Shown here piece after piece: positions 1 through 64,000 of a stretch of 64,000 bases of DNA (position 1 is its first letter; each line of letters starts with the position of its first letter). The DNA is from Promethearchaeia archaeon (lineage in GTDB: Archaea; Asgardarchaeota; Lokiarchaeia; Sigyniarchaeales; SOKP01), in assembly GCA_029856145.1 (NCBI GenBank), contig JAHQWK010000002.1, positions 32,001 to 96,000 on the forward strand, read 5' to 3'. Under the pieces are notes generated by a model that saw nothing but the letters and a program-made list of their open reading frames with translations, was not told the origin of the DNA and ran no database searches. A program made the translations under genes and the position numbers.

Positions 1-307
1 TTAAAAGAAAGGATTTTCTTAAATCCATGAAAAAATTCATTTTTTTATTTTTTTCTAAAGAATCTAAAGCTTTTATATGTGGATCTGAGATTTGAATGCC
101 TAAACTCATAATAATTAAATTTTTATTTTTAGGTCGAAAAACTACCATATTTCTACCAACTTGTCGTCCTAATGGATCTTTTCCAGGAGGGAAAATAAAT
201 CGAAACCCAAACTCTACTTTAGGATCTGTTATCTTTTCTCGTAATAATCCTTCATCTAACAAATAATCATGGATTAAATGTTTGATTTTACTCTCTTTGC
301 TCGACAT
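1..307 (-). CDS. DUF2299-like hypothetical protein (3' end runs off the window)
   Basis: Own translation from ATG at 307: MSSKESKIKHLIHDYLLDEGLLREKITDPKVEFGFRFIFPPG...; frame open to the window edge; not in the ORF track. Confidence 0.6.
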   Translation of the reverse strand, partial: MSSKESKIKHLIHDYLLDEGLLREKITDPKVEFGFRFIFPPGKDPLGRQVGRNMVVFRPKNKNLIIMSLGIQISDPHIKALDSLEKNKKMNFFMDLRKSFLL

Positions 308-403
308 TATAATTCAGTAATGTTAAAAATGAAGTGAATTTTATATTTTTTTTCTAAAATAATATATGTTTCTGCTTTTATCAAGTCAAGAAACAAGTGA
401 AAA

Positions 404-757
404 TTAATATTTTCCCTTCGGTCTAGGTTGAGGTTCAATTCCAGCGGATTTTAATACTTTAATATTACTTTCCAGATCTTCAATAGGAGTACAATATATC
501 ACTTGAAGAGAATCTAAGTCGACATAGATCTTGCCAACAATACCTAACCCCTTTAGTTGGTTATCCTTATCAACAAAAGTATGATCTATATTCATTTTAA
601 TCGCTTTCTTACCTCCTTCAAGTTCCACTAAAGAGGGTTGACAAGCAGTAAAACCAGGCCCTCGATTTTGAAGTAAATAATTCATTAAAGCAAAATCTAA
701 TTCATCATTGATTTCTCCTTTCTCTTGAATGATTTTAATTATACTTGGATCTTGCAT
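404..757 (-). CDS. hypothetical protein
   Basis: 117 aa ORF, co-oriented with its neighbours, normal composition. Confidence 0.75.
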   Translation of the reverse strand: MQDPSIIKIIQEKGEINDELDFALMNYLLQNRGPGFTACQPSLVELEGGKKAIKMNIDHTFVDKDNQLKGLGIVGKIYVDLDSLQVIYCTPIEDLESNIKVLKSAGIEPQPRPKGKY

Positions 758-855
758 CTCAAAAAAATATATCTTATTTAGTTTAAAATGAGTAGAACTA
801 GTTTTTATTTTTTTGGTTAACCCAATAAAAAAAAAAATATGGAAAAAAGATTTAA

Positions 856-1110
856 TTAATCTCTTTCTTCACAAATAACCTCGTCTACACTGTGCAAAGC
901 GCAATTATTCATTCCAAGTGTTTCAGTTACGTCCTCAAGAGAGAGATTATTCCCCTCAATGTGAATATGTAAAGAAGCTGTTTTTTGATCTAATTCATCT
1001 ACTTTAACACTAACTCTTAATACTCCAGTAACTTTCATTAATTCTTTAGCCACAATATATGAATTGGGTTGATGAGGTTTGAGAACATCCAAAAGAAATT
1101 CTACTTTCAT
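856..1110 (-). CDS. DUF211 family protein
   Basis: N-terminal LLDVLKPH and C-terminal LHSVDEV motifs typical of archaeal DUF211. Confidence 0.8.
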   Translation of the reverse strand: MKVEFLLDVLKPHQPNSYIVAKELMKVTGVLRVSVKVDELDQKTASLHIHIEGNNLSLEDVTETLGMNNCALHSVDEVICEERD

Positions 1111-1185
1111 TATTTTATTTTAAACCCTTGTATGTAATTATATAATAATAGATTTATTGATTATTTTATTAATTTTTTTTTTAAT

Positions 1186-1875
1186 TTATAAAAGTTTCTC
1201 AATTTCTTCAATTAATTTTAGTGGTATTTCATTTTCTTTAATTATTGTATCTGCCATTTGAAGTGTTTCAACTTTTGCTAATTTTGTGTGTGTAGCTATA
1301 GATTGAGCCCCTACATTGATAGCTGCTTCAATGTCTCGGAGATTATCTCCAATTACTAAAATTTCATCTGGTTTTACATTTAACAGTTTACAGATATGAG
1401 TTAAATGATCCGGATGAGGTTTTAGATTCGTTACATTATCTCTTCCTAGAATTATGTTGAAATAACGTAATAAATTCACATTTTTGAGAGAAATTTCCGC
1501 ATTTTTTTTTGTATTAAAAGTAAAAATAGCTTGTTTTAGATCTTTATTTTTGGCAAATTCTAATACTTGATCTATTCCATTAATCATTGTAGCATTTATT
1601 GCAGCTTCATATTCTATTTTATTAATCTCATTATCTACTTCTTCTATTATTTCATTTATTCTATCCTTAGAGAAACCTTCTTTTTCAAAAAATTCTTTAG
1701 CAAATTTCATATTTTCTAAAATAGAAATTCTTACTGTAAGAAGAGGTTTAGGAACTCCAAATTTTTTTAAGATTTCTATAGCTATTTTCCGCGCTCTTAG
1801 ATAGTCAATTTTAAAATGAATGAGTGTACCATCTAAATCCCAGACAATTGCTTTAATAGGGTTTTTTTTCTGCAT
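1186..1875 (-). CDS. HAD-family hydrolase (phosphoglycolate phosphatase-like)
   Basis: Motif I DLDGTL, KPHP, motif IV GDNLRD. Confidence 0.9.
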   Translation of the reverse strand: MQKKNPIKAIVWDLDGTLIHFKIDYLRARKIAIEILKKFGVPKPLLTVRISILENMKFAKEFFEKEGFSKDRINEIIEEVDNEINKIEYEAAINATMINGIDQVLEFAKNKDLKQAIFTFNTKKNAEISLKNVNLLRYFNIILGRDNVTNLKPHPDHLTHICKLLNVKPDEILVIGDNLRDIEAAINVGAQSIATHTKLAKVETLQMADTIIKENEIPLKLIEEIEKLL

Positions 1876-2448
1876 TTAATATACCAAATCAGAATAGATT
1901 GGTCCCTTTGGTGTTAATTGAGATTTTTTCAGTTTCACTTGATTAATATTAAAATCTCCAAACTCCAAATCTCTATTTTCATTAATTAAATTCTTAAGTG
2001 TGTCAAATGTTTTATAATTTATTTTACCTTTTTTAAGTCTTCCAATAGTTAAATGAGGTTTGAATTTAGTTCTTTTATCGCGTTCTATTTTTAATTTATC
2101 AAATAGGAAATCTTCAGTAGAATCTTTAATATTCTGTAAGAATTGAATATTACCTATAAGTTTTATCCATAGAACTGAAAACCTATTAAATTGACCAACA
2201 CCTTTCAAATGATATTTTAAAGTTTTCCCCTGAAACAGTTTTTCATTAATTTCTTTTTGCAATATCGCATAAATTTTTGGTGCTAAAGGTTCAGGTATAT
2301 TTCCTAAAAACTTCATCGTAATATGAAGATTTTCTGGTTCTACAATCTTAATCTTAGGTTGATTTTGCTTTAATCTTTGAGAAAATGTGTTAATTTTCTC
2401 AATAGTTTCTTTATCTTTTAATTCAATAGCTATAAATGATCTTAACAT
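1876..2448 (-). CDS. thpR: RNA 2',3'-cyclic phosphodiesterase (2H family)
   Basis: RSFIAI start and two HxT motifs (LHITMKF, PHLTIGR); ATG at 2448 overlaps the upstream stop. Confidence 0.9.
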   Translation of the reverse strand: MLRSFIAIELKDKETIEKINTFSQRLKQNQPKIKIVEPENLHITMKFLGNIPEPLAPKIYAILQKEINEKLFQGKTLKYHLKGVGQFNRFSVLWIKLIGNIQFLQNIKDSTEDFLFDKLKIERDKRTKFKPHLTIGRLKKGKINYKTFDTLKNLINENRDLEFGDFNINQVKLKKSQLTPKGPIYSDLVY

Positions 2449-3584
2449 TTTTTTCCCCAATACTTATAAATTCTCCATTTTTTTTCTGTTAATTGGTTTT
2501 TATGTTCATGGATAATATGAATTTCTTTTAAATCTTCTATAGAAGAAGATTTTATAATTTTAATTATATCTTTTAAAAAAAGTATATTCATTTTAGCTCG
2601 TGTATTTGCGTCAGATGAGGCATTATGTGGAATTAAAATCATTCTTATATTTGGTTGAGCAATTTTTATCTTTTTCAATCTTGCAAGAGTTTTAGAATCG
2701 ATAGGTTCTATGGGAAAAACATCAAAAGCGATATTTATTTGAATTTCTTTATTTTCTAACATATTTACTAGATTTTCTAAATCCAAAACACCCCCCCGCG
2801 CTGTATTTATAAGTAAAGAATCCTTTTTCATTAACTTTAGTAAGTTTTTATCTACTAAATTTTCAGTATGGCCATTTAAAGGCACATGTATACTAATGAT
2901 ATCTGATTTCCTAAAAATATCCTCAATATTTTCTCTAAATTCGATTAATGGATAGTCTTTCTCAAAGTCTTTCATTTGTCTAATATCATAATAAAGGATT
3001 TTAACACCCCAGGGAGATAATCTTTTTACTACACCCTTTCCGATTTCACCCAATCCTATTATACCGAGTGTTTTGTCTGTAATTATGGAAGAAAGAGATT
3101 GATCTAAATCCCATTTATCATTGGGAGTCCATTTTTCATTCCATACATAATTATGAAGATCAAGTAAATTCCTTAAATTAGCCATAATTAGAGCAACAGT
3201 ATAATCTGCTACCGTCTCATGAAGAACACCCGGAGTATGGGTAATCAAAATATCATCTTCTTCAACTCTTTGGATATGATTGTATCCTGCTGTTGATGTG
3301 GAAACAACAAAAATATTAGAATTTTTTAAAACGTCTGAAGATATGATGTGACTTAAATGGCATCCAAGAATATCTGGATTAAAATTCTCAACTTCTTTTT
3401 TAATTTGAGCCTCTGATGGAAATCTACCGTTAAAAATATTTACTTCTGAAATCTTATCTAATTGTTGCCATAAATTTATAATTTTTTTACGTAGATTTTC
3501 AGAGATTTTTTCATTTGAGCCAATCTCCTTATCTGAAAAGACATTGGAGGTGAAATATATTTTTGGTCTATAAGTCATATGCAT
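2442..3584 (-). CDS. D-2-hydroxyacid dehydrogenase (glyoxylate reductase-like)
   Basis: GIIGLGEIG Rossmann motif, INTARGG, DVFPIEP, PHNAS. Confidence 0.9.
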   Translation of the reverse strand: MHMTYRPKIYFTSNVFSDKEIGSNEKISENLRKKIINLWQQLDKISEVNIFNGRFPSEAQIKKEVENFNPDILGCHLSHIISSDVLKNSNIFVVSTSTAGYNHIQRVEEDDILITHTPGVLHETVADYTVALIMANLRNLLDLHNYVWNEKWTPNDKWDLDQSLSSIITDKTLGIIGLGEIGKGVVKRLSPWGVKILYYDIRQMKDFEKDYPLIEFRENIEDIFRKSDIISIHVPLNGHTENLVDKNLLKLMKKDSLLINTARGGVLDLENLVNMLENKEIQINIAFDVFPIEPIDSKTLARLKKIKIAQPNIRMILIPHNASSDANTRAKMNILFLKDIIKIIKSSSIEDLKEIHIIHEHKNQLTEKKWRIYKYWGKKC

Positions 3585-3705
3585 ATCCCGTATTATTGAC
3601 TATTTGAATTATTTGATTATTTGAGAATATTTGTATTTTTGTTATTCTTAATATTTATTAAAATTAAATTTAATTTATAATTAAAAACTATAGTAGTGGT
3701 AGAAA

Positions 3706-3861
3706 ATGGCTAAAGTAAAATGTCAACAATGCAAAAAAGAAATAATTGGCAGGGCCAAATTACAAGAGTTTGACCCAATCGAGCCTAAGACCATGCACGT
3801 TTTCTGTTCCGCATTTTATAGAGAAAAATGGATTTCTGCTCAAGAAAAGAAGAAAAAATAA
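3706..3861 (+). CDS. small TRASH/YHS-like metal-binding protein (51 aa)
   Basis: Own translation MAKVKCQQCKKEI...HVFCSAFYREKWISAQEKKKK; CxxC...FCS pattern; below the ORF-track cutoff. Confidence 0.6.
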   Translation: MAKVKCQQCKKEIIGRAKLQEFDPIEPKTMHVFCSAFYREKWISAQEKKKK

Positions 3862-3875
3862 AATATTCCCTTATA

Positions 3876-4838
3876 TTACCTTTCAATTTTCCCTGGAAGG
3901 TAGAAATCATATTTTTTGCGAAATACTTTAGTTTTTAGATATCTATCAAATTTTCTAACATTTTGAAAAATTACCCACATATTTGCATCGCTTTTATAAT
4001 ATTTTTGAACTTCTGTTAAAGTTATTGGGTCAATCTCAAATTCATTCGCTTCTTCTTTAAAAAATTTATTAACGAGTCGAATTAAGTTAGGAATTAACTC
4101 AGACTTTTGCTCTTTAAAAAAATTCGCTACTAAATCAATTGTGACTTTTCTCCAATCGTAATATCGGGCTATTGTTTCTTCTAAAAAAAGAGCTTTTAAA
4201 AGCCATCTTAAAAATGAAGGGGCACTCTTTAGAAAAAGTTCTGCCTCCATAGCTTCTTTCCCATTCATGCGAAACATCGGAGTACTTGTATCTAAATAAT
4301 ATAGTTTGGAATCATCGTTAACTTTTGGCTTATTTGAATCATAATCAATTAATGCAAAATTAGAAATTTGCCCATCAAGTCCTAAATCGATGATTTTATT
4401 CTTTCGACTATAATTCCAAACTTTATACATCTCTTTCATAGCAAGGAGAACCAATGTTTCTACTTCTTTGCTGCTAACCTTATGAATTATTTTATTACCT
4501 ACTGAATCAGGATTAATTTTCTCCTGAACACAATAAAACTGAATTTTTTCGTTTTCATCTTTAAACCAAGCAGTATCAAAATGAGGTAGGTTTAACCCAA
4601 TTTCTTCCATTAAAATTCTATTATATTCATTAAACGCCCATATATGTCTTTTTACCTGATTTTCATTATCAAAAATAGGGATTCTTTTATAAGCTAAACG
4701 TTGAGGATCATCTGACAATTCAAAAACCAAACTTATTTCTCCATAACCTAGAATTTTGATAGGGACTTTCCCTCCTTCGGGGTTAACCGTATCAATTGTA
4801 CGTTCTAATTCTTTTAATAATTCTAAATTCACTTTCAT
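3876..4838 (-). CDS. kinase-like fold protein (DUF6206-like)
   Basis: LGYGEISLV Gly loop, AYKR lysine, LDGQISNF and YLDTS motifs. Confidence 0.55.
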   Translation of the reverse strand: MKVNLELLKELERTIDTVNPEGGKVPIKILGYGEISLVFELSDDPQRLAYKRIPIFDNENQVKRHIWAFNEYNRILMEEIGLNLPHFDTAWFKDENEKIQFYCVQEKINPDSVGNKIIHKVSSKEVETLVLLAMKEMYKVWNYSRKNKIIDLGLDGQISNFALIDYDSNKPKVNDDSKLYYLDTSTPMFRMNGKEAMEAELFLKSAPSFLRWLLKALFLEETIARYYDWRKVTIDLVANFFKEQKSELIPNLIRLVNKFFKEEANEFEIDPITLTEVQKYYKSDANMWVIFQNVRKFDRYLKTKVFRKKYDFYLPGKIER

Positions 4839-5017
4839 AAAAAATCAATTTCAAAACTAGGAATATACCTTAATCTTAATTTAACATTAATGTTATTTAT
4901 AAGTATAAAATTTATTCATTTCATTTTCTTTATTGAATTATTTATAACGCACTAAATAATTTTCCATATTTTAATTCAAAATATATAAATATTCAATTGA
5001 AGGTTATATTATTTAGT

Positions 5018-5428
5018 ATGTCAATTTCATCAAAAACTATAAATGTAATCCTTCTCAGTGGTGTAGTTCTTTTTTTTATTGGAACCTTTTCAATTATTTT
5101 TTATTTCATAATGTGTTTTGTAATTGAGATAATTATATCTGCTTTATATTCTATTATTGGATGGTTATTATTTGCTATTGGAGGATTTTTTATTTTAATA
5201 ACACCAAGGAAGTATTACCATACTATAAAAAGGGGGAATAAGAGACCCTTGGAAATAGAATTACTTATTATAGGTTTATGTGGATTAATATTAGGTACTT
5301 TTATATCTATAGCGGTTGATATTTATATTTATAGAAATGATGGGGTATTTCCCTTTCGAACATTATTATTTTTTACTGCTGGTTTTGTAGGATTTATTAT
5401 AGTAAAAATAATACGGAAAAAAAGGTAG
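5018..5428 (+). CDS. small integral membrane protein (~4 TM)
   Basis: Four hydrophobic segments and a basic C-terminus; ATG at 5018 preferred over TTG at 4997. Confidence 0.7.
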   Translation: MSISSKTINVILLSGVVLFFIGTFSIIFYFIMCFVIEIIISALYSIIGWLLFAIGGFFILITPRKYYHTIKRGNKRPLEIELLIIGLCGLILGTFISIAVDIYIYRNDGVFPFRTLLFFTAGFVGFIIVKIIRKKR

Positions 5429-5616
5429 TAGATGAAATTATTTATTGCGTTATAAATAATAATAAAGAAATATGCATAAGTTAAGGGATTTCAATTCAAT
5501 TAGTAAATGCCAATATCCATCAGAGGATTTGAGAGAGAAGGAGTAAAATTATTTATATGTTAAAATATAAAATTTAAATAGTTTAGATTTTAGAAATTTA
5601 AAGTGGATTAAATTAT

Positions 5617-6432
5617 ATGGCTCGTCCTTTATGGTTTGTAAAATTAATTAAAAAATCCTTTCCAAATATTAAATTCATTGCCAAATTGACAAATTTACCT
5701 ATTTTGGGCACTTTATTTGATCTTCTCCTTTTTAAGGGTGATGATATAATTTATCTACCTCAAGATAAAGTTATTGAGGTTAACAGACCCTTAGGAGAAT
5801 TTCATGAATACGTTTTGCCATCTCAAGTCTTGGAATATTTTATTGAAAAAGCTAAACACCATTGGATCATGAACTTTTGTATTTGTAGATCCAGTATGAA
5901 ATGTCAAGATTATCCCATCGATTTAGGGTGCCTTTTTCTTGGAGATGCGGTTTTAGATATCAATCCACAATTAGGAAAATTGGTTTCTAAAAAGCAAGCT
6001 TTAGAACATTTAAAAAAATGTAGAGATGCTGGATTAGTTCATATGACAGGCAGAAATAAATTAGATGCACAATGGCTCGGGGTTAATCCTGGAGATAAAC
6101 TCTTGAGCATTTGTAATTGTGATCCATGTTGCTGTTTATGGCGTATAGCTCCAATTGTAGCCCCAAAAATTGGATCTAAAGTTAAAATAATGCCTGGGAT
6201 AAAAATTCAGGTTACTGATAAGTGTATAGGATGTGGGACATGTACAAAGGGAGTATGTTTTGTAAACGCTATAGAATTAATAAATGAACATGCGGTTATA
6301 AGCCAAGAATGTAGAGGCTGTGGTCGATGTGTTGATATATGCCCACAAAAAGCAATAAAAATAACAGTCGAAGATGAAAATTATGTTAAAAAGACAATTA
6401 AGGAAATTGGGAATCTAATAGATGTGACTTAA
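5617..6432 (+). CDS. 4Fe-4S dicluster domain protein
   Basis: CIGCGTC...C and CRGCGRCVDICP ferredoxin motifs, plus CICR and CNCDPCCC clusters. Confidence 0.9.
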   Translation: MARPLWFVKLIKKSFPNIKFIAKLTNLPILGTLFDLLLFKGDDIIYLPQDKVIEVNRPLGEFHEYVLPSQVLEYFIEKAKHHWIMNFCICRSSMKCQDYPIDLGCLFLGDAVLDINPQLGKLVSKKQALEHLKKCRDAGLVHMTGRNKLDAQWLGVNPGDKLLSICNCDPCCCLWRIAPIVAPKIGSKVKIMPGIKIQVTDKCIGCGTCTKGVCFVNAIELINEHAVISQECRGCGRCVDICPQKAIKITVEDENYVKKTIKEIGNLIDVT

Positions 6433-6442
6433 TTTTCAAAGC

Positions 6443-7900
6443 TTAAGTTTTTTTTTCCCAGAAGTAGTTTTTTAATTTCAAATTGTCTACTCGAGTTCTC
6501 TCTTTTAACGCAGATACCGCTTGAACTGCTTCTTTAATTGAGTGAAAAACAGGAATGTTACTTAATTCAAGAGATTCAATGATTAAGGAATACTTCTCAA
6601 CATAAGGAACAAAACATACTAATGGCTTGTTTTTATAAGAGATAATATTAGCAATTCTTCTACCAATTTGAAATGAGATATTTGGGGGATATGGGAGTAA
6701 GAGTAATATGATGCACTCAATTCTATCTAAATCTGATAAGTATCGAATTATATTTTCAATATCAGTATCTAATACTGAACCAGTTAAATCAATAGGATTA
6801 TTAAACGATGCTATTTCTCTAGCAACTGGATTCATAAGTTCTTTCAAATCTCTTTTTTCTTGATGTGAAAATCGTACAGCGCTTAATCCATATTTTCTTA
6901 GCATGTCCGATGCTAATACAGCATGCCCTCCAGAAACAGATACTATTGCGACATCGCCATGAATTATAACATTCTCTCCAAACGGATTTCTTTTTTGCGA
7001 TAAGACATCAAATACTTTTAAACTTGTCAATAACTCTCTTTCAGATTGGGGTTGAACAATATAATGTTGTCTTAAAGCATCATAAATAAGTTTATAATCA
7101 CCTGCTAAACTTGCTGTATGTGATTGTGTAGCAACTTTTCCTTCTCGCGTTTTTCCCCCAAAAAATACTATTACTGTATCATCTGACTCTTTTGCTAATT
7201 GCAAGAATTTTCTTGCTCTACCTTCTTTGAAACCTTCTAAATAAAATGCAATATTTGATGTTTCAGGATCTACTTGACTGAAGTATTCTAATAACATAGC
7301 TTCATCAACAACAGCACGATTACCTATAGAAACTGCAGTTGATACGCCGATGTTTCTCTCGAAGAATTTATTGAAGAATTGATCGACGAGCACGCCCCCT
7401 GATTGACTAATTAATGCTACAGAACCTTTTGGAGGTCGTGTGATACGTTCTGTGGGCAGAAAGATAGTATCGACTATTGGTGGAGCGTAAACTCCTAGAC
7501 AATTTGGTCCTAATACTGCAATATCGTTTTCAAATGCAATCTTCTCAAGTTCTTCTTGTCTCTTCTTCCCTTTACCACCAATTTCTGCAAATCCCCCTCC
7601 AATGATAACAGCTGCAGGGATCTTTAAATCAGCACAATCTTCAATATAGCCTAAAGTATCATCAGGTCCTACTGCTACCACGAGTAGATCTGGGATTTGT
7701 GGTAATTTATCTAATCGTTCATATAATTGAATTCCTTCAATATTTCCACCATTTGGATAAATTCCATATACTTTTACGTCCAATTCAAACTCGTTTTTTA
7801 ATAACACAATTCTTCCAGGACTTAAAGGGTTTTTCTTACTGATACCTACTACAGCCATTGATTTGGGTTTAAAAAGTCTTTCTAAATCCATCTTAAACAA
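6443..7900 (-). CDS. ADP-forming acyl-CoA synthetase alpha subunit (CoA-binding)
   Basis: LFKPKSMAVVG, GPNCLG, SQSGG, SHTASLAG phospho-His motif, NPIDLTG; no ATP-grasp beta domain; start may be ATG at 7891. Confidence 0.88.
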   Translation of the reverse strand: MFKMDLERLFKPKSMAVVGISKKNPLSPGRIVLLKNEFELDVKVYGIYPNGGNIEGIQLYERLDKLPQIPDLLVVAVGPDDTLGYIEDCADLKIPAAVIIGGGFAEIGGKGKKRQEELEKIAFENDIAVLGPNCLGVYAPPIVDTIFLPTERITRPPKGSVALISQSGGVLVDQFFNKFFERNIGVSTAVSIGNRAVVDEAMLLEYFSQVDPETSNIAFYLEGFKEGRARKFLQLAKESDDTVIVFFGGKTREGKVATQSHTASLAGDYKLIYDALRQHYIVQPQSERELLTSLKVFDVLSQKRNPFGENVIIHGDVAIVSVSGGHAVLASDMLRKYGLSAVRFSHQEKRDLKELMNPVAREIASFNNPIDLTGSVLDTDIENIIRYLSDLDRIECIILLLLPYPPNISFQIGRRIANIISYKNKPLVCFVPYVEKYSLIIESLELSNIPVFHSIKEAVQAVSALKERTRVDNLKLKNYFWEKKT

Positions 7901-8003
7901 AACGTAAATATTAGGTATATAAGTTTAAGATTCTAAAATATTTATTTTTGCCCTAAATTAGAATTCAACAAAGAAAGATTTTATAATTTAAAAAAATGGA
8001 AAT

Positions 8004-8969
8004 TTAGTCTTTAACAATATCTTTAAAAATATTAACAAATGCCCTAACATCTTTATTAACGAAATATATATCTAATGGATTTTTTCTTTTTAATACAAGC
8101 ATATAATATGGTAAAGTTGTTTCTTCTAGCATTATTGGTTTGAATAAGAAGTATTTTTCTGATCTTCTAACAACAATCTGATCCTCTTGTTGTTCTAACT
8201 CCATATCTGAAAAGACATCATTAAGCGTTAGAAAGTAAGCAATAGTACTACTCAATATTTTTTTTGAGTCATCGCCTTTAAAACAAGAACCTAAAATAAT
8301 AGAATTTTTATCGATTATGATTAAACCCTCACAATCTAATTTCCTCGCAAATGCTTCAACTGTCTTTTGTATTAATTGCTTTTTTGGATATAACTCCAAT
8401 AATATCTTAGACATCGCATTTATGATTGTGTACGGGTCATATATCGAAGTGCTAAAGAAATTTATTTTTTTATAATTCAATGTCTCCATTATTTCTTTCT
8501 TTAAATCACCTATTTGGTTTTGTATTTCTTTTTGTACAGTTTGGATTAATCTAGGATCATATTTATGAAAAAAAATATTAATATAGGGTTCAATGTTCAA
8601 TTCAATGAACTTATCAACTACATCATAAAGGTAACTCAAAGACTCATGTATTCGAGAAGCATCTAATATATCTATAACATAAATTGCAACTTCTGTGTCA
8701 TCAAAATATTTACCAGGATTTCTTAAATAAGAAATAAGATAACTCTTTTGTCCTCCCAAATCCCATTCACTTATTTCCCTTCCTAACAATTTAAATGTTC
8801 TTCTTTGAGCTCCTCTAGTTGGCTCGATTAAAGCTATTGTCGAGAATTCCCTCTGCAGAGTCAAAATTATACTTGTTTTGCCTGCTGCATCCAAACCAGT
8901 GAAAAGGATCTTGTAAGTCCTTTCCTCAGATGGTTCCTCTTCATGAAAAAATTGTAAAGAATCTTCCAA
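8004..8969 (-). CDS. Rag/Gtr1-like small GTPase with C-terminal roadblock-like domain
   Basis: GLDAAGKT, PT, WDLGGQ, HKYD (G4), TSIYD (G5); ~130 aa alpha/beta C-terminal domain; GAGGTGA RBS. Confidence 0.85.
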   Translation of the reverse strand: MEDSLQFFHEEEPSEERTYKILFTGLDAAGKTSIILTLQREFSTIALIEPTRGAQRRTFKLLGREISEWDLGGQKSYLISYLRNPGKYFDDTEVAIYVIDILDASRIHESLSYLYDVVDKFIELNIEPYINIFFHKYDPRLIQTVQKEIQNQIGDLKKEIMETLNYKKINFFSTSIYDPYTIINAMSKILLELYPKKQLIQKTVEAFARKLDCEGLIIIDKNSIILGSCFKGDDSKKILSSTIAYFLTLNDVFSDMELEQQEDQIVVRRSEKYFLFKPIMLEETTLPYYMLVLKRKNPLDIYFVNKDVRAFVNIFKDIVKD

Positions 8970-9143
8970 ATGGATTTCACCTCTATTACCCTTAATAAAA
9001 TAGATAATTATTTAATAATAAACATGATGTATATTTCCGCCTAGAATTATATAGATAATTTTGTATTTAAATCTATTTTAAGTAAAAACTATAAAATTTT
9101 TTTAAATTTTGGTACAAACTCGAAAATTACTTCAACTAATTTA

Positions 9144-10454
9144 TTAAATCCTTAATTTCTTTAATTTAGATATGCCTCTATTTATTCGATCTAATATTTC
9201 ATCAAGCTCATGTTTTTGTACTATTAAAGGTGGCAAAATCTTGAGAGTATCTTTTTTATTATTACAATAATCAAGCAATACTCCTTCTTTTATTATAGAG
9301 AGCATAGCTAATTGACTATCTGTTTCATTGTAGAACTCAACACCCAACATAAGACCCCTCCCTCTAACATCTTTAATTAAATCAGAAAATTCATTTTTTA
9401 TTCCTTCTAATCCGTTCTGGAAAAGCCTTCCCATTTCTTTAACGTGATTTAAGAACTTTTGATCTGATTGGATTTTTAGCATTTCAAGAGTGATTGCACA
9501 TCCAATATCAGAACCCCCTGTAGTGGAAATATGAATAAATGGATCATCTTTATAAACAGCTTTTTCAATAAATGGTTTATAACTACAAGTAGATAGTGGA
9601 TAAATTCCAGCTGTCATACCTTTTCCTAATACCATGAAATCTGGTACTACTTTTTCATTTGGATAAATTCCTCCGTATATTGCCCATAAATGACCAGTTC
9701 TACCTAACCCTGTTTGCACTTCATCTATAATCATCATGGTACCTGTGTCATCACAGATTTCCCTTACTTCTGCGAAATATCCTTCAGAAGCAATCAATAT
9801 ACCTGCAGTAGCGGGAATAGTTTCTAATATAACACAAGCAATATCATTCGTTACGGCTCTTCTCATAGCATCAATATCATCAAATGGAACTTGCTTAAAT
9901 CCTGGAAGTTCCCAAAGGAATTTATCTCTAAATCCGGGATCCCCTGCTGCTAAAGCAAAACCAGTATGACCATGATATCCACCTATAGCAGATACGCAAC
10001 CTTTCCGTTTTGTATACGCTCTTGAAAATTTGATAGCACAATCTATTGACTCCCCTCCTCCAACTCCAAATGTGGTTTTGCTGATATCACCTGGCAATAA
10101 ATCAGCAAGTTTCTTTCCTAAAAGAGCTCTTTGTTCAGATAAGAGGATGTGATCGCCAATATCTAGCCCTTCTTCCAATGCATCTTTAAAGATTTGAAAA
10201 ATTATTGGATTTTGATGTCCTAAGTTATATACGCCTCCAGAAGTACGACAATTTAAAAACTCTAGAGGAGGTTCACCGGGTTTTGAGCCTTCCAATGTTC
10301 GCATTTTAACTCCCTCTCTCTCTCCTGGAATAACTCCTAACCCAAGACTTTTGAAAAATCGAACTTTAGGGCCATTTACATGCTTCATGTATAGCTTGAG
10401 TAATTCTTTTTGAGGAAAAGTCCCAATAAATTTTTTCTTAGGATTCCCTTTCAT
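9144..10454 (-). CDS. class III PLP aminotransferase (putrescine/acetylornithine-type)
   Basis: YHGHT, IIDEVQTGLGRTG, LGKGMTAG, VRGRGLMLG. Confidence 0.92.
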   Translation of the reverse strand: MKGNPKKKFIGTFPQKELLKLYMKHVNGPKVRFFKSLGLGVIPGEREGVKMRTLEGSKPGEPPLEFLNCRTSGGVYNLGHQNPIIFQIFKDALEEGLDIGDHILLSEQRALLGKKLADLLPGDISKTTFGVGGGESIDCAIKFSRAYTKRKGCVSAIGGYHGHTGFALAAGDPGFRDKFLWELPGFKQVPFDDIDAMRRAVTNDIACVILETIPATAGILIASEGYFAEVREICDDTGTMMIIDEVQTGLGRTGHLWAIYGGIYPNEKVVPDFMVLGKGMTAGIYPLSTCSYKPFIEKAVYKDDPFIHISTTGGSDIGCAITLEMLKIQSDQKFLNHVKEMGRLFQNGLEGIKNEFSDLIKDVRGRGLMLGVEFYNETDSQLAMLSIIKEGVLLDYCNNKKDTLKILPPLIVQKHELDEILDRINRGISKLKKLRI

Positions 10455-10670
10455 AATGTTAATTAAAACGTGGAAAAATATTTTAAAATTTTGAAATTAC
10501 ATAGACAAATTACATTAATCGATGAATAATAATAATCATAATTTTAATAGAATCAGTAAATAGCTGAAATTATGAAAATATGCATAATAACTATATTAGA
10601 AAAGAAAAAAGGAATAATAAAAAAATCGTTAAAAAAGTCTGCCGAATTTGCGTTATGGTTGATCTTTCAC

Positions 10671-11519
10671 CTAAAATTCATAGCCACATTTCTTACATAC
10701 ATGTTTTTTAGCATACATGGGAATATGACCAACATAACTTAAGACTTTGCTCTTATCTTCCACGGTTTTAATGTTACCTCCCACAGCGCCGCACATAGGG
10801 CAGGTAATTCGTTCATCACTTGCAAATCCTCCCGCACCTATTTCTGGGGGTTTCAATTCTTCTAACTCAGATTCGACATCATGAAGATGCGCTGCTGTGG
10901 ATTCTAAGGATTGTTCTTTTTCAGTGACTCGGTCGCTTAATTCTTGAATTTGAGCATCTCTTTGTAGGAGAGTGTTATTTAGTTCGCTTAATTGTGAATT
11001 AAATTGAGTAATTTCACCTTGAGCAGTTGTGAGCTTAGAATTTAATTCTTCAACTTTATTATTAGCATCATTAAGTTGATTTTCTAAATCAGAAGCTTTT
11101 TCTAATTCTGAAGATATATTTAATATTTTTTCATTGAATTCAGCAATTTTTGTCTCATTAATAGCTAATTTGTTTTCTAGATCTTCAGATTTAGATTTAT
11201 ATTCTGCTAATTCCGTTTTAAGATTATTATTTTCAGTATTTAAATCCCGAATTACATCTTGATCATCTGTTTTAGTCTTTTCAAGATCAGTTTTAGTGTC
11301 TGTTAACTGGTTTTCTGTTTGTTCAAATTTACTACTAGTTTCGTCTAAGTCATTCAGAGTATCTGCTAGTCTATCTTTTGTTTGAGCTAATTCATTTTTG
11401 GTGTCAGCTAGTTGTTTTTCTAGATCATTAACTTTAGATCTGAGATCTAATAAGAATTTTCCTTCAACCGATAATTTTTTTTCAGGTTTTGCTTCTGCTT
11501 TTGCCCAGTCGATTGGCAA
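10671..11519 (-). CDS. long coiled-coil protein with C-terminal zinc ribbon
   Basis: ~200 aa of heptads, then CPMCG...CKKCGYEF. Confidence 0.85.
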   Translation of the reverse strand: MPIDWAKAEAKPEKKLSVEGKFLLDLRSKVNDLEKQLADTKNELAQTKDRLADTLNDLDETSSKFEQTENQLTDTKTDLEKTKTDDQDVIRDLNTENNNLKTELAEYKSKSEDLENKLAINETKIAEFNEKILNISSELEKASDLENQLNDANNKVEELNSKLTTAQGEITQFNSQLSELNNTLLQRDAQIQELSDRVTEKEQSLESTAAHLHDVESELEELKPPEIGAGGFASDERITCPMCGAVGGNIKTVEDKSKVLSYVGHIPMYAKKHVCKKCGYEF

Positions 11520-11715
11520 TTTTGATAACCTCGATTTTAAATTTTGAATTAATTTTATGAATTAAATTTATTAATAATATATAAATCATAGTGTATTAAG
11601 TTTTTAATTATTTTTACTTTTAGAGTTCAATTTCTTAGATTAAGTATTATAATTTAATTATTTTCAAAATTATAATATATTATAAAGAAATCAAAAATGA
11701 AGAAAGATTATTTAA

Positions 11716-12582
11716 ATGGAAACTACAGATGATTCACAATTCAAGATTGAATATATTTCTACCTCAGGAGTGTTTAAAACACCGTTTACACTGATTATTC
11801 TTCTACAATTTATAGTTGGATGCTTAATTATTATATTAATCAATTTATGGTTCTATAATGATCTTTATTATCTCTTAACAGGAAAAAAAATTATACCATT
11901 TCTTTTAATAGGTCAGTGGTGGGAATGGTTTCTCCTTCCTCTGAATATTTATGGTAATCTTCTATTATTTGCATTTTCTATTATTTTATTCTCAGCAGTA
12001 ATTTTTAAAATTTTAAATAAACTGCATCCACCGGAAGAGGGCATATTTGAAAGAGGCAGTAAAGAGTGGAAATATACCCATCGAAGATTTTGGACCGCAT
12101 ATTTTCCAATTTGGCTAGCAAGGTCTCTACCTTTGCCATGGTCAGATATTTTTGTTTATCGTTTTCTAGGGGTTCATATAGGAAGGAATGTGGTTGCTTA
12201 TGAAGGATATATAGATCCAGAATTAATCGAGATTGGAGATTTTACTATGACCTCACTAAATATTTGTATATTTTCACATCTAATTTATCAAGATAGAATC
12301 TTTATTAAAAAAGTAAAAATAGGAAAAGCGTGTATTGTTGGGCCACACACTATAATAAGCCCTGGGACGGTACTTCAAGATGGAGCAATTTTAGGTGTAA
12401 ACAGCTATACTTGGATAAACCAAGTATTAGAAGGAGATTTGATTCATGTGGGAATCCCTGTAAGCATGACACTTCCAATTCAATCAGTTGAACAATCTCA
12501 AAAAAAAGCAGAGAAAATAAAAAGTGAATCGTTGGAAGAAACTAATCTCGATAATAAAAGCAAAGGTGGAGGGAGCAACTAG
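11716..12582 (+). CDS. membrane-bound hexapeptide-repeat (LbH) acyltransferase-like protein
   Basis: N-terminal TM helices; LGVHIGRNV, VKIGKACIVG...ISPGTVL hexapeptides. Confidence 0.8.
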   Translation: METTDDSQFKIEYISTSGVFKTPFTLIILLQFIVGCLIIILINLWFYNDLYYLLTGKKIIPFLLIGQWWEWFLLPLNIYGNLLLFAFSIILFSAVIFKILNKLHPPEEGIFERGSKEWKYTHRRFWTAYFPIWLARSLPLPWSDIFVYRFLGVHIGRNVVAYEGYIDPELIEIGDFTMTSLNICIFSHLIYQDRIFIKKVKIGKACIVGPHTIISPGTVLQDGAILGVNSYTWINQVLEGDLIHVGIPVSMTLPIQSVEQSQKKAEKIKSESLEETNLDNKSKGGGSN

Positions 12583-12585
12583 CAT

Positions 12586-13323
12586 ATGTTTCAACCAGCA
12601 AGTTTAAAAGGAGATTCTCCAACTCCAATAGATGAGAGCATTAGAAATAAATATCTTACTCTATATTTTGTCACAATTATTTTAAGTTTTATACCTTGTG
12701 TGTTGTTTGAATGGATTTATGCTGTTTTTCTTTGGAAAGAAGGATTGTATTTGTTGTTCATTTTTTTATTTCCTTGTAATATCTTAGTTTTAATTCATTT
12801 ATTACAAGTAAGTGCCATTTTATTTTCTGTTTTATTTTTAACCGTATTAAAACTTATATATCCTCCAAAAGAAGGAATATTTAGTAGAAATATCAAAGAT
12901 AAGAATTATTTTTATTGGAATTTGAGAAATATTGTTAAAAAATGGCCACTTTTTATTAATGCTTCAAACCCATTTCCATGGTTCAAAAATCGGTTTACAC
13001 TTCGATTTTTTGGAGTAAAAATTGGAAGAAATGGAATACATGATAATAGTTGGATCTCCTCTGAATTTGTTTCTATAGGTAAAAATGTTATTATTGGAAT
13101 GAATAGTAATATTTTGAGTTTTGGAATTGAACAGGATAAATTTATTTTAAAGAAAATAGTTATAGAGGATGATGTTTTAATTGGAGCTAAATGTGTATTA
13201 CTTCCAGGAACTTATATAAAGCGAGATACAAAATTATCTGCTCATTCTTATACAAATTTCAATCATGTATTACATGAAAAATCAATATATATAGGTCATC
13301 AGGCAAAATTAAAAGAGAATTAA
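12586..13323 (+). CDS. membrane-bound hexapeptide-repeat (LbH) acyltransferase-like protein, paralog
   Basis: TM helices, PPKEGIF motif shared with the upstream gene, FGVKIG, IEDDVLIGAKCVLLPG. Confidence 0.8.
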   Translation: MFQPASLKGDSPTPIDESIRNKYLTLYFVTIILSFIPCVLFEWIYAVFLWKEGLYLLFIFLFPCNILVLIHLLQVSAILFSVLFLTVLKLIYPPKEGIFSRNIKDKNYFYWNLRNIVKKWPLFINASNPFPWFKNRFTLRFFGVKIGRNGIHDNSWISSEFVSIGKNVIIGMNSNILSFGIEQDKFILKKIVIEDDVLIGAKCVLLPGTYIKRDTKLSAHSYTNFNHVLHEKSIYIGHQAKLKEN

Positions 13324-13329
13324 AAGAAT

Positions 13330-14925
13330 ATGATTTCTGAAAAAAGTGTGAAATTAAATACTGAAAAAGAAAAAGTATCAAAAAAAAGAATAGTAATTGT
13401 ATCGGATACCCACATCAGTCGAGCTAGAGGACCTTTTAATCTTCACGCTTATAATTTAGGTATACAACAAATAAATAAGATAAAAGATGTTGATCTGTAT
13501 TTACATCTTGGAGATATTACTCATACCGGCACTCTTTTAGAATATGAATATGCTATGGAGCAATTCAAGAAGTTTAAACCAATTTCTGAATGCCCATTAA
13601 TGATTCTAATTGGAAATCATGACGCTATGAATGTTGGGTATCTTTTGTTCGAGGAAATGATCGGTAGAAGGCATTATGAATATGAAGATGATGAATTATA
13701 TATAATTGGAATAGATAGTACTAAACCAGACTTGCCGGGAGGGATTATTCATCATAATGTAATTGAAGCAGTAAGAAAGAGATTAGATAAACCAGAACGA
13801 GAGAATAAATTCAAAGTAATATGTTTTCACCATCAACTCATCCCAATTCCATATACAGGGAAAGAAAGATCTGCAATTGATGATTCAGGAGATATGCTAA
13901 AAATGCTTCTAGATACAAAAGCAGATTTAGTGTTAAATGGTCATAGACATACTTCAAATTTATATACTGTGAGTAGTAGTGAAAAAGATTTATTCATTTT
14001 TAATGCGGGAACATTTAGTTGTAATAAAACAAGATATCGAGATTTGTTTACTTATTCTATCATTGATATAGACCAAACCAATCTTACTTTTAAGATAATT
14101 CCAATATTGGATTCTAATGCTAAAAAACAAATTCATCGAAATGTTAATTATTATCTCCCATTGGAATTAAATAAAGATCAAAAGCCGATTTGTAAGTTTA
14201 TACAGTTTTCACATTCTTTAATTAATGAAGAATCGAGAAAGGAGATTACTAATCTTGATAAGGCTATTGAGCGAATAAATAGAATTGAGGATGTAGATTT
14301 AGTCGTCCATGCTGGAAATGTAACTCAAAATAGTTATAAAGAAGAATTTAAAATAGCGAAAGAAAAAATAAGTAAATTAAAATATCCATATTTAGTTGTA
14401 CCAGGAAATACGGATTCAAAACCGCCCGCTTGGGAATATTGGGAACAATATTTCGGTGAATTTGATCCTTTATATGAAAATGATAAATTATATTTTCAAG
14501 GATTAAATTCTACCACTCGGGATTCCACTGAAGGTTTTATTGGTAGAAAAAAAATGAACAAGTTTATAGAGAAGGTTTTATCTCTTAGTCATCAAAAGAT
14601 ATTCGGAGTTTGTTGTTTTCATAGTTTAATTCCTACTCCTTTAAGTGTATGGAGGACAGAATTAATAGATTCAGGTGACGTACTTTCTCAATTTGCACGT
14701 TCACAAATTGATCTTTGTTTAAATAGTTCGCCCAGTATTTCATTTAATGTAAAAATTGATCATACTATCTTTTCTAATGGGGGAAACCTTAATCTAAAAC
14801 GTTTTAATGAGACCTTTATTGAAGTTGACATTTATAAAAAAGGGAATGTTGTATTAAAAGAACATGATTTGAAAACGGGTCTCGTAAAAACAGTTGGTAA
14901 TTATAATATAACTATTTTTATTTAA
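13330..14925 (+). CDS. tandem calcineurin-like metallophosphoesterase (second domain degenerate)
   Basis: Domain 1: SDTH, GDIT, GNHD, HH, GHRH; domain 2: SHS, AGNVT, GNTD, FHS, no GHxH. Confidence 0.88.
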   Translation: MISEKSVKLNTEKEKVSKKRIVIVSDTHISRARGPFNLHAYNLGIQQINKIKDVDLYLHLGDITHTGTLLEYEYAMEQFKKFKPISECPLMILIGNHDAMNVGYLLFEEMIGRRHYEYEDDELYIIGIDSTKPDLPGGIIHHNVIEAVRKRLDKPERENKFKVICFHHQLIPIPYTGKERSAIDDSGDMLKMLLDTKADLVLNGHRHTSNLYTVSSSEKDLFIFNAGTFSCNKTRYRDLFTYSIIDIDQTNLTFKIIPILDSNAKKQIHRNVNYYLPLELNKDQKPICKFIQFSHSLINEESRKEITNLDKAIERINRIEDVDLVVHAGNVTQNSYKEEFKIAKEKISKLKYPYLVVPGNTDSKPPAWEYWEQYFGEFDPLYENDKLYFQGLNSTTRDSTEGFIGRKKMNKFIEKVLSLSHQKIFGVCCFHSLIPTPLSVWRTELIDSGDVLSQFARSQIDLCLNSSPSISFNVKIDHTIFSNGGNLNLKRFNETFIEVDIYKKGNVVLKEHDLKTGLVKTVGNYNITIFI

Positions 14926-15072
14926 TTATAATTAATATGGTTATAGAGTGTTTCACTAAGTTCAATATAAGCGCTATACTTAATAAAAAATAACCTTAAT
15001 AAGGATATTTTTTTTATAAAAATAGGCAATACATATTAATTGAATAATAGATATCAGAGGAAAAACATTTTT

Positions 15073-15354
15073 ATGGCTAAAGTGAAACTTAACTTATTAA
15101 ATATTTTTCAGCTTAGAATTAATAAAAAATCTATAAACTATGAAGGCAAAACCGTTAGGGATGTAATCTCTCAGTTTTTAAGCGAAAATAGAGAGAAACT
15201 CGATGTTGAATTATTAGATAAAGACAAGAAAAAGTTTAATTCTCATGTACTTATTCTATTAAACGGTAGAAATATAAAATATCTGAAAAACTATAAAACC
15301 AACCTTAAAGATGGAGATGATCTCTACTTATCTTATGCTTTAGCTGGAGGTTAA
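15073..15354 (+). CDS. MoaD/ThiS/SAMP-family ubiquitin-like protein
   Basis: ILLNGRNI...LKDGD and C-terminal AGG; ATG at 15073. Confidence 0.88.
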   Translation: MAKVKLNLLNIFQLRINKKSINYEGKTVRDVISQFLSENREKLDVELLDKDKKKFNSHVLILLNGRNIKYLKNYKTNLKDGDDLYLSYALAGG

Positions 15355-15502
15355 AAATTTAAGGTTTTTAAACATTAAGCTTAAATAATAAAATCATCAT
15401 TATTTCTTTGCCTAAAGTGATCATTTATTAATTATTCTTAATATTGAATATTTTAGAAGACATATCATTAAAAACAACATATTATCTATTTGGTGATTTT
15501 TT

Positions 15503-16438
15503 ATTACAAAAAGAATTTCAGTAATAGGCCTCGATAACGCCGGTAAGACTAGTATTATAACAGTTATTACCAGACGCTTCGGTTTTGAAGATGAGATAGC
15601 TAGATTAACACCAACAAGAAGAATTGCCCGCGATTCATTTAAATTTCTTGGTATTGAATTTACGAGAATGGATTTTGGAGGTCAAAAACAATATAGAGAA
15701 GAGTATTTAAAACATCCAAAAAAATATCTTAGTGGAACAGATTTAATGTTCTATGTTATAGATGCTCAAGATTTTAATCGGTATATAGAATCTATAGATT
15801 ATTTAGAAGAGGTTTTACTTTTTTTCAAGGAAGAACAAGATTATGTTCCAATCTGCATTCTTTTTCATAAGTTCGATCCCCAACTTGTAGATGATGTACA
15901 AATCAATAAAAGAATTCTCACTTTAAAGCAAGCATTAACAAGGTACTCTAATGATTTTGACATATTTTTCTTTGAGACGACAATTTTCGATATAAAATCA
16001 ATTATGGATGCCTTCTCAAGCGGGTTATCCATGTTATTCGAGAAGATGGAAATGGTTTCACAATTATTTTCAGAAATTAGTAAAAACTATAATTCCATTC
16101 TTATAGCATTATTTGATTCTAAGGGGGTAACTCTAGGAGAGTATTATAGGTCTCATCTCCAATTGAAGGAAAAAATAAAGATTTATGAAATTTATTTAGA
16201 ATTACAAAAGCGTGTAGTTGCCGAGAATAGAACCCTTCTTGAGTTTTCAGATAAATTTGAAAGTGGAGAAAGGTTTTCAGGTATAATTGAAGTTCTCCAA
16301 TTCGGAAATCTTGATTTTTATTTATTATTTATTGTCGAAGAAGATAAAGCTGATTTAGAGAAAACAATATCACTTATAGATAGAATTGAATCAGCAAAAC
16401 CTCAAATGAAGAATCTTATTTTACAAATAATTCAATAA
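15503..16438 (+). CDS. Rag/Gtr1-like small GTPase with C-terminal roadblock-like domain; probable ATT start
   Basis: Frame extends 55 codons upstream of the listed ATG and includes GLDNAGKT and PT; then DFGGQ, HKFD, TTIFD; in-frame TGA at 15494-15496. Confidence 0.85.
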   Translation: MTKRISVIGLDNAGKTSIITVITRRFGFEDEIARLTPTRRIARDSFKFLGIEFTRMDFGGQKQYREEYLKHPKKYLSGTDLMFYVIDAQDFNRYIESIDYLEEVLLFFKEEQDYVPICILFHKFDPQLVDDVQINKRILTLKQALTRYSNDFDIFFFETTIFDIKSIMDAFSSGLSMLFEKMEMVSQLFSEISKNYNSILIALFDSKGVTLGEYYRSHLQLKEKIKIYEIYLELQKRVVAENRTLLEFSDKFESGERFSGIIEVLQFGNLDFYLLFIVEEDKADLEKTISLIDRIESAKPQMKNLILQIIQ

Positions 16439-16451
16439 ATATTAATAAAAG

Positions 16452-16564
16452 CGCAGCTGGAGGGATTCGAACCCCCGAGCGCTTTCGCGCACCGGCTTTC
16501 TTGATTATTTGACCATACCAAATAAGACTCGAAGCCGGCGTCTTACCATCTAGGCTACAGCTGC
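16452..16564 (-). tRNA. tRNA-Ser(CGA) with 30-nt intron at 37/38 (16498-16527)
   Basis: Acceptor GCAGCTG/CAGCTGC, G discriminator, anticodon stem CCGGC/GCCGG, long variable arm, GGTTCGAATCC T-arm; intron forms a TTATTTGG/TCAAATAA hairpin. Confidence 0.93.
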
Positions 16565-16701
16565 TTTCCTATTTTTTTAAATGATTTTCTAATAATCTTA
16601 AAATATGATAAGTATAAATTTATTTCTCTTTTTTTAAACAGCAAAATCAAATACTAAGTATTTAATTAAAAGAAATTCCTTAAACTGAATAACAGGTAAT
16701 T

Positions 16702-17007
16702 TTAAGACGAAGGAACATAAATTTTCAATTTTAAGGATGAGTCAAATAATTTAATCAAACCTTCTTCTTCATATTGTTTTAAGAGTAATTTTACTGTGGA
16801 GACTCTAATATCATATCTAAGAGCGATATCTGTTGCTAGAATTGTCTTTTTCTTTAAGATTGATTCTTTTATTTCTTTTTCAAGCTGTTTTGGAATAAAA
16901 GCATCTCTCTCAACAACATTTATTTGTTTAGTTCTTCCATATTTTCTTCTTAGGTTTAGCGTAGTCTTTCTCACTATTTGCTTTTCTTCCTTTTCTGGCA
17001 TCAACAA
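16702..17007 (-). CDS. rps25e: 30S ribosomal protein S25e (eS25)
   Basis: ~100 aa basic protein with winged-helix ILATDIALRYDIRVSTVKLLLKQYEEEGLIK...IYVP. Confidence 0.8.
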   Translation of the reverse strand: MLMPEKEEKQIVRKTTLNLRRKYGRTKQINVVERDAFIPKQLEKEIKESILKKKTILATDIALRYDIRVSTVKLLLKQYEEEGLIKLFDSSLKLKIYVPSS

Positions 17008-17149
17008 TCACATATTATTAATTTAAATATTGAAAATAAAGGCTGAATGAAATTATAAATATTTAAAATTTAATAAAATTTTTGTTTTAATAGTAAACAT
17101 TAGATTTCTAGGTTTATTAGCTAATTAAAATATTCAGACTCAATAGAAT

Positions 17150-17782
17150 TTGAGCGATAATTATAGTTTTAACATTAAAAGAAGAAGACCAGAAGAAATC
17201 TATAATAATGCCTCAGACTACTTTAGAGGAGAAATCTTAGAACAATATGCTACCTCTAAAAATATTATGAAAATACAAGAAAAAATTACAATCCGAGCAT
17301 TAGAGATTTTAAATCTTAGTGAAAAAGATGTTCTTATTTTGGATGCTGGTACTGGTCCCGGATTTACAGCAATGTATTTAAATGAAATAGGATATAAAAC
17401 TGTGGCTATTGATATAATATCAGAGTTCTTAAATTATTATGATATAAAAACTTTAAATCCCGTTGCATCAGATATGTGTTTTCCACCTTTTAAACCGCAT
17501 ATTTTTGATGCTATTATCTCAATTTCCTCATTGCAATGGATCTATAGAGAACTAAATAATAAATCGATGAAGGATCAGATAATTAATCTAGCAAAATCTT
17601 TCTATATGATTTTAAAACCCAAAAAAAAAGTTGTATTTCAATTTTATCCTAAAAATAGAGACATTCTTGACAGAATTGGTAAAATATTTTTAAATGAAAC
17701 TGCTTTTACCGGCCACTTTATTATAGATAATCCTAAAAGCCCAAAGAAAAGGAAGATTTTTTTGTTTTTAGAAAAGGATTGA
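17150..17782 (+). CDS. Bud23/WBSCR22-like SAM-dependent rRNA guanine-N7 methyltransferase
   Basis: RPEE, IQEKITIRALEILNL, ILDAGTGPG, FDAIISISSLQW, FQFYPKN, IIDNPKSPKKRKIFL follow the Bud23 motif order. Confidence 0.8.
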   Translation: MSDNYSFNIKRRRPEEIYNNASDYFRGEILEQYATSKNIMKIQEKITIRALEILNLSEKDVLILDAGTGPGFTAMYLNEIGYKTVAIDIISEFLNYYDIKTLNPVASDMCFPPFKPHIFDAIISISSLQWIYRELNNKSMKDQIINLAKSFYMILKPKKKVVFQFYPKNRDILDRIGKIFLNETAFTGHFIIDNPKSPKKRKIFLFLEKD

Positions 17783-17930
17783 CATTTCTTCATTTTCTTA
17801 TTCTTATTTTCTAATGAAATTCCAAATTTTCTTAAAACAGAATTAGTTTCAGTATTTTTTTATAGATAATATTAAATTAAGATTTTTCTATATGTTAGTT
17901 AAAAAAATTTAACCACAAACTTATAAAAAA

Positions 17931-20900
17931 ATGATTAAAATGAATATTTCTAAAAATACTCAAATAAAAGGACTTAGTGTTCTCTTTCTTATTACTATAA
18001 TTCCTTTAATATTCGGATTACTACCAAATTCAAATGTAAATCTAGATAATTCTGTCGAAAGTGGACAAAATCAGGAACCAAAGAATTTACAGCTAGGTTT
18101 ACCACCAACTTCTTATGATTGGTGGAACAATTCGTGGAATTTCCGAGTTCCTGTATCAATTGAAGCAGTAGGGAGCCAACAAGAGGCACCAGTTGAGCTT
18201 TATATAAATTTTACTGAATACTTTGATGATTTAGATATACAAGATTCTGTGTTAAATATATCAACTATCCGTGTAATTGAATATTTCTCAAGTTCCAGTT
18301 ATTATGAAGTCGAGAGTCAATTTGACCCATATTTAAATTCTTATGATAGCCAAACCAATGCAGCAGGAGATTTAATTTGGATATTAAATGGTACAACTCC
18401 AAACGGGCAAATTCGGGATTTTTTTATTTATTTTAACAATGGAACGGATTTTAAGATTACCGATCCAAATTATGACACTATAAGGCTTTGGCATGAAGGT
18501 TTTGAGGATTATCAGTCTGGAGATATTGTAAGACCGATTGATGGACAAGATAATTATCATCCAACTTTCTGGGAAATCAGTAATTCAACTTCAGCAAGAG
18601 GAAGTTCCTCTCTGCGGATTTGGGGAAATTGCTGGAAAATGTCTCCTACAGGTTCAATGCCTGTAAATTCAGACATGAGAGTTACTGCAAAAATGAGATT
18701 TGACGATCCGAGTATTCAAAGAGAAATTTCTGGAATTGGATTCGATAATTCCCCAAATAATATTCCTAGTAGTGCAAATAGTTATAATATACGAGGTTCC
18801 CAATCTTGGGGTGCTGCAGGCGGTTATAAATTTAGAAATCAATATTACGCAGCAAACACCTTTTTCTGGTATACATTCATTCCTAGCACGGAATTTTCTT
18901 TAAGTCCATTTACTCACATCGTTTATGTAGCTGATGATGACAGTTGGACAAGTCTTGATTTGTATTGGGATGATATTTCGATATGGAATAAACCTGTCCA
19001 GACAACTCCAAATAATTCAATTCAAACAACAATGGGAGATATTCAACCAATCGCCTATACATTAAAAGTTATTTGTAAAGATGAAGATAGTAATCGTGTT
19101 TCTAATGCTCACATTTACTTAACCAATAACAATTTTCCTTCATACAACCAAGATCATGAAACTGATGAGAATGGTGAATGGACATTTGAAGGAATAGAAA
19201 AGGATGCATTATATAATATCACAGCTAACTATACGCAAAATGGTCTTACTAATCCAAAAACGGCTACAGTATTTTCTTATGAAAATTATCCAATTACCCA
19301 ATTGAACAATCGGATTATTGCTTATCTTAACTTAGCAAAATTCAACTTTGATATAAAAGATAAAGATAATGATTCGATTCAATATGGTTTTGTTCTACTC
19401 AAAGATGGAACAGAAACTGTAGGAAAAACGGTACTTAGCGATTCTGGGACTGGATCCATTACATGGGTAAATACCACAGCTTATGACTACGAAGCTTACT
19501 ATGATTATGATTCACTTCCAGATATATCAACGTATAGATATTCAAATTTACTGATTCATAATAATTCGATAATATCTAAAGATATTGATGTAAATACTGA
19601 AATTACAAAAACAACTTTTAATGTTACTGATAGTACTGTGGAGAAGGTACCTTTTACTAATGCTAAATTAAGATTTTATAACACATCTGATTATGATATT
19701 GAGCACCAAATAATTGCTAATGTGACAGTTGATATTAATGGATTAGCCACATTCATCTCATTCAGCAACACTTATGGAACTTGGGGAGATTATACAGTAG
19801 ATATCTATTTTGGTGGTTCTGAACAAGACTTTCATGTTGTTGGAGGTCCACCTTTAGTACATGAGCATGATTTCATTTTAAGGACTGAAAACTATACACA
19901 GATTGAAATACCTTTGAATAAGGATCTATATAATTCTACTGTGAATATAATAAGTTATACTTCTAATGTATTTTGGGGAGATGATATTACAATAAACTTC
20001 AATTTTACAGCACAATATCCTCTTGGGCCAACGCCCACATTAGTAGATCCAGATGAACTAACCATACAAATGTATGAAGAACAAATAACTCCTTATGGAG
20101 GAGATGTCGATATTCTAGCTTCGAGGATTTCTACTGGAGTTTTTAGCTATACATTTAATACAGGAGATTTCAACTTAAATGGAGATTCTATTTATTACTT
20201 CAGAATTACTGGAAATTATAAGAGTTATGTATTTATAGCTTTAGATGTAAAATTCATCTTCATTCAGGGATTACCAACTGGGATAACATATTATGACTAT
20301 TCTTTAACAGAGTTAACTGATCAAAGATTTTCAGTAATATTTGGCGAATCTGTCAACATAACTGTTGATTATTTTAATAGCTATACCAATGCTTCTTTAG
20401 ATGGAGCTTATATTACATACGATTGGGATTATGGTTCTGGAATCCTCCTTGATGATCCATTACACGCGGACCTATATTATTTTGAATTTGATTCTTCAAC
20501 AACACCCAATAGCGCTGAATATATAATCGATATTGAAGCAACACTTACAAATTTTAGCACTATTGATGACTCAATTATTGTCGCAATCCAACCTAGACCC
20601 ACCACTATTAATGGAACAGCTACTCTCTTTCAAAAGTCACCCAATATCTATGTTTTTGACTCCGTTAACTATTTATTTGAATATAAAGATGCCCTACGAG
20701 ATATTACACTCGGAAATTTAGATGTTATTAGATATTATTGGAATAGGTTAGATGAAAATGGAGATCCTCTTAGTGGCTCTGGAAACGAAGGAAGCGGATT
20801 TTTGAGCAGTGGACCAAATAATTTGTATATTCTAGATTTCGATACAGAACTGAGAGAAGTTGGAGAATATTCTTTATTTGTTACAATGCAAAAAAATAAT

Positions 20901-21605
20901 TATGATGTCAGAAATGCCATTATATTATTAACAATCAGCAAGAGACCGATAACTATGGATTTGAGTGCTACAGGATTATCTGGTAATAGAGTAAATATTG
21001 TTCAGGGGAGATTGATTAATTTTAGTATTATTCTCACTGATGAGACTGATGGAATCCAATCATTAACTGGAGCAAATGTAACATTATGGCTCAATGGAAA
21101 TGATATTTCAGTGGATGAAGTTCTTGGTTCACCTGGGACATATGAATTAATCTTCCCTACTGGCAATATAAATGCCTTCTTTATGCCTCAAACATTAACA
21201 GGTCAAATCACAGTGGAATTAGAAAATTACGAGATAGCTCCAAGATCTATTACAGTTGTAGTAGGAATGACAGAAATTTTCCCTGGATTTCCAATGTTTT
21301 ATTTCTTGCTAATAGTAGGGGCAGTAGTAGCAGTAGCGGGTAGTTTAGCCGCATATCGCATGATTCAAAGAGCTCGAATCCCTACATTTGTGAAAAAAGT
21401 AAGGCAGATGAAAAGTATTATCAAATCCAAAAAGACAATTTCAGATTCGCTTCTATATCCTTCAAAAGAGGAATATATCATAAAGAATTTAAGAGATAAA
21501 TGGGATCAACTTGGATTATCATTAGAAGATATTTTAGGTTTGGAAGAAAAGAAGAAGAAGAGTTTGCCAGAATTTACAGGAGAATATAAAACAGGTGAAG
21601 AATAA
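17931..21605 (+). CDS. large single-pass surface glycoprotein, module 1 (DUF2341-like + variable beta domain + Ig-like repeats + TM + cytoplasmic tail)
   Basis: N-terminal signal/TM, WWNNSWNFRVPVSI, many NxS/T sequons, C-terminal TM then RARIPTFVKK tail. Confidence 0.85.
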   Translation: MIKMNISKNTQIKGLSVLFLITIIPLIFGLLPNSNVNLDNSVESGQNQEPKNLQLGLPPTSYDWWNNSWNFRVPVSIEAVGSQQEAPVELYINFTEYFDDLDIQDSVLNISTIRVIEYFSSSSYYEVESQFDPYLNSYDSQTNAAGDLIWILNGTTPNGQIRDFFIYFNNGTDFKITDPNYDTIRLWHEGFEDYQSGDIVRPIDGQDNYHPTFWEISNSTSARGSSSLRIWGNCWKMSPTGSMPVNSDMRVTAKMRFDDPSIQREISGIGFDNSPNNIPSSANSYNIRGSQSWGAAGGYKFRNQYYAANTFFWYTFIPSTEFSLSPFTHIVYVADDDSWTSLDLYWDDISIWNKPVQTTPNNSIQTTMGDIQPIAYTLKVICKDEDSNRVSNAHIYLTNNNFPSYNQDHETDENGEWTFEGIEKDALYNITANYTQNGLTNPKTATVFSYENYPITQLNNRIIAYLNLAKFNFDIKDKDNDSIQYGFVLLKDGTETVGKTVLSDSGTGSITWVNTTAYDYEAYYDYDSLPDISTYRYSNLLIHNNSIISKDIDVNTEITKTTFNVTDSTVEKVPFTNAKLRFYNTSDYDIEHQIIANVTVDINGLATFISFSNTYGTWGDYTVDIYFGGSEQDFHVVGGPPLVHEHDFILRTENYTQIEIPLNKDLYNSTVNIISYTSNVFWGDDITINFNFTAQYPLGPTPTLVDPDELTIQMYEEQITPYGGDVDILASRISTGVFSYTFNTGDFNLNGDSIYYFRITGNYKSYVFIALDVKFIFIQGLPTGITYYDYSLTELTDQRFSVIFGESVNITVDYFNSYTNASLDGAYITYDWDYGSGILLDDPLHADLYYFEFDSSTTPNSAEYIIDIEATLTNFSTIDDSIIVAIQPRPTTINGTATLFQKSPNIYVFDSVNYLFEYKDALRDITLGNLDVIRYYWNRLDENGDPLSGSGNEGSGFLSSGPNNLYILDFDTELREVGEYSLFVTMQKNNYDVRNAIILLTISKRPITMDLSATGLSGNRVNIVQGRLINFSIILTDETDGIQSLTGANVTLWLNGNDISVDEVLGSPGTYELIFPTGNINAFFMPQTLTGQITVELENYEIAPRSITVVVGMTEIFPGFPMFYFLLIVGAVVAVAGSLAAYRMIQRARIPTFVKKVRQMKSIIKSKKTISDSLLYPSKEEYIIKNLRDKWDQLGLSLEDILGLEEKKKKSLPEFTGEYKTGEE

Positions 21606-22708
21606 TGCCAATTGGATTAGTTGTAATGAGATGGAATGAGAGAGTGGGTACTGAATTACTGAACAAGTATCCTGAAGAAATGGAAATAACAGATAAGACA
21701 CTTATGCAAATATATAGTACTCATGAATACAGTGGAGAATCTGGGTTGGTTAGTTTAATGATTGGATCCTTAAACATTGCTTCTTACTACACAGGCCCAG
21801 AAAATGAATACTATGTAATTCTCCTATTAAATATTGATGAAGATCCAGATTCTTATGAAGAAGGTTTAATAGACGTTTCTCGAATTATTATACAAAATTT
21901 AGATGGCGATGCTTATTTTAAAATGATACCTTCTATTTTTCAAAGATTATCTGTGTATCCTACCCTTAATATTGAACAGAAACTTGCATTCACATATTAC
22001 GATAAGGTTAAACGGATGATTATTAACCGTTTAAGGGAAGATGGTGCTGTATCTAAATCAGAGATTACAATCTGGTTAAAGGATCAGTATAAACAAGGTT
22101 TTCTCAATATAAACGCAGATATAATGGAATTAATTAAACGTGATATAATTAAACAAGTATCTGTAAAAGGAGTTCCTTCAGAATTAATATTTCTGATAAA
22201 CGACATCGTATGTATGCGTGTTCCACCCGTGAAATTAGTGAAAGATCCGTTAGATCGCGGTTTACCTTCTAGACTAGTAGAAAATTATAAAACAGAAGTT
22301 AAAAAATTCTTTCTAGACTATAATCCTACAGAGGCAGATAACTTAAGGGTATTAGATGTTCTTACTAATCCTCAAGCTTATGAAACTCTACGTTTATTAA
22401 GAACTGCAATTGTAACGAGGAATGATCTAGAAAAGCTAAGAAAGAAGGGTATAGACGATCTCGATAATATATTAAAAATGCTTTGGGAAACTCAAATTGT
22501 GCAAATCTTTCGGGATGAAAACGAAAATGAATATTATGCACTTCTTTCTGATTTTTATTTAGATCTGATATTCCCCAAGTATCTAATGAATGTTATAAAA
22601 ATGAATTATATCAAGAAATCAAAAGCCGAACCAGTTCTGATAGAATATCTCACTATACTTGAAGATAGTTATATTAATAGAAAAGCAACAAGAAAATCTA
22701 AAACATAA
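21605..22708 (+). CDS. cytoplasmic longin/uDENN-like + tandem winged-helix protein, module 1 partner
   Basis: TAATG overlap with the upstream gene; WNERVGTELLNKYP motif; paralog of 27753 and 34356. Confidence 0.75.
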   Translation: MPIGLVVMRWNERVGTELLNKYPEEMEITDKTLMQIYSTHEYSGESGLVSLMIGSLNIASYYTGPENEYYVILLLNIDEDPDSYEEGLIDVSRIIIQNLDGDAYFKMIPSIFQRLSVYPTLNIEQKLAFTYYDKVKRMIINRLREDGAVSKSEITIWLKDQYKQGFLNINADIMELIKRDIIKQVSVKGVPSELIFLINDIVCMRVPPVKLVKDPLDRGLPSRLVENYKTEVKKFFLDYNPTEADNLRVLDVLTNPQAYETLRLLRTAIVTRNDLEKLRKKGIDDLDNILKMLWETQIVQIFRDENENEYYALLSDFYLDLIFPKYLMNVIKMNYIKKSKAEPVLIEYLTILEDSYINRKATRKSKT

Positions 22709-22750
22709 AAATTTTTTTCTATTTTTTTATTTTTTTATTTTTTATTCTTT
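22709..22750 (+). terminator. archaeal oligo-T terminator
   Basis: Repeated T runs directly after the stop; similar tracts follow modules 2 and 3 (28866-28910, 35472-35500). Confidence 0.5.
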
Positions 22751-23233
22751 AGAGCTTTTAAATCTTAGAAAAAAGGATGCTTAAATTTTAAATGCCGGTA
22801 CTGGTCCAGAATTTACTGCTATTTATCTAAATGAAATAGGATATAAAATTGTGGCTATTGATATTATTTCAGAATTCTTAAATTATTATAATATAAAAGG
22901 GTTAAATCCTATTGCCTCAGTTATGTGTTTTCCTCCTTTTAAATCAAATATTTTTAATATTATTATCCCTATCTCTGCTTTACAATGGATTTATAGAGAT
23001 ATTAAATATGAAAAAATGCACTTTTTGTTAAAAAGTCTGTCTAAATCTATTATTCAGATTTAAAATCATTCTCTCAAGTGATAATTCAATTTTATCCCTA
23101 GAATAAGGAAATATTGGAAAAAATCGGTAAAATTTTTACAGAAAACACTGCTTTTTATGGAAATTTTATAATAGATAATCCAAATAGACCGAAAAAGTGA
23201 ATGATTTAACTTTTACTAAAAAAGAAGACATAA
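22749..23233 (+). pseudogene. 5'-truncated, decayed copy of the Bud23-like methyltransferase
   Basis: Reads LELLNLRKKDA*ILNAGTGPEF...ISALQW...(frameshift)...IQFYP*NKE...IIDNPNRPKK*; aligns to 17300-17782. Confidence 0.93.
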
Positions 23234-23379
23234 TTTGAGAGTTAGACTTGATATTTTATATAGAACTCTTTTCTATTTTGTATATTAGAACTTATTTATT
23301 TACATAATATTTTATTTAACTTCTCCCATGATATTGTTAAAAATTATATCTAAAAATTTCAAATTAGAATGATGATTTT

Positions 23380-26300
23380 ATGACAATACAAAATAAACAT
23401 AAATATCGATTAAAACAAGCATCATTACTGTTGATAATACTTTTTTTAAGCCTTTTTCCAACATATTTAGCAAATTTTTCTAATTTTACAAACGATATTG
23501 AGAATAACAAGAGTACTGAAACTTTTAATATAGAAAACCTAAATCCTAGTGTTTTAGGTAATGATACTTGGTGGGATACTGATTTTGCTAATCGCCGATT
23601 AATCATTATTACAAATCCTTATGATGCTAAATTTACTGATTTTGGAGTAAGTGCGACGTTTAATTATGCAGAATTGGGTAGTTTAATTCAATCTGATCTA
23701 GATGATATAAGAATCGTAGAGAATGGTGTTTTACGAAAATATTACGTTGTTAAAGATTACCCCTCAACAAATTTAGCTACTGTATGGTTTGACACTAATG
23801 CATCACAATCTACAACTGAAAGAGACACCTATCTTTATTTTGGAAACAGTTTAGCTGGAAATACTGAAGCTAGTACTATGATAGATAGTTTTGGTTGGGT
23901 TAAAAATGGGGATTTTGAATTAGATAATAGTACTGATCAATATTTTGATCCTTATGGATGGACTTTTTCTCATGATCAAGTTGATCAAATTAAAGATATA
24001 AGTGATGCAAGGGAAGCTTCAAATTATTCATTGGACAGCTATATTAATTTTGAAAATAATCTAGTCCATATAGATGATCTTTCTACATCGGCTGAAAGAG
24101 TAGAATCGGGATATTATGCTTATAAGTGGGGAGCTCAGGGTTCCTTGCTCCCTCAAGTAGCATGTAAAGATTATGTAGGAACGTTTTATTCTTATCCCTT
24201 TAAAGTTCCAATAATAGAAGGAGGAGAAATTAGTTTAAATCTTTATCGCAATGTAAGAACCTGGTTTTTCGAAGACCCAGATTCTTCTCTCCCTACAATT
24301 TCTGAAGATGGCTATTTTCTAAGGATGTGTAATGGATCAGATTCAAAATATACAGCTGATGTCGATTTGCATGAAAATATTGGAAGCGGTTATGATAGCT
24401 GGTTGGAAACATATGGAGGATTTGCTTATATTTCACCAAATAAGAAAACATTGAGATATCATGATGAATTAAAGGAACATTTTGAATTAGACCCTGAAAT
24501 ATATACTAGATCAGACACGAGTTCAGATGGAGATTTGACTGGTTCTTTAGAGATTGATGTTACTGATTATATGGGTGAAGAAATATTCATAGAATTTGGC
24601 ACTTGGGGTCCAGAAGATGGCGATGTTCAAACGATAAAATCAGGATTCTTTCAAGTAGATGACGTAAGGTTTAATTACACATTATCAGCAGAAGTTCAAG
24701 AATTACAAGCGCAAGTATCATCAATAGATGTAATTGTAAAAGATATTGATGGAAGGAGTGTTCCTACAGCAGATATAATGATCATTGACAATTCTTATAC
24801 GAAAGGATCACCAAATTATAACGTTGCAAACGGAACAACTATTAACGGGAGAATTACTTTCAGTAATATACCTATTGGTTATTATAATATTACTGCGAAT
24901 TATACGTTAGGTTCTCAGAAAACTGAGGTGTTCAATAGTATTAAATCGGGTATAGGTCCATATTATTTTAACGGAATAAATTATACTGTTAATATCCAAC
25001 TGGATATATGGACTATTGATTTTGAAATAGTAGATTGGGATGGTATTCCATTGAAATATAGTTATATTGAGATTAATGAAAGTCAAGGAGGACCTTTATT
25101 AGATACATTAACACTTGATGATACTGGAAAAGCAACTTTTCGATGGTTAAACAGCTCGAGTTATTATTATAAAGTTTACTATAATAATGACGATTATGGT
25201 AGCAATTTCAGCCCCGTTCCTTTAAATGAAAGTTACATATATCGAAGTGATTATATTCAGGACAATGTGAAATTTAGACATCATACTATAAATGTGAATG
25301 AAACTAGTATAGGGAGCTATTCAGTAAGTGAGCGTTTCTATACAGATGGGTCGCGAACTACATTAGGGAATAAAAAAATAATTGAAGCTAGTATTACTCT
25401 GACGGATATGGAAAATTACATGACAGATATTTCTATTTATTATATAGATAAGGATGACTTAATAGTAGGAAATCGTATTTATTATAAGGAATATATTAGT
25501 TCTAATGTTACAGATGATTTGATTGAACTTGATATTTCTCATATAAATAATGATCATTTAAAAAGTGATAATTATGAAGTATATGGATTATTAGTTGAGG
25601 TTAATGGGTTTAATGCTACACTATGCAATGGTATCGTTAAAGTTGATTTAGTTGAAACTTGTAATGTTTATACAGAAACCCCAATAGCTCGATTAAATAT
25701 TCGATTAACGTACTTTAGCGATATAGATAAAGAATATAAACCATTAAGCGGAACTATTAAAGTGATTGATAATGCTACTGGACAGCCTTTAGTAAACCTT
25801 TCGGCATTTTCAAGTAGGGATGGATACGCCTATGCTCCAAAAAATTCTTATGAAACCCCCTTTTGGTATTTAATCGGGAGGGTATATAATTTTTCAATAG
25901 ATGTTCCTGATAATCCAAATGTGGATTTTAATATTACATATATCGATCCACCGCAATGGATACCCGCACCTGGAGAAAAAATTAAGGAATACAACTATAC
26001 ACTTTATAAAAACTCAACAATCACTTTTAATGTAATACCAGAAACAGTTGTAAATTTTACACAATATGATACATCGTTCAATATGTCTTATAGTACAAGT
26101 GAAGTATTATGGGGAGAAAACATGAATTTCTGGGCAGAATTTTTATTTACCAACGACAACTGGCAAACCTCAGATTATGTCTCAAAACCTCCTGGTAGCT
26201 GCATTTTAACAATAAGATTAGCAGGCTCAGAAGAGATCTTGAGAACCGTAGAGATGGATTATCTTAGTAATGGTAATTATACATTAATCTTTAATTCTGG

Positions 26301-27753
26301 ATTGATTTCAGCTGGAAATGATAGGGAATATTATGATGTTGAAATAAACGGATATCACCCGATATATGACAATCCAACTCCGCTAGTTTATTTAGTAAAA
26401 GTAATAGCAAAACCAACGACAATGAGCGCGCACGATTATGATTCACTTGCGGTAATACCCTCTAAAACATACTTAGTATATTATGACGAACTCATAAATA
26501 TAACAGTTAGATATTCAGAAACTGAATTTGGAACTTCTTTAACTAATGCTCTTCTAAGTTATGAATGGATCGGTCTCAATCCGATTAGTTTCTTTTCTGA
26601 TCCTTTAAATAGTGATTATTATACATTTACAATTAATACGGCAGATGCGCAGAGTACCGGTTTAAAAATAATTAGTATAACAGCCTCTTTTGAAAATTAC
26701 ACTACACAATCAGACTTCTTAGTTTATCTTAATATACTTGATAGAAAAACGACTCTTAATGACCAATCTGAGGACTTATATTACATTAGTTCAAGGGTAT
26801 ATGTCCAAGATCAGAGAAACTTCATTTTCACGTACCAAGACGCCGATACATTTGATATAATTGGGGATTTAGCTATTTCTAATTATGTTTGGGAAGAATT
26901 ATATGATAATGGAACAAAAGTTCCTGGTAGCTTTGGTTCAGGAACTTTAACTCAAAATTTAAACCATAGCTATACTTTAGATTTTAACACGGAATTAAAA
27001 CCAGTTGGATACTATTTCTTGTATGTTACCTTAAAACAAGACAATTATGAACAGAAAAATGCCTTTATTTATTTGGAAATAATGCTGAGAGAATTTTCAG
27101 TTACAATCCAAGAACCTCAGTTAGGGAGTAACAATCAAATTGTTATAGCTCAAGGTAGTGATATTGATTTTGAGATCCACTTATGGGATGATACTAGAGG
27201 AGAAGAACTGCAAAATGCGATTGTTAAATTTAATTTTAGAGGTACAACTTATATATTGGATCCAATTCCAACTGAACCAGGTGCTTACAACACATCAGCA
27301 TTAACCAGAGATATTGATACATTCTTTATGGCACAGACTTTTGTAGGGAAAATTTACATTGAAGCCGCTAATTTTACTAGCCAAGAATTCACAATCACTA
27401 TTACAGTGAAAATGCAGGAGATATGGCCCGGAATGCCAACCTTTTACTTCATTATAATAACAGCCGCGATTGTTGGTGTTGTAGGAAGCGTAGTTGGATA
27501 TAGAGTTATCCAACAAGCAAGAATACCCAAGCATGTTAAAAAGATCAGAAAGGTTAAAGGCTTGATAAAATCCAAAAAGAAAATCACTGAATCATTTTCG
27601 GTATCAACTAAAGAACTAATGATGGTAAAAATATTTGGAGATGATTGGAAGGAAATTGGGCTCTCAATCGAAGAAGCATTAGGAATAGCCGACCTAAAAA
27701 AGAAATCTTCATTAAAAGATAAAATAACAACGGAAAGAGGTGAAAACGAGTAA
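23380..27753 (+). CDS. large single-pass surface glycoprotein, module 2
   Basis: Signal/TM, WWDTDFANRRLIII DUF2341-like start, GWVKNGDFE CBM-like insert, TM then QARIPKHVKK tail. Confidence 0.85.
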   Translation: MTIQNKHKYRLKQASLLLIILFLSLFPTYLANFSNFTNDIENNKSTETFNIENLNPSVLGNDTWWDTDFANRRLIIITNPYDAKFTDFGVSATFNYAELGSLIQSDLDDIRIVENGVLRKYYVVKDYPSTNLATVWFDTNASQSTTERDTYLYFGNSLAGNTEASTMIDSFGWVKNGDFELDNSTDQYFDPYGWTFSHDQVDQIKDISDAREASNYSLDSYINFENNLVHIDDLSTSAERVESGYYAYKWGAQGSLLPQVACKDYVGTFYSYPFKVPIIEGGEISLNLYRNVRTWFFEDPDSSLPTISEDGYFLRMCNGSDSKYTADVDLHENIGSGYDSWLETYGGFAYISPNKKTLRYHDELKEHFELDPEIYTRSDTSSDGDLTGSLEIDVTDYMGEEIFIEFGTWGPEDGDVQTIKSGFFQVDDVRFNYTLSAEVQELQAQVSSIDVIVKDIDGRSVPTADIMIIDNSYTKGSPNYNVANGTTINGRITFSNIPIGYYNITANYTLGSQKTEVFNSIKSGIGPYYFNGINYTVNIQLDIWTIDFEIVDWDGIPLKYSYIEINESQGGPLLDTLTLDDTGKATFRWLNSSSYYYKVYYNNDDYGSNFSPVPLNESYIYRSDYIQDNVKFRHHTINVNETSIGSYSVSERFYTDGSRTTLGNKKIIEASITLTDMENYMTDISIYYIDKDDLIVGNRIYYKEYISSNVTDDLIELDISHINNDHLKSDNYEVYGLLVEVNGFNATLCNGIVKVDLVETCNVYTETPIARLNIRLTYFSDIDKEYKPLSGTIKVIDNATGQPLVNLSAFSSRDGYAYAPKNSYETPFWYLIGRVYNFSIDVPDNPNVDFNITYIDPPQWIPAPGEKIKEYNYTLYKNSTITFNVIPETVVNFTQYDTSFNMSYSTSEVLWGENMNFWAEFLFTNDNWQTSDYVSKPPGSCILTIRLAGSEEILRTVEMDYLSNGNYTLIFNSGLISAGNDREYYDVEINGYHPIYDNPTPLVYLVKVIAKPTTMSAHDYDSLAVIPSKTYLVYYDELINITVRYSETEFGTSLTNALLSYEWIGLNPISFFSDPLNSDYYTFTINTADAQSTGLKIISITASFENYTTQSDFLVYLNILDRKTTLNDQSEDLYYISSRVYVQDQRNFIFTYQDADTFDIIGDLAISNYVWEELYDNGTKVPGSFGSGTLTQNLNHSYTLDFNTELKPVGYYFLYVTLKQDNYEQKNAFIYLEIMLREFSVTIQEPQLGSNNQIVIAQGSDIDFEIHLWDDTRGEELQNAIVKFNFRGTTYILDPIPTEPGAYNTSALTRDIDTFFMAQTFVGKIYIEAANFTSQEFTITITVKMQEIWPGMPTFYFIIITAAIVGVVGSVVGYRVIQQARIPKHVKKIRKVKGLIKSKKKITESFSVSTKELMMVKIFGDDWKEIGLSIEEALGIADLKKKSSLKDKITTERGENE

Positions 27754-28865
27754 TGCCTATAGGATTAGTCATAATGAGGTGGGATATAAAAGTAAGTACA
27801 GAAATCCTTGCTAAATATCCTGAGGAACTTATTATTAGTGATGAGACTTTAATGCAAATCTATGCAGCACATGAATATACAGGAGAACCAGGCATGATAA
27901 GTTTATTAGTTGGACCTTTAAATATCGCTTCATATTACACAGGACGAGAAAAACCACTTTATATCATCTTACTGTTGAATTTAGATGAAGATGCTGATAC
28001 CTATGAAGGAGGTTTATCAGACATTTCACGGGTAATATTCCAAAATTATGAAGATAATGCCTATCTGGAGATGATTCCGTTTCTATTCCAACGTTTATCT
28101 ATATATCCTCATTTGAATGAAGAACAAAGTTTAGCCGTCACCTTTTCAGATAATGTAAATCGATTGATAATAGAGAGATTAAGAGAAGAGGGGGTTATTA
28201 CTAAATCAGAATTAAAGATATGGTTAAAAGATAGATATAGAGAGGGCTTTTTTGATGTTGATGCAATTTTAATGGAATTAATTAAAAAAGAAATAGTAAA
28301 AGAAACATCAGTAAAAGGAATGCCTTCTGAATTAATCTTTCTTATTAACGATCTTTTCATGATAAGAAGACCTCCAATTAAACTACTCAAAAATCCTGTA
28401 GAACGTGGACTTCCGGAGAGATTTCTCGAGGAATACAATGTTGCAGTAAGAAAATTCTTCCAAAAGTATCGTCCCTCAGAAGAAGATAATATTAAAATTT
28501 TAGATGAAGTTATTGGAGACCCCCAAGTCTATGAAATTCTGAAACTTCTAAGAATTTCAATTGTTACTAAAAATGTATTGGAGAAACTCCGTAAAAAAGG
28601 TGTCGATGATATAGATGGAGGCTTAAAGAAATTATGGGAAAATCAAATGATTCATGTATTTCAAGATAGTAAAGGAAATGAGTACTATGCTTTAATTTCT
28701 GACTTTCATAATTCAATAGTTTATCCTAAATACATGTTAAATACGATTATTTATCAATATAGAGTAAAATCAAAATCAAATAGTGTTTTGATCGAATATC
28801 TAAATGTTCTTGATGATAATTATCGATCTATAAAATTTAAAGCTGAAGTACAGGAAGAAGAATAA
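27753..28865 (+). CDS. cytoplasmic longin/uDENN-like + winged-helix protein, module 2 partner
   Basis: TAATG overlap; MPIGLVIMRW...KYP; paralog of the other two partners. Confidence 0.75.
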   Translation: MPIGLVIMRWDIKVSTEILAKYPEELIISDETLMQIYAAHEYTGEPGMISLLVGPLNIASYYTGREKPLYIILLLNLDEDADTYEGGLSDISRVIFQNYEDNAYLEMIPFLFQRLSIYPHLNEEQSLAVTFSDNVNRLIIERLREEGVITKSELKIWLKDRYREGFFDVDAILMELIKKEIVKETSVKGMPSELIFLINDLFMIRRPPIKLLKNPVERGLPERFLEEYNVAVRKFFQKYRPSEEDNIKILDEVIGDPQVYEILKLLRISIVTKNVLEKLRKKGVDDIDGGLKKLWENQMIHVFQDSKGNEYYALISDFHNSIVYPKYMLNTIIYQYRVKSKSNSVLIEYLNVLDDNYRSIKFKAEVQEEE

Positions 28866-28932
28866 AATTTAATACTTTTTTTTATATTTTTATCAATATT
28901 TTTTTTAAATAAAATAATTATAATAATTTCTA

Positions 28933-29970
28933 TTAATTAGTTAAATAACCTTTCAATTTATTTGCTTTTTCATGAAATTCCTTATAGAGATTATCGTCCC
29001 CTAATTCAAGGCATAAATCAGAAATTTTTTCAAAATACTCAGCGGTTTGGGCAATATCTCCATTTTCTAAACTAAGTTTTGCTTGATGGATTAGTTGATC
29101 TCTTTCGAATAAAGGTTTTAATAACGGTGAGGCATCAGTACTAACCTCTAGGATATCTGCTATAATTTGAATCATCTTTTCTCGATTATCCGGTTCAATT
29201 GCAACCATTGAATATGTTTTCAAACCAAGTATTTCTTCAATTTTTTGCACATTTAAGGCATCAGTTAAATCTTGTTTGTTCCCTATTATAGCAGTGTGGG
29301 CATGGGGGGCATGTTCCTTTACTAATTCAATAAAAAATTTACTTTTTTCTACATTTTCCAATGTAGAGTCTGTAATGATAAGAACAGCATCACTACCAAG
29401 AATAAACTCATTCCATAGGTAGCTAAATTGTTCTTGTCCAGCAAAATCCCATAAGTGAAAATATAATTTTCCAATTTTAATAGTTGAAATTTTTCCTGTA
29501 ATAGTAGGAATATGTACGGATGGGATCTCAGTAGCACATATTAGTTTCGTAGTAGTTGTTTTTCCAACACCTGAAAATCCTACTAAAGAAATCTTTGTCT
29601 TAAGATTTCTATGAATGGAATCTATTATTGGATCAAGTAATTCCATAAGAGATGTATCTAAATTATCTAAAGCATCACCAAATGTATCTAAAAATTCGCT
29701 TTGAAGATTTGCTAGTTCGCGTTTAGTTCGTGAGAGTTCGTCATTAATATCAGTTATAAACATAAACGTTAATTTTAAATCCTCTTCTAATGCAAAAACT
29801 AATTTGTATTTAATATAATCATAGCTGTTAAGTTCTATCCCTGTACCTTTTGTAGATACTTCGATTATCTCCTGATAAAGTTTATTAAAATCCTCCTCAT
29901 ATATTCCTTTGCCGAAGTTCTTATTGTATATTATTTTTTCATCCTTTAAAATATAAACTTGCCTTAACAT
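28933..29970 (-). CDS. longin-domain small GTPase (Arf/Rab-like) with C-terminal helical extension
   Basis: N-terminal ~120 aa longin-like domain; GFSGVGKTT, PT, WDFAGQ, NKQD. Confidence 0.88.
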   Translation of the reverse strand: MLRQVYILKDEKIIYNKNFGKGIYEEDFNKLYQEIIEVSTKGTGIELNSYDYIKYKLVFALEEDLKLTFMFITDINDELSRTKRELANLQSEFLDTFGDALDNLDTSLMELLDPIIDSIHRNLKTKISLVGFSGVGKTTTTKLICATEIPSVHIPTITGKISTIKIGKLYFHLWDFAGQEQFSYLWNEFILGSDAVLIITDSTLENVEKSKFFIELVKEHAPHAHTAIIGNKQDLTDALNVQKIEEILGLKTYSMVAIEPDNREKMIQIIADILEVSTDASPLLKPLFERDQLIHQAKLSLENGDIAQTAEYFEKISDLCLELGDDNLYKEFHEKANKLKGYLTN

Positions 29971-30501
29971 ATTTCCCCGTCTAATTCTTATAAAATTTTA
30001 AAAATAAAGAAGTCAATTTATCTTTTTTTAAAGTTACAAATATAACTTTACTATTTTTCTTTGATTCTACAATCTAAATTTAAATATTTAAATTTTGAGA
30101 AATTGAAAAATATGAAAGGCATAAGATAGAATTATTGAAATTATATTTAAACTCAAAAAAAAGAAATAGATGAATGGTTGCATTATTTACATGCATTTTA
30201 CAACTGGGTATATCATTTCATGGCAAAATTTTGATTTTATTTCCATTTATTCTAATAAAATCTTATTTGAAAAAAGAATCGTTTAAGTGTTAACAAACTT
30301 TTCGAAAATAAATCATTTATTTCAAATTATGTACACTCTAACTTATGTCTTAAAAATTTGTTGTAAAACTATCAAGAATATATCGTGGTGTTACTCATAA
30401 ATAAAAAGTTAAATAGGAAAATTTGTATAATAAATGATAAAAAACTCTTTTTTTAAAAAATTTAAAATAAAAACAATCTAATAAATAAATTGATAATAAA
30501 C

Positions 30502-40487: not shown

Positions 40488-40787
40488 TCTTGTACCCTTT
40501 TATAAATTTATAAGATATGATTACTTCAATGAATTTCTCATGCAATTAATAATTTAATATTTACATAATAAAATTTATTATTTACCTTTTGATTTCTCGA
40601 TTTTTGGTTTTTCTGGAATTTAGAAATATTAAAGTTCAAATCTTAAAATTTTTTTTATATAAAATATTAAAAAATATGAAAATCTAAATTAAATCTTTAA
40701 ATTAAAAAAACTTCGAAAACTCAATTTTTAAATTTATTAACACTATTTTATTTATAATATAAAGTCATGATTAAATAAATTATATAG

Positions 40788-41648
40788 GTGATTAAGATCG
40801 CTTCATATGCGCTAATGTTCGATGCTCGTCCAGGCGGGGAAATTGTCCCAATTAAATGGAGTAAAGACAGTTTTATGCCAGACACTTCGATAATAGTTTT
40901 AGACGAGGGTAGTGAAAATGTATATTTATGGCATGGTACTAAACAAGGATTAGTAGCTCGGAGAACTGCTCTTAGACAAGCGGAATCGCTTAAAGGACAT
41001 GGATATACTGTTGGTAGAAGCATAATTGGTCGGGATATTAAAAGTATTAAAGAAATCGATGCACGAAAAGTGGGAAAAGTTCCAGAAGATACACAAATGG
41101 ATGAAGAACTTCAAGAAATATTAGATAGGAAATTTACTGAGTTAGATAATTTTATTATTACTTTTAAAGCTGGGGCAGTAAAACCTGTTGCTACCGTAAA
41201 GGCAGAACCAAAAGTAGAAGCGAAGCCCGTACCCTCTCCTTCTGTATCAAAACCAGTTAAAACAGAAACAACACCAGTGGTTTCAAAACCGGTTACACCC
41301 ATAAAACCAAAGGAAGCAGGTTCTGAATATGATGTAGCTGAACCAATGCCTTCAATTAAAACAGAGACAAAACCAGCACCAGCAATAAAAGTTTCAACAA
41401 CGAGTCTATTAACTGATGCGAAAGTAGCATTTGTTTTTTCAGCGATTTTAGAACATTATGATGACATTTGGATTTCAAAAAAGTCAGATGGGAGCTTTGC
41501 TGTTGAGCAAATGGACGGTCCAATATGCCAATTTTTGATAAAAAGCTCAAAATTAAATTTTACAGCTAATAGTTTTTCTGGTGTTGATCCTAAAATAAAA
41601 ACAGCAATTCAAAAGAAATTTATCGAACTCTCGAAAATTATAGGATAA
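40788..41648 (+). CDS. single gelsolin-like domain protein with Pro/Lys-rich linker
   Basis: SIIVLDEGSENVYLWHG...RRTALRQAESL matches the gelsolin-repeat pattern. Confidence 0.65.
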   Translation: MIKIASYALMFDARPGGEIVPIKWSKDSFMPDTSIIVLDEGSENVYLWHGTKQGLVARRTALRQAESLKGHGYTVGRSIIGRDIKSIKEIDARKVGKVPEDTQMDEELQEILDRKFTELDNFIITFKAGAVKPVATVKAEPKVEAKPVPSPSVSKPVKTETTPVVSKPVTPIKPKEAGSEYDVAEPMPSIKTETKPAPAIKVSTTSLLTDAKVAFVFSAILEHYDDIWISKKSDGSFAVEQMDGPICQFLIKSSKLNFTANSFSGVDPKIKTAIQKKFIELSKIIG

Positions 41649-41710
41649 ATTATAATTTTTATTATATTCTTTTTTATTATTATTAAGATTTTAGAAGAGT
41701 TATTCAAATT

Positions 41711-43468
41711 ATGAGATTCAATAAGTTATCACAGTTATTTTCAGAACTCGAAAGTACTACAAAAAGACTTGAAATGATTGATATATTATCTAAATTTTTT
41801 AAGGCGATCAAAGAAAGTAAAGATTTTGAAGATTTAGATAAAATCATTTATCTTTTACAAGGTCAACTAACCCCAAACATCAAACAATTCCCTAAAATGG
41901 GAATTGCTGAAAAAATGATAATCGAAGCATTATCTATACACTCTGGAGTCGATGCTAAAAGAATAAAGGAAGTCTTAGTAAAAAAAGGGGATATTGGGGC
42001 TGCTGCTGAATTAATTTTATCAAAAAAAAAGAAACAAAAATCATTATTTGATTATAATGAAAATGATGAAAGTCTTGGAACTTCTTTAAGAATTTCTGAA
42101 TTATACTCTGAATTAAAAAAAATTGCATTATCAGAAGGTGCTGGCTCGCACGATACAAAGCTAGGGATATTAAGAGGATTAATGAGAAAAAGTTCTCCAT
42201 TAGAAACGAAGTATTTACTTCGAATCATCACATCAACATTGAGAATAGGGGTTCAATCACCAACTATAATAGAAGGATTAGCTCTTGCTTTCACTGGCTT
42301 AAAAGAAAATAAAGATGTTATTGAAAGAGCATATAACTTATATCCAGATCTGGGTGAGATAGCAAAAATATTAGCAGAAAAAGATTTGGAGGAAGTAAAA
42401 AAGATCGATATTGAGTATGGAACACCTATTCTCAGTATGCTTGCTTCACGAGAGGTTTATACCGATTTCATTAGTAGGTTAGGTTCACCTTTCGTTGCGG
42501 AATACAAATTAGATGGAGAAAGGCTCCAAATTCATAAAACTGGTAATAATATAATCCTCTTTTCAAGACGTCTATTGGATATTTCAGATCAGTATCCTGA
42601 TGTTTGCCAGGTCATTAGAGAAAGTATACAAACCGAAAATGTGATATTTGAAGGTGAGGTTGTAGCAATGGACGCAGTCTACGAAAAGATGCTTCCTTTT
42701 CAAGTTTTAAGCCAGAGAAGACGAAAGTATGACATTGAAGATATAGCTAAGGAAGTTCCAGTATGTTTGTTTGTATTTGATCTCTTAAAATTTGGTAATG
42801 AATCATATGTTGATAAATCTCTTCCAAAACGAAGGAAAAAACTTGAAGAGATTGTTGAAGAGAGAGATGAATTAAGGTTAGTTAAATCTGTATTGATAAA
42901 TTCCATTGAAGAATTACTTGAATTCTTTAACAAAGCTAGAAAAGAAGGAACAGAAGGAATAATGGCAAAATCTTTTAAGGATGACTCAATTTACCAAGCC
43001 GGAAATCGTGGTTATAATTGGCTTAAATTAAAAAGTTTGGAAGGAGGAAAACTAAAAGATACTATCGATGTAGTCCTAGTTGGTGTTTTTTATGGAAAAG
43101 GTCGAAGAACAGGTGTATATGGAACATATATAGGTGCAGTTTATGATCCTAAGAATGATAATTTTATAGCTTTTACTCGTTTCTTTTCAGGATTAACTGA
43201 TGAATTATCTGAATCATTAACAAGGGATATGAAAGAATATAGTGTGGAAAAAAAACCAAAAAATGTCATTTGTGAAGATAAACCTGATGTATGGTTAAAA
43301 CCTGAGGTAGTAATGGAGATAACAGGAGATGAGATAACTATTAGTGATAAATATGCTACACTTGGATATTCTATGAGGTTTCCCGTCTTTCTAAGATTAC
43401 GTCCCGAAAAAAGTTCAAAAGATATCACAACTGTAGAGGAGATTAAAGAATTATATGAGACGCAATAA
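41711..43468 (+). CDS. lig: ATP-dependent DNA ligase
   Basis: EYKLDGER, FEGE, FDLL, EGIMAK, WLKLK, MRFPVF. Confidence 0.97.
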   Translation: MRFNKLSQLFSELESTTKRLEMIDILSKFFKAIKESKDFEDLDKIIYLLQGQLTPNIKQFPKMGIAEKMIIEALSIHSGVDAKRIKEVLVKKGDIGAAAELILSKKKKQKSLFDYNENDESLGTSLRISELYSELKKIALSEGAGSHDTKLGILRGLMRKSSPLETKYLLRIITSTLRIGVQSPTIIEGLALAFTGLKENKDVIERAYNLYPDLGEIAKILAEKDLEEVKKIDIEYGTPILSMLASREVYTDFISRLGSPFVAEYKLDGERLQIHKTGNNIILFSRRLLDISDQYPDVCQVIRESIQTENVIFEGEVVAMDAVYEKMLPFQVLSQRRRKYDIEDIAKEVPVCLFVFDLLKFGNESYVDKSLPKRRKKLEEIVEERDELRLVKSVLINSIEELLEFFNKARKEGTEGIMAKSFKDDSIYQAGNRGYNWLKLKSLEGGKLKDTIDVVLVGVFYGKGRRTGVYGTYIGAVYDPKNDNFIAFTRFFSGLTDELSESLTRDMKEYSVEKKPKNVICEDKPDVWLKPEVVMEITGDEITISDKYATLGYSMRFPVFLRLRPEKSSKDITTVEEIKELYETQ

Positions 43469-43476
43469 TTGATAAG

Positions 43477-44979
43477 TTATTTGTAAATTTTTAATCCTTT
43501 ATTTTGTAAATTTTTAAGAGATTCTGGTATTTTTCTAATAAAATTATTGAAGTTTAAATTAAGAACTTTTAATGATGAGAGATTGCCTATTGTGGTAGGA
43601 AGAGATTTTAAATTATTCCCCCATAAATTTAACTCTTCTAATGAAGAAAGAGAGTCTATCCATTCTGGAAGTATTATGAGATTATTCCAGCTCAAATCTA
43701 ATTTTTTAAGAGAATCCAAATTTTTAAATGGTTTTGGTAAGTATGTTAACTTATTATTCCTTAGAATTAATGTTTCTAAAGAATTTAGTACACCAATTTC
43801 ATCAGGAAGAAATTTTATATTATTATCATAAAGATTTAATTCTTCAAGTGAACTTAAATTGCTTAGTAGAGAAAAATCGAGGGTAATATTATTCCCTCCT
43901 AAACCTAAAGTCTTTAAAGATTGAAGATTATTAATCGAATCTGGAAGTAGCTTTAATTTATTTAAACCTAATTCTAATTTATTTAACGATTTAAATCCTT
44001 CCATTGATTCTGGTAAATTATTTAACTTATTTCCATGTAGATCCAGAATTTCTAATGAATTCAAATTAGAAATTTCATCTGGAAGAGATTTAATATTATT
44101 GTGTCTTAAATCTAGAGTCTTTAATTTCTTTAATTTTCCAATAGCGCTTGGAATTTCATTAATGTCATTGTATTTCAAATATAAGTATTCTAATGAATTT
44201 AAAGAACCAAAGGATTCAGGTAATCTCCTAAGATTATTATTACTTAGATCTAAATAAGTGAGATAATTAAGACTACCAATTGTTTTAGGTAATTTCGCGA
44301 TTCTATTGATTTTTAAATCTAATTTCTTAATATATTTAAGAGTTGTAATGAATTCAGGTAACTTTCTTAAAATTTTCCATCCAAATACATGAGTACTGAT
44401 TCCTGATAAGTCTAATGACGTTACTAACCCATCATTTAAGCTGTAACTAATATCATTGAATTCCTTTTTAAAATATTTTATTAGGATATAGTTGCTTAGG
44501 ATTTCTGAAAGTCGCTTATGTGTGAAATTATATATTTTCCCAGTATTAAATGTATTTTGTAGACTTTTATTAAATTGATAAATATCATTGTTTTTTATTT
44601 TATCAATTAAAAATGATTTAGCTTTGTCGTTATTTACTATACCTAGTGTAGAGACAATAGATATCAGACAATTTATGGAGGATTCATGTTGGAATGCCCA
44701 TTTCATTGGCTTTAATGCTTTTTCAATAAAATTTTGTCTGATAGCTTTTATTGCTGTATTTCTAACTTCTTCATGAGAATCAGATATTAAAAGATTTTCA
44801 AACAGATTAAAAACTTGTTCTTCTTTTGAACCAATTTTTACTAATATTTCAATACTTTCAATTCTTAAATTCGGATCATCGAAATTATTAATTAAGGCAA
44901 ATAATTGATTTATAGCAGATTGTTTTTCCAAATTTCCGTCTTTAAATTCTTTATAAATTAATCGGGGAGATATTTTCAT
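43477..44979 (-). CDS. HEAT-repeat + LRR protein
   Basis: FENLLISDS N-terminal motif and a long run of 23-aa LPxSIGxLxxLxxLxLxxN repeats. Confidence 0.92.
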   Translation of the reverse strand: MKISPRLIYKEFKDGNLEKQSAINQLFALINNFDDPNLRIESIEILVKIGSKEEQVFNLFENLLISDSHEEVRNTAIKAIRQNFIEKALKPMKWAFQHESSINCLISIVSTLGIVNNDKAKSFLIDKIKNNDIYQFNKSLQNTFNTGKIYNFTHKRLSEILSNYILIKYFKKEFNDISYSLNDGLVTSLDLSGISTHVFGWKILRKLPEFITTLKYIKKLDLKINRIAKLPKTIGSLNYLTYLDLSNNNLRRLPESFGSLNSLEYLYLKYNDINEIPSAIGKLKKLKTLDLRHNNIKSLPDEISNLNSLEILDLHGNKLNNLPESMEGFKSLNKLELGLNKLKLLPDSINNLQSLKTLGLGGNNITLDFSLLSNLSSLEELNLYDNNIKFLPDEIGVLNSLETLILRNNKLTYLPKPFKNLDSLKKLDLSWNNLIILPEWIDSLSSLEELNLWGNNLKSLPTTIGNLSSLKVLNLNFNNFIRKIPESLKNLQNKGLKIYK

Positions 44980-46469
44980 GAAAATTTAATAATTAGATCT
45001 GTTTTTCTTTCAAATTCTTTTAAAAATGATGGTAATTGTTCAAATCGGTTGAAACTTAGATCTAAGATTCTTAGATTAGATAATGACCTAATAGATTTAG
45101 GGAGTGATTCAAGTTGATTTCCCCATAGATTTAATTCTTCTAATAATGAAAGTTGACCAATCCATTCTGGAAGAAAAGAGAAGTTATTCCAGCTTAAATT
45201 AAGTTTTTTAAGATTTTTTAAATATTTTAAGGATTCTGGTAATTGGGATAAATGATTATTTCTTAAAACTAATATTTCTAATGAAGTTAGATTGCCTATT
45301 GAACTAGGTAATTTATTGATTTTGTTATCATATAAATCTAATACTTTTAATGGTTGAAATAAAGAAATCCATTTAGGAATTTTCTTTAATTTATTTCCAC
45401 TTACACCTAATCTTTCTAATAAAGTAAGAGATTTTATATTCGATGGAATTTCTAAAAAATTATTCCACCCTAATTCTAATTCTATAATCGAATTATTCAG
45501 TTTAAATTCAATTGAATTCAATTTATTTCCATGTAGATTTAAACTCTTAAGGTTCTTAAGTGACATTATCGATTTGGGGATTCGGGTCAACATGTTATTT
45601 CTTAAGTTCAAAGTTTGGAGTGATACTAGGTTACTTAGAGACTCAGGAAGATGTCTTAACCTATTAGATTTTAAGCTTAAACTTTTTAACGATTTTAATT
45701 TGTTAATAGATTCTGGAATAGTAATTAGCTTATTATAACTTAAATCTAAAGATATTATTGTATCTGATTCATTTGAGATTTCTGAAAGTTTTATTAGATT
45801 ATTAAATCTTAAATCAAGTTCTTCTAAATGTTTTAGATAGGATATTAAATCTAGAAAGTTTGATATGAAAATTCCCTGTGGATCAACATTTGTTAAATCT
45901 AATTTTGTTATATAACCTAAATTATTAAATTTATAATTAACAAATCCAAACTTAGCTTTTAAGGATTTGATGAAATAATAGTTTATTAATATATCCGCAA
46001 GAACTTGAATATTAAGACCTTCGATTTTGTTATTTCTGAAGATATCTTTTAAATTATATTTATTTTCTTGGTTATAAAAATAATTTAATTTTTCAACTAA
46101 AATTAATTTAGATTTCATATTATTAATCTTAGATAATGTTGAAATTATAGTAACAAGACAGATTATTGTTTTTTCATGTTCAAGAGCCCATTTCATCGGT
46201 TTTAATGCTCTTTCTAAAAAGAATTTTTGTATTAGAGATGCTGCCATATTCCTTATAACTTCACTAGAATCAGAGATTAAAAGATTCTCTAAAAGTTTAA
46301 ATATTTTATCATCCTTAGCCTGAATTTGTTCTAAAATCTTAATACTTTCTAATCTTGTATAAACATTATCAGTATTTTCAATTAGAGTAATTAATAATTC
46401 AAGAGCGGAGTCATAATCCAAATATTTTTTCTTTAAATCCTGATAAATTGAATTTGGAGTTAAGGGCAT
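44976..46469 (-). CDS. HEAT-repeat + LRR protein (tandem paralog)
   Basis: LENLLISDS motif and 23-aa LRRs; ATGA overlap with the next gene. Confidence 0.92.
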   Translation of the reverse strand: MPLTPNSIYQDLKKKYLDYDSALELLITLIENTDNVYTRLESIKILEQIQAKDDKIFKLLENLLISDSSEVIRNMAASLIQKFFLERALKPMKWALEHEKTIICLVTIISTLSKINNMKSKLILVEKLNYFYNQENKYNLKDIFRNNKIEGLNIQVLADILINYYFIKSLKAKFGFVNYKFNNLGYITKLDLTNVDPQGIFISNFLDLISYLKHLEELDLRFNNLIKLSEISNESDTIISLDLSYNKLITIPESINKLKSLKSLSLKSNRLRHLPESLSNLVSLQTLNLRNNMLTRIPKSIMSLKNLKSLNLHGNKLNSIEFKLNNSIIELELGWNNFLEIPSNIKSLTLLERLGVSGNKLKKIPKWISLFQPLKVLDLYDNKINKLPSSIGNLTSLEILVLRNNHLSQLPESLKYLKNLKKLNLSWNNFSFLPEWIGQLSLLEELNLWGNQLESLPKSIRSLSNLRILDLSFNRFEQLPSFLKEFERKTDLIIKFS

Positions 46470-46501
46470 AAATTAAATTTTTATATTAAATATTTTATTT
46501 C

Positions 46502-48046
46502 TTAAACTCTTTCAATTACCATTCCACCTAATCGAATAGGTCCGCCAGTAGCATTATAAATTTTTTCTGCTTTTCTTAATTTGGATTCACTATGGGAATA
46601 AATTCTAAATATAAGTTCCCCGTCTTTTATTTTTGCGCCTTGTTTTTTAATTATTTCCACACCAGAAGTTTTAGAGCTAGGGCATCCGGCTGTTTTTGCT
46701 ATTTGATTGATTATTGAGTTATTTACATCAACTATATATCCTTCTTTAGAACTAAAAAATTCCTTAATATTAGGACCTACTTTAACATCTTCTGGCGTAA
46801 TTTCTGGATCCCCGCCTTGAGCTGCAATTATTTTTTTCATCTTTTCATAAGCTTTACCAGATTGTAATATTTCTTTCGCCATAGTTTGACCCATACCTTT
46901 TTGAGCTTTACCGCTCATTTCAAGAAGCATACCTGCTAAATCGGTAGACTTTTCTATTAAAGAATTGGGTCCAGCAGAATAATCACGTAATAATATAAGT
47001 GCTTCTTTAGCTTCTAAAGCAGGACCTACAGCATGACCAATGGGCTGGTGAGCTAGTGTGAGTGCGCATTCTGTTTCAATTCCTACATTTGCAGCAATTT
47101 CTTTAAATAAATACGCAAACTGCCTTCCTTTAACAGGTGTTGCAAACTTTGTTCCTTCACCTACCGGTATATCAAGTACAAGTTTTTTAACCCCTAATGA
47201 AAGCTTTTTTGTTAGAATAGAAGGTATCATAAGGCCAACTGGATCCATATGCAAAGGACGCTCAATTTCTATTAATATATTATCTGCTGGTGCTGTTTCA
47301 AGTGCTCCGCCCCATATAATACACGCATTTTCTTCTGTTACAATTTTATTTAATTCTTCTGGAGTAAAAGCAACAGGAGCTAGTACTTCCATGGAATCTG
47401 CCGTACCGGAGGGTGATGTAATAGCTCTTGTTGAGGATTTTGGAATAGTTAGACCCGCAGCAGCAACAATTGGCACAATGATTAGAGAAACTTTATTTCC
47501 TGGAACTCCACCTGTGCTGTGCTTATCATAAACATCCATTCCAAAATAAAAAATCTCTCCGCTCCTAGTTTCTGATAGTGCTAAAGCTGTCATTTCTTCA
47601 TTATCCATCCCATTAATAGACACGCCTGTTATGAATGCTGCCAATTCTATTCGCGATAGGGATCCAGAAACCACATCTGAGATAATTCCATTTATTTCTT
47701 CACTAGATAATTTTAGCCCTTTTATTTTTTTTTTGATATATTTAAACGAATCGGGTGGATCAGCCGGTTTTACTGAAACTATTGTCTCGTTTTTTAATTC
47801 ATTTTTTTCTCTTAAGAGATTACGAAACACTCCAATTTCACCCGATTCAACAATAGTACCTAAGTAATCAATTTGAATTATTGCCACCCAATATTTTTCT
47901 TCAATTGATTTTGACTTTATATTCTTTACGAAGACACGTTCTCCTGCTTTTTGTCCTAATTCTTGAGCGTCACTGATATTTAACACAATGTCCTTAGCAT
48001 TTCCCGTTTCAAAATTGATTTCTTTAACTTTTAATTTCATTTTCAA
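46502..48046 (-). CDS. deoA: AMP phosphorylase (thymidine phosphorylase family, archaeal type)
   Basis: DKHSTGGVPGNK, PKSSTRAITSPSGTADSMEVL and the archaeal N-terminal extra domain. Confidence 0.92.
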   Translation of the reverse strand: MKMKLKVKEINFETGNAKDIVLNISDAQELGQKAGERVFVKNIKSKSIEEKYWVAIIQIDYLGTIVESGEIGVFRNLLREKNELKNETIVSVKPADPPDSFKYIKKKIKGLKLSSEEINGIISDVVSGSLSRIELAAFITGVSINGMDNEEMTALALSETRSGEIFYFGMDVYDKHSTGGVPGNKVSLIIVPIVAAAGLTIPKSSTRAITSPSGTADSMEVLAPVAFTPEELNKIVTEENACIIWGGALETAPADNILIEIERPLHMDPVGLMIPSILTKKLSLGVKKLVLDIPVGEGTKFATPVKGRQFAYLFKEIAANVGIETECALTLAHQPIGHAVGPALEAKEALILLRDYSAGPNSLIEKSTDLAGMLLEMSGKAQKGMGQTMAKEILQSGKAYEKMKKIIAAQGGDPEITPEDVKVGPNIKEFFSSKEGYIVDVNNSIINQIAKTAGCPSSKTSGVEIIKKQGAKIKDGELIFRIYSHSESKLRKAEKIYNATGGPIRLGGMVIERV

Positions 48047-48122
48047 TTCTCTATTATTTGATTATAATATAAATTAGAAGATTAGTACAAAAAAATTTAT
48101 TCATAAGTTTAGAATCTGTTTT

Positions 48123-48335
48123 TTAATCTTTATTTAACTCTACAAGCTCATCATTTCTTAAATAAACTTTAATTGTAGAAAGTTTCTTTCGATTCTTAAA
48201 ACATGCAGGACAAAATATGGGATCACCTGTTTAATCAGAATTAATTCTAATTTTATCTGTTGGAGAAATCCATTTCTCAAGTAGAATATAATCACATCTA
48301 TCACAAACAATAACATCAAAGCTAAAATTTCTCTT
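48123..48335 (-). pseudogene. zinc-ribbon gene remnant
   Basis: Own translation ...VIVCDRCDYILLEKW...NSD*TGDPIFCPACFKNRKK...; internal TAA at 48231-48233; no start codon. Confidence 0.5.
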
Positions 48336-48642
48336 TTACAAGATAGGAACCTATGATAACTATAGAATTTAATCGTAGAGATTCATTGTTAGAAGTTAGC
48401 CATCCTTTACATTTCTTAATGATTTTATGGGGAAGCAATGAGCTATCATGTTCAGCGATAATACTAAAGATATAACATACTGGAACACGAAATTTCATAT
48501 CACTTCCATAACCAAGTAATTTCTCCAATATTTTTGGAATTTTCTTAAACTGAGAAGTTTCCCAGAGGGAATCTAAATCTACTACAAGAGGATATATTTC
48601 CTCGAATTTTTTAAACTCTTGAGCTTGAAACATATTCTTCAA
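48322..48642 (-). CDS. HEAT/ARM-like protein, probably C-terminally truncated
   Basis: Helical repeats (FRVPVCYIFSIIAE; LTSNNESLRLNSIVIIG) ending abruptly in the remnant below. Confidence 0.5.
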   Translation of the reverse strand: MKNMFQAQEFKKFEEIYPLVVDLDSLWETSQFKKIPKILEKLLGYGSDMKFRVPVCYIFSIIAEHDSSLLPHKIIKKCKGWLTSNNESLRLNSIVIIGSYLVKEKF

Positions 48643-48648
48643 TTCCCA

Positions 48649-49539
48649 TTATTTATATTGTCTTTTAATTCTAAACTCCCTTTCAAGTTTCTGAAGTCGT
48701 TTTATATCATTATGGATCTGTATTATCGGGTCTTTGGAATAAGTACGCGGATTTTTTGAATCGAATCTCTTAATAAAATGTCTTAACTTTTTCTTCTCTC
48801 TTCTTAACGGTATACTCATCTTAGTTCTATTATAATAATGGCGATAAAGGGCTCCTGTTAGAAGAGTCGTAAAAATGATCAAAAGGAAATACGGGAAAAA
48901 CTGAAAGGGGTTATATTGGAGTATATCTAAGAAAGTAAATGAAGGCCAAAATACCTGAGATAATTTGATAACAAAAAAATCTGCTATTGCAATTAACACT
49001 AACATGGGTATATACTTCTTAGGCAAAAGTCTTATTGGAAAATGATATCTATCTGGAGCTAAAGACTCTTCTACTGTGGGCGTTTTGTAAGTACCTTCTC
49101 CTGCTTGAATGGGAGTTAAAGTCTCCTCCTTAACTGCTGAAACCTCTTCTACTTCTATTATATGTTCTGAATGGAGAATATCAATGAAATCTAAAAATGT
49201 TCTATGTTGGTCAATATCTGATTTAAAATGCCTAAATTTCTTTTTGAACTTACTCTCAAGGGAATCAATATCACTTATAATTTCGAACCGTTCATGAAAT
49301 TGATGTTTTAAATCTGTCTTTATGTCATAAATATTATCTGTAGAGTCTGGTGAATCTACTAATTTAGAGGTATCATCTATAAATTTGTCTATATTAAGCC
49401 AATATTTATAATATCCTCCATCTACCAGACATAATTGAAGGATTTCTTCAAATTCAATATCTAATAGTTCGGAAATCTTCTGAAGTCGTTCAAATAACGG
49501 ATCTGAAATAATAGTTTCTATTTTTGCCATTACCATCAA
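48649..49539 (-). CDS. hypothetical membrane protein (2 TM)
   Basis: Acidic N-terminal domain, two hydrophobic segments, basic tail. Confidence 0.7.
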   Translation of the reverse strand: MMVMAKIETIISDPLFERLQKISELLDIEFEEILQLCLVDGGYYKYWLNIDKFIDDTSKLVDSPDSTDNIYDIKTDLKHQFHERFEIISDIDSLESKFKKKFRHFKSDIDQHRTFLDFIDILHSEHIIEVEEVSAVKEETLTPIQAGEGTYKTPTVEESLAPDRYHFPIRLLPKKYIPMLVLIAIADFFVIKLSQVFWPSFTFLDILQYNPFQFFPYFLLIIFTTLLTGALYRHYYNRTKMSIPLRREKKKLRHFIKRFDSKNPRTYSKDPIIQIHNDIKRLQKLEREFRIKRQYK

Positions 49540-49588
49540 TTTTGTCTTCTAGTTATAGGATATATAATAAAAAATCAAGTAAAAATAA

Positions 49589-51022
49589 TTATGTGTTTTT
49601 CTCAATTTGATCATCTAACTTAACAACTTTAAATAATCTTACACAATGACTAAATGTGGTATGATTAACATTAATATTTAGTACGTCCTTCATTAACTGA
49701 CTAATGTCATTTTGGGATAAGTCTGGGTTTGTTAGCGTTATGCAGGTGGCAACAATTATAGGTTCTCGTGTCCGAAATCCAATCTCGTTCGCCATCTCAC
49801 ATATTTTCTCAATGCTATCGCCAATAGTTTTAGGCTTGGAGGCAATACGAAATAATTTATGGTTAAGGTTTAAAGATTTGATGTGATACCTTAGTATTCG
49901 AAAGATTTCCTTAGCATAATGGGAATCTAAATAGGGAAATTTACTGGCATATTGGGTAAAGGTTCCTTTATGACTTATTTTCTGGAATAAACAACTCAAA
50001 GAAGAACTCCCTGAAACATCTATTAGTCTCGAAATATCGACTAGTGAGGCTCTGGGGCAAGCGAAAGCAATAGATACTCCAACAATTCTTTTATGATCTC
50101 GTTTAATATTTCTTCGCTTCAATAATTTAATAAAGTAATTAATGTTCTTTCTAATGGTTTTTATATTCCTATGAATGAGAAATTCTGCTCTTGATAGTAG
50201 ATTATAGTTACTCTGTTTCTTAGTTATCCTTTCAATTATAATATTCAGCAATAGATGGGATCGCTCATTTAAATTTTTTGTCCATAGAGAAGATCTCTCA
50301 ATTAAAGGGGCAATAAGAGAAGTACTAGGGCAAGGCACTGGCTGAAATGTCATCAACGACACTAATTTTTTTCTTAATAAATATGCTGAATTAATGGGGG
50401 ATTGGAAATTGGGAATGTCTAATTTTGGGATAATATACTTATTTATTTTATTCGAAACTGAACCACTCGAAACGCAGATCCTTTCACAAATTTGGGCCAT
50501 ATTGATTGAAGTAATCCCTGAAACAATCAATGTTAAGACTAGAATAACGCCCGCACTAAGTTCTTCTGAGGTAAATTGGAGTAAGGGATAAAAATGGTTA
50601 TAGAGCAATTTAGCGTTATCAGTAAAATGGTGGTGCAAGTCAAAATAGCTTACAACATCCTCTATAATTGCAAAAACTAACCTAGAATTATCACGATTTT
50701 TAAAATCAAGATACAAAGGAATTAAATTTTTCATGTCTTTTACAAGTTGACTATAAGTTAAATCAAGATTCTGGGAGAATATATGCCTATTAACCACTAC
50801 AGCATTTACTTTTAAAAACATATAGAGAATAGGGGGAAACGCAAGATCTATATTGCGATATTTAGTATATCTCCTTATTTTCGAGTGTACTGTATTAAAT
50901 ACTGATATAAACTCTTCAAATAAATGACTGTATTGAATTTGGTCTATGTCGGTTAGAGTCTGGATAAATTGTTGCCTGAGTACATTATAATTATTCTTGT
51001 TAATTTGAATAGATTGAGTCAT
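49589..51022 (-). CDS. TFIIB/cyclin-fold repeat protein
   Basis: Repeated helical units such as SEELSAGVILVL...INMAQICERICVSSGSV and REPIIVATCI...SQNDISQLM; ATG at 51022 with GGTGA RBS. Confidence 0.55.
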   Translation of the reverse strand: MTQSIQINKNNYNVLRQQFIQTLTDIDQIQYSHLFEEFISVFNTVHSKIRRYTKYRNIDLAFPPILYMFLKVNAVVVNRHIFSQNLDLTYSQLVKDMKNLIPLYLDFKNRDNSRLVFAIIEDVVSYFDLHHHFTDNAKLLYNHFYPLLQFTSEELSAGVILVLTLIVSGITSINMAQICERICVSSGSVSNKINKYIIPKLDIPNFQSPINSAYLLRKKLVSLMTFQPVPCPSTSLIAPLIERSSLWTKNLNERSHLLLNIIIERITKKQSNYNLLSRAEFLIHRNIKTIRKNINYFIKLLKRRNIKRDHKRIVGVSIAFACPRASLVDISRLIDVSGSSSLSCLFQKISHKGTFTQYASKFPYLDSHYAKEIFRILRYHIKSLNLNHKLFRIASKPKTIGDSIEKICEMANEIGFRTREPIIVATCITLTNPDLSQNDISQLMKDVLNINVNHTTFSHCVRLFKVVKLDDQIEKNT

Positions 51023-51224
51023 GCAAGATGAATCACCTATTCCTTTATAAAGAAAAAATTGGAAAAAAAATGAAAGAATAATCTGGAAATTATTTTGGTA
51101 TCTGAAGAAACCCAAAATTTTACTATTCTGGATTAAAATTAGCTTAAATAAAGGCTTAAATATAATTGGAAATATATCTTCATAACAAGAGATAAATAAT
51201 CAATTCTAAATTAGAGATAAAAAT

Positions 51225-52052
51225 ATGGAGAGTAGTGCCATTACTACTAAATGTGTGAGATGTGAGTCAGAAGAAAACATAGAAAATTATCTTCATACCA
51301 CACCTGATTTAGCGAGTTTTAGACGTATCTCAAGACATGTTACCAGGTATACTACTTACAAAGGAACGGGAGGAACTGGATATGTACCGGTCTGTTCTCG
51401 GTGTATTAAAAAGTTTTCTAATTGGAAAATATATAATAATATTAATCTTGGTTTAACTGGAGTTATCTGGTTATTTTTTAGTCTTATGTTGGTCTTATTA
51501 ATGATAGCGGGCCCAACTTCATATATCCCAGGTTTAAAAGATATACCCTTTGAGATCATTATAACTGGATTTGGAGTCTCTCTGACTCTGGTTATAATTA
51601 GTGTAATAATTTCTTTTTATCTTAATATTGTCTCAAAATCTAATCCAAAGAATATTATTAATATCAGACGAAGGACGATTCGAGTTAAACCTATTGGAGG
51701 CTCTAAATGGATTCCTATACAAGAGTGGATTCCTGAACGCCCTCAGGATTTTCAGACGCAAGGTTCCTTAAATTTAACGAAAATGACAAGTCTAGAAGAC
51801 CATGTTATAGAATCTAAAGAAAGAGAATATGGAGAACATTGTGAAAACGCATTATATGATTACTTGGAGAGTAATCGAGGGACTGCGTATACCGTTAAAG
51901 CATTGGAAAAAAAATTGAAGGATTTTATTGTAGATCCAAAAGAAAGAGAATATGGTAAAGAAAATCTTGAAAACGTCTTAAATAAAATGAGAGGAGTAGG
52001 GAAAATACATTCTATTAAAAAAAATGAGGAAACACACTATTTCTTCCCATGA
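51225..52052 (+). CDS. zinc-finger membrane protein with C-terminal winged-helix-like domain
   Basis: CVRC...CSRC, two TM helices, C-terminal LYDYLESNRGTAYTVKAL...LNKMRGVGKIHS. Confidence 0.65.
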   Translation: MESSAITTKCVRCESEENIENYLHTTPDLASFRRISRHVTRYTTYKGTGGTGYVPVCSRCIKKFSNWKIYNNINLGLTGVIWLFFSLMLVLLMIAGPTSYIPGLKDIPFEIIITGFGVSLTLVIISVIISFYLNIVSKSNPKNIINIRRRTIRVKPIGGSKWIPIQEWIPERPQDFQTQGSLNLTKMTSLEDHVIESKEREYGEHCENALYDYLESNRGTAYTVKALEKKLKDFIVDPKEREYGKENLENVLNKMRGVGKIHSIKKNEETHYFFP

Positions 52053-52114
52053 ATTTCGAAATCAATCTCTTTTTTCAATTTTTTGTTTATATAGATCTAA
52101 TGATCTAGAAATTC

Positions 52115-52555
52115 GTGTCTATTCAAGGAAGAAATATCGATCATCCGGAGGCAGAGTATAAGAAATTTTTACCCTTAGTTCATACCAAAGAGGGTACCTA
52201 TATCTTTCATCCTGGATTCATATATCAATCTTTACTAAAAGAGACAAGCATATCTAAAAGCGATGCTCAAAAAATAACAGAGCAAGTGGTTCGATTCTTA
52301 ATATCGGCAAACTTGAAGCTGATAACTGCCCCTCTTATTCGAGAAGTAGTAAACGTTCATTTGCTTAAAAATGGATTCGAGACAGAACGATTACTGTATA
52401 CAAGGATCGGACTACCGTTCTATGATTTGAGAGAGATATTAAATAATACTAATGATAATGAGGATGTTATACCTGATCTTATGAATTGGATAATTACAGA
52501 ATACCATGCGGTAAATAAATTAATTCAAGAAAAACATCGAGAGGAGGAGAAATGA
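52115..52555 (+). CDS. stand-alone ATP-cone domain protein (NrdD N-terminus-like)
   Basis: IYQSLLKET...ITAPLIREVVNVHLLKNG...YTRIGLPFYD as in the archaeal class III RNR N-terminus. Confidence 0.8.
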   Translation: MSIQGRNIDHPEAEYKKFLPLVHTKEGTYIFHPGFIYQSLLKETSISKSDAQKITEQVVRFLISANLKLITAPLIREVVNVHLLKNGFETERLLYTRIGLPFYDLREILNNTNDNEDVIPDLMNWIITEYHAVNKLIQEKHREEEK

Positions 52556-52812
52556 ACATTCGAAAAATTGACACACACGTAGTAAAACATATTGCATCGA
52601 TGGCATTTTGGTATGTGATAGGATTTATCACATTGGTATTAATTACAGAGGGAATCTTACCTATGAATAGGGATTTCGGAAATTGTATGGGAATATTAGT
52701 AGATATTATGATTTTCTTAATCATCTTAGCCGATCTTATGGATATCAATAAACCTACAAAACGGGAAAAAACACGCAAATATTGGAGAAAGAAAGATTAC
52801 TGGGATCTTTAA
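52552..52812 (+). CDS. small 2-TM membrane protein
   Basis: ATGA overlap with the ATP-cone gene, GGAGG RBS, two hydrophobic helices. Confidence 0.7.
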   Translation: MNIRKIDTHVVKHIASMAFWYVIGFITLVLITEGILPMNRDFGNCMGILVDIMIFLIILADLMDINKPTKREKTRKYWRKKDYWDL

Positions 52813-52907
52813 ACCATCTAACTATACTAAAATTTGTCGGAGTCTTGAGGTTTAAATCTCTATAAATCAATTTTTTCTCATGTGAGCAAATATTCTTCTT
52901 ATTATGA

Positions 52908-53057
52908 TTGGGTATTACAATTCCAAAAGGAAAAAAAAGATACATACGGGATAGAAAGAACTCTTTAGGACTATATCACCCTCAATTTGAAGCATTTCTT
53001 AAAGAATGGAAGAAAAAGAATTTTCCAACTAAAGAAAAGAAGGAAAATGAAAAATAA
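52908..53057 (+). CDS. small basic hypothetical protein (49 aa)
   Basis: Own translation from TTG: MGITIPKGKKRYIRDRKNSLGLYHPQFEAFLKEWKKK...; overlaps the ATG of the next gene. Confidence 0.4.
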   Translation: MGITIPKGKKRYIRDRKNSLGLYHPQFEAFLKEWKKKNFPTKEKKENEK

Positions 53058-53337
53058 TTTGGATATTGAATCAGAGTTAAAAAAAATCGAAAGTAGATTT
53101 AATCACTATTTAGACAATTGTAGTAGATTCTATGATAATATCTTTATTATAAAGATGAACTCGTTTCTCTCTCAGTTTCCCTCAAATATCGTAGAGCAAT
53201 ATAGGTGGATGCGAAATGGTGGAACCCAGAAACCGGCTCTCTACTTTCAAAACCTCAATAGGATCATAAAATACCATGCAAAAAAGAATAAGTATACCAT
53301 AATAAAACCGTATAATTTAGATGTATTTCTTAATTAA
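53047..53337 (+). CDS. hypothetical protein
   Basis: Track ORF 52987..53337; ATG at 53047 with AGGA RBS is the more likely start. Confidence 0.6.
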   Translation: MKNNLDIESELKKIESRFNHYLDNCSRFYDNIFIIKMNSFLSQFPSNIVEQYRWMRNGGTQKPALYFQNLNRIIKYHAKKNKYTIIKPYNLDVFLN

Positions 53338-53378
53338 GGTTCTGCAACTAACTGTCGAAATTATTAAATTTTCTATAT

Positions 53379-53705
53379 ATGAATCCGAGAAAAGTTGTCA
53401 AACAACTGGTATTTTTTGCGAAAAGAGAGTTTAAGGAAAAGAAGCCCCTTGCTGTTCAAGTTTTACGAGTAAAAAGTGAGCAGATTTTTACGAAAGGTGG
53501 CCCATTGAAAGAATTAAGCGTAAGGCGTGTTGTAGGGGCGTTCTACTTAGTGGTGGTGGAATATAAAGAGAATATCAGAATTTACTATTATTCCAAAAAG
53601 GGGGAGCTCTTAAAGGCACAAAATCTTGAGAAAAATAAAAAATTGATGGAAAATATTAATAAATCAACCATACGAGAATTTCAAATTGGTAATCTTAAAC
53701 AGTAA
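53379..53705 (+). CDS. hypothetical basic protein
   Basis: 108 aa ORF in a co-oriented run. Confidence 0.65.
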   Translation: MNPRKVVKQLVFFAKREFKEKKPLAVQVLRVKSEQIFTKGGPLKELSVRRVVGAFYLVVVEYKENIRIYYYSKKGELLKAQNLEKNKKLMENINKSTIREFQIGNLKQ

Positions 53706-53837
53706 AGAAAGAAGGAGAGGAGTAATTAATATTACTCCTAGTTGTTATTCTCACGACAGACAAAAAAGGATAGTTCGAGGTAAGGCAGTGATTAAACAAT
53801 AATTCTAATGAAGGTATATAAAGTCCACCCAAAAAGA

Positions 53838-54281
53838 TCAAACATGACAACTACAAAGGGTTTGACCATGATCCCATAATTGATCTATTTTTTCTCCTAA
53901 TAATTCATTTCTTGTTTTAACTTCTTGCTCAAATTTATCAAATTTATGCATATCATGATTCCAGTTCTCTATCATTTGTATCGGATATAGCTTACAAAAT
54001 TTCTCTGCTATATGATTTAATTCGTAGAGTGCTACTTTTTCTTTGGTCTTTGTGGAAAATGTCGCTACGAAAAGCAGGTCACGTTTCTCAAGAATCTTGT
54101 ACTCGAATTTGTTGGTGGTAAAGCGTAGTAAGGTTTCTTGTAACCCTGTTTGAGCAAAACTATACAAAGCACTGGTGAGTCCTCCTAAACATTGGTCATC
54201 GGTGTTATGATGTATGATCTTACTGAAAAGAATCAATCCATATTCCTTAAGAATCCATAAATCTTGTAAATGTTTGATCAC
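53838..54281 (-). CDS. stand-alone longin-like domain protein
   Basis: LWILKEYGLILFSK...LGGLTSALYSFAQ...LLFVATF...F..LY...W....F..F pattern typical of Asgard longins. Confidence 0.75.
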   Translation of the reverse strand: MIKHLQDLWILKEYGLILFSKIIHHNTDDQCLGGLTSALYSFAQTGLQETLLRFTTNKFEYKILEKRDLLFVATFSTKTKEKVALYELNHIAEKFCKLYPIQMIENWNHDMHKFDKFEQEVKTRNELLGEKIDQLWDHGQTLCSCHV

Positions 54282-54702
54282 GTTTAACCCTCAGTAAAAA
54301 AATACCTGTTTTCTTACCATATACCCTTAACAATTCATATATTTTTACATATATTTAAATGTATACTCAAAAATTTCAGATTAAATTGAAGAAAAAAATA
54401 TTGGTTAATGAGAAGATTAACTTTTAAAAAAATAATTTTTTACCTTACTTTTAATTAACAATTAATTTTATCTATAATTTCAACTAACCCATAAAGCTGC
54501 CCAAGAATTTCTCCTTCAGTTCCAAAAATTGGCATTTTTGCTAATTCACTAGATATGATTGGATTAATTTGTGCTATATTTTCTAAGTCTGAAACTTAAT
54601 CCTATGATCTTAATATATTACTCTTTGTCTATTTAATAAAATATATATAATAAAAGATGCATATAAAAACGTAAAGTAATTACTATTAAAGAGGGACGAC
54701 TA

Positions 54703-55950
54703 TTGGTCGATTATCCAATTCTTTCAAATTGTGAGATAAAACTTACCAAACTTGTCTACGATATTCAACCATCATGGGCAGCAAATAGCCCCGCTCTTAG
54801 AGGTCTGTTTCCTGGCTATTCTGAGATTCCTTATTTATGGATGATTGTGTTTAAAATTGACGGTCTTCAAACAAGATTTGTAATAGAGAAGGTTGGAGGG
54901 AGATTTATAGGTAAATTCCAATTACAAGAAGGATGGGAGATACATGTCGATGTACGTCCGGGCTCTCCAGGTGGGATAACAAATGCAAATTTTGGGCATG
55001 GTAATATAGGAGGTGGAATGGAATATGGTGATGAGAGAAATATTGAATCAATCTTTGTAACAAATATCGGTTATCCTTTTAAATTTCGATTTGGTGACCT
55101 TGTTCCTATACCCTATTCTGTCCCAATATTTGACAAATCGGGTAATATACCCGCTATTATTGGATGTATTACGCTTTTATTCCGGCAATATGATACCCCA
55201 AATAGCGCTGTTTTGGAGGGTGCGCAAACTTGTGTTGAAGCAATTAGGGATGGGCTTAATAGTTTGATTGTTGACTTTGAACATGATTTTACAGATTATA
55301 TCAATCAATTGGACTTTACGGAACCCCCAGAAGTTATACTTCCTACTGAGGAAATAGATGATCTGAAAGCTGTTGTAAAAAGGAGAGTAACACAGGCGAT
55401 TGAAAGAAAAACAAGAGAAGAAACATCGGATTGGGATAAATTTCTTTATTGGATAGGAGTGAATATGCCGGATGAGCTAGTTGGGATTGGAGATTGGATA
55501 TGGCAAACTGATGATCTGATAGATGACTGTATCGCAGTTGAAGATACGCGCAAAGCTACAAGATATATTACATGGTTTAGTGCTGAACTAGTTAAAGGCA
55601 CACAGCAATTTCACTGGCCAGACAGCCCTGATGAAATTCCAATGGAAATAAAGAAGGAAATTTTCGGGGAGTTAATTGCTGAAAAGATTAAATGCTTTAT
55701 CGCCTCGGCAACATTTGGAAGTGAACTTTATCCGAGATTAAACTTATTGCGAAATTGGCGTGATAAAGTCTATAATAATAATAGAATTGGTCAAGAATTA
55801 ATCCATCTATATTATGAAAAGTCTCCTTTTTTTGCAAATATAGTGTCTCGGTCGAAGCATTTGAGAATATTAGTTAGAAGAATTCTCAAACCTATTATTA
55901 ATTCCATTCATCGTCATCATCCGAAATGGCAGCATTATAGAAGTAAGTAA
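54703..55950 (+). CDS. protein with C-terminal CFI-box-CTERM domain
   Basis: CFIASATFGSE...LRNWRD...G...I.LYYEKSP...LRILVRRILKPII. Confidence 0.8.
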   Translation: MVDYPILSNCEIKLTKLVYDIQPSWAANSPALRGLFPGYSEIPYLWMIVFKIDGLQTRFVIEKVGGRFIGKFQLQEGWEIHVDVRPGSPGGITNANFGHGNIGGGMEYGDERNIESIFVTNIGYPFKFRFGDLVPIPYSVPIFDKSGNIPAIIGCITLLFRQYDTPNSAVLEGAQTCVEAIRDGLNSLIVDFEHDFTDYINQLDFTEPPEVILPTEEIDDLKAVVKRRVTQAIERKTREETSDWDKFLYWIGVNMPDELVGIGDWIWQTDDLIDDCIAVEDTRKATRYITWFSAELVKGTQQFHWPDSPDEIPMEIKKEIFGELIAEKIKCFIASATFGSELYPRLNLLRNWRDKVYNNNRIGQELIHLYYEKSPFFANIVSRSKHLRILVRRILKPIINSIHRHHPKWQHYRSK

Positions 55951-55960
55951 TTTTTTTTAT

Positions 55961-56317
55961 TTATAATTTCAAATTCTTCTTTCTCAGCTCTTTTATTCGT
56001 TTATATTCTTCTTTATTTTTCTTCTTAATTTTCTTTCTATGTGTCCAATCGTGGCACGGTTTACATATTATTATCACATTTCTATGATTAGACCATCCCA
56101 CTCCGCCATACCAATTAGTATAGCTCGTATGATGATAATTAGCACTAGCCAAAGATTTAATTTCCTTACATTTATCACATAGAAACTTATTATTTGGTAT
56201 ATCTAATCCTTTCTTTTTCCATTTCTTACGCCTTCTCTCTAACGCCTTTATTTTGGTTTGTCTCCACGCTTCAGTATGTAAAAACCTTCTATACGAGTTT
56301 TTATAATTTTTGCCCAT
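55961..56317 (-). CDS. HNH endonuclease
   Basis: CDKC...YHHTSY...N...CKPCHDWTH. Confidence 0.85.
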   Translation of the reverse strand: MGKNYKNSYRRFLHTEAWRQTKIKALERRRKKWKKKGLDIPNNKFLCDKCKEIKSLASANYHHTSYTNWYGGVGWSNHRNVIIICKPCHDWTHRKKIKKKNKEEYKRIKELRKKNLKL

Positions 56318-56370
56318 TATTTCTCACTTCTATTTAGTTATTTATTAATAAACTCTAAATCTTTTTAATC

Positions 56371-56868
56371 CTATCCAATTTTCTGGCAGAATATCTCTCT
56401 TAATGAGAAATGAACATTTTCTTCGTGATATAGTTCACACTCTATCGTAAATAAAAAATATAACCATTCTGTCAAAGCTACAATAACTTTTCTTAGGTTT
56501 GCGATATAGGATTTAAACATACTATCATAATATTTTTTACTTAAGGTATCACCATCCCATAAACTAATGAGGGGAATTCTCCTTATCTGAGCCGATTTCA
56601 ATCTAAGAAAGATGCGTTGTGATAGATCGTGAGCCTTAAATTTCCATCTTTCAGATTTCCGTTCTATATACCAGAGATCAAATCTTTCTTGAAGAAAAAA
56701 GAGTATAAATTGCAATCTCTCAAATTCATCTACTATTTTTCCATTTCTTCCTGAGGGAGTGAAGGGAATTTCGGGGTATTCATACATATCCAAAATATTA
56801 ATGATTTCTTGAGTGATGTCTTGAACTGATTTTCTCGAAGAAAAGTAAGAGCAAACCATTATTTTCAC
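56371..56868 (-). CDS. hypothetical protein
   Basis: 165 aa ORF, co-oriented with the HNH gene. Confidence 0.6.
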   Translation of the reverse strand: MKIMVCSYFSSRKSVQDITQEIINILDMYEYPEIPFTPSGRNGKIVDEFERLQFILFFLQERFDLWYIERKSERWKFKAHDLSQRIFLRLKSAQIRRIPLISLWDGDTLSKKYYDSMFKSYIANLRKVIVALTEWLYFLFTIECELYHEENVHFSLREIFCQKIG

Positions 56869-57006
56869 CTAACTATTGTTTTTACATGATTCGCAATTAA
56901 CTTCTTCGAATTCTTCCAAATCACTTCGATACACTAAGATTGAACCTCTTCTACCACAAACTTTACAGTGAGTTTGTTTTCTAGTATTATTATCAATATA
57001 CATCAT
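56869..57006 (-). CDS. small zinc-ribbon protein (45 aa)
   Basis: Own translation MMYIDNNTRKQTHCKVCGRRG...VNCESCKNNS; stop abuts the next gene. Confidence 0.6.
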   Translation of the reverse strand: MMYIDNNTRKQTHCKVCGRRGSILVYRSDLEEFEEVNCESCKNNS

Positions 57007-57268
57007 ACTACACATTATTATTAATAAAAATATATAAAGAAAAAATGGCTATATTTTTGTCTTACATGATATACTCTCAAGGCATAATATAAATTAAAAC
57101 AGAGTATGGAATTTCATTAAAATTTCTTCAAATTGTAAAATGTCTTAGAGTTTGAAAAAATTCAAGCTTTCGCCGAACAGTTTGATAGAAATCAAACTAT
57201 AGAGCAAGATTTATATATATGTCTATCTAATTTATAAAATAACAAGAATCCGAGAGATTATTAAAGTT

Positions 57269-57646
57269 ATGAGCAAAAAAATGAGAATACCGACCATATG
57301 TACCAAATGCAAGTGGTTTAATGTGATAGGGTGTATGTACGATGAGGAGTTAGGGGATGGTTTTAAGCCTAATATTCAGTGTTTCGAACCTGTTAATAAT
57401 CCTTCGTATCCCCCTACAAGAGAAATTAATGATAAATTCTTTGAACTCTATTACAAAAAATTATATACATTAGAGCACGCGTTTATAACACAGAAAGGAG
57501 CATATAATGATGGTTCTGTCTTTATATCTGTACTTGCACGTAGTATCGAACTACTTGAAGAATCTAAGAAAGAGTTTATATCATTGCAAGAAGCATTTCG
57601 TAAATATCCTAAGACTTTTGAAGATGGTTTTAATTATTTCAATTAA
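57269..57646 (+). CDS. hypothetical protein with N-terminal Cys cluster
   Basis: CTKCKWFNVIGC...QCF. Confidence 0.6.
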   Translation: MSKKMRIPTICTKCKWFNVIGCMYDEELGDGFKPNIQCFEPVNNPSYPPTREINDKFFELYYKKLYTLEHAFITQKGAYNDGSVFISVLARSIELLEESKKEFISLQEAFRKYPKTFEDGFNYFN

Positions 57647-57771
57647 TTCATAGCGACATAAAAAGCTATCATAAGAAAATATCAATAATCTTCCAGCCCC
57701 TTGTAAATTATAATACTGAACCATCATTATCTTCATAATTTTCCATATATTCTTACATTAATCACAGGGCA

Positions 57772-58782
57772 ATGGAAGATAAAGAGGTATTAATTGCATA
57801 TAATCAAGAATTGGGGAGAATCTTTAAGATAGGTTATGGACTGCCAAAAAATCCCAAGAATTATACCTGGCTTTGCAAAAATTGTAAGAAACCTGTCTTT
57901 TATAATGAACATTTAAATTGTTTTAAGCATCGTGGATTGAAACCTGAAGGATTCGAACCTGAAACAATTGAACATAAGACAATGAAAGATTATTGGTATA
58001 ACATCTTTCCGAAATTTAATCCTATCTACAAACGTGAAAAAGAATATTGGTTAGAGGATCAAGTCGCGGATGTCTATTTTGAAACCAGAGAAGAAAAAAA
58101 AGTAGCAATTGAATGTCAAAATTCACCGATCACTTCTAAAAAGCTTATAGAACGAACGAAAAAATATGCAAAAAAGGATATTTACGTGCTCTGGATATTT
58201 AATGGTTCAGGTACGTGTGTATCTGAGCATAAAGCACCGCTTAATATGGATAAAGTTAGAGTGTTGGGAGTAGAAAAGAGAGTTCAGAAATTATATGGTG
58301 GACGAGTGTATTATATGAATGTAAAAGGAGAACTTACCTTCGAAGAACCTTATGCACTTCACTACTCTCCGTATTTTGAAAATCAAGTATCAGAAACCAG
58401 TATTTATGGTCATGATAAATATTATAAAGAATTTCAAAGTACCACTCATGGTTATATTTCAACCTATAAAATCGTATATAATGACTATAATGGGTATAAA
58501 CTTGCACGATTTATGGATAAGAATGTGAGTATATCCTGTACTGAACAACTTCTTATTTGTATAAATGAATATTGTAATAGAAAAATGAGAGAAGATAATC
58601 TTGAAGAAGGTGAAGAGGTCAAAATACCGGTGGAATATCTGATTGATCTTGTTAAGGAAGAATTCGGATATTACTTGCCCTATCTCATTCTAAAAAGGTC
58701 GAAACGGATAAAAAAAGTGAGATCTGAAAAAGTCTTGGATGATAAGTATCAAGTAAAAGATATAATAACAGTTAAAATCTAA
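57772..58782 (+). CDS. CoiA-like PD-(D/E)xK nuclease
   Basis: CKNC...FKH zinc site, ETIEH, ADVY...VAIECQNS...RT..Y...VLWIF. Confidence 0.8.
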   Translation: MEDKEVLIAYNQELGRIFKIGYGLPKNPKNYTWLCKNCKKPVFYNEHLNCFKHRGLKPEGFEPETIEHKTMKDYWYNIFPKFNPIYKREKEYWLEDQVADVYFETREEKKVAIECQNSPITSKKLIERTKKYAKKDIYVLWIFNGSGTCVSEHKAPLNMDKVRVLGVEKRVQKLYGGRVYYMNVKGELTFEEPYALHYSPYFENQVSETSIYGHDKYYKEFQSTTHGYISTYKIVYNDYNGYKLARFMDKNVSISCTEQLLICINEYCNRKMREDNLEEGEEVKIPVEYLIDLVKEEFGYYLPYLILKRSKRIKKVRSEKVLDDKYQVKDIITVKI

Positions 58783-58905
58783 AACATTATAAAAAGGATT
58801 TTCTAAAATTGTAAGAAGCGTTTAATAAATATCCTAAGAAAGTGGAAACTGAAATGAGATATTTTAACTAATTCCTTACTATCTTGAAAAGGAAAAATAG
58901 GGATT

Positions 58906-59070
58906 TTAGTATAGATGATTTGATTTTAGATCCTTGCATTTTTGAATGAATTCTGAGCATACTTTACATCGAGAAACATGACAATGCTCGTTCTTTGGCA
59001 AGACGCAGAGATGAATAAATGGACATGAAAAAAGATCATTTTCAGGATAATTTCTAATTTCACTTGTCAT
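58906..59070 (-). CDS. small Cys-rich protein (54 aa)
   Basis: Own translation MTSEIRNYPENDLFSCPFIHLCVLPKNEHCHVSRCKVCSEFIQKCKDLKSNHLY; six Cys. Confidence 0.5.
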   Translation of the reverse strand: MTSEIRNYPENDLFSCPFIHLCVLPKNEHCHVSRCKVCSEFIQKCKDLKSNHLY

Positions 59071-59283
59071 AATTATTTTACATTTTACCTTGGCCTTTTT
59101 TAAATAAAAAAATCAGAATGTAGGATTTTAAAACTCTGGAGGGTGTAAAATTTTTAATTCCTTTTTTAAGGGGTTTTTCTTTAAATGTAAAGATTAGAGT
59201 TAAATCTATTTGAATTCAGTAGAAAAGAACAAGAATAAATCAGAAATTAAAAGAAGAGACTTACTTGAAAAGTCCTTTTTCTC

Positions 59284-60996
59284 TCAATATCTATCATTTT
59301 TCTCTAAAAATTCCTGAATTTTATTAATTTCCTGCTGTGAAAACACAGTATTTATTATATAGTTATTAATAATAAATTGGTTCAGAGGTTTCGTATCAGA
59401 GATATTATATTTCTTAGCAACATGGCGAACTTGAAATCTGAGTAAAAAGGATAAAAAATGCAAATAGGTGTTATTTATATGTTTTTTGTTATCATGGAGT
59501 AATTTGTTAATTTGAGCATTGGCCATTTCTTCATGGGTGATTTCGTTTCTAAAACTATTGAATTTTAATAACTTATCTTCGAGATTTTTGGGAAATTTAA
59601 AATTCTTTATTCTTGGTGGAGTCTTGGTTATTCCGTTTTTTCCAAAATTATCTTCATATAGGACATCAAATTGTGTGATAAACCGTAGTACAAATCTAAA
59701 CTTGTCTGAAACTCCATAAAGTTTTACCCAATCTGGAATTTTGAGTTTTTTCATGTTTGAGTTAATAACTTGTCTGATTAATTCTGGAATGGGCTGAGAT
59801 GTTTCCTGTTCCTCGATATTTTTCTTTAGTAATTGGAGTAAATCAGAAAGTTCATTCAATATTGTTAATCGTATTTTGGAAGGTCTTGATTTATCCTTAC
59901 ATACCTTATCTAATTCATTCATTCGTTCAAGAATCCAATTTTTATATGCATTCCAATTCGTTTTTAGGGAAGGAATTGGAGGTATGTCTGATTTATGTTC
60001 TGGCTTCAATAAAGATGGCTGTGAAGTAGAGGAATCTTGTAGAGGAAGATCTAATCCTAACTTTCTAACAATATTTTCAAAATCTACCTGATCTGATTCT
60101 GTAAGTTGATAACCTGATATATTCATCTGATACCATTCTTCCACAAAATCATTTGGAATTCCCTCTTTCCAATGATGATTTTTCAAATATCCATATAGTT
60201 TCTGAGGGTTATATAATTCATCAAGCTCTAAGTGGGCAGGATTGACTTTTTTACTTCTATATTCGTGTAATAATTGGATAAACTCTTTTCCAAGAGCTCT
60301 ATTTGTGGAAATAAGTACTTCATATTCATCTGAAAAATCGTTTAACTTCTTTGGAGTCTTAAATTTCATGTCTTTGGTATCTGGAATATTTATATCATAA
60401 TACTGGCTGGTAAATTCTAATATTGAACTCCAATGTTTCTTATCATATTCACTCAAAATATCAGGTAAAGTTTCTAAAGTACCAGTTTGATTTAATTCTT
60501 TGAATATTCGAGTAGCAGCAATTTTAATTTTTTGAATATTTTCCTGCAAAATATCTTCATCCTGAGAATCTGATATTAGAGAGGTCTCAAACTCTAACTC
60601 TTTAGGAGTAAGGTTATAATTTAAAAATTGGTTATTTTTTTTATTGAAGAACACAAATCTACTTCCATTCGCTAAATTACTGATATTTTCATTGGAATTT
60701 ATGATGCACCTAATACCGTCTAACGCCATCAACTCTTTTACTTTCCCTCTATCCACATTAAAAATAAAGTAAAGAGTGGGATTTTGAGAATAAGAATTTG
60801 AGCTTTCAAATTCTAAGATCTCTTTAAGATTATGTAGTGCGGTGGATTCAAGATCAACTATGTTATATCCTGCGGTAAATATCTCTAACCCATGGAGATG
60901 CTTTAAATCCACATAGGGAAATACCACTAGATTTTTCTGTTGAAAAAATAAGATATTGAGAAATTCCGGTTGGATAAAATCTGATCCTGTATCCAT
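59284..60996 (-). CDS. multidomain protein with C-terminal HEPN-like motif
   Basis: LLKFNSFRNEITHE (Rx4H at 59533-59550) after a Pro/Ser linker; GGTGA RBS. Confidence 0.6.
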   Translation of the reverse strand: MDTGSDFIQPEFLNILFFQQKNLVVFPYVDLKHLHGLEIFTAGYNIVDLESTALHNLKEILEFESSNSYSQNPTLYFIFNVDRGKVKELMALDGIRCIINSNENISNLANGSRFVFFNKKNNQFLNYNLTPKELEFETSLISDSQDEDILQENIQKIKIAATRIFKELNQTGTLETLPDILSEYDKKHWSSILEFTSQYYDINIPDTKDMKFKTPKKLNDFSDEYEVLISTNRALGKEFIQLLHEYRSKKVNPAHLELDELYNPQKLYGYLKNHHWKEGIPNDFVEEWYQMNISGYQLTESDQVDFENIVRKLGLDLPLQDSSTSQPSLLKPEHKSDIPPIPSLKTNWNAYKNWILERMNELDKVCKDKSRPSKIRLTILNELSDLLQLLKKNIEEQETSQPIPELIRQVINSNMKKLKIPDWVKLYGVSDKFRFVLRFITQFDVLYEDNFGKNGITKTPPRIKNFKFPKNLEDKLLKFNSFRNEITHEEMANAQINKLLHDNKKHINNTYLHFLSFLLRFQVRHVAKKYNISDTKPLNQFIINNYIINTVFSQQEINKIQEFLEKNDRY

Positions 60997-61035
60997 ATTA
61001 TCACCTTAAATTAAAATTAAATAAAAAAATGGAAT

Positions 61036-61701
61036 TTAATCTTCCTTAAAATAATGAATAATAACTTGAAGTATCAAATCTGTAAACGATTGTACCACAT
61101 TTTCTCCTTGTAATGCTTCAGCGGGATATACTACCAATGTACCGTCGGGATATGATTCTTGGAGTGGAAGGCCCAAATGTAATTTAAAATCTTTTACTGG
61201 AATTGCATCCTTTAAATCTCGTTTATTCAGCTGTATTAAATAGGGAATTTGTTTCGGTTTCGCAAAACTTACCAGCTCTCTGAAACTTCTTTTGTTCTGT
61301 TCAATTTTTTCTGGATTAGAATCACCAATAAACATAATGCCATCTGCCCCATCTAATACATATTCACGAGTTGAGAGAAATCTTTCTTGTCCAGTACATG
61401 TCACCACATGGCATATAATATTAAATGTAACATCGTGTAGTGTAAAATTGAATAGTAAATACAATGAATCCTCCCAGAGTGTCCTTCCTTCCGTAGTTTC
61501 AATAGAATATCCCTTAGTGAGCTTCAACAGATCAAATTTTTCTCTGAGCCTGAAAAAATTGGTGGTTTTCCCACTTTCACCTGGACCCCAATATACGATC
61601 TTAAATTGAATCATGTTCTGGGAATCATTAAAATCAAACTCTTCACTCACTTCCACTTCAATCTGATCTAATTTATCTATATCTCTCTGTTCTAATTCCA
61701 T
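61036..61701 (-). CDS. mglA: MglA-family small GTPase
   Basis: KIVYWGPGESGKTTN, GRTL, TCTGQ (for TVPGQ), GADGIMFIGDS, QLNKRDL. Confidence 0.88.
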   Translation of the reverse strand: MELEQRDIDKLDQIEVEVSEEFDFNDSQNMIQFKIVYWGPGESGKTTNFFRLREKFDLLKLTKGYSIETTEGRTLWEDSLYLLFNFTLHDVTFNIICHVVTCTGQERFLSTREYVLDGADGIMFIGDSNPEKIEQNKRSFRELVSFAKPKQIPYLIQLNKRDLKDAIPVKDFKLHLGLPLQESYPDGTLVVYPAEALQGENVVQSFTDLILQVIIHYFKED

Positions 61702-61724
61702 TTAATCACCTGAGATTTTGAATC

Positions 61725-62276
61725 TTAAGAAATGGTTCCGATCTTATCTTTAAATATCTGCTTCTTGAGCTCTTTGATATGTTCTTTAATTTCTCTTTCT
61801 GGCATCTTCAGAACATTTTTCATGTGCTCGTTTTTCTCGATCTCTTCTTTAATTTTCTGAGCAAACTTACTCATCTGAAGGATCATTACGCCTAAATTTA
61901 CCTCGTTATCGGTTAATAATACAATAAGAATGTCTCGTTTTCCTTTCTTCTGAAGCTCAATGTTTCCTATGGATTTGACAAATAATCGCATATCACTGTA
62001 GATAATTGTGGCACGTTCTAACGATTCAGTTTCAAAAAAATCTTGCCCTTGCCGTGCGACTCCGTATAAAGCTGCTCCAATCGAGCTTAAATCCCAATAA
62101 TTCAGCTTTCGGTCAAATCGGGAATCGATGGCAATAATCTTTGCATCTTGATCTATTGTTATTAGACCGTAGATATATCCTTTTCGGGTTAATATCCCGT
62201 AGTTATATCTAATATCGTCTAACACTTCGGTTATTTTATTTTGGTATAAAACCTTTGGTATATGAGTTAACGTCAT
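61725..62276 (-). CDS. mglB: MglB-like roadblock/LC7 domain protein
   Basis: LITIDQDAKIIA...SIGAALYG...ILIVLL...VNLGVM roadblock pattern, directly upstream of mglA. Confidence 0.75.
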   Translation of the reverse strand: MTLTHIPKVLYQNKITEVLDDIRYNYGILTRKGYIYGLITIDQDAKIIAIDSRFDRKLNYWDLSSIGAALYGVARQGQDFFETESLERATIIYSDMRLFVKSIGNIELQKKGKRDILIVLLTDNEVNLGVMILQMSKFAQKIKEEIEKNEHMKNVLKMPEREIKEHIKELKKQIFKDKIGTIS

Positions 62277-62421
62277 TTTTTTCCTTATATTGTAATTTTG
62301 TTAGAAGAAGATAATATGAAGAGTATTTAAAGAAAAAATTAGGAGAGTCCGAAAAAATAGATATAAATAAGAATCCAAATAATAATATCATTATATGTCA
62401 AAAATCCATTAGTTTAAGAAA

Positions 62422-64000
62422 ATGTCAGAATTTAGTAAATATTTAGATTTAGCACAGAAATATAGCAAAAAGAGGAAGTCTAAAAAAGCTATTGATAATT
62501 GGAAGAAAGTGGTTCAAATAAAGCCAGAATTTCAAGAAGCATGGATATTAATGGGAGAAGAGTATGAAAAAATTAATGATATAAAATCGGCTCTTAAATG
62601 TTACAATAAAGCGTTAGAATATGGGCACATTTATGAAGCAAGAGAGCATATACAAAAACTTGAATCGTCTAAGAACAAATTAGATATAAAGAATTTAACA
62701 GGTGCTCAAAAAAAGAGAATGTCTCAACTTTTTGATAAGATGACTGGCATATTACCCACACCAATTCCTGGAATAGCAATGCAAATTGCATTTCCCGAAA
62801 GAAAAGCTAATGTAAACATAATTAGAGAGGAATTGTATAAGCAAGGGCTCTTAGAATTAGCACAAGAGAATTATGACAAAGCATTAAAAAGCTGGAAGGA
62901 ATTCTCTCTTAGAAGACCGGATTCATTTGAAGTGTGGAGTGGGTTGGGATTAGTCTATCTGAAAATGGGAAAGTATTCCGAATCTATTAAGGTGATAGAA
63001 AAAGCATTAAAAATAAATCATTCAAATCCGTTAGATTGGGAGAGATTAGGAATCGCAATCGTTTTCGATGCTCAAGAAAAACATGGGGAAGATTATGTAT
63101 TGAGACATGTCATGCCAAAATCCATTGAGTATTTTGAAAAGGCATTAGAATATAGTGATCCGAGAAGGATTGACCTATTGCATAAAATAGGCATCTCTTA
63201 TGCGTCTATAGGCAAATTCAATAAAGCTATTGAATACGTGGAGGAATATTTAGAGCAAAAACCAGATGATATCGAAGCGTTAAAACATCTTGAAGCGTTA
63301 AAAGAGCAAGCACAAGCATTTAGTAAATGCGTAGAATGTGGACTTAAAAACGCAATAGGAAGTGAAGTATGCTCTAACTGTGGGGCAAACTTACTTGATG
63401 ATATATTTGTGGCAAAGGCATTATCTACTCCTTTTCATTCTAAGGAAAATGTAAATCTTTTTGATAAAGGAATGAATTTCATTCAAAATAGAGATCCACA
63501 AGCTGCTATTAAATGCTTTCAAAAAATTCTTAAAAATGAACCGAATCATGCGGTCACATTGGAGAAATTAGGACTTGGTTATATCACAACCAATCAACCC
63601 CAAGAGGCAATAAAAACCTTTGAAAAATTACTCTCGTTAGATCCCGATCAAATGATGGCCCTAGACAATCTTTCTAATTTATATTCTCAGACAAATAATA
63701 GTACCAAATTACGCAACATTATAGATAGAATATATAATGCAAAGGACAAATATACTAACTATATAATCCAAATTGGAAATGAGTTTGCAAAAGAGGGAGG
63801 CTTCAATTTTGCGGTGAAGTATTGGGCAAAAGCATTTACCTTCGATCCAGAAAATAAAGACTTAATCAATAAGTTAGAAGGAATTATGCAAAACCAAGCT
63901 TATTGGAATCGAATTCCACCCCCAGTCCAAGCAACAGTAAAACAGTTACTCTCCACCTCATTTACTTACATTTTGAAAGGATATAATGTTGATATCGATG
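62422..64000 (+). CDS. TPR-repeat protein with internal zinc ribbon (runs off the window)
   Basis: Own translation from ATG 62422: ...EAWILMGEEY...ALKCYNKALE..., VWSGLGLVYLKMGKYSESI, CVECG...CSNCG; frame open to the edge. Confidence 0.85.
   Translation, partial: MSEFSKYLDLAQKYSKKRKSKKAIDNWKKVVQIKPEFQEAWILMGEEYEKINDIKSALKCYNKALEYGHIYEAREHIQKLESSKNKLDIKNLTGAQKKRMSQLFDKMTGILPTPIPGIAMQIAFPERKANVNIIREELYKQGLLELAQENYDKALKSWKEFSLRRPDSFEVWSGLGLVYLKMGKYSESIKVIEKALKINHSNPLDWERLGIAIVFDAQEKHGEDYVLRHVMPKSIEYFEKALEYSDPRRIDLLHKIGISYASIGKFNKAIEYVEEYLEQKPDDIEALKHLEALKEQAQAFSKCVECGLKNAIGSEVCSNCGANLLDDIFVAKALSTPFHSKENVNLFDKGMNFIQNRDPQAAIKCFQKILKNEPNHAVTLEKLGLGYITTNQPQEAIKTFEKLLSLDPDQMMALDNLSNLYSQTNNSTKLRNIIDRIYNAKDKYTNYIIQIGNEFAKEGGFNFAVKYWAKAFTFDPENKDLINKLEGIMQNQAYWNRIPPPVQATVKQLLSTSFTYILKGYNVDID

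Follow-up and report, generated by a model that had tools for sequence, protein, structure and literature searches.

A roadblock–MglA operon with a DENN-like third gene and an exchangeable, putative RNase cassette in Lokiarchaeia-type archaea

We analyzed three co-oriented minus-strand genes in a 64,000-nucleotide stretch of contig JAHQWK010000002.1 from a Promethearchaeia archaeon (hereafter, the window). By the names of their homologues, these genes appear to belong to Promethearchaeota/Lokiarchaeia, within the Asgard archaea. In order of transcription they encode an MglB-like roadblock/LC7 protein that is a candidate GAP (61725..62276; 183 aa, a single domain with a C-terminal helical extension, 76–96% identical across the genus), an MglA-family small GTPase (61036..61701; 221 aa), and a 570-aa protein, hereafter gene 3 (59284..60996). 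The intergenic gaps are 23 and 39 bp, as the original prediction for this locus had them, and each contains a GGTGA site. A promoter-like motif consisting of a T-run and TTTA(A/T)ATA (62324..62337, minus strand) lies ~47 nt upstream of the roadblock start, where it would drive the trio, and recurs before that gene in virtually every locus of the genus that was examined; the window holds four matches to it (0.33 expected), all at 51–62 kb.

Neither Pfam nor NCBIfam names any part of gene 3, which we divided into a DENN/d-DENN-like lobe without a longin domain, taken from the predicted structure (residues 1–202; 60391..60996); a conserved helical domain with the motif P-x-x-x-Y-x-x-L-R-x-x-x-W (222–313; 60058..60333); an amphipathic helix that follows a disordered linker, taken from the model and a motif scan (341–367; 59896..59976); and a putative type A HEPN RNase cassette, taken from structure and profile matches (405–566; 59299..59784), which carries the Rx4H motif RNEITH (483–488; 59533-59550). 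The helical domain is conserved as far as distant homologues, and searches found no relative of it and no PDB sequence match. The motif scan detected the amphipathic helix in 129 of 147 full-length homologues; it is the C-terminal end of tail-less forms and is duplicated around some inserts of a second tail type, HEPN-B. Near-identical contigs from three studies span the junction of scaffold and tail, indicating that the fusion is real DNA and not an assembly artefact. No RNA dataset was listed among the public runs that hold the sequence. A match to ARIH1 (E 0.001–0.005) reflected composition in a helical stretch and was rejected. Viral contigs encode no relative, and a BFVD search returned weak AAA+ matches only.

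The second gene is, from its sequence, an MglA GTPase. Its best PDB matches in phmmer were the MglA proteins of Thermus thermophilus and Myxococcus xanthus (E 1e-21 to 7e-20), its P-loop GPGESGKTT (61564-61587) and NKRD motif are intact, and alignment to 3t12 places Arg73 of GRTL (61483-61485) on MglA Arg53 and Gln105 of TCTGQ (61387-61389) on Gln82, both residues being invariant in 28 orthologues. The roadblock gene, like the GTPase, proved to be what had been proposed from the letters of the window, here by an indirect route: the protein itself has no direct Pfam match and on its own matches the PDB weakly (E 0.3), and we assign it as a divergent roadblock via an orthologue, found by the roadblock profile at 89 bits, that passes PF03259 (Robl_LC7; E 1.8e-6). 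By analogy with MglB (PMC3199381), it may act as a GAP. The trio resembles the MglA/MglB polarity switch of M. xanthus and T. thermophilus (PMC3199381) in its intrinsic Arg, catalytic Gln and mglB–mglA gene order; unlike that switch, it has a third gene, combining a DENN-like lobe with a putative RNase, and a roadblock too divergent for a direct Pfam match. No motility context was seen around the trio.

Gene 3 had been described as an N-terminal adaptor region followed by a C-terminal nuclease, a description that overlooked the likely nature of the adaptor. When residues 1–210 were folded separately (AlphaFold2, pLDDT 90.5) and the model was submitted to structural search by VIA, the top match was folliculin (Z 10.0, rmsd 3.2–3.3, 162–163 residues aligned, range 1–202), with further DENN matches to DENND10 (Z 9.7), DENND1A (8.2) and C9orf72–SMCR8 (8.1). 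The top three matches were all DENN-family proteins spanning residues 1–202, a range over which the DENN matches had an rmsd of 3.2–4.2 Å. The predicted model has the make-up of a DENN module, in which a five-stranded P-loop-like alpha/beta domain without Walker motifs precedes a helical d-DENN domain; the DENN core is known to resemble a P-loop domain lacking Walker motifs (PMC3438538, PMC3521125), and the lobe contains neither Walker A nor Walker B. Sequence searches gave no match between the lobe and DENN. These models suggest that residues 1–202 fold like the DENN/d-DENN lobe of folliculin. A longin (u-DENN) domain is absent from the chain, which begins at the DENN lobe, and we therefore describe gene 3 as containing a DENN-like lobe and not a full tripartite module.

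The predicted DENN plus d-DENN lobe is thus shared with folliculin, DENND10, DENND1 and C9orf72–SMCR8 (Z 8–10), whereas the lack of a longin domain in cis, the 5–12% identity and the fusion to a nuclease set gene 3 apart from eukaryotic DENN modules, as would its partner, an MglA-type GTPase in place of Rab, Rag or Arf. Because longin and roadblock domains are related folds that serve as GTPase platforms (PMC3521125), the roadblock protein encoded upstream may provide the missing longin function in trans. The C-terminal lobe of folliculin alone has in-vitro exchange activity on Rab35 (PMC3438538). A complex prediction of MglA (with GTP and Mg) and the N-terminal 318 aa of gene 3 scored 0.00 and was not counted as evidence.

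The HEPN fold proposed for the C-terminal part stood. In the AlphaFold2 model of gene 3 (pLDDT 85, pTM 0.45), VIA matched residues 412–526 to HEPN structures, including the HepT toxins 5yep and 7ae2 (Z 9.6) and 1wwp (9.4); the range over four HEPN structures, 9.2–9.6, is modest for a helical bundle but is backed by a sequence match to HepS. The motif RNEITH has the Rx4-6H form with a polar residue after the arginine that characterizes HEPN domains (PMC3710099). Only four columns are invariant in an alignment of 25 tails, and R483 and H488 account for two of them; 32 of 33 fused tails retain both residues. In a HEPN-A tail family of about 35–42% identity (average 35%), this invariance lifts the match beyond chance. 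HepS was the best PDB match of the tail profile (E 0.0024), in an alignment that pairs the motif with R100/H105 and also covers the preceding K-I-K and P motifs; the HepS H105A mutant scores below wild type against this profile. The ESM Atlas yielded low HEPN-type leads only. The fold search and the conservation of R and H, the two checks proposed with the original prediction, agree in modelling the tail as a HEPN fold with a conserved catalytic motif.

HepS is an abortive-infection tRNase of the Gifsy-1 prophage, held as an inactive tetramer until a phage protein binds (PMC13043305). The likeness offers a model for the activity of the tail and not a proof of it, and in our reading the HEPN tail of gene 3 most likely works as an active RNase that requires dimerization. 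The HEPN fold and the R-N-x3-H motif are common to the tail, to HepT of HEPN–MNT toxin systems and to HepS; unlike HepT and HepS, the tail is fused to a scaffold, is chromosomal and fixed in place, and has no adjoining MNT antitoxin gene. PADLOC gave no match for the three window proteins.

The scaffold occurs in 94 of 134 genomes of one Lokiarchaeia-type family, across 12 genera. The association of the third gene with mglAB, anticipated from the window, proved general: 80 of 88 loci have the three genes side by side in this order; of the others, four are split by tiny ORFs or rearranged, two are cut by a contig end and two, both from one 72%-complete genome, are unlinked. In most of the family the trio follows FEN1 and RPA and is bordered on both sides by variable genes. 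It is therefore a fixed chromosomal site with changing flanks, and its original placement in an accessory region, or island, was rejected on synteny. The roadblock profile matches 114 of 400 genomes of the phylum, mostly from one family. A roadblock orthologue and MglA also adjoin a DENN-like gene lacking a nuclease in further families of the order and in two distant ones; in one of these two, the nuclease-free trio directly follows FEN1. In several distant genomes the DENN gene is separated from the roadblock–MglA pair. This spread, though unrooted, suggests that the nuclease-free switch is probably the older state.

As the original prediction foresaw, C-terminal effectors are swapped on one scaffold. 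Tails among 148 homologues comprise 53 NYN/PIN, 34 HEPN-A, 8 HEPN-B and 1 HepT-like domain, and about 52 homologues have none, so that the slot is filled by four or more different RNases and by hardly anything else, in frame and with active sites intact. NYN/PIN tails match PF11977 (Regnase family) with their acidic residues kept, and the HepT-like tail scores above the PF01934 cut-off. Type B is a probable second HEPN judging by its Rx4H motif (in 6 of 11), weak Abi_2 matches and weak PADLOC matches (to the C-terminus of model PDLC02907); we treat it and HEPN-A as separate recruits because their profiles align at the motif only. Fifty-seven of the 88 genome loci (about 60%, some cut by contig ends) have no nuclease tail, indicating that the main task of the switch is something other than cutting RNA; the view of the nuclease as the effector does not extend to the commonest form of the locus, which has none.

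Exchange of these tails has been frequent. We counted 15 changes of tail state on the scaffold tree. An independent tree of roadblock+GTPase sequences shows at least 11 within the genus and rejects the hypothesis that HEPN-A carriers arose once (p-AU 9e-14). Among four close genomes that all carry NYN, the tail has a dS of 0.56–1.41 compared with 0.05–0.58 for genes on both flanks, and a dN/dS of 0.12–0.20 (simple counting method, about 125 codons). The high dS indicates that tails of the same class have older, separate histories, and the low dN/dS that they are under purifying selection; a local dS peak of this kind is expected for exchanged cassettes. No conserved antitoxin or partner gene lies beside the trio in the 88 loci.

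The assembly itself carries a second copy on contig C23. The two copies share 84% DNA identity up to codon 316, beyond which an NYN domain and a transporter gene replace HEPN on C23. Homology resumes at a 54-aa six-cysteine ORF just downstream of the trio (58906..59070, minus strand; 82% nucleotide match to the C23 flank) that is perhaps outside the system. The C23 copy could be a genuine duplication, such as several genomes of a sister genus contain, or come from a co-binned relative (assembly contamination 5.4%).

The core of the trio resembles a kind of operon already predicted in print. Liu et al. (bioRxiv 10.1101/2020.10.19.343400, Fig. 5b) predicted operons of a LAMTOR-like roadblock, a small GTPase and a DENN protein in Asgard archaea and proposed, as a prediction, that they form a GEF/GAP module. 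The loci of the trio likewise unite these three gene types, with a roadblock, a non-Rag small GTPase and a longin-less DENN-like protein in one conserved operon. Set against the text of that paper, with which overlap is possible, the trio differs in its roadblock–MglA–DENN order, extra helical domain and optional RNase, and the same text makes no mention of HEPN. The literature searched held nothing on MglA with HEPN and roadblock, nor on Asgard DENN operons after 2020, and the exchangeable RNase was not found in these papers.

We propose that the three genes would act as one co-expressed switch. MglA would cycle between GTP and GDP, the roadblock dimer speeding hydrolysis as MglB does, and gene 3 would bind MglA through its DENN-like lobe as an exchange factor or effector, with the roadblock protein replacing the longin domain that eukaryotic DENN proteins have in cis. 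From an older, nuclease-free form, the end of the DENN protein would have turned, in one Lokiarchaeia-type family, into a slot that takes up RNase cassettes of three HEPN types or NYN/PIN, with recombination adding, removing and exchanging them. HEPN would be held off until the switch altered the oligomeric state of the scaffold and thereby the HEPN dimer; once released, it would cut tRNA or mRNA and halt growth or translation in conflict, whether triggered by a virus, incoming DNA or contact with non-kin. We hold this whole chain, a roadblock–MglA–DENN switch with a gated RNase payload used in conflict, at just short of an even chance, and two of its links, GTPase gating of the RNase and the defence role, both inferred, a little lower still. 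A stronger version is conceivable but doubtful: the eukaryote-like DENN regulator and its cognate GTPase would directly turn a polymorphic RNase on and off, as a toxin for immunity or kin recognition with a payload that diversifies by exchange. In that case DENN–GTPase signalling would have been coupled to RNA destruction earlier than membrane traffic, or independently of it.

Several observations support a gated RNase: unrelated RNase folds enter one slot with catalytic residues kept, frequent exchange and no antitoxin gene; the trio is adjacent in 80 loci, with four more at the same locus, under one conserved promoter-like motif; the DENN-like fold can be read alongside the exchange activity of the folliculin lobe and the longin–roadblock kinship; roadblock, MglA and a DENN-only gene lie beside FEN1 in more distant Asgard families; the 11 tail changes, the rejected single origin of HEPN-A and the NYN dS peak concur; and the closest solved sequence relative, HepS, is an allosterically activated anti-phage tRNase. 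It is weakened by the 57 tail-less loci; by the flexible, disordered linker before HEPN and a model (pTM 0.45) that fixes no contact between HEPN and the DENN lobe; by the partial fit of residues 1–120 to AAA+/STAND folds; and by the stable site beside DNA-processing genes, which is no defence island, and the unlinked DENN gene in several distant genomes.

The best surviving alternative, which we consider unlikely, is that the RNase is an ungated passenger, toxin domains having joined the last gene at its 3′ end so as to be expressed with it; they would act as polymorphic toxins or addiction modules, while the switch has its own job in cell polarity, DNA uptake or a repair programme. This would account for the tail-less majority, the flexible linker, the hot spots of variable genes on both flanks and the exchange of tail alleles independently of the scaffold, but not readily for a slot restricted almost entirely to intact, in-frame RNases; moreover, with no conserved antitoxin gene after the trio, something in the operon should restrain the RNase.

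It is improbable, in our assessment, that the RNase has no defence role and performs Regnase-like regulatory RNA turnover, timing or ending a gene programme under the T-run promoter. Five of the 15 ORF-proximal motif matches genome-wide do fall within 17 kb around the trio, the genes sharing the motif include a TFB-like factor, RPA, an XPD-like helicase and a CoiA-like nuclease, the scaffold is stably and vertically present in the family, and NYN tails match the Regnase family; however, a housekeeping regulator should not repeatedly replace its nuclease fold or retain old divergent alleles, and the nearest solved relative of HEPN-A is an abortive-infection tRNase.

Gene 3 could also be an Avs-like sensor-effector defence protein, its N-terminal domain a dead AAA+/STAND-type sensor, that lies behind mglBA by chance. 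STAND defence proteins typically have swappable nuclease tails, Foldseek ranked AAA+ proteins alone for the lobe, and VIA gave AAA+/STAND matches up to Z 8.7 (Avs5). Yet the VIA matches of this kind end at residue 120 and those of Foldseek have a whole-domain rmsd of 15–19 Å, whereas the DENN matches cover the entire lobe; folliculin itself attracts NTPase matches in such searches (PMC3438538); and, with Walker A and B missing and distant Asgard families carrying short tail-less orthologues in this operon, we find this reading quite improbable. Least credible is that the HEPN-fold tail binds RNA or dimerizes without cleaving, as a conserved stand-alone paralogue without the histidine, at C23:11685-12545, and the degeneracy of 5 of 11 HEPN-B and two other tails might suggest, since nearly every fused HEPN-A tail retains R, the following polar residue and H despite divergence to about 30% elsewhere.

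If the proposed switch with a gated RNase payload is correct, the short list of conflict systems known from Asgard archaea would gain a small-GTPase-controlled, cassette-swapping RNase. Asgard small GTPases are hard to pair with regulators, being rarely in operons (PMC10933270), and the trio presents a roadblock, an MglA and a DENN-like lobe as a ready-matched set in which the fused RNase could serve as a built-in read-out, toxicity or RNA cleavage reporting the state of the switch in a laboratory strain. It could also be used to test whether the eukaryotic DENN module had a split forerunner made up of a roadblock and a longin-less DENN lobe.

The genome holds a further roadblock/MglA operon on contig C20 (C20:144566-147078), with a double-length roadblock gene, a 298-aa putative DENN gene and MglA, which makes it a separate candidate for the widespread operon of Liu et al. 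Profiles of this operon and of the window trio gave no detectable match to each other, and on this comparison the trio is a second, paralogous roadblock–GTPase–DENN module in the same genome.

The assembly that contains the window carries a second copy of the trio, with an NYN tail on gene 3 and an accompanying MFS gene (contig C23, 3307-6217; L031). The start of C23 falls within the duplicated stretch, so this copy may reflect either a true duplication or co-binning. A 54-aa ORF with six cysteines (window 58906-59070) recurs in the flank of the C23 copy. The same contig encodes a stand-alone 286-aa protein (11685-12545, L031), a Zn-ribbon joined to a HEPN-A-like domain that matches the HEPN-A tails of gene 3 at 97% (hhalign), and another such protein lies on contig C6 (6506-7429). 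The stand-alone protein lacks the catalytic His and is kept in most genomes of the genus, including some without the trio; it is a possible source, or a possible inhibitor, of the RNase cassette.

In several HEPN-B forms of gene 3 (P0026, P0044, P0089, P0123), the terminal amphipathic helix occurs twice, once on each side of the RNase, as if the RNase had been inserted between repeats. By eye only, a distant 681-aa homologue (L157, 1712-3757) appears to carry a longin-like segment after the DENN-like lobe.

Besides those of the two trios, the genome encodes five MglA-like paralogues. On contig C20 (143379-147078, L176), a double-length roadblock gene, a 298-aa putative DENN gene and an MglA gene are consecutive, with a further MglA gene facing them; this row is a candidate for the widespread Asgard operon predicted by Liu et al. 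2020.

Within the window, a CoiA-like nuclease (PF06054; 57772-58782) faces the trio, and its relatives adjoin the trio again in several genomes. A T-run promoter-like motif occurs four times in 51044-62337, against 0.33 expected, preceding the TFB-like, ATP-cone-like and roadblock genes, and recurs shortly outside the window ahead of XPD-like, TPR and RPA-side genes. Contig C14 duplicates a 2.75-kb stretch with the TFB-like gene (window 48328-51077) at 91% identity. Single-pass surface proteins of 1.2-1.5k aa, each coupled with a 370-aa longin-like gene, form three repeats at 17931-35471, near which lie longin/GTPase fusions.
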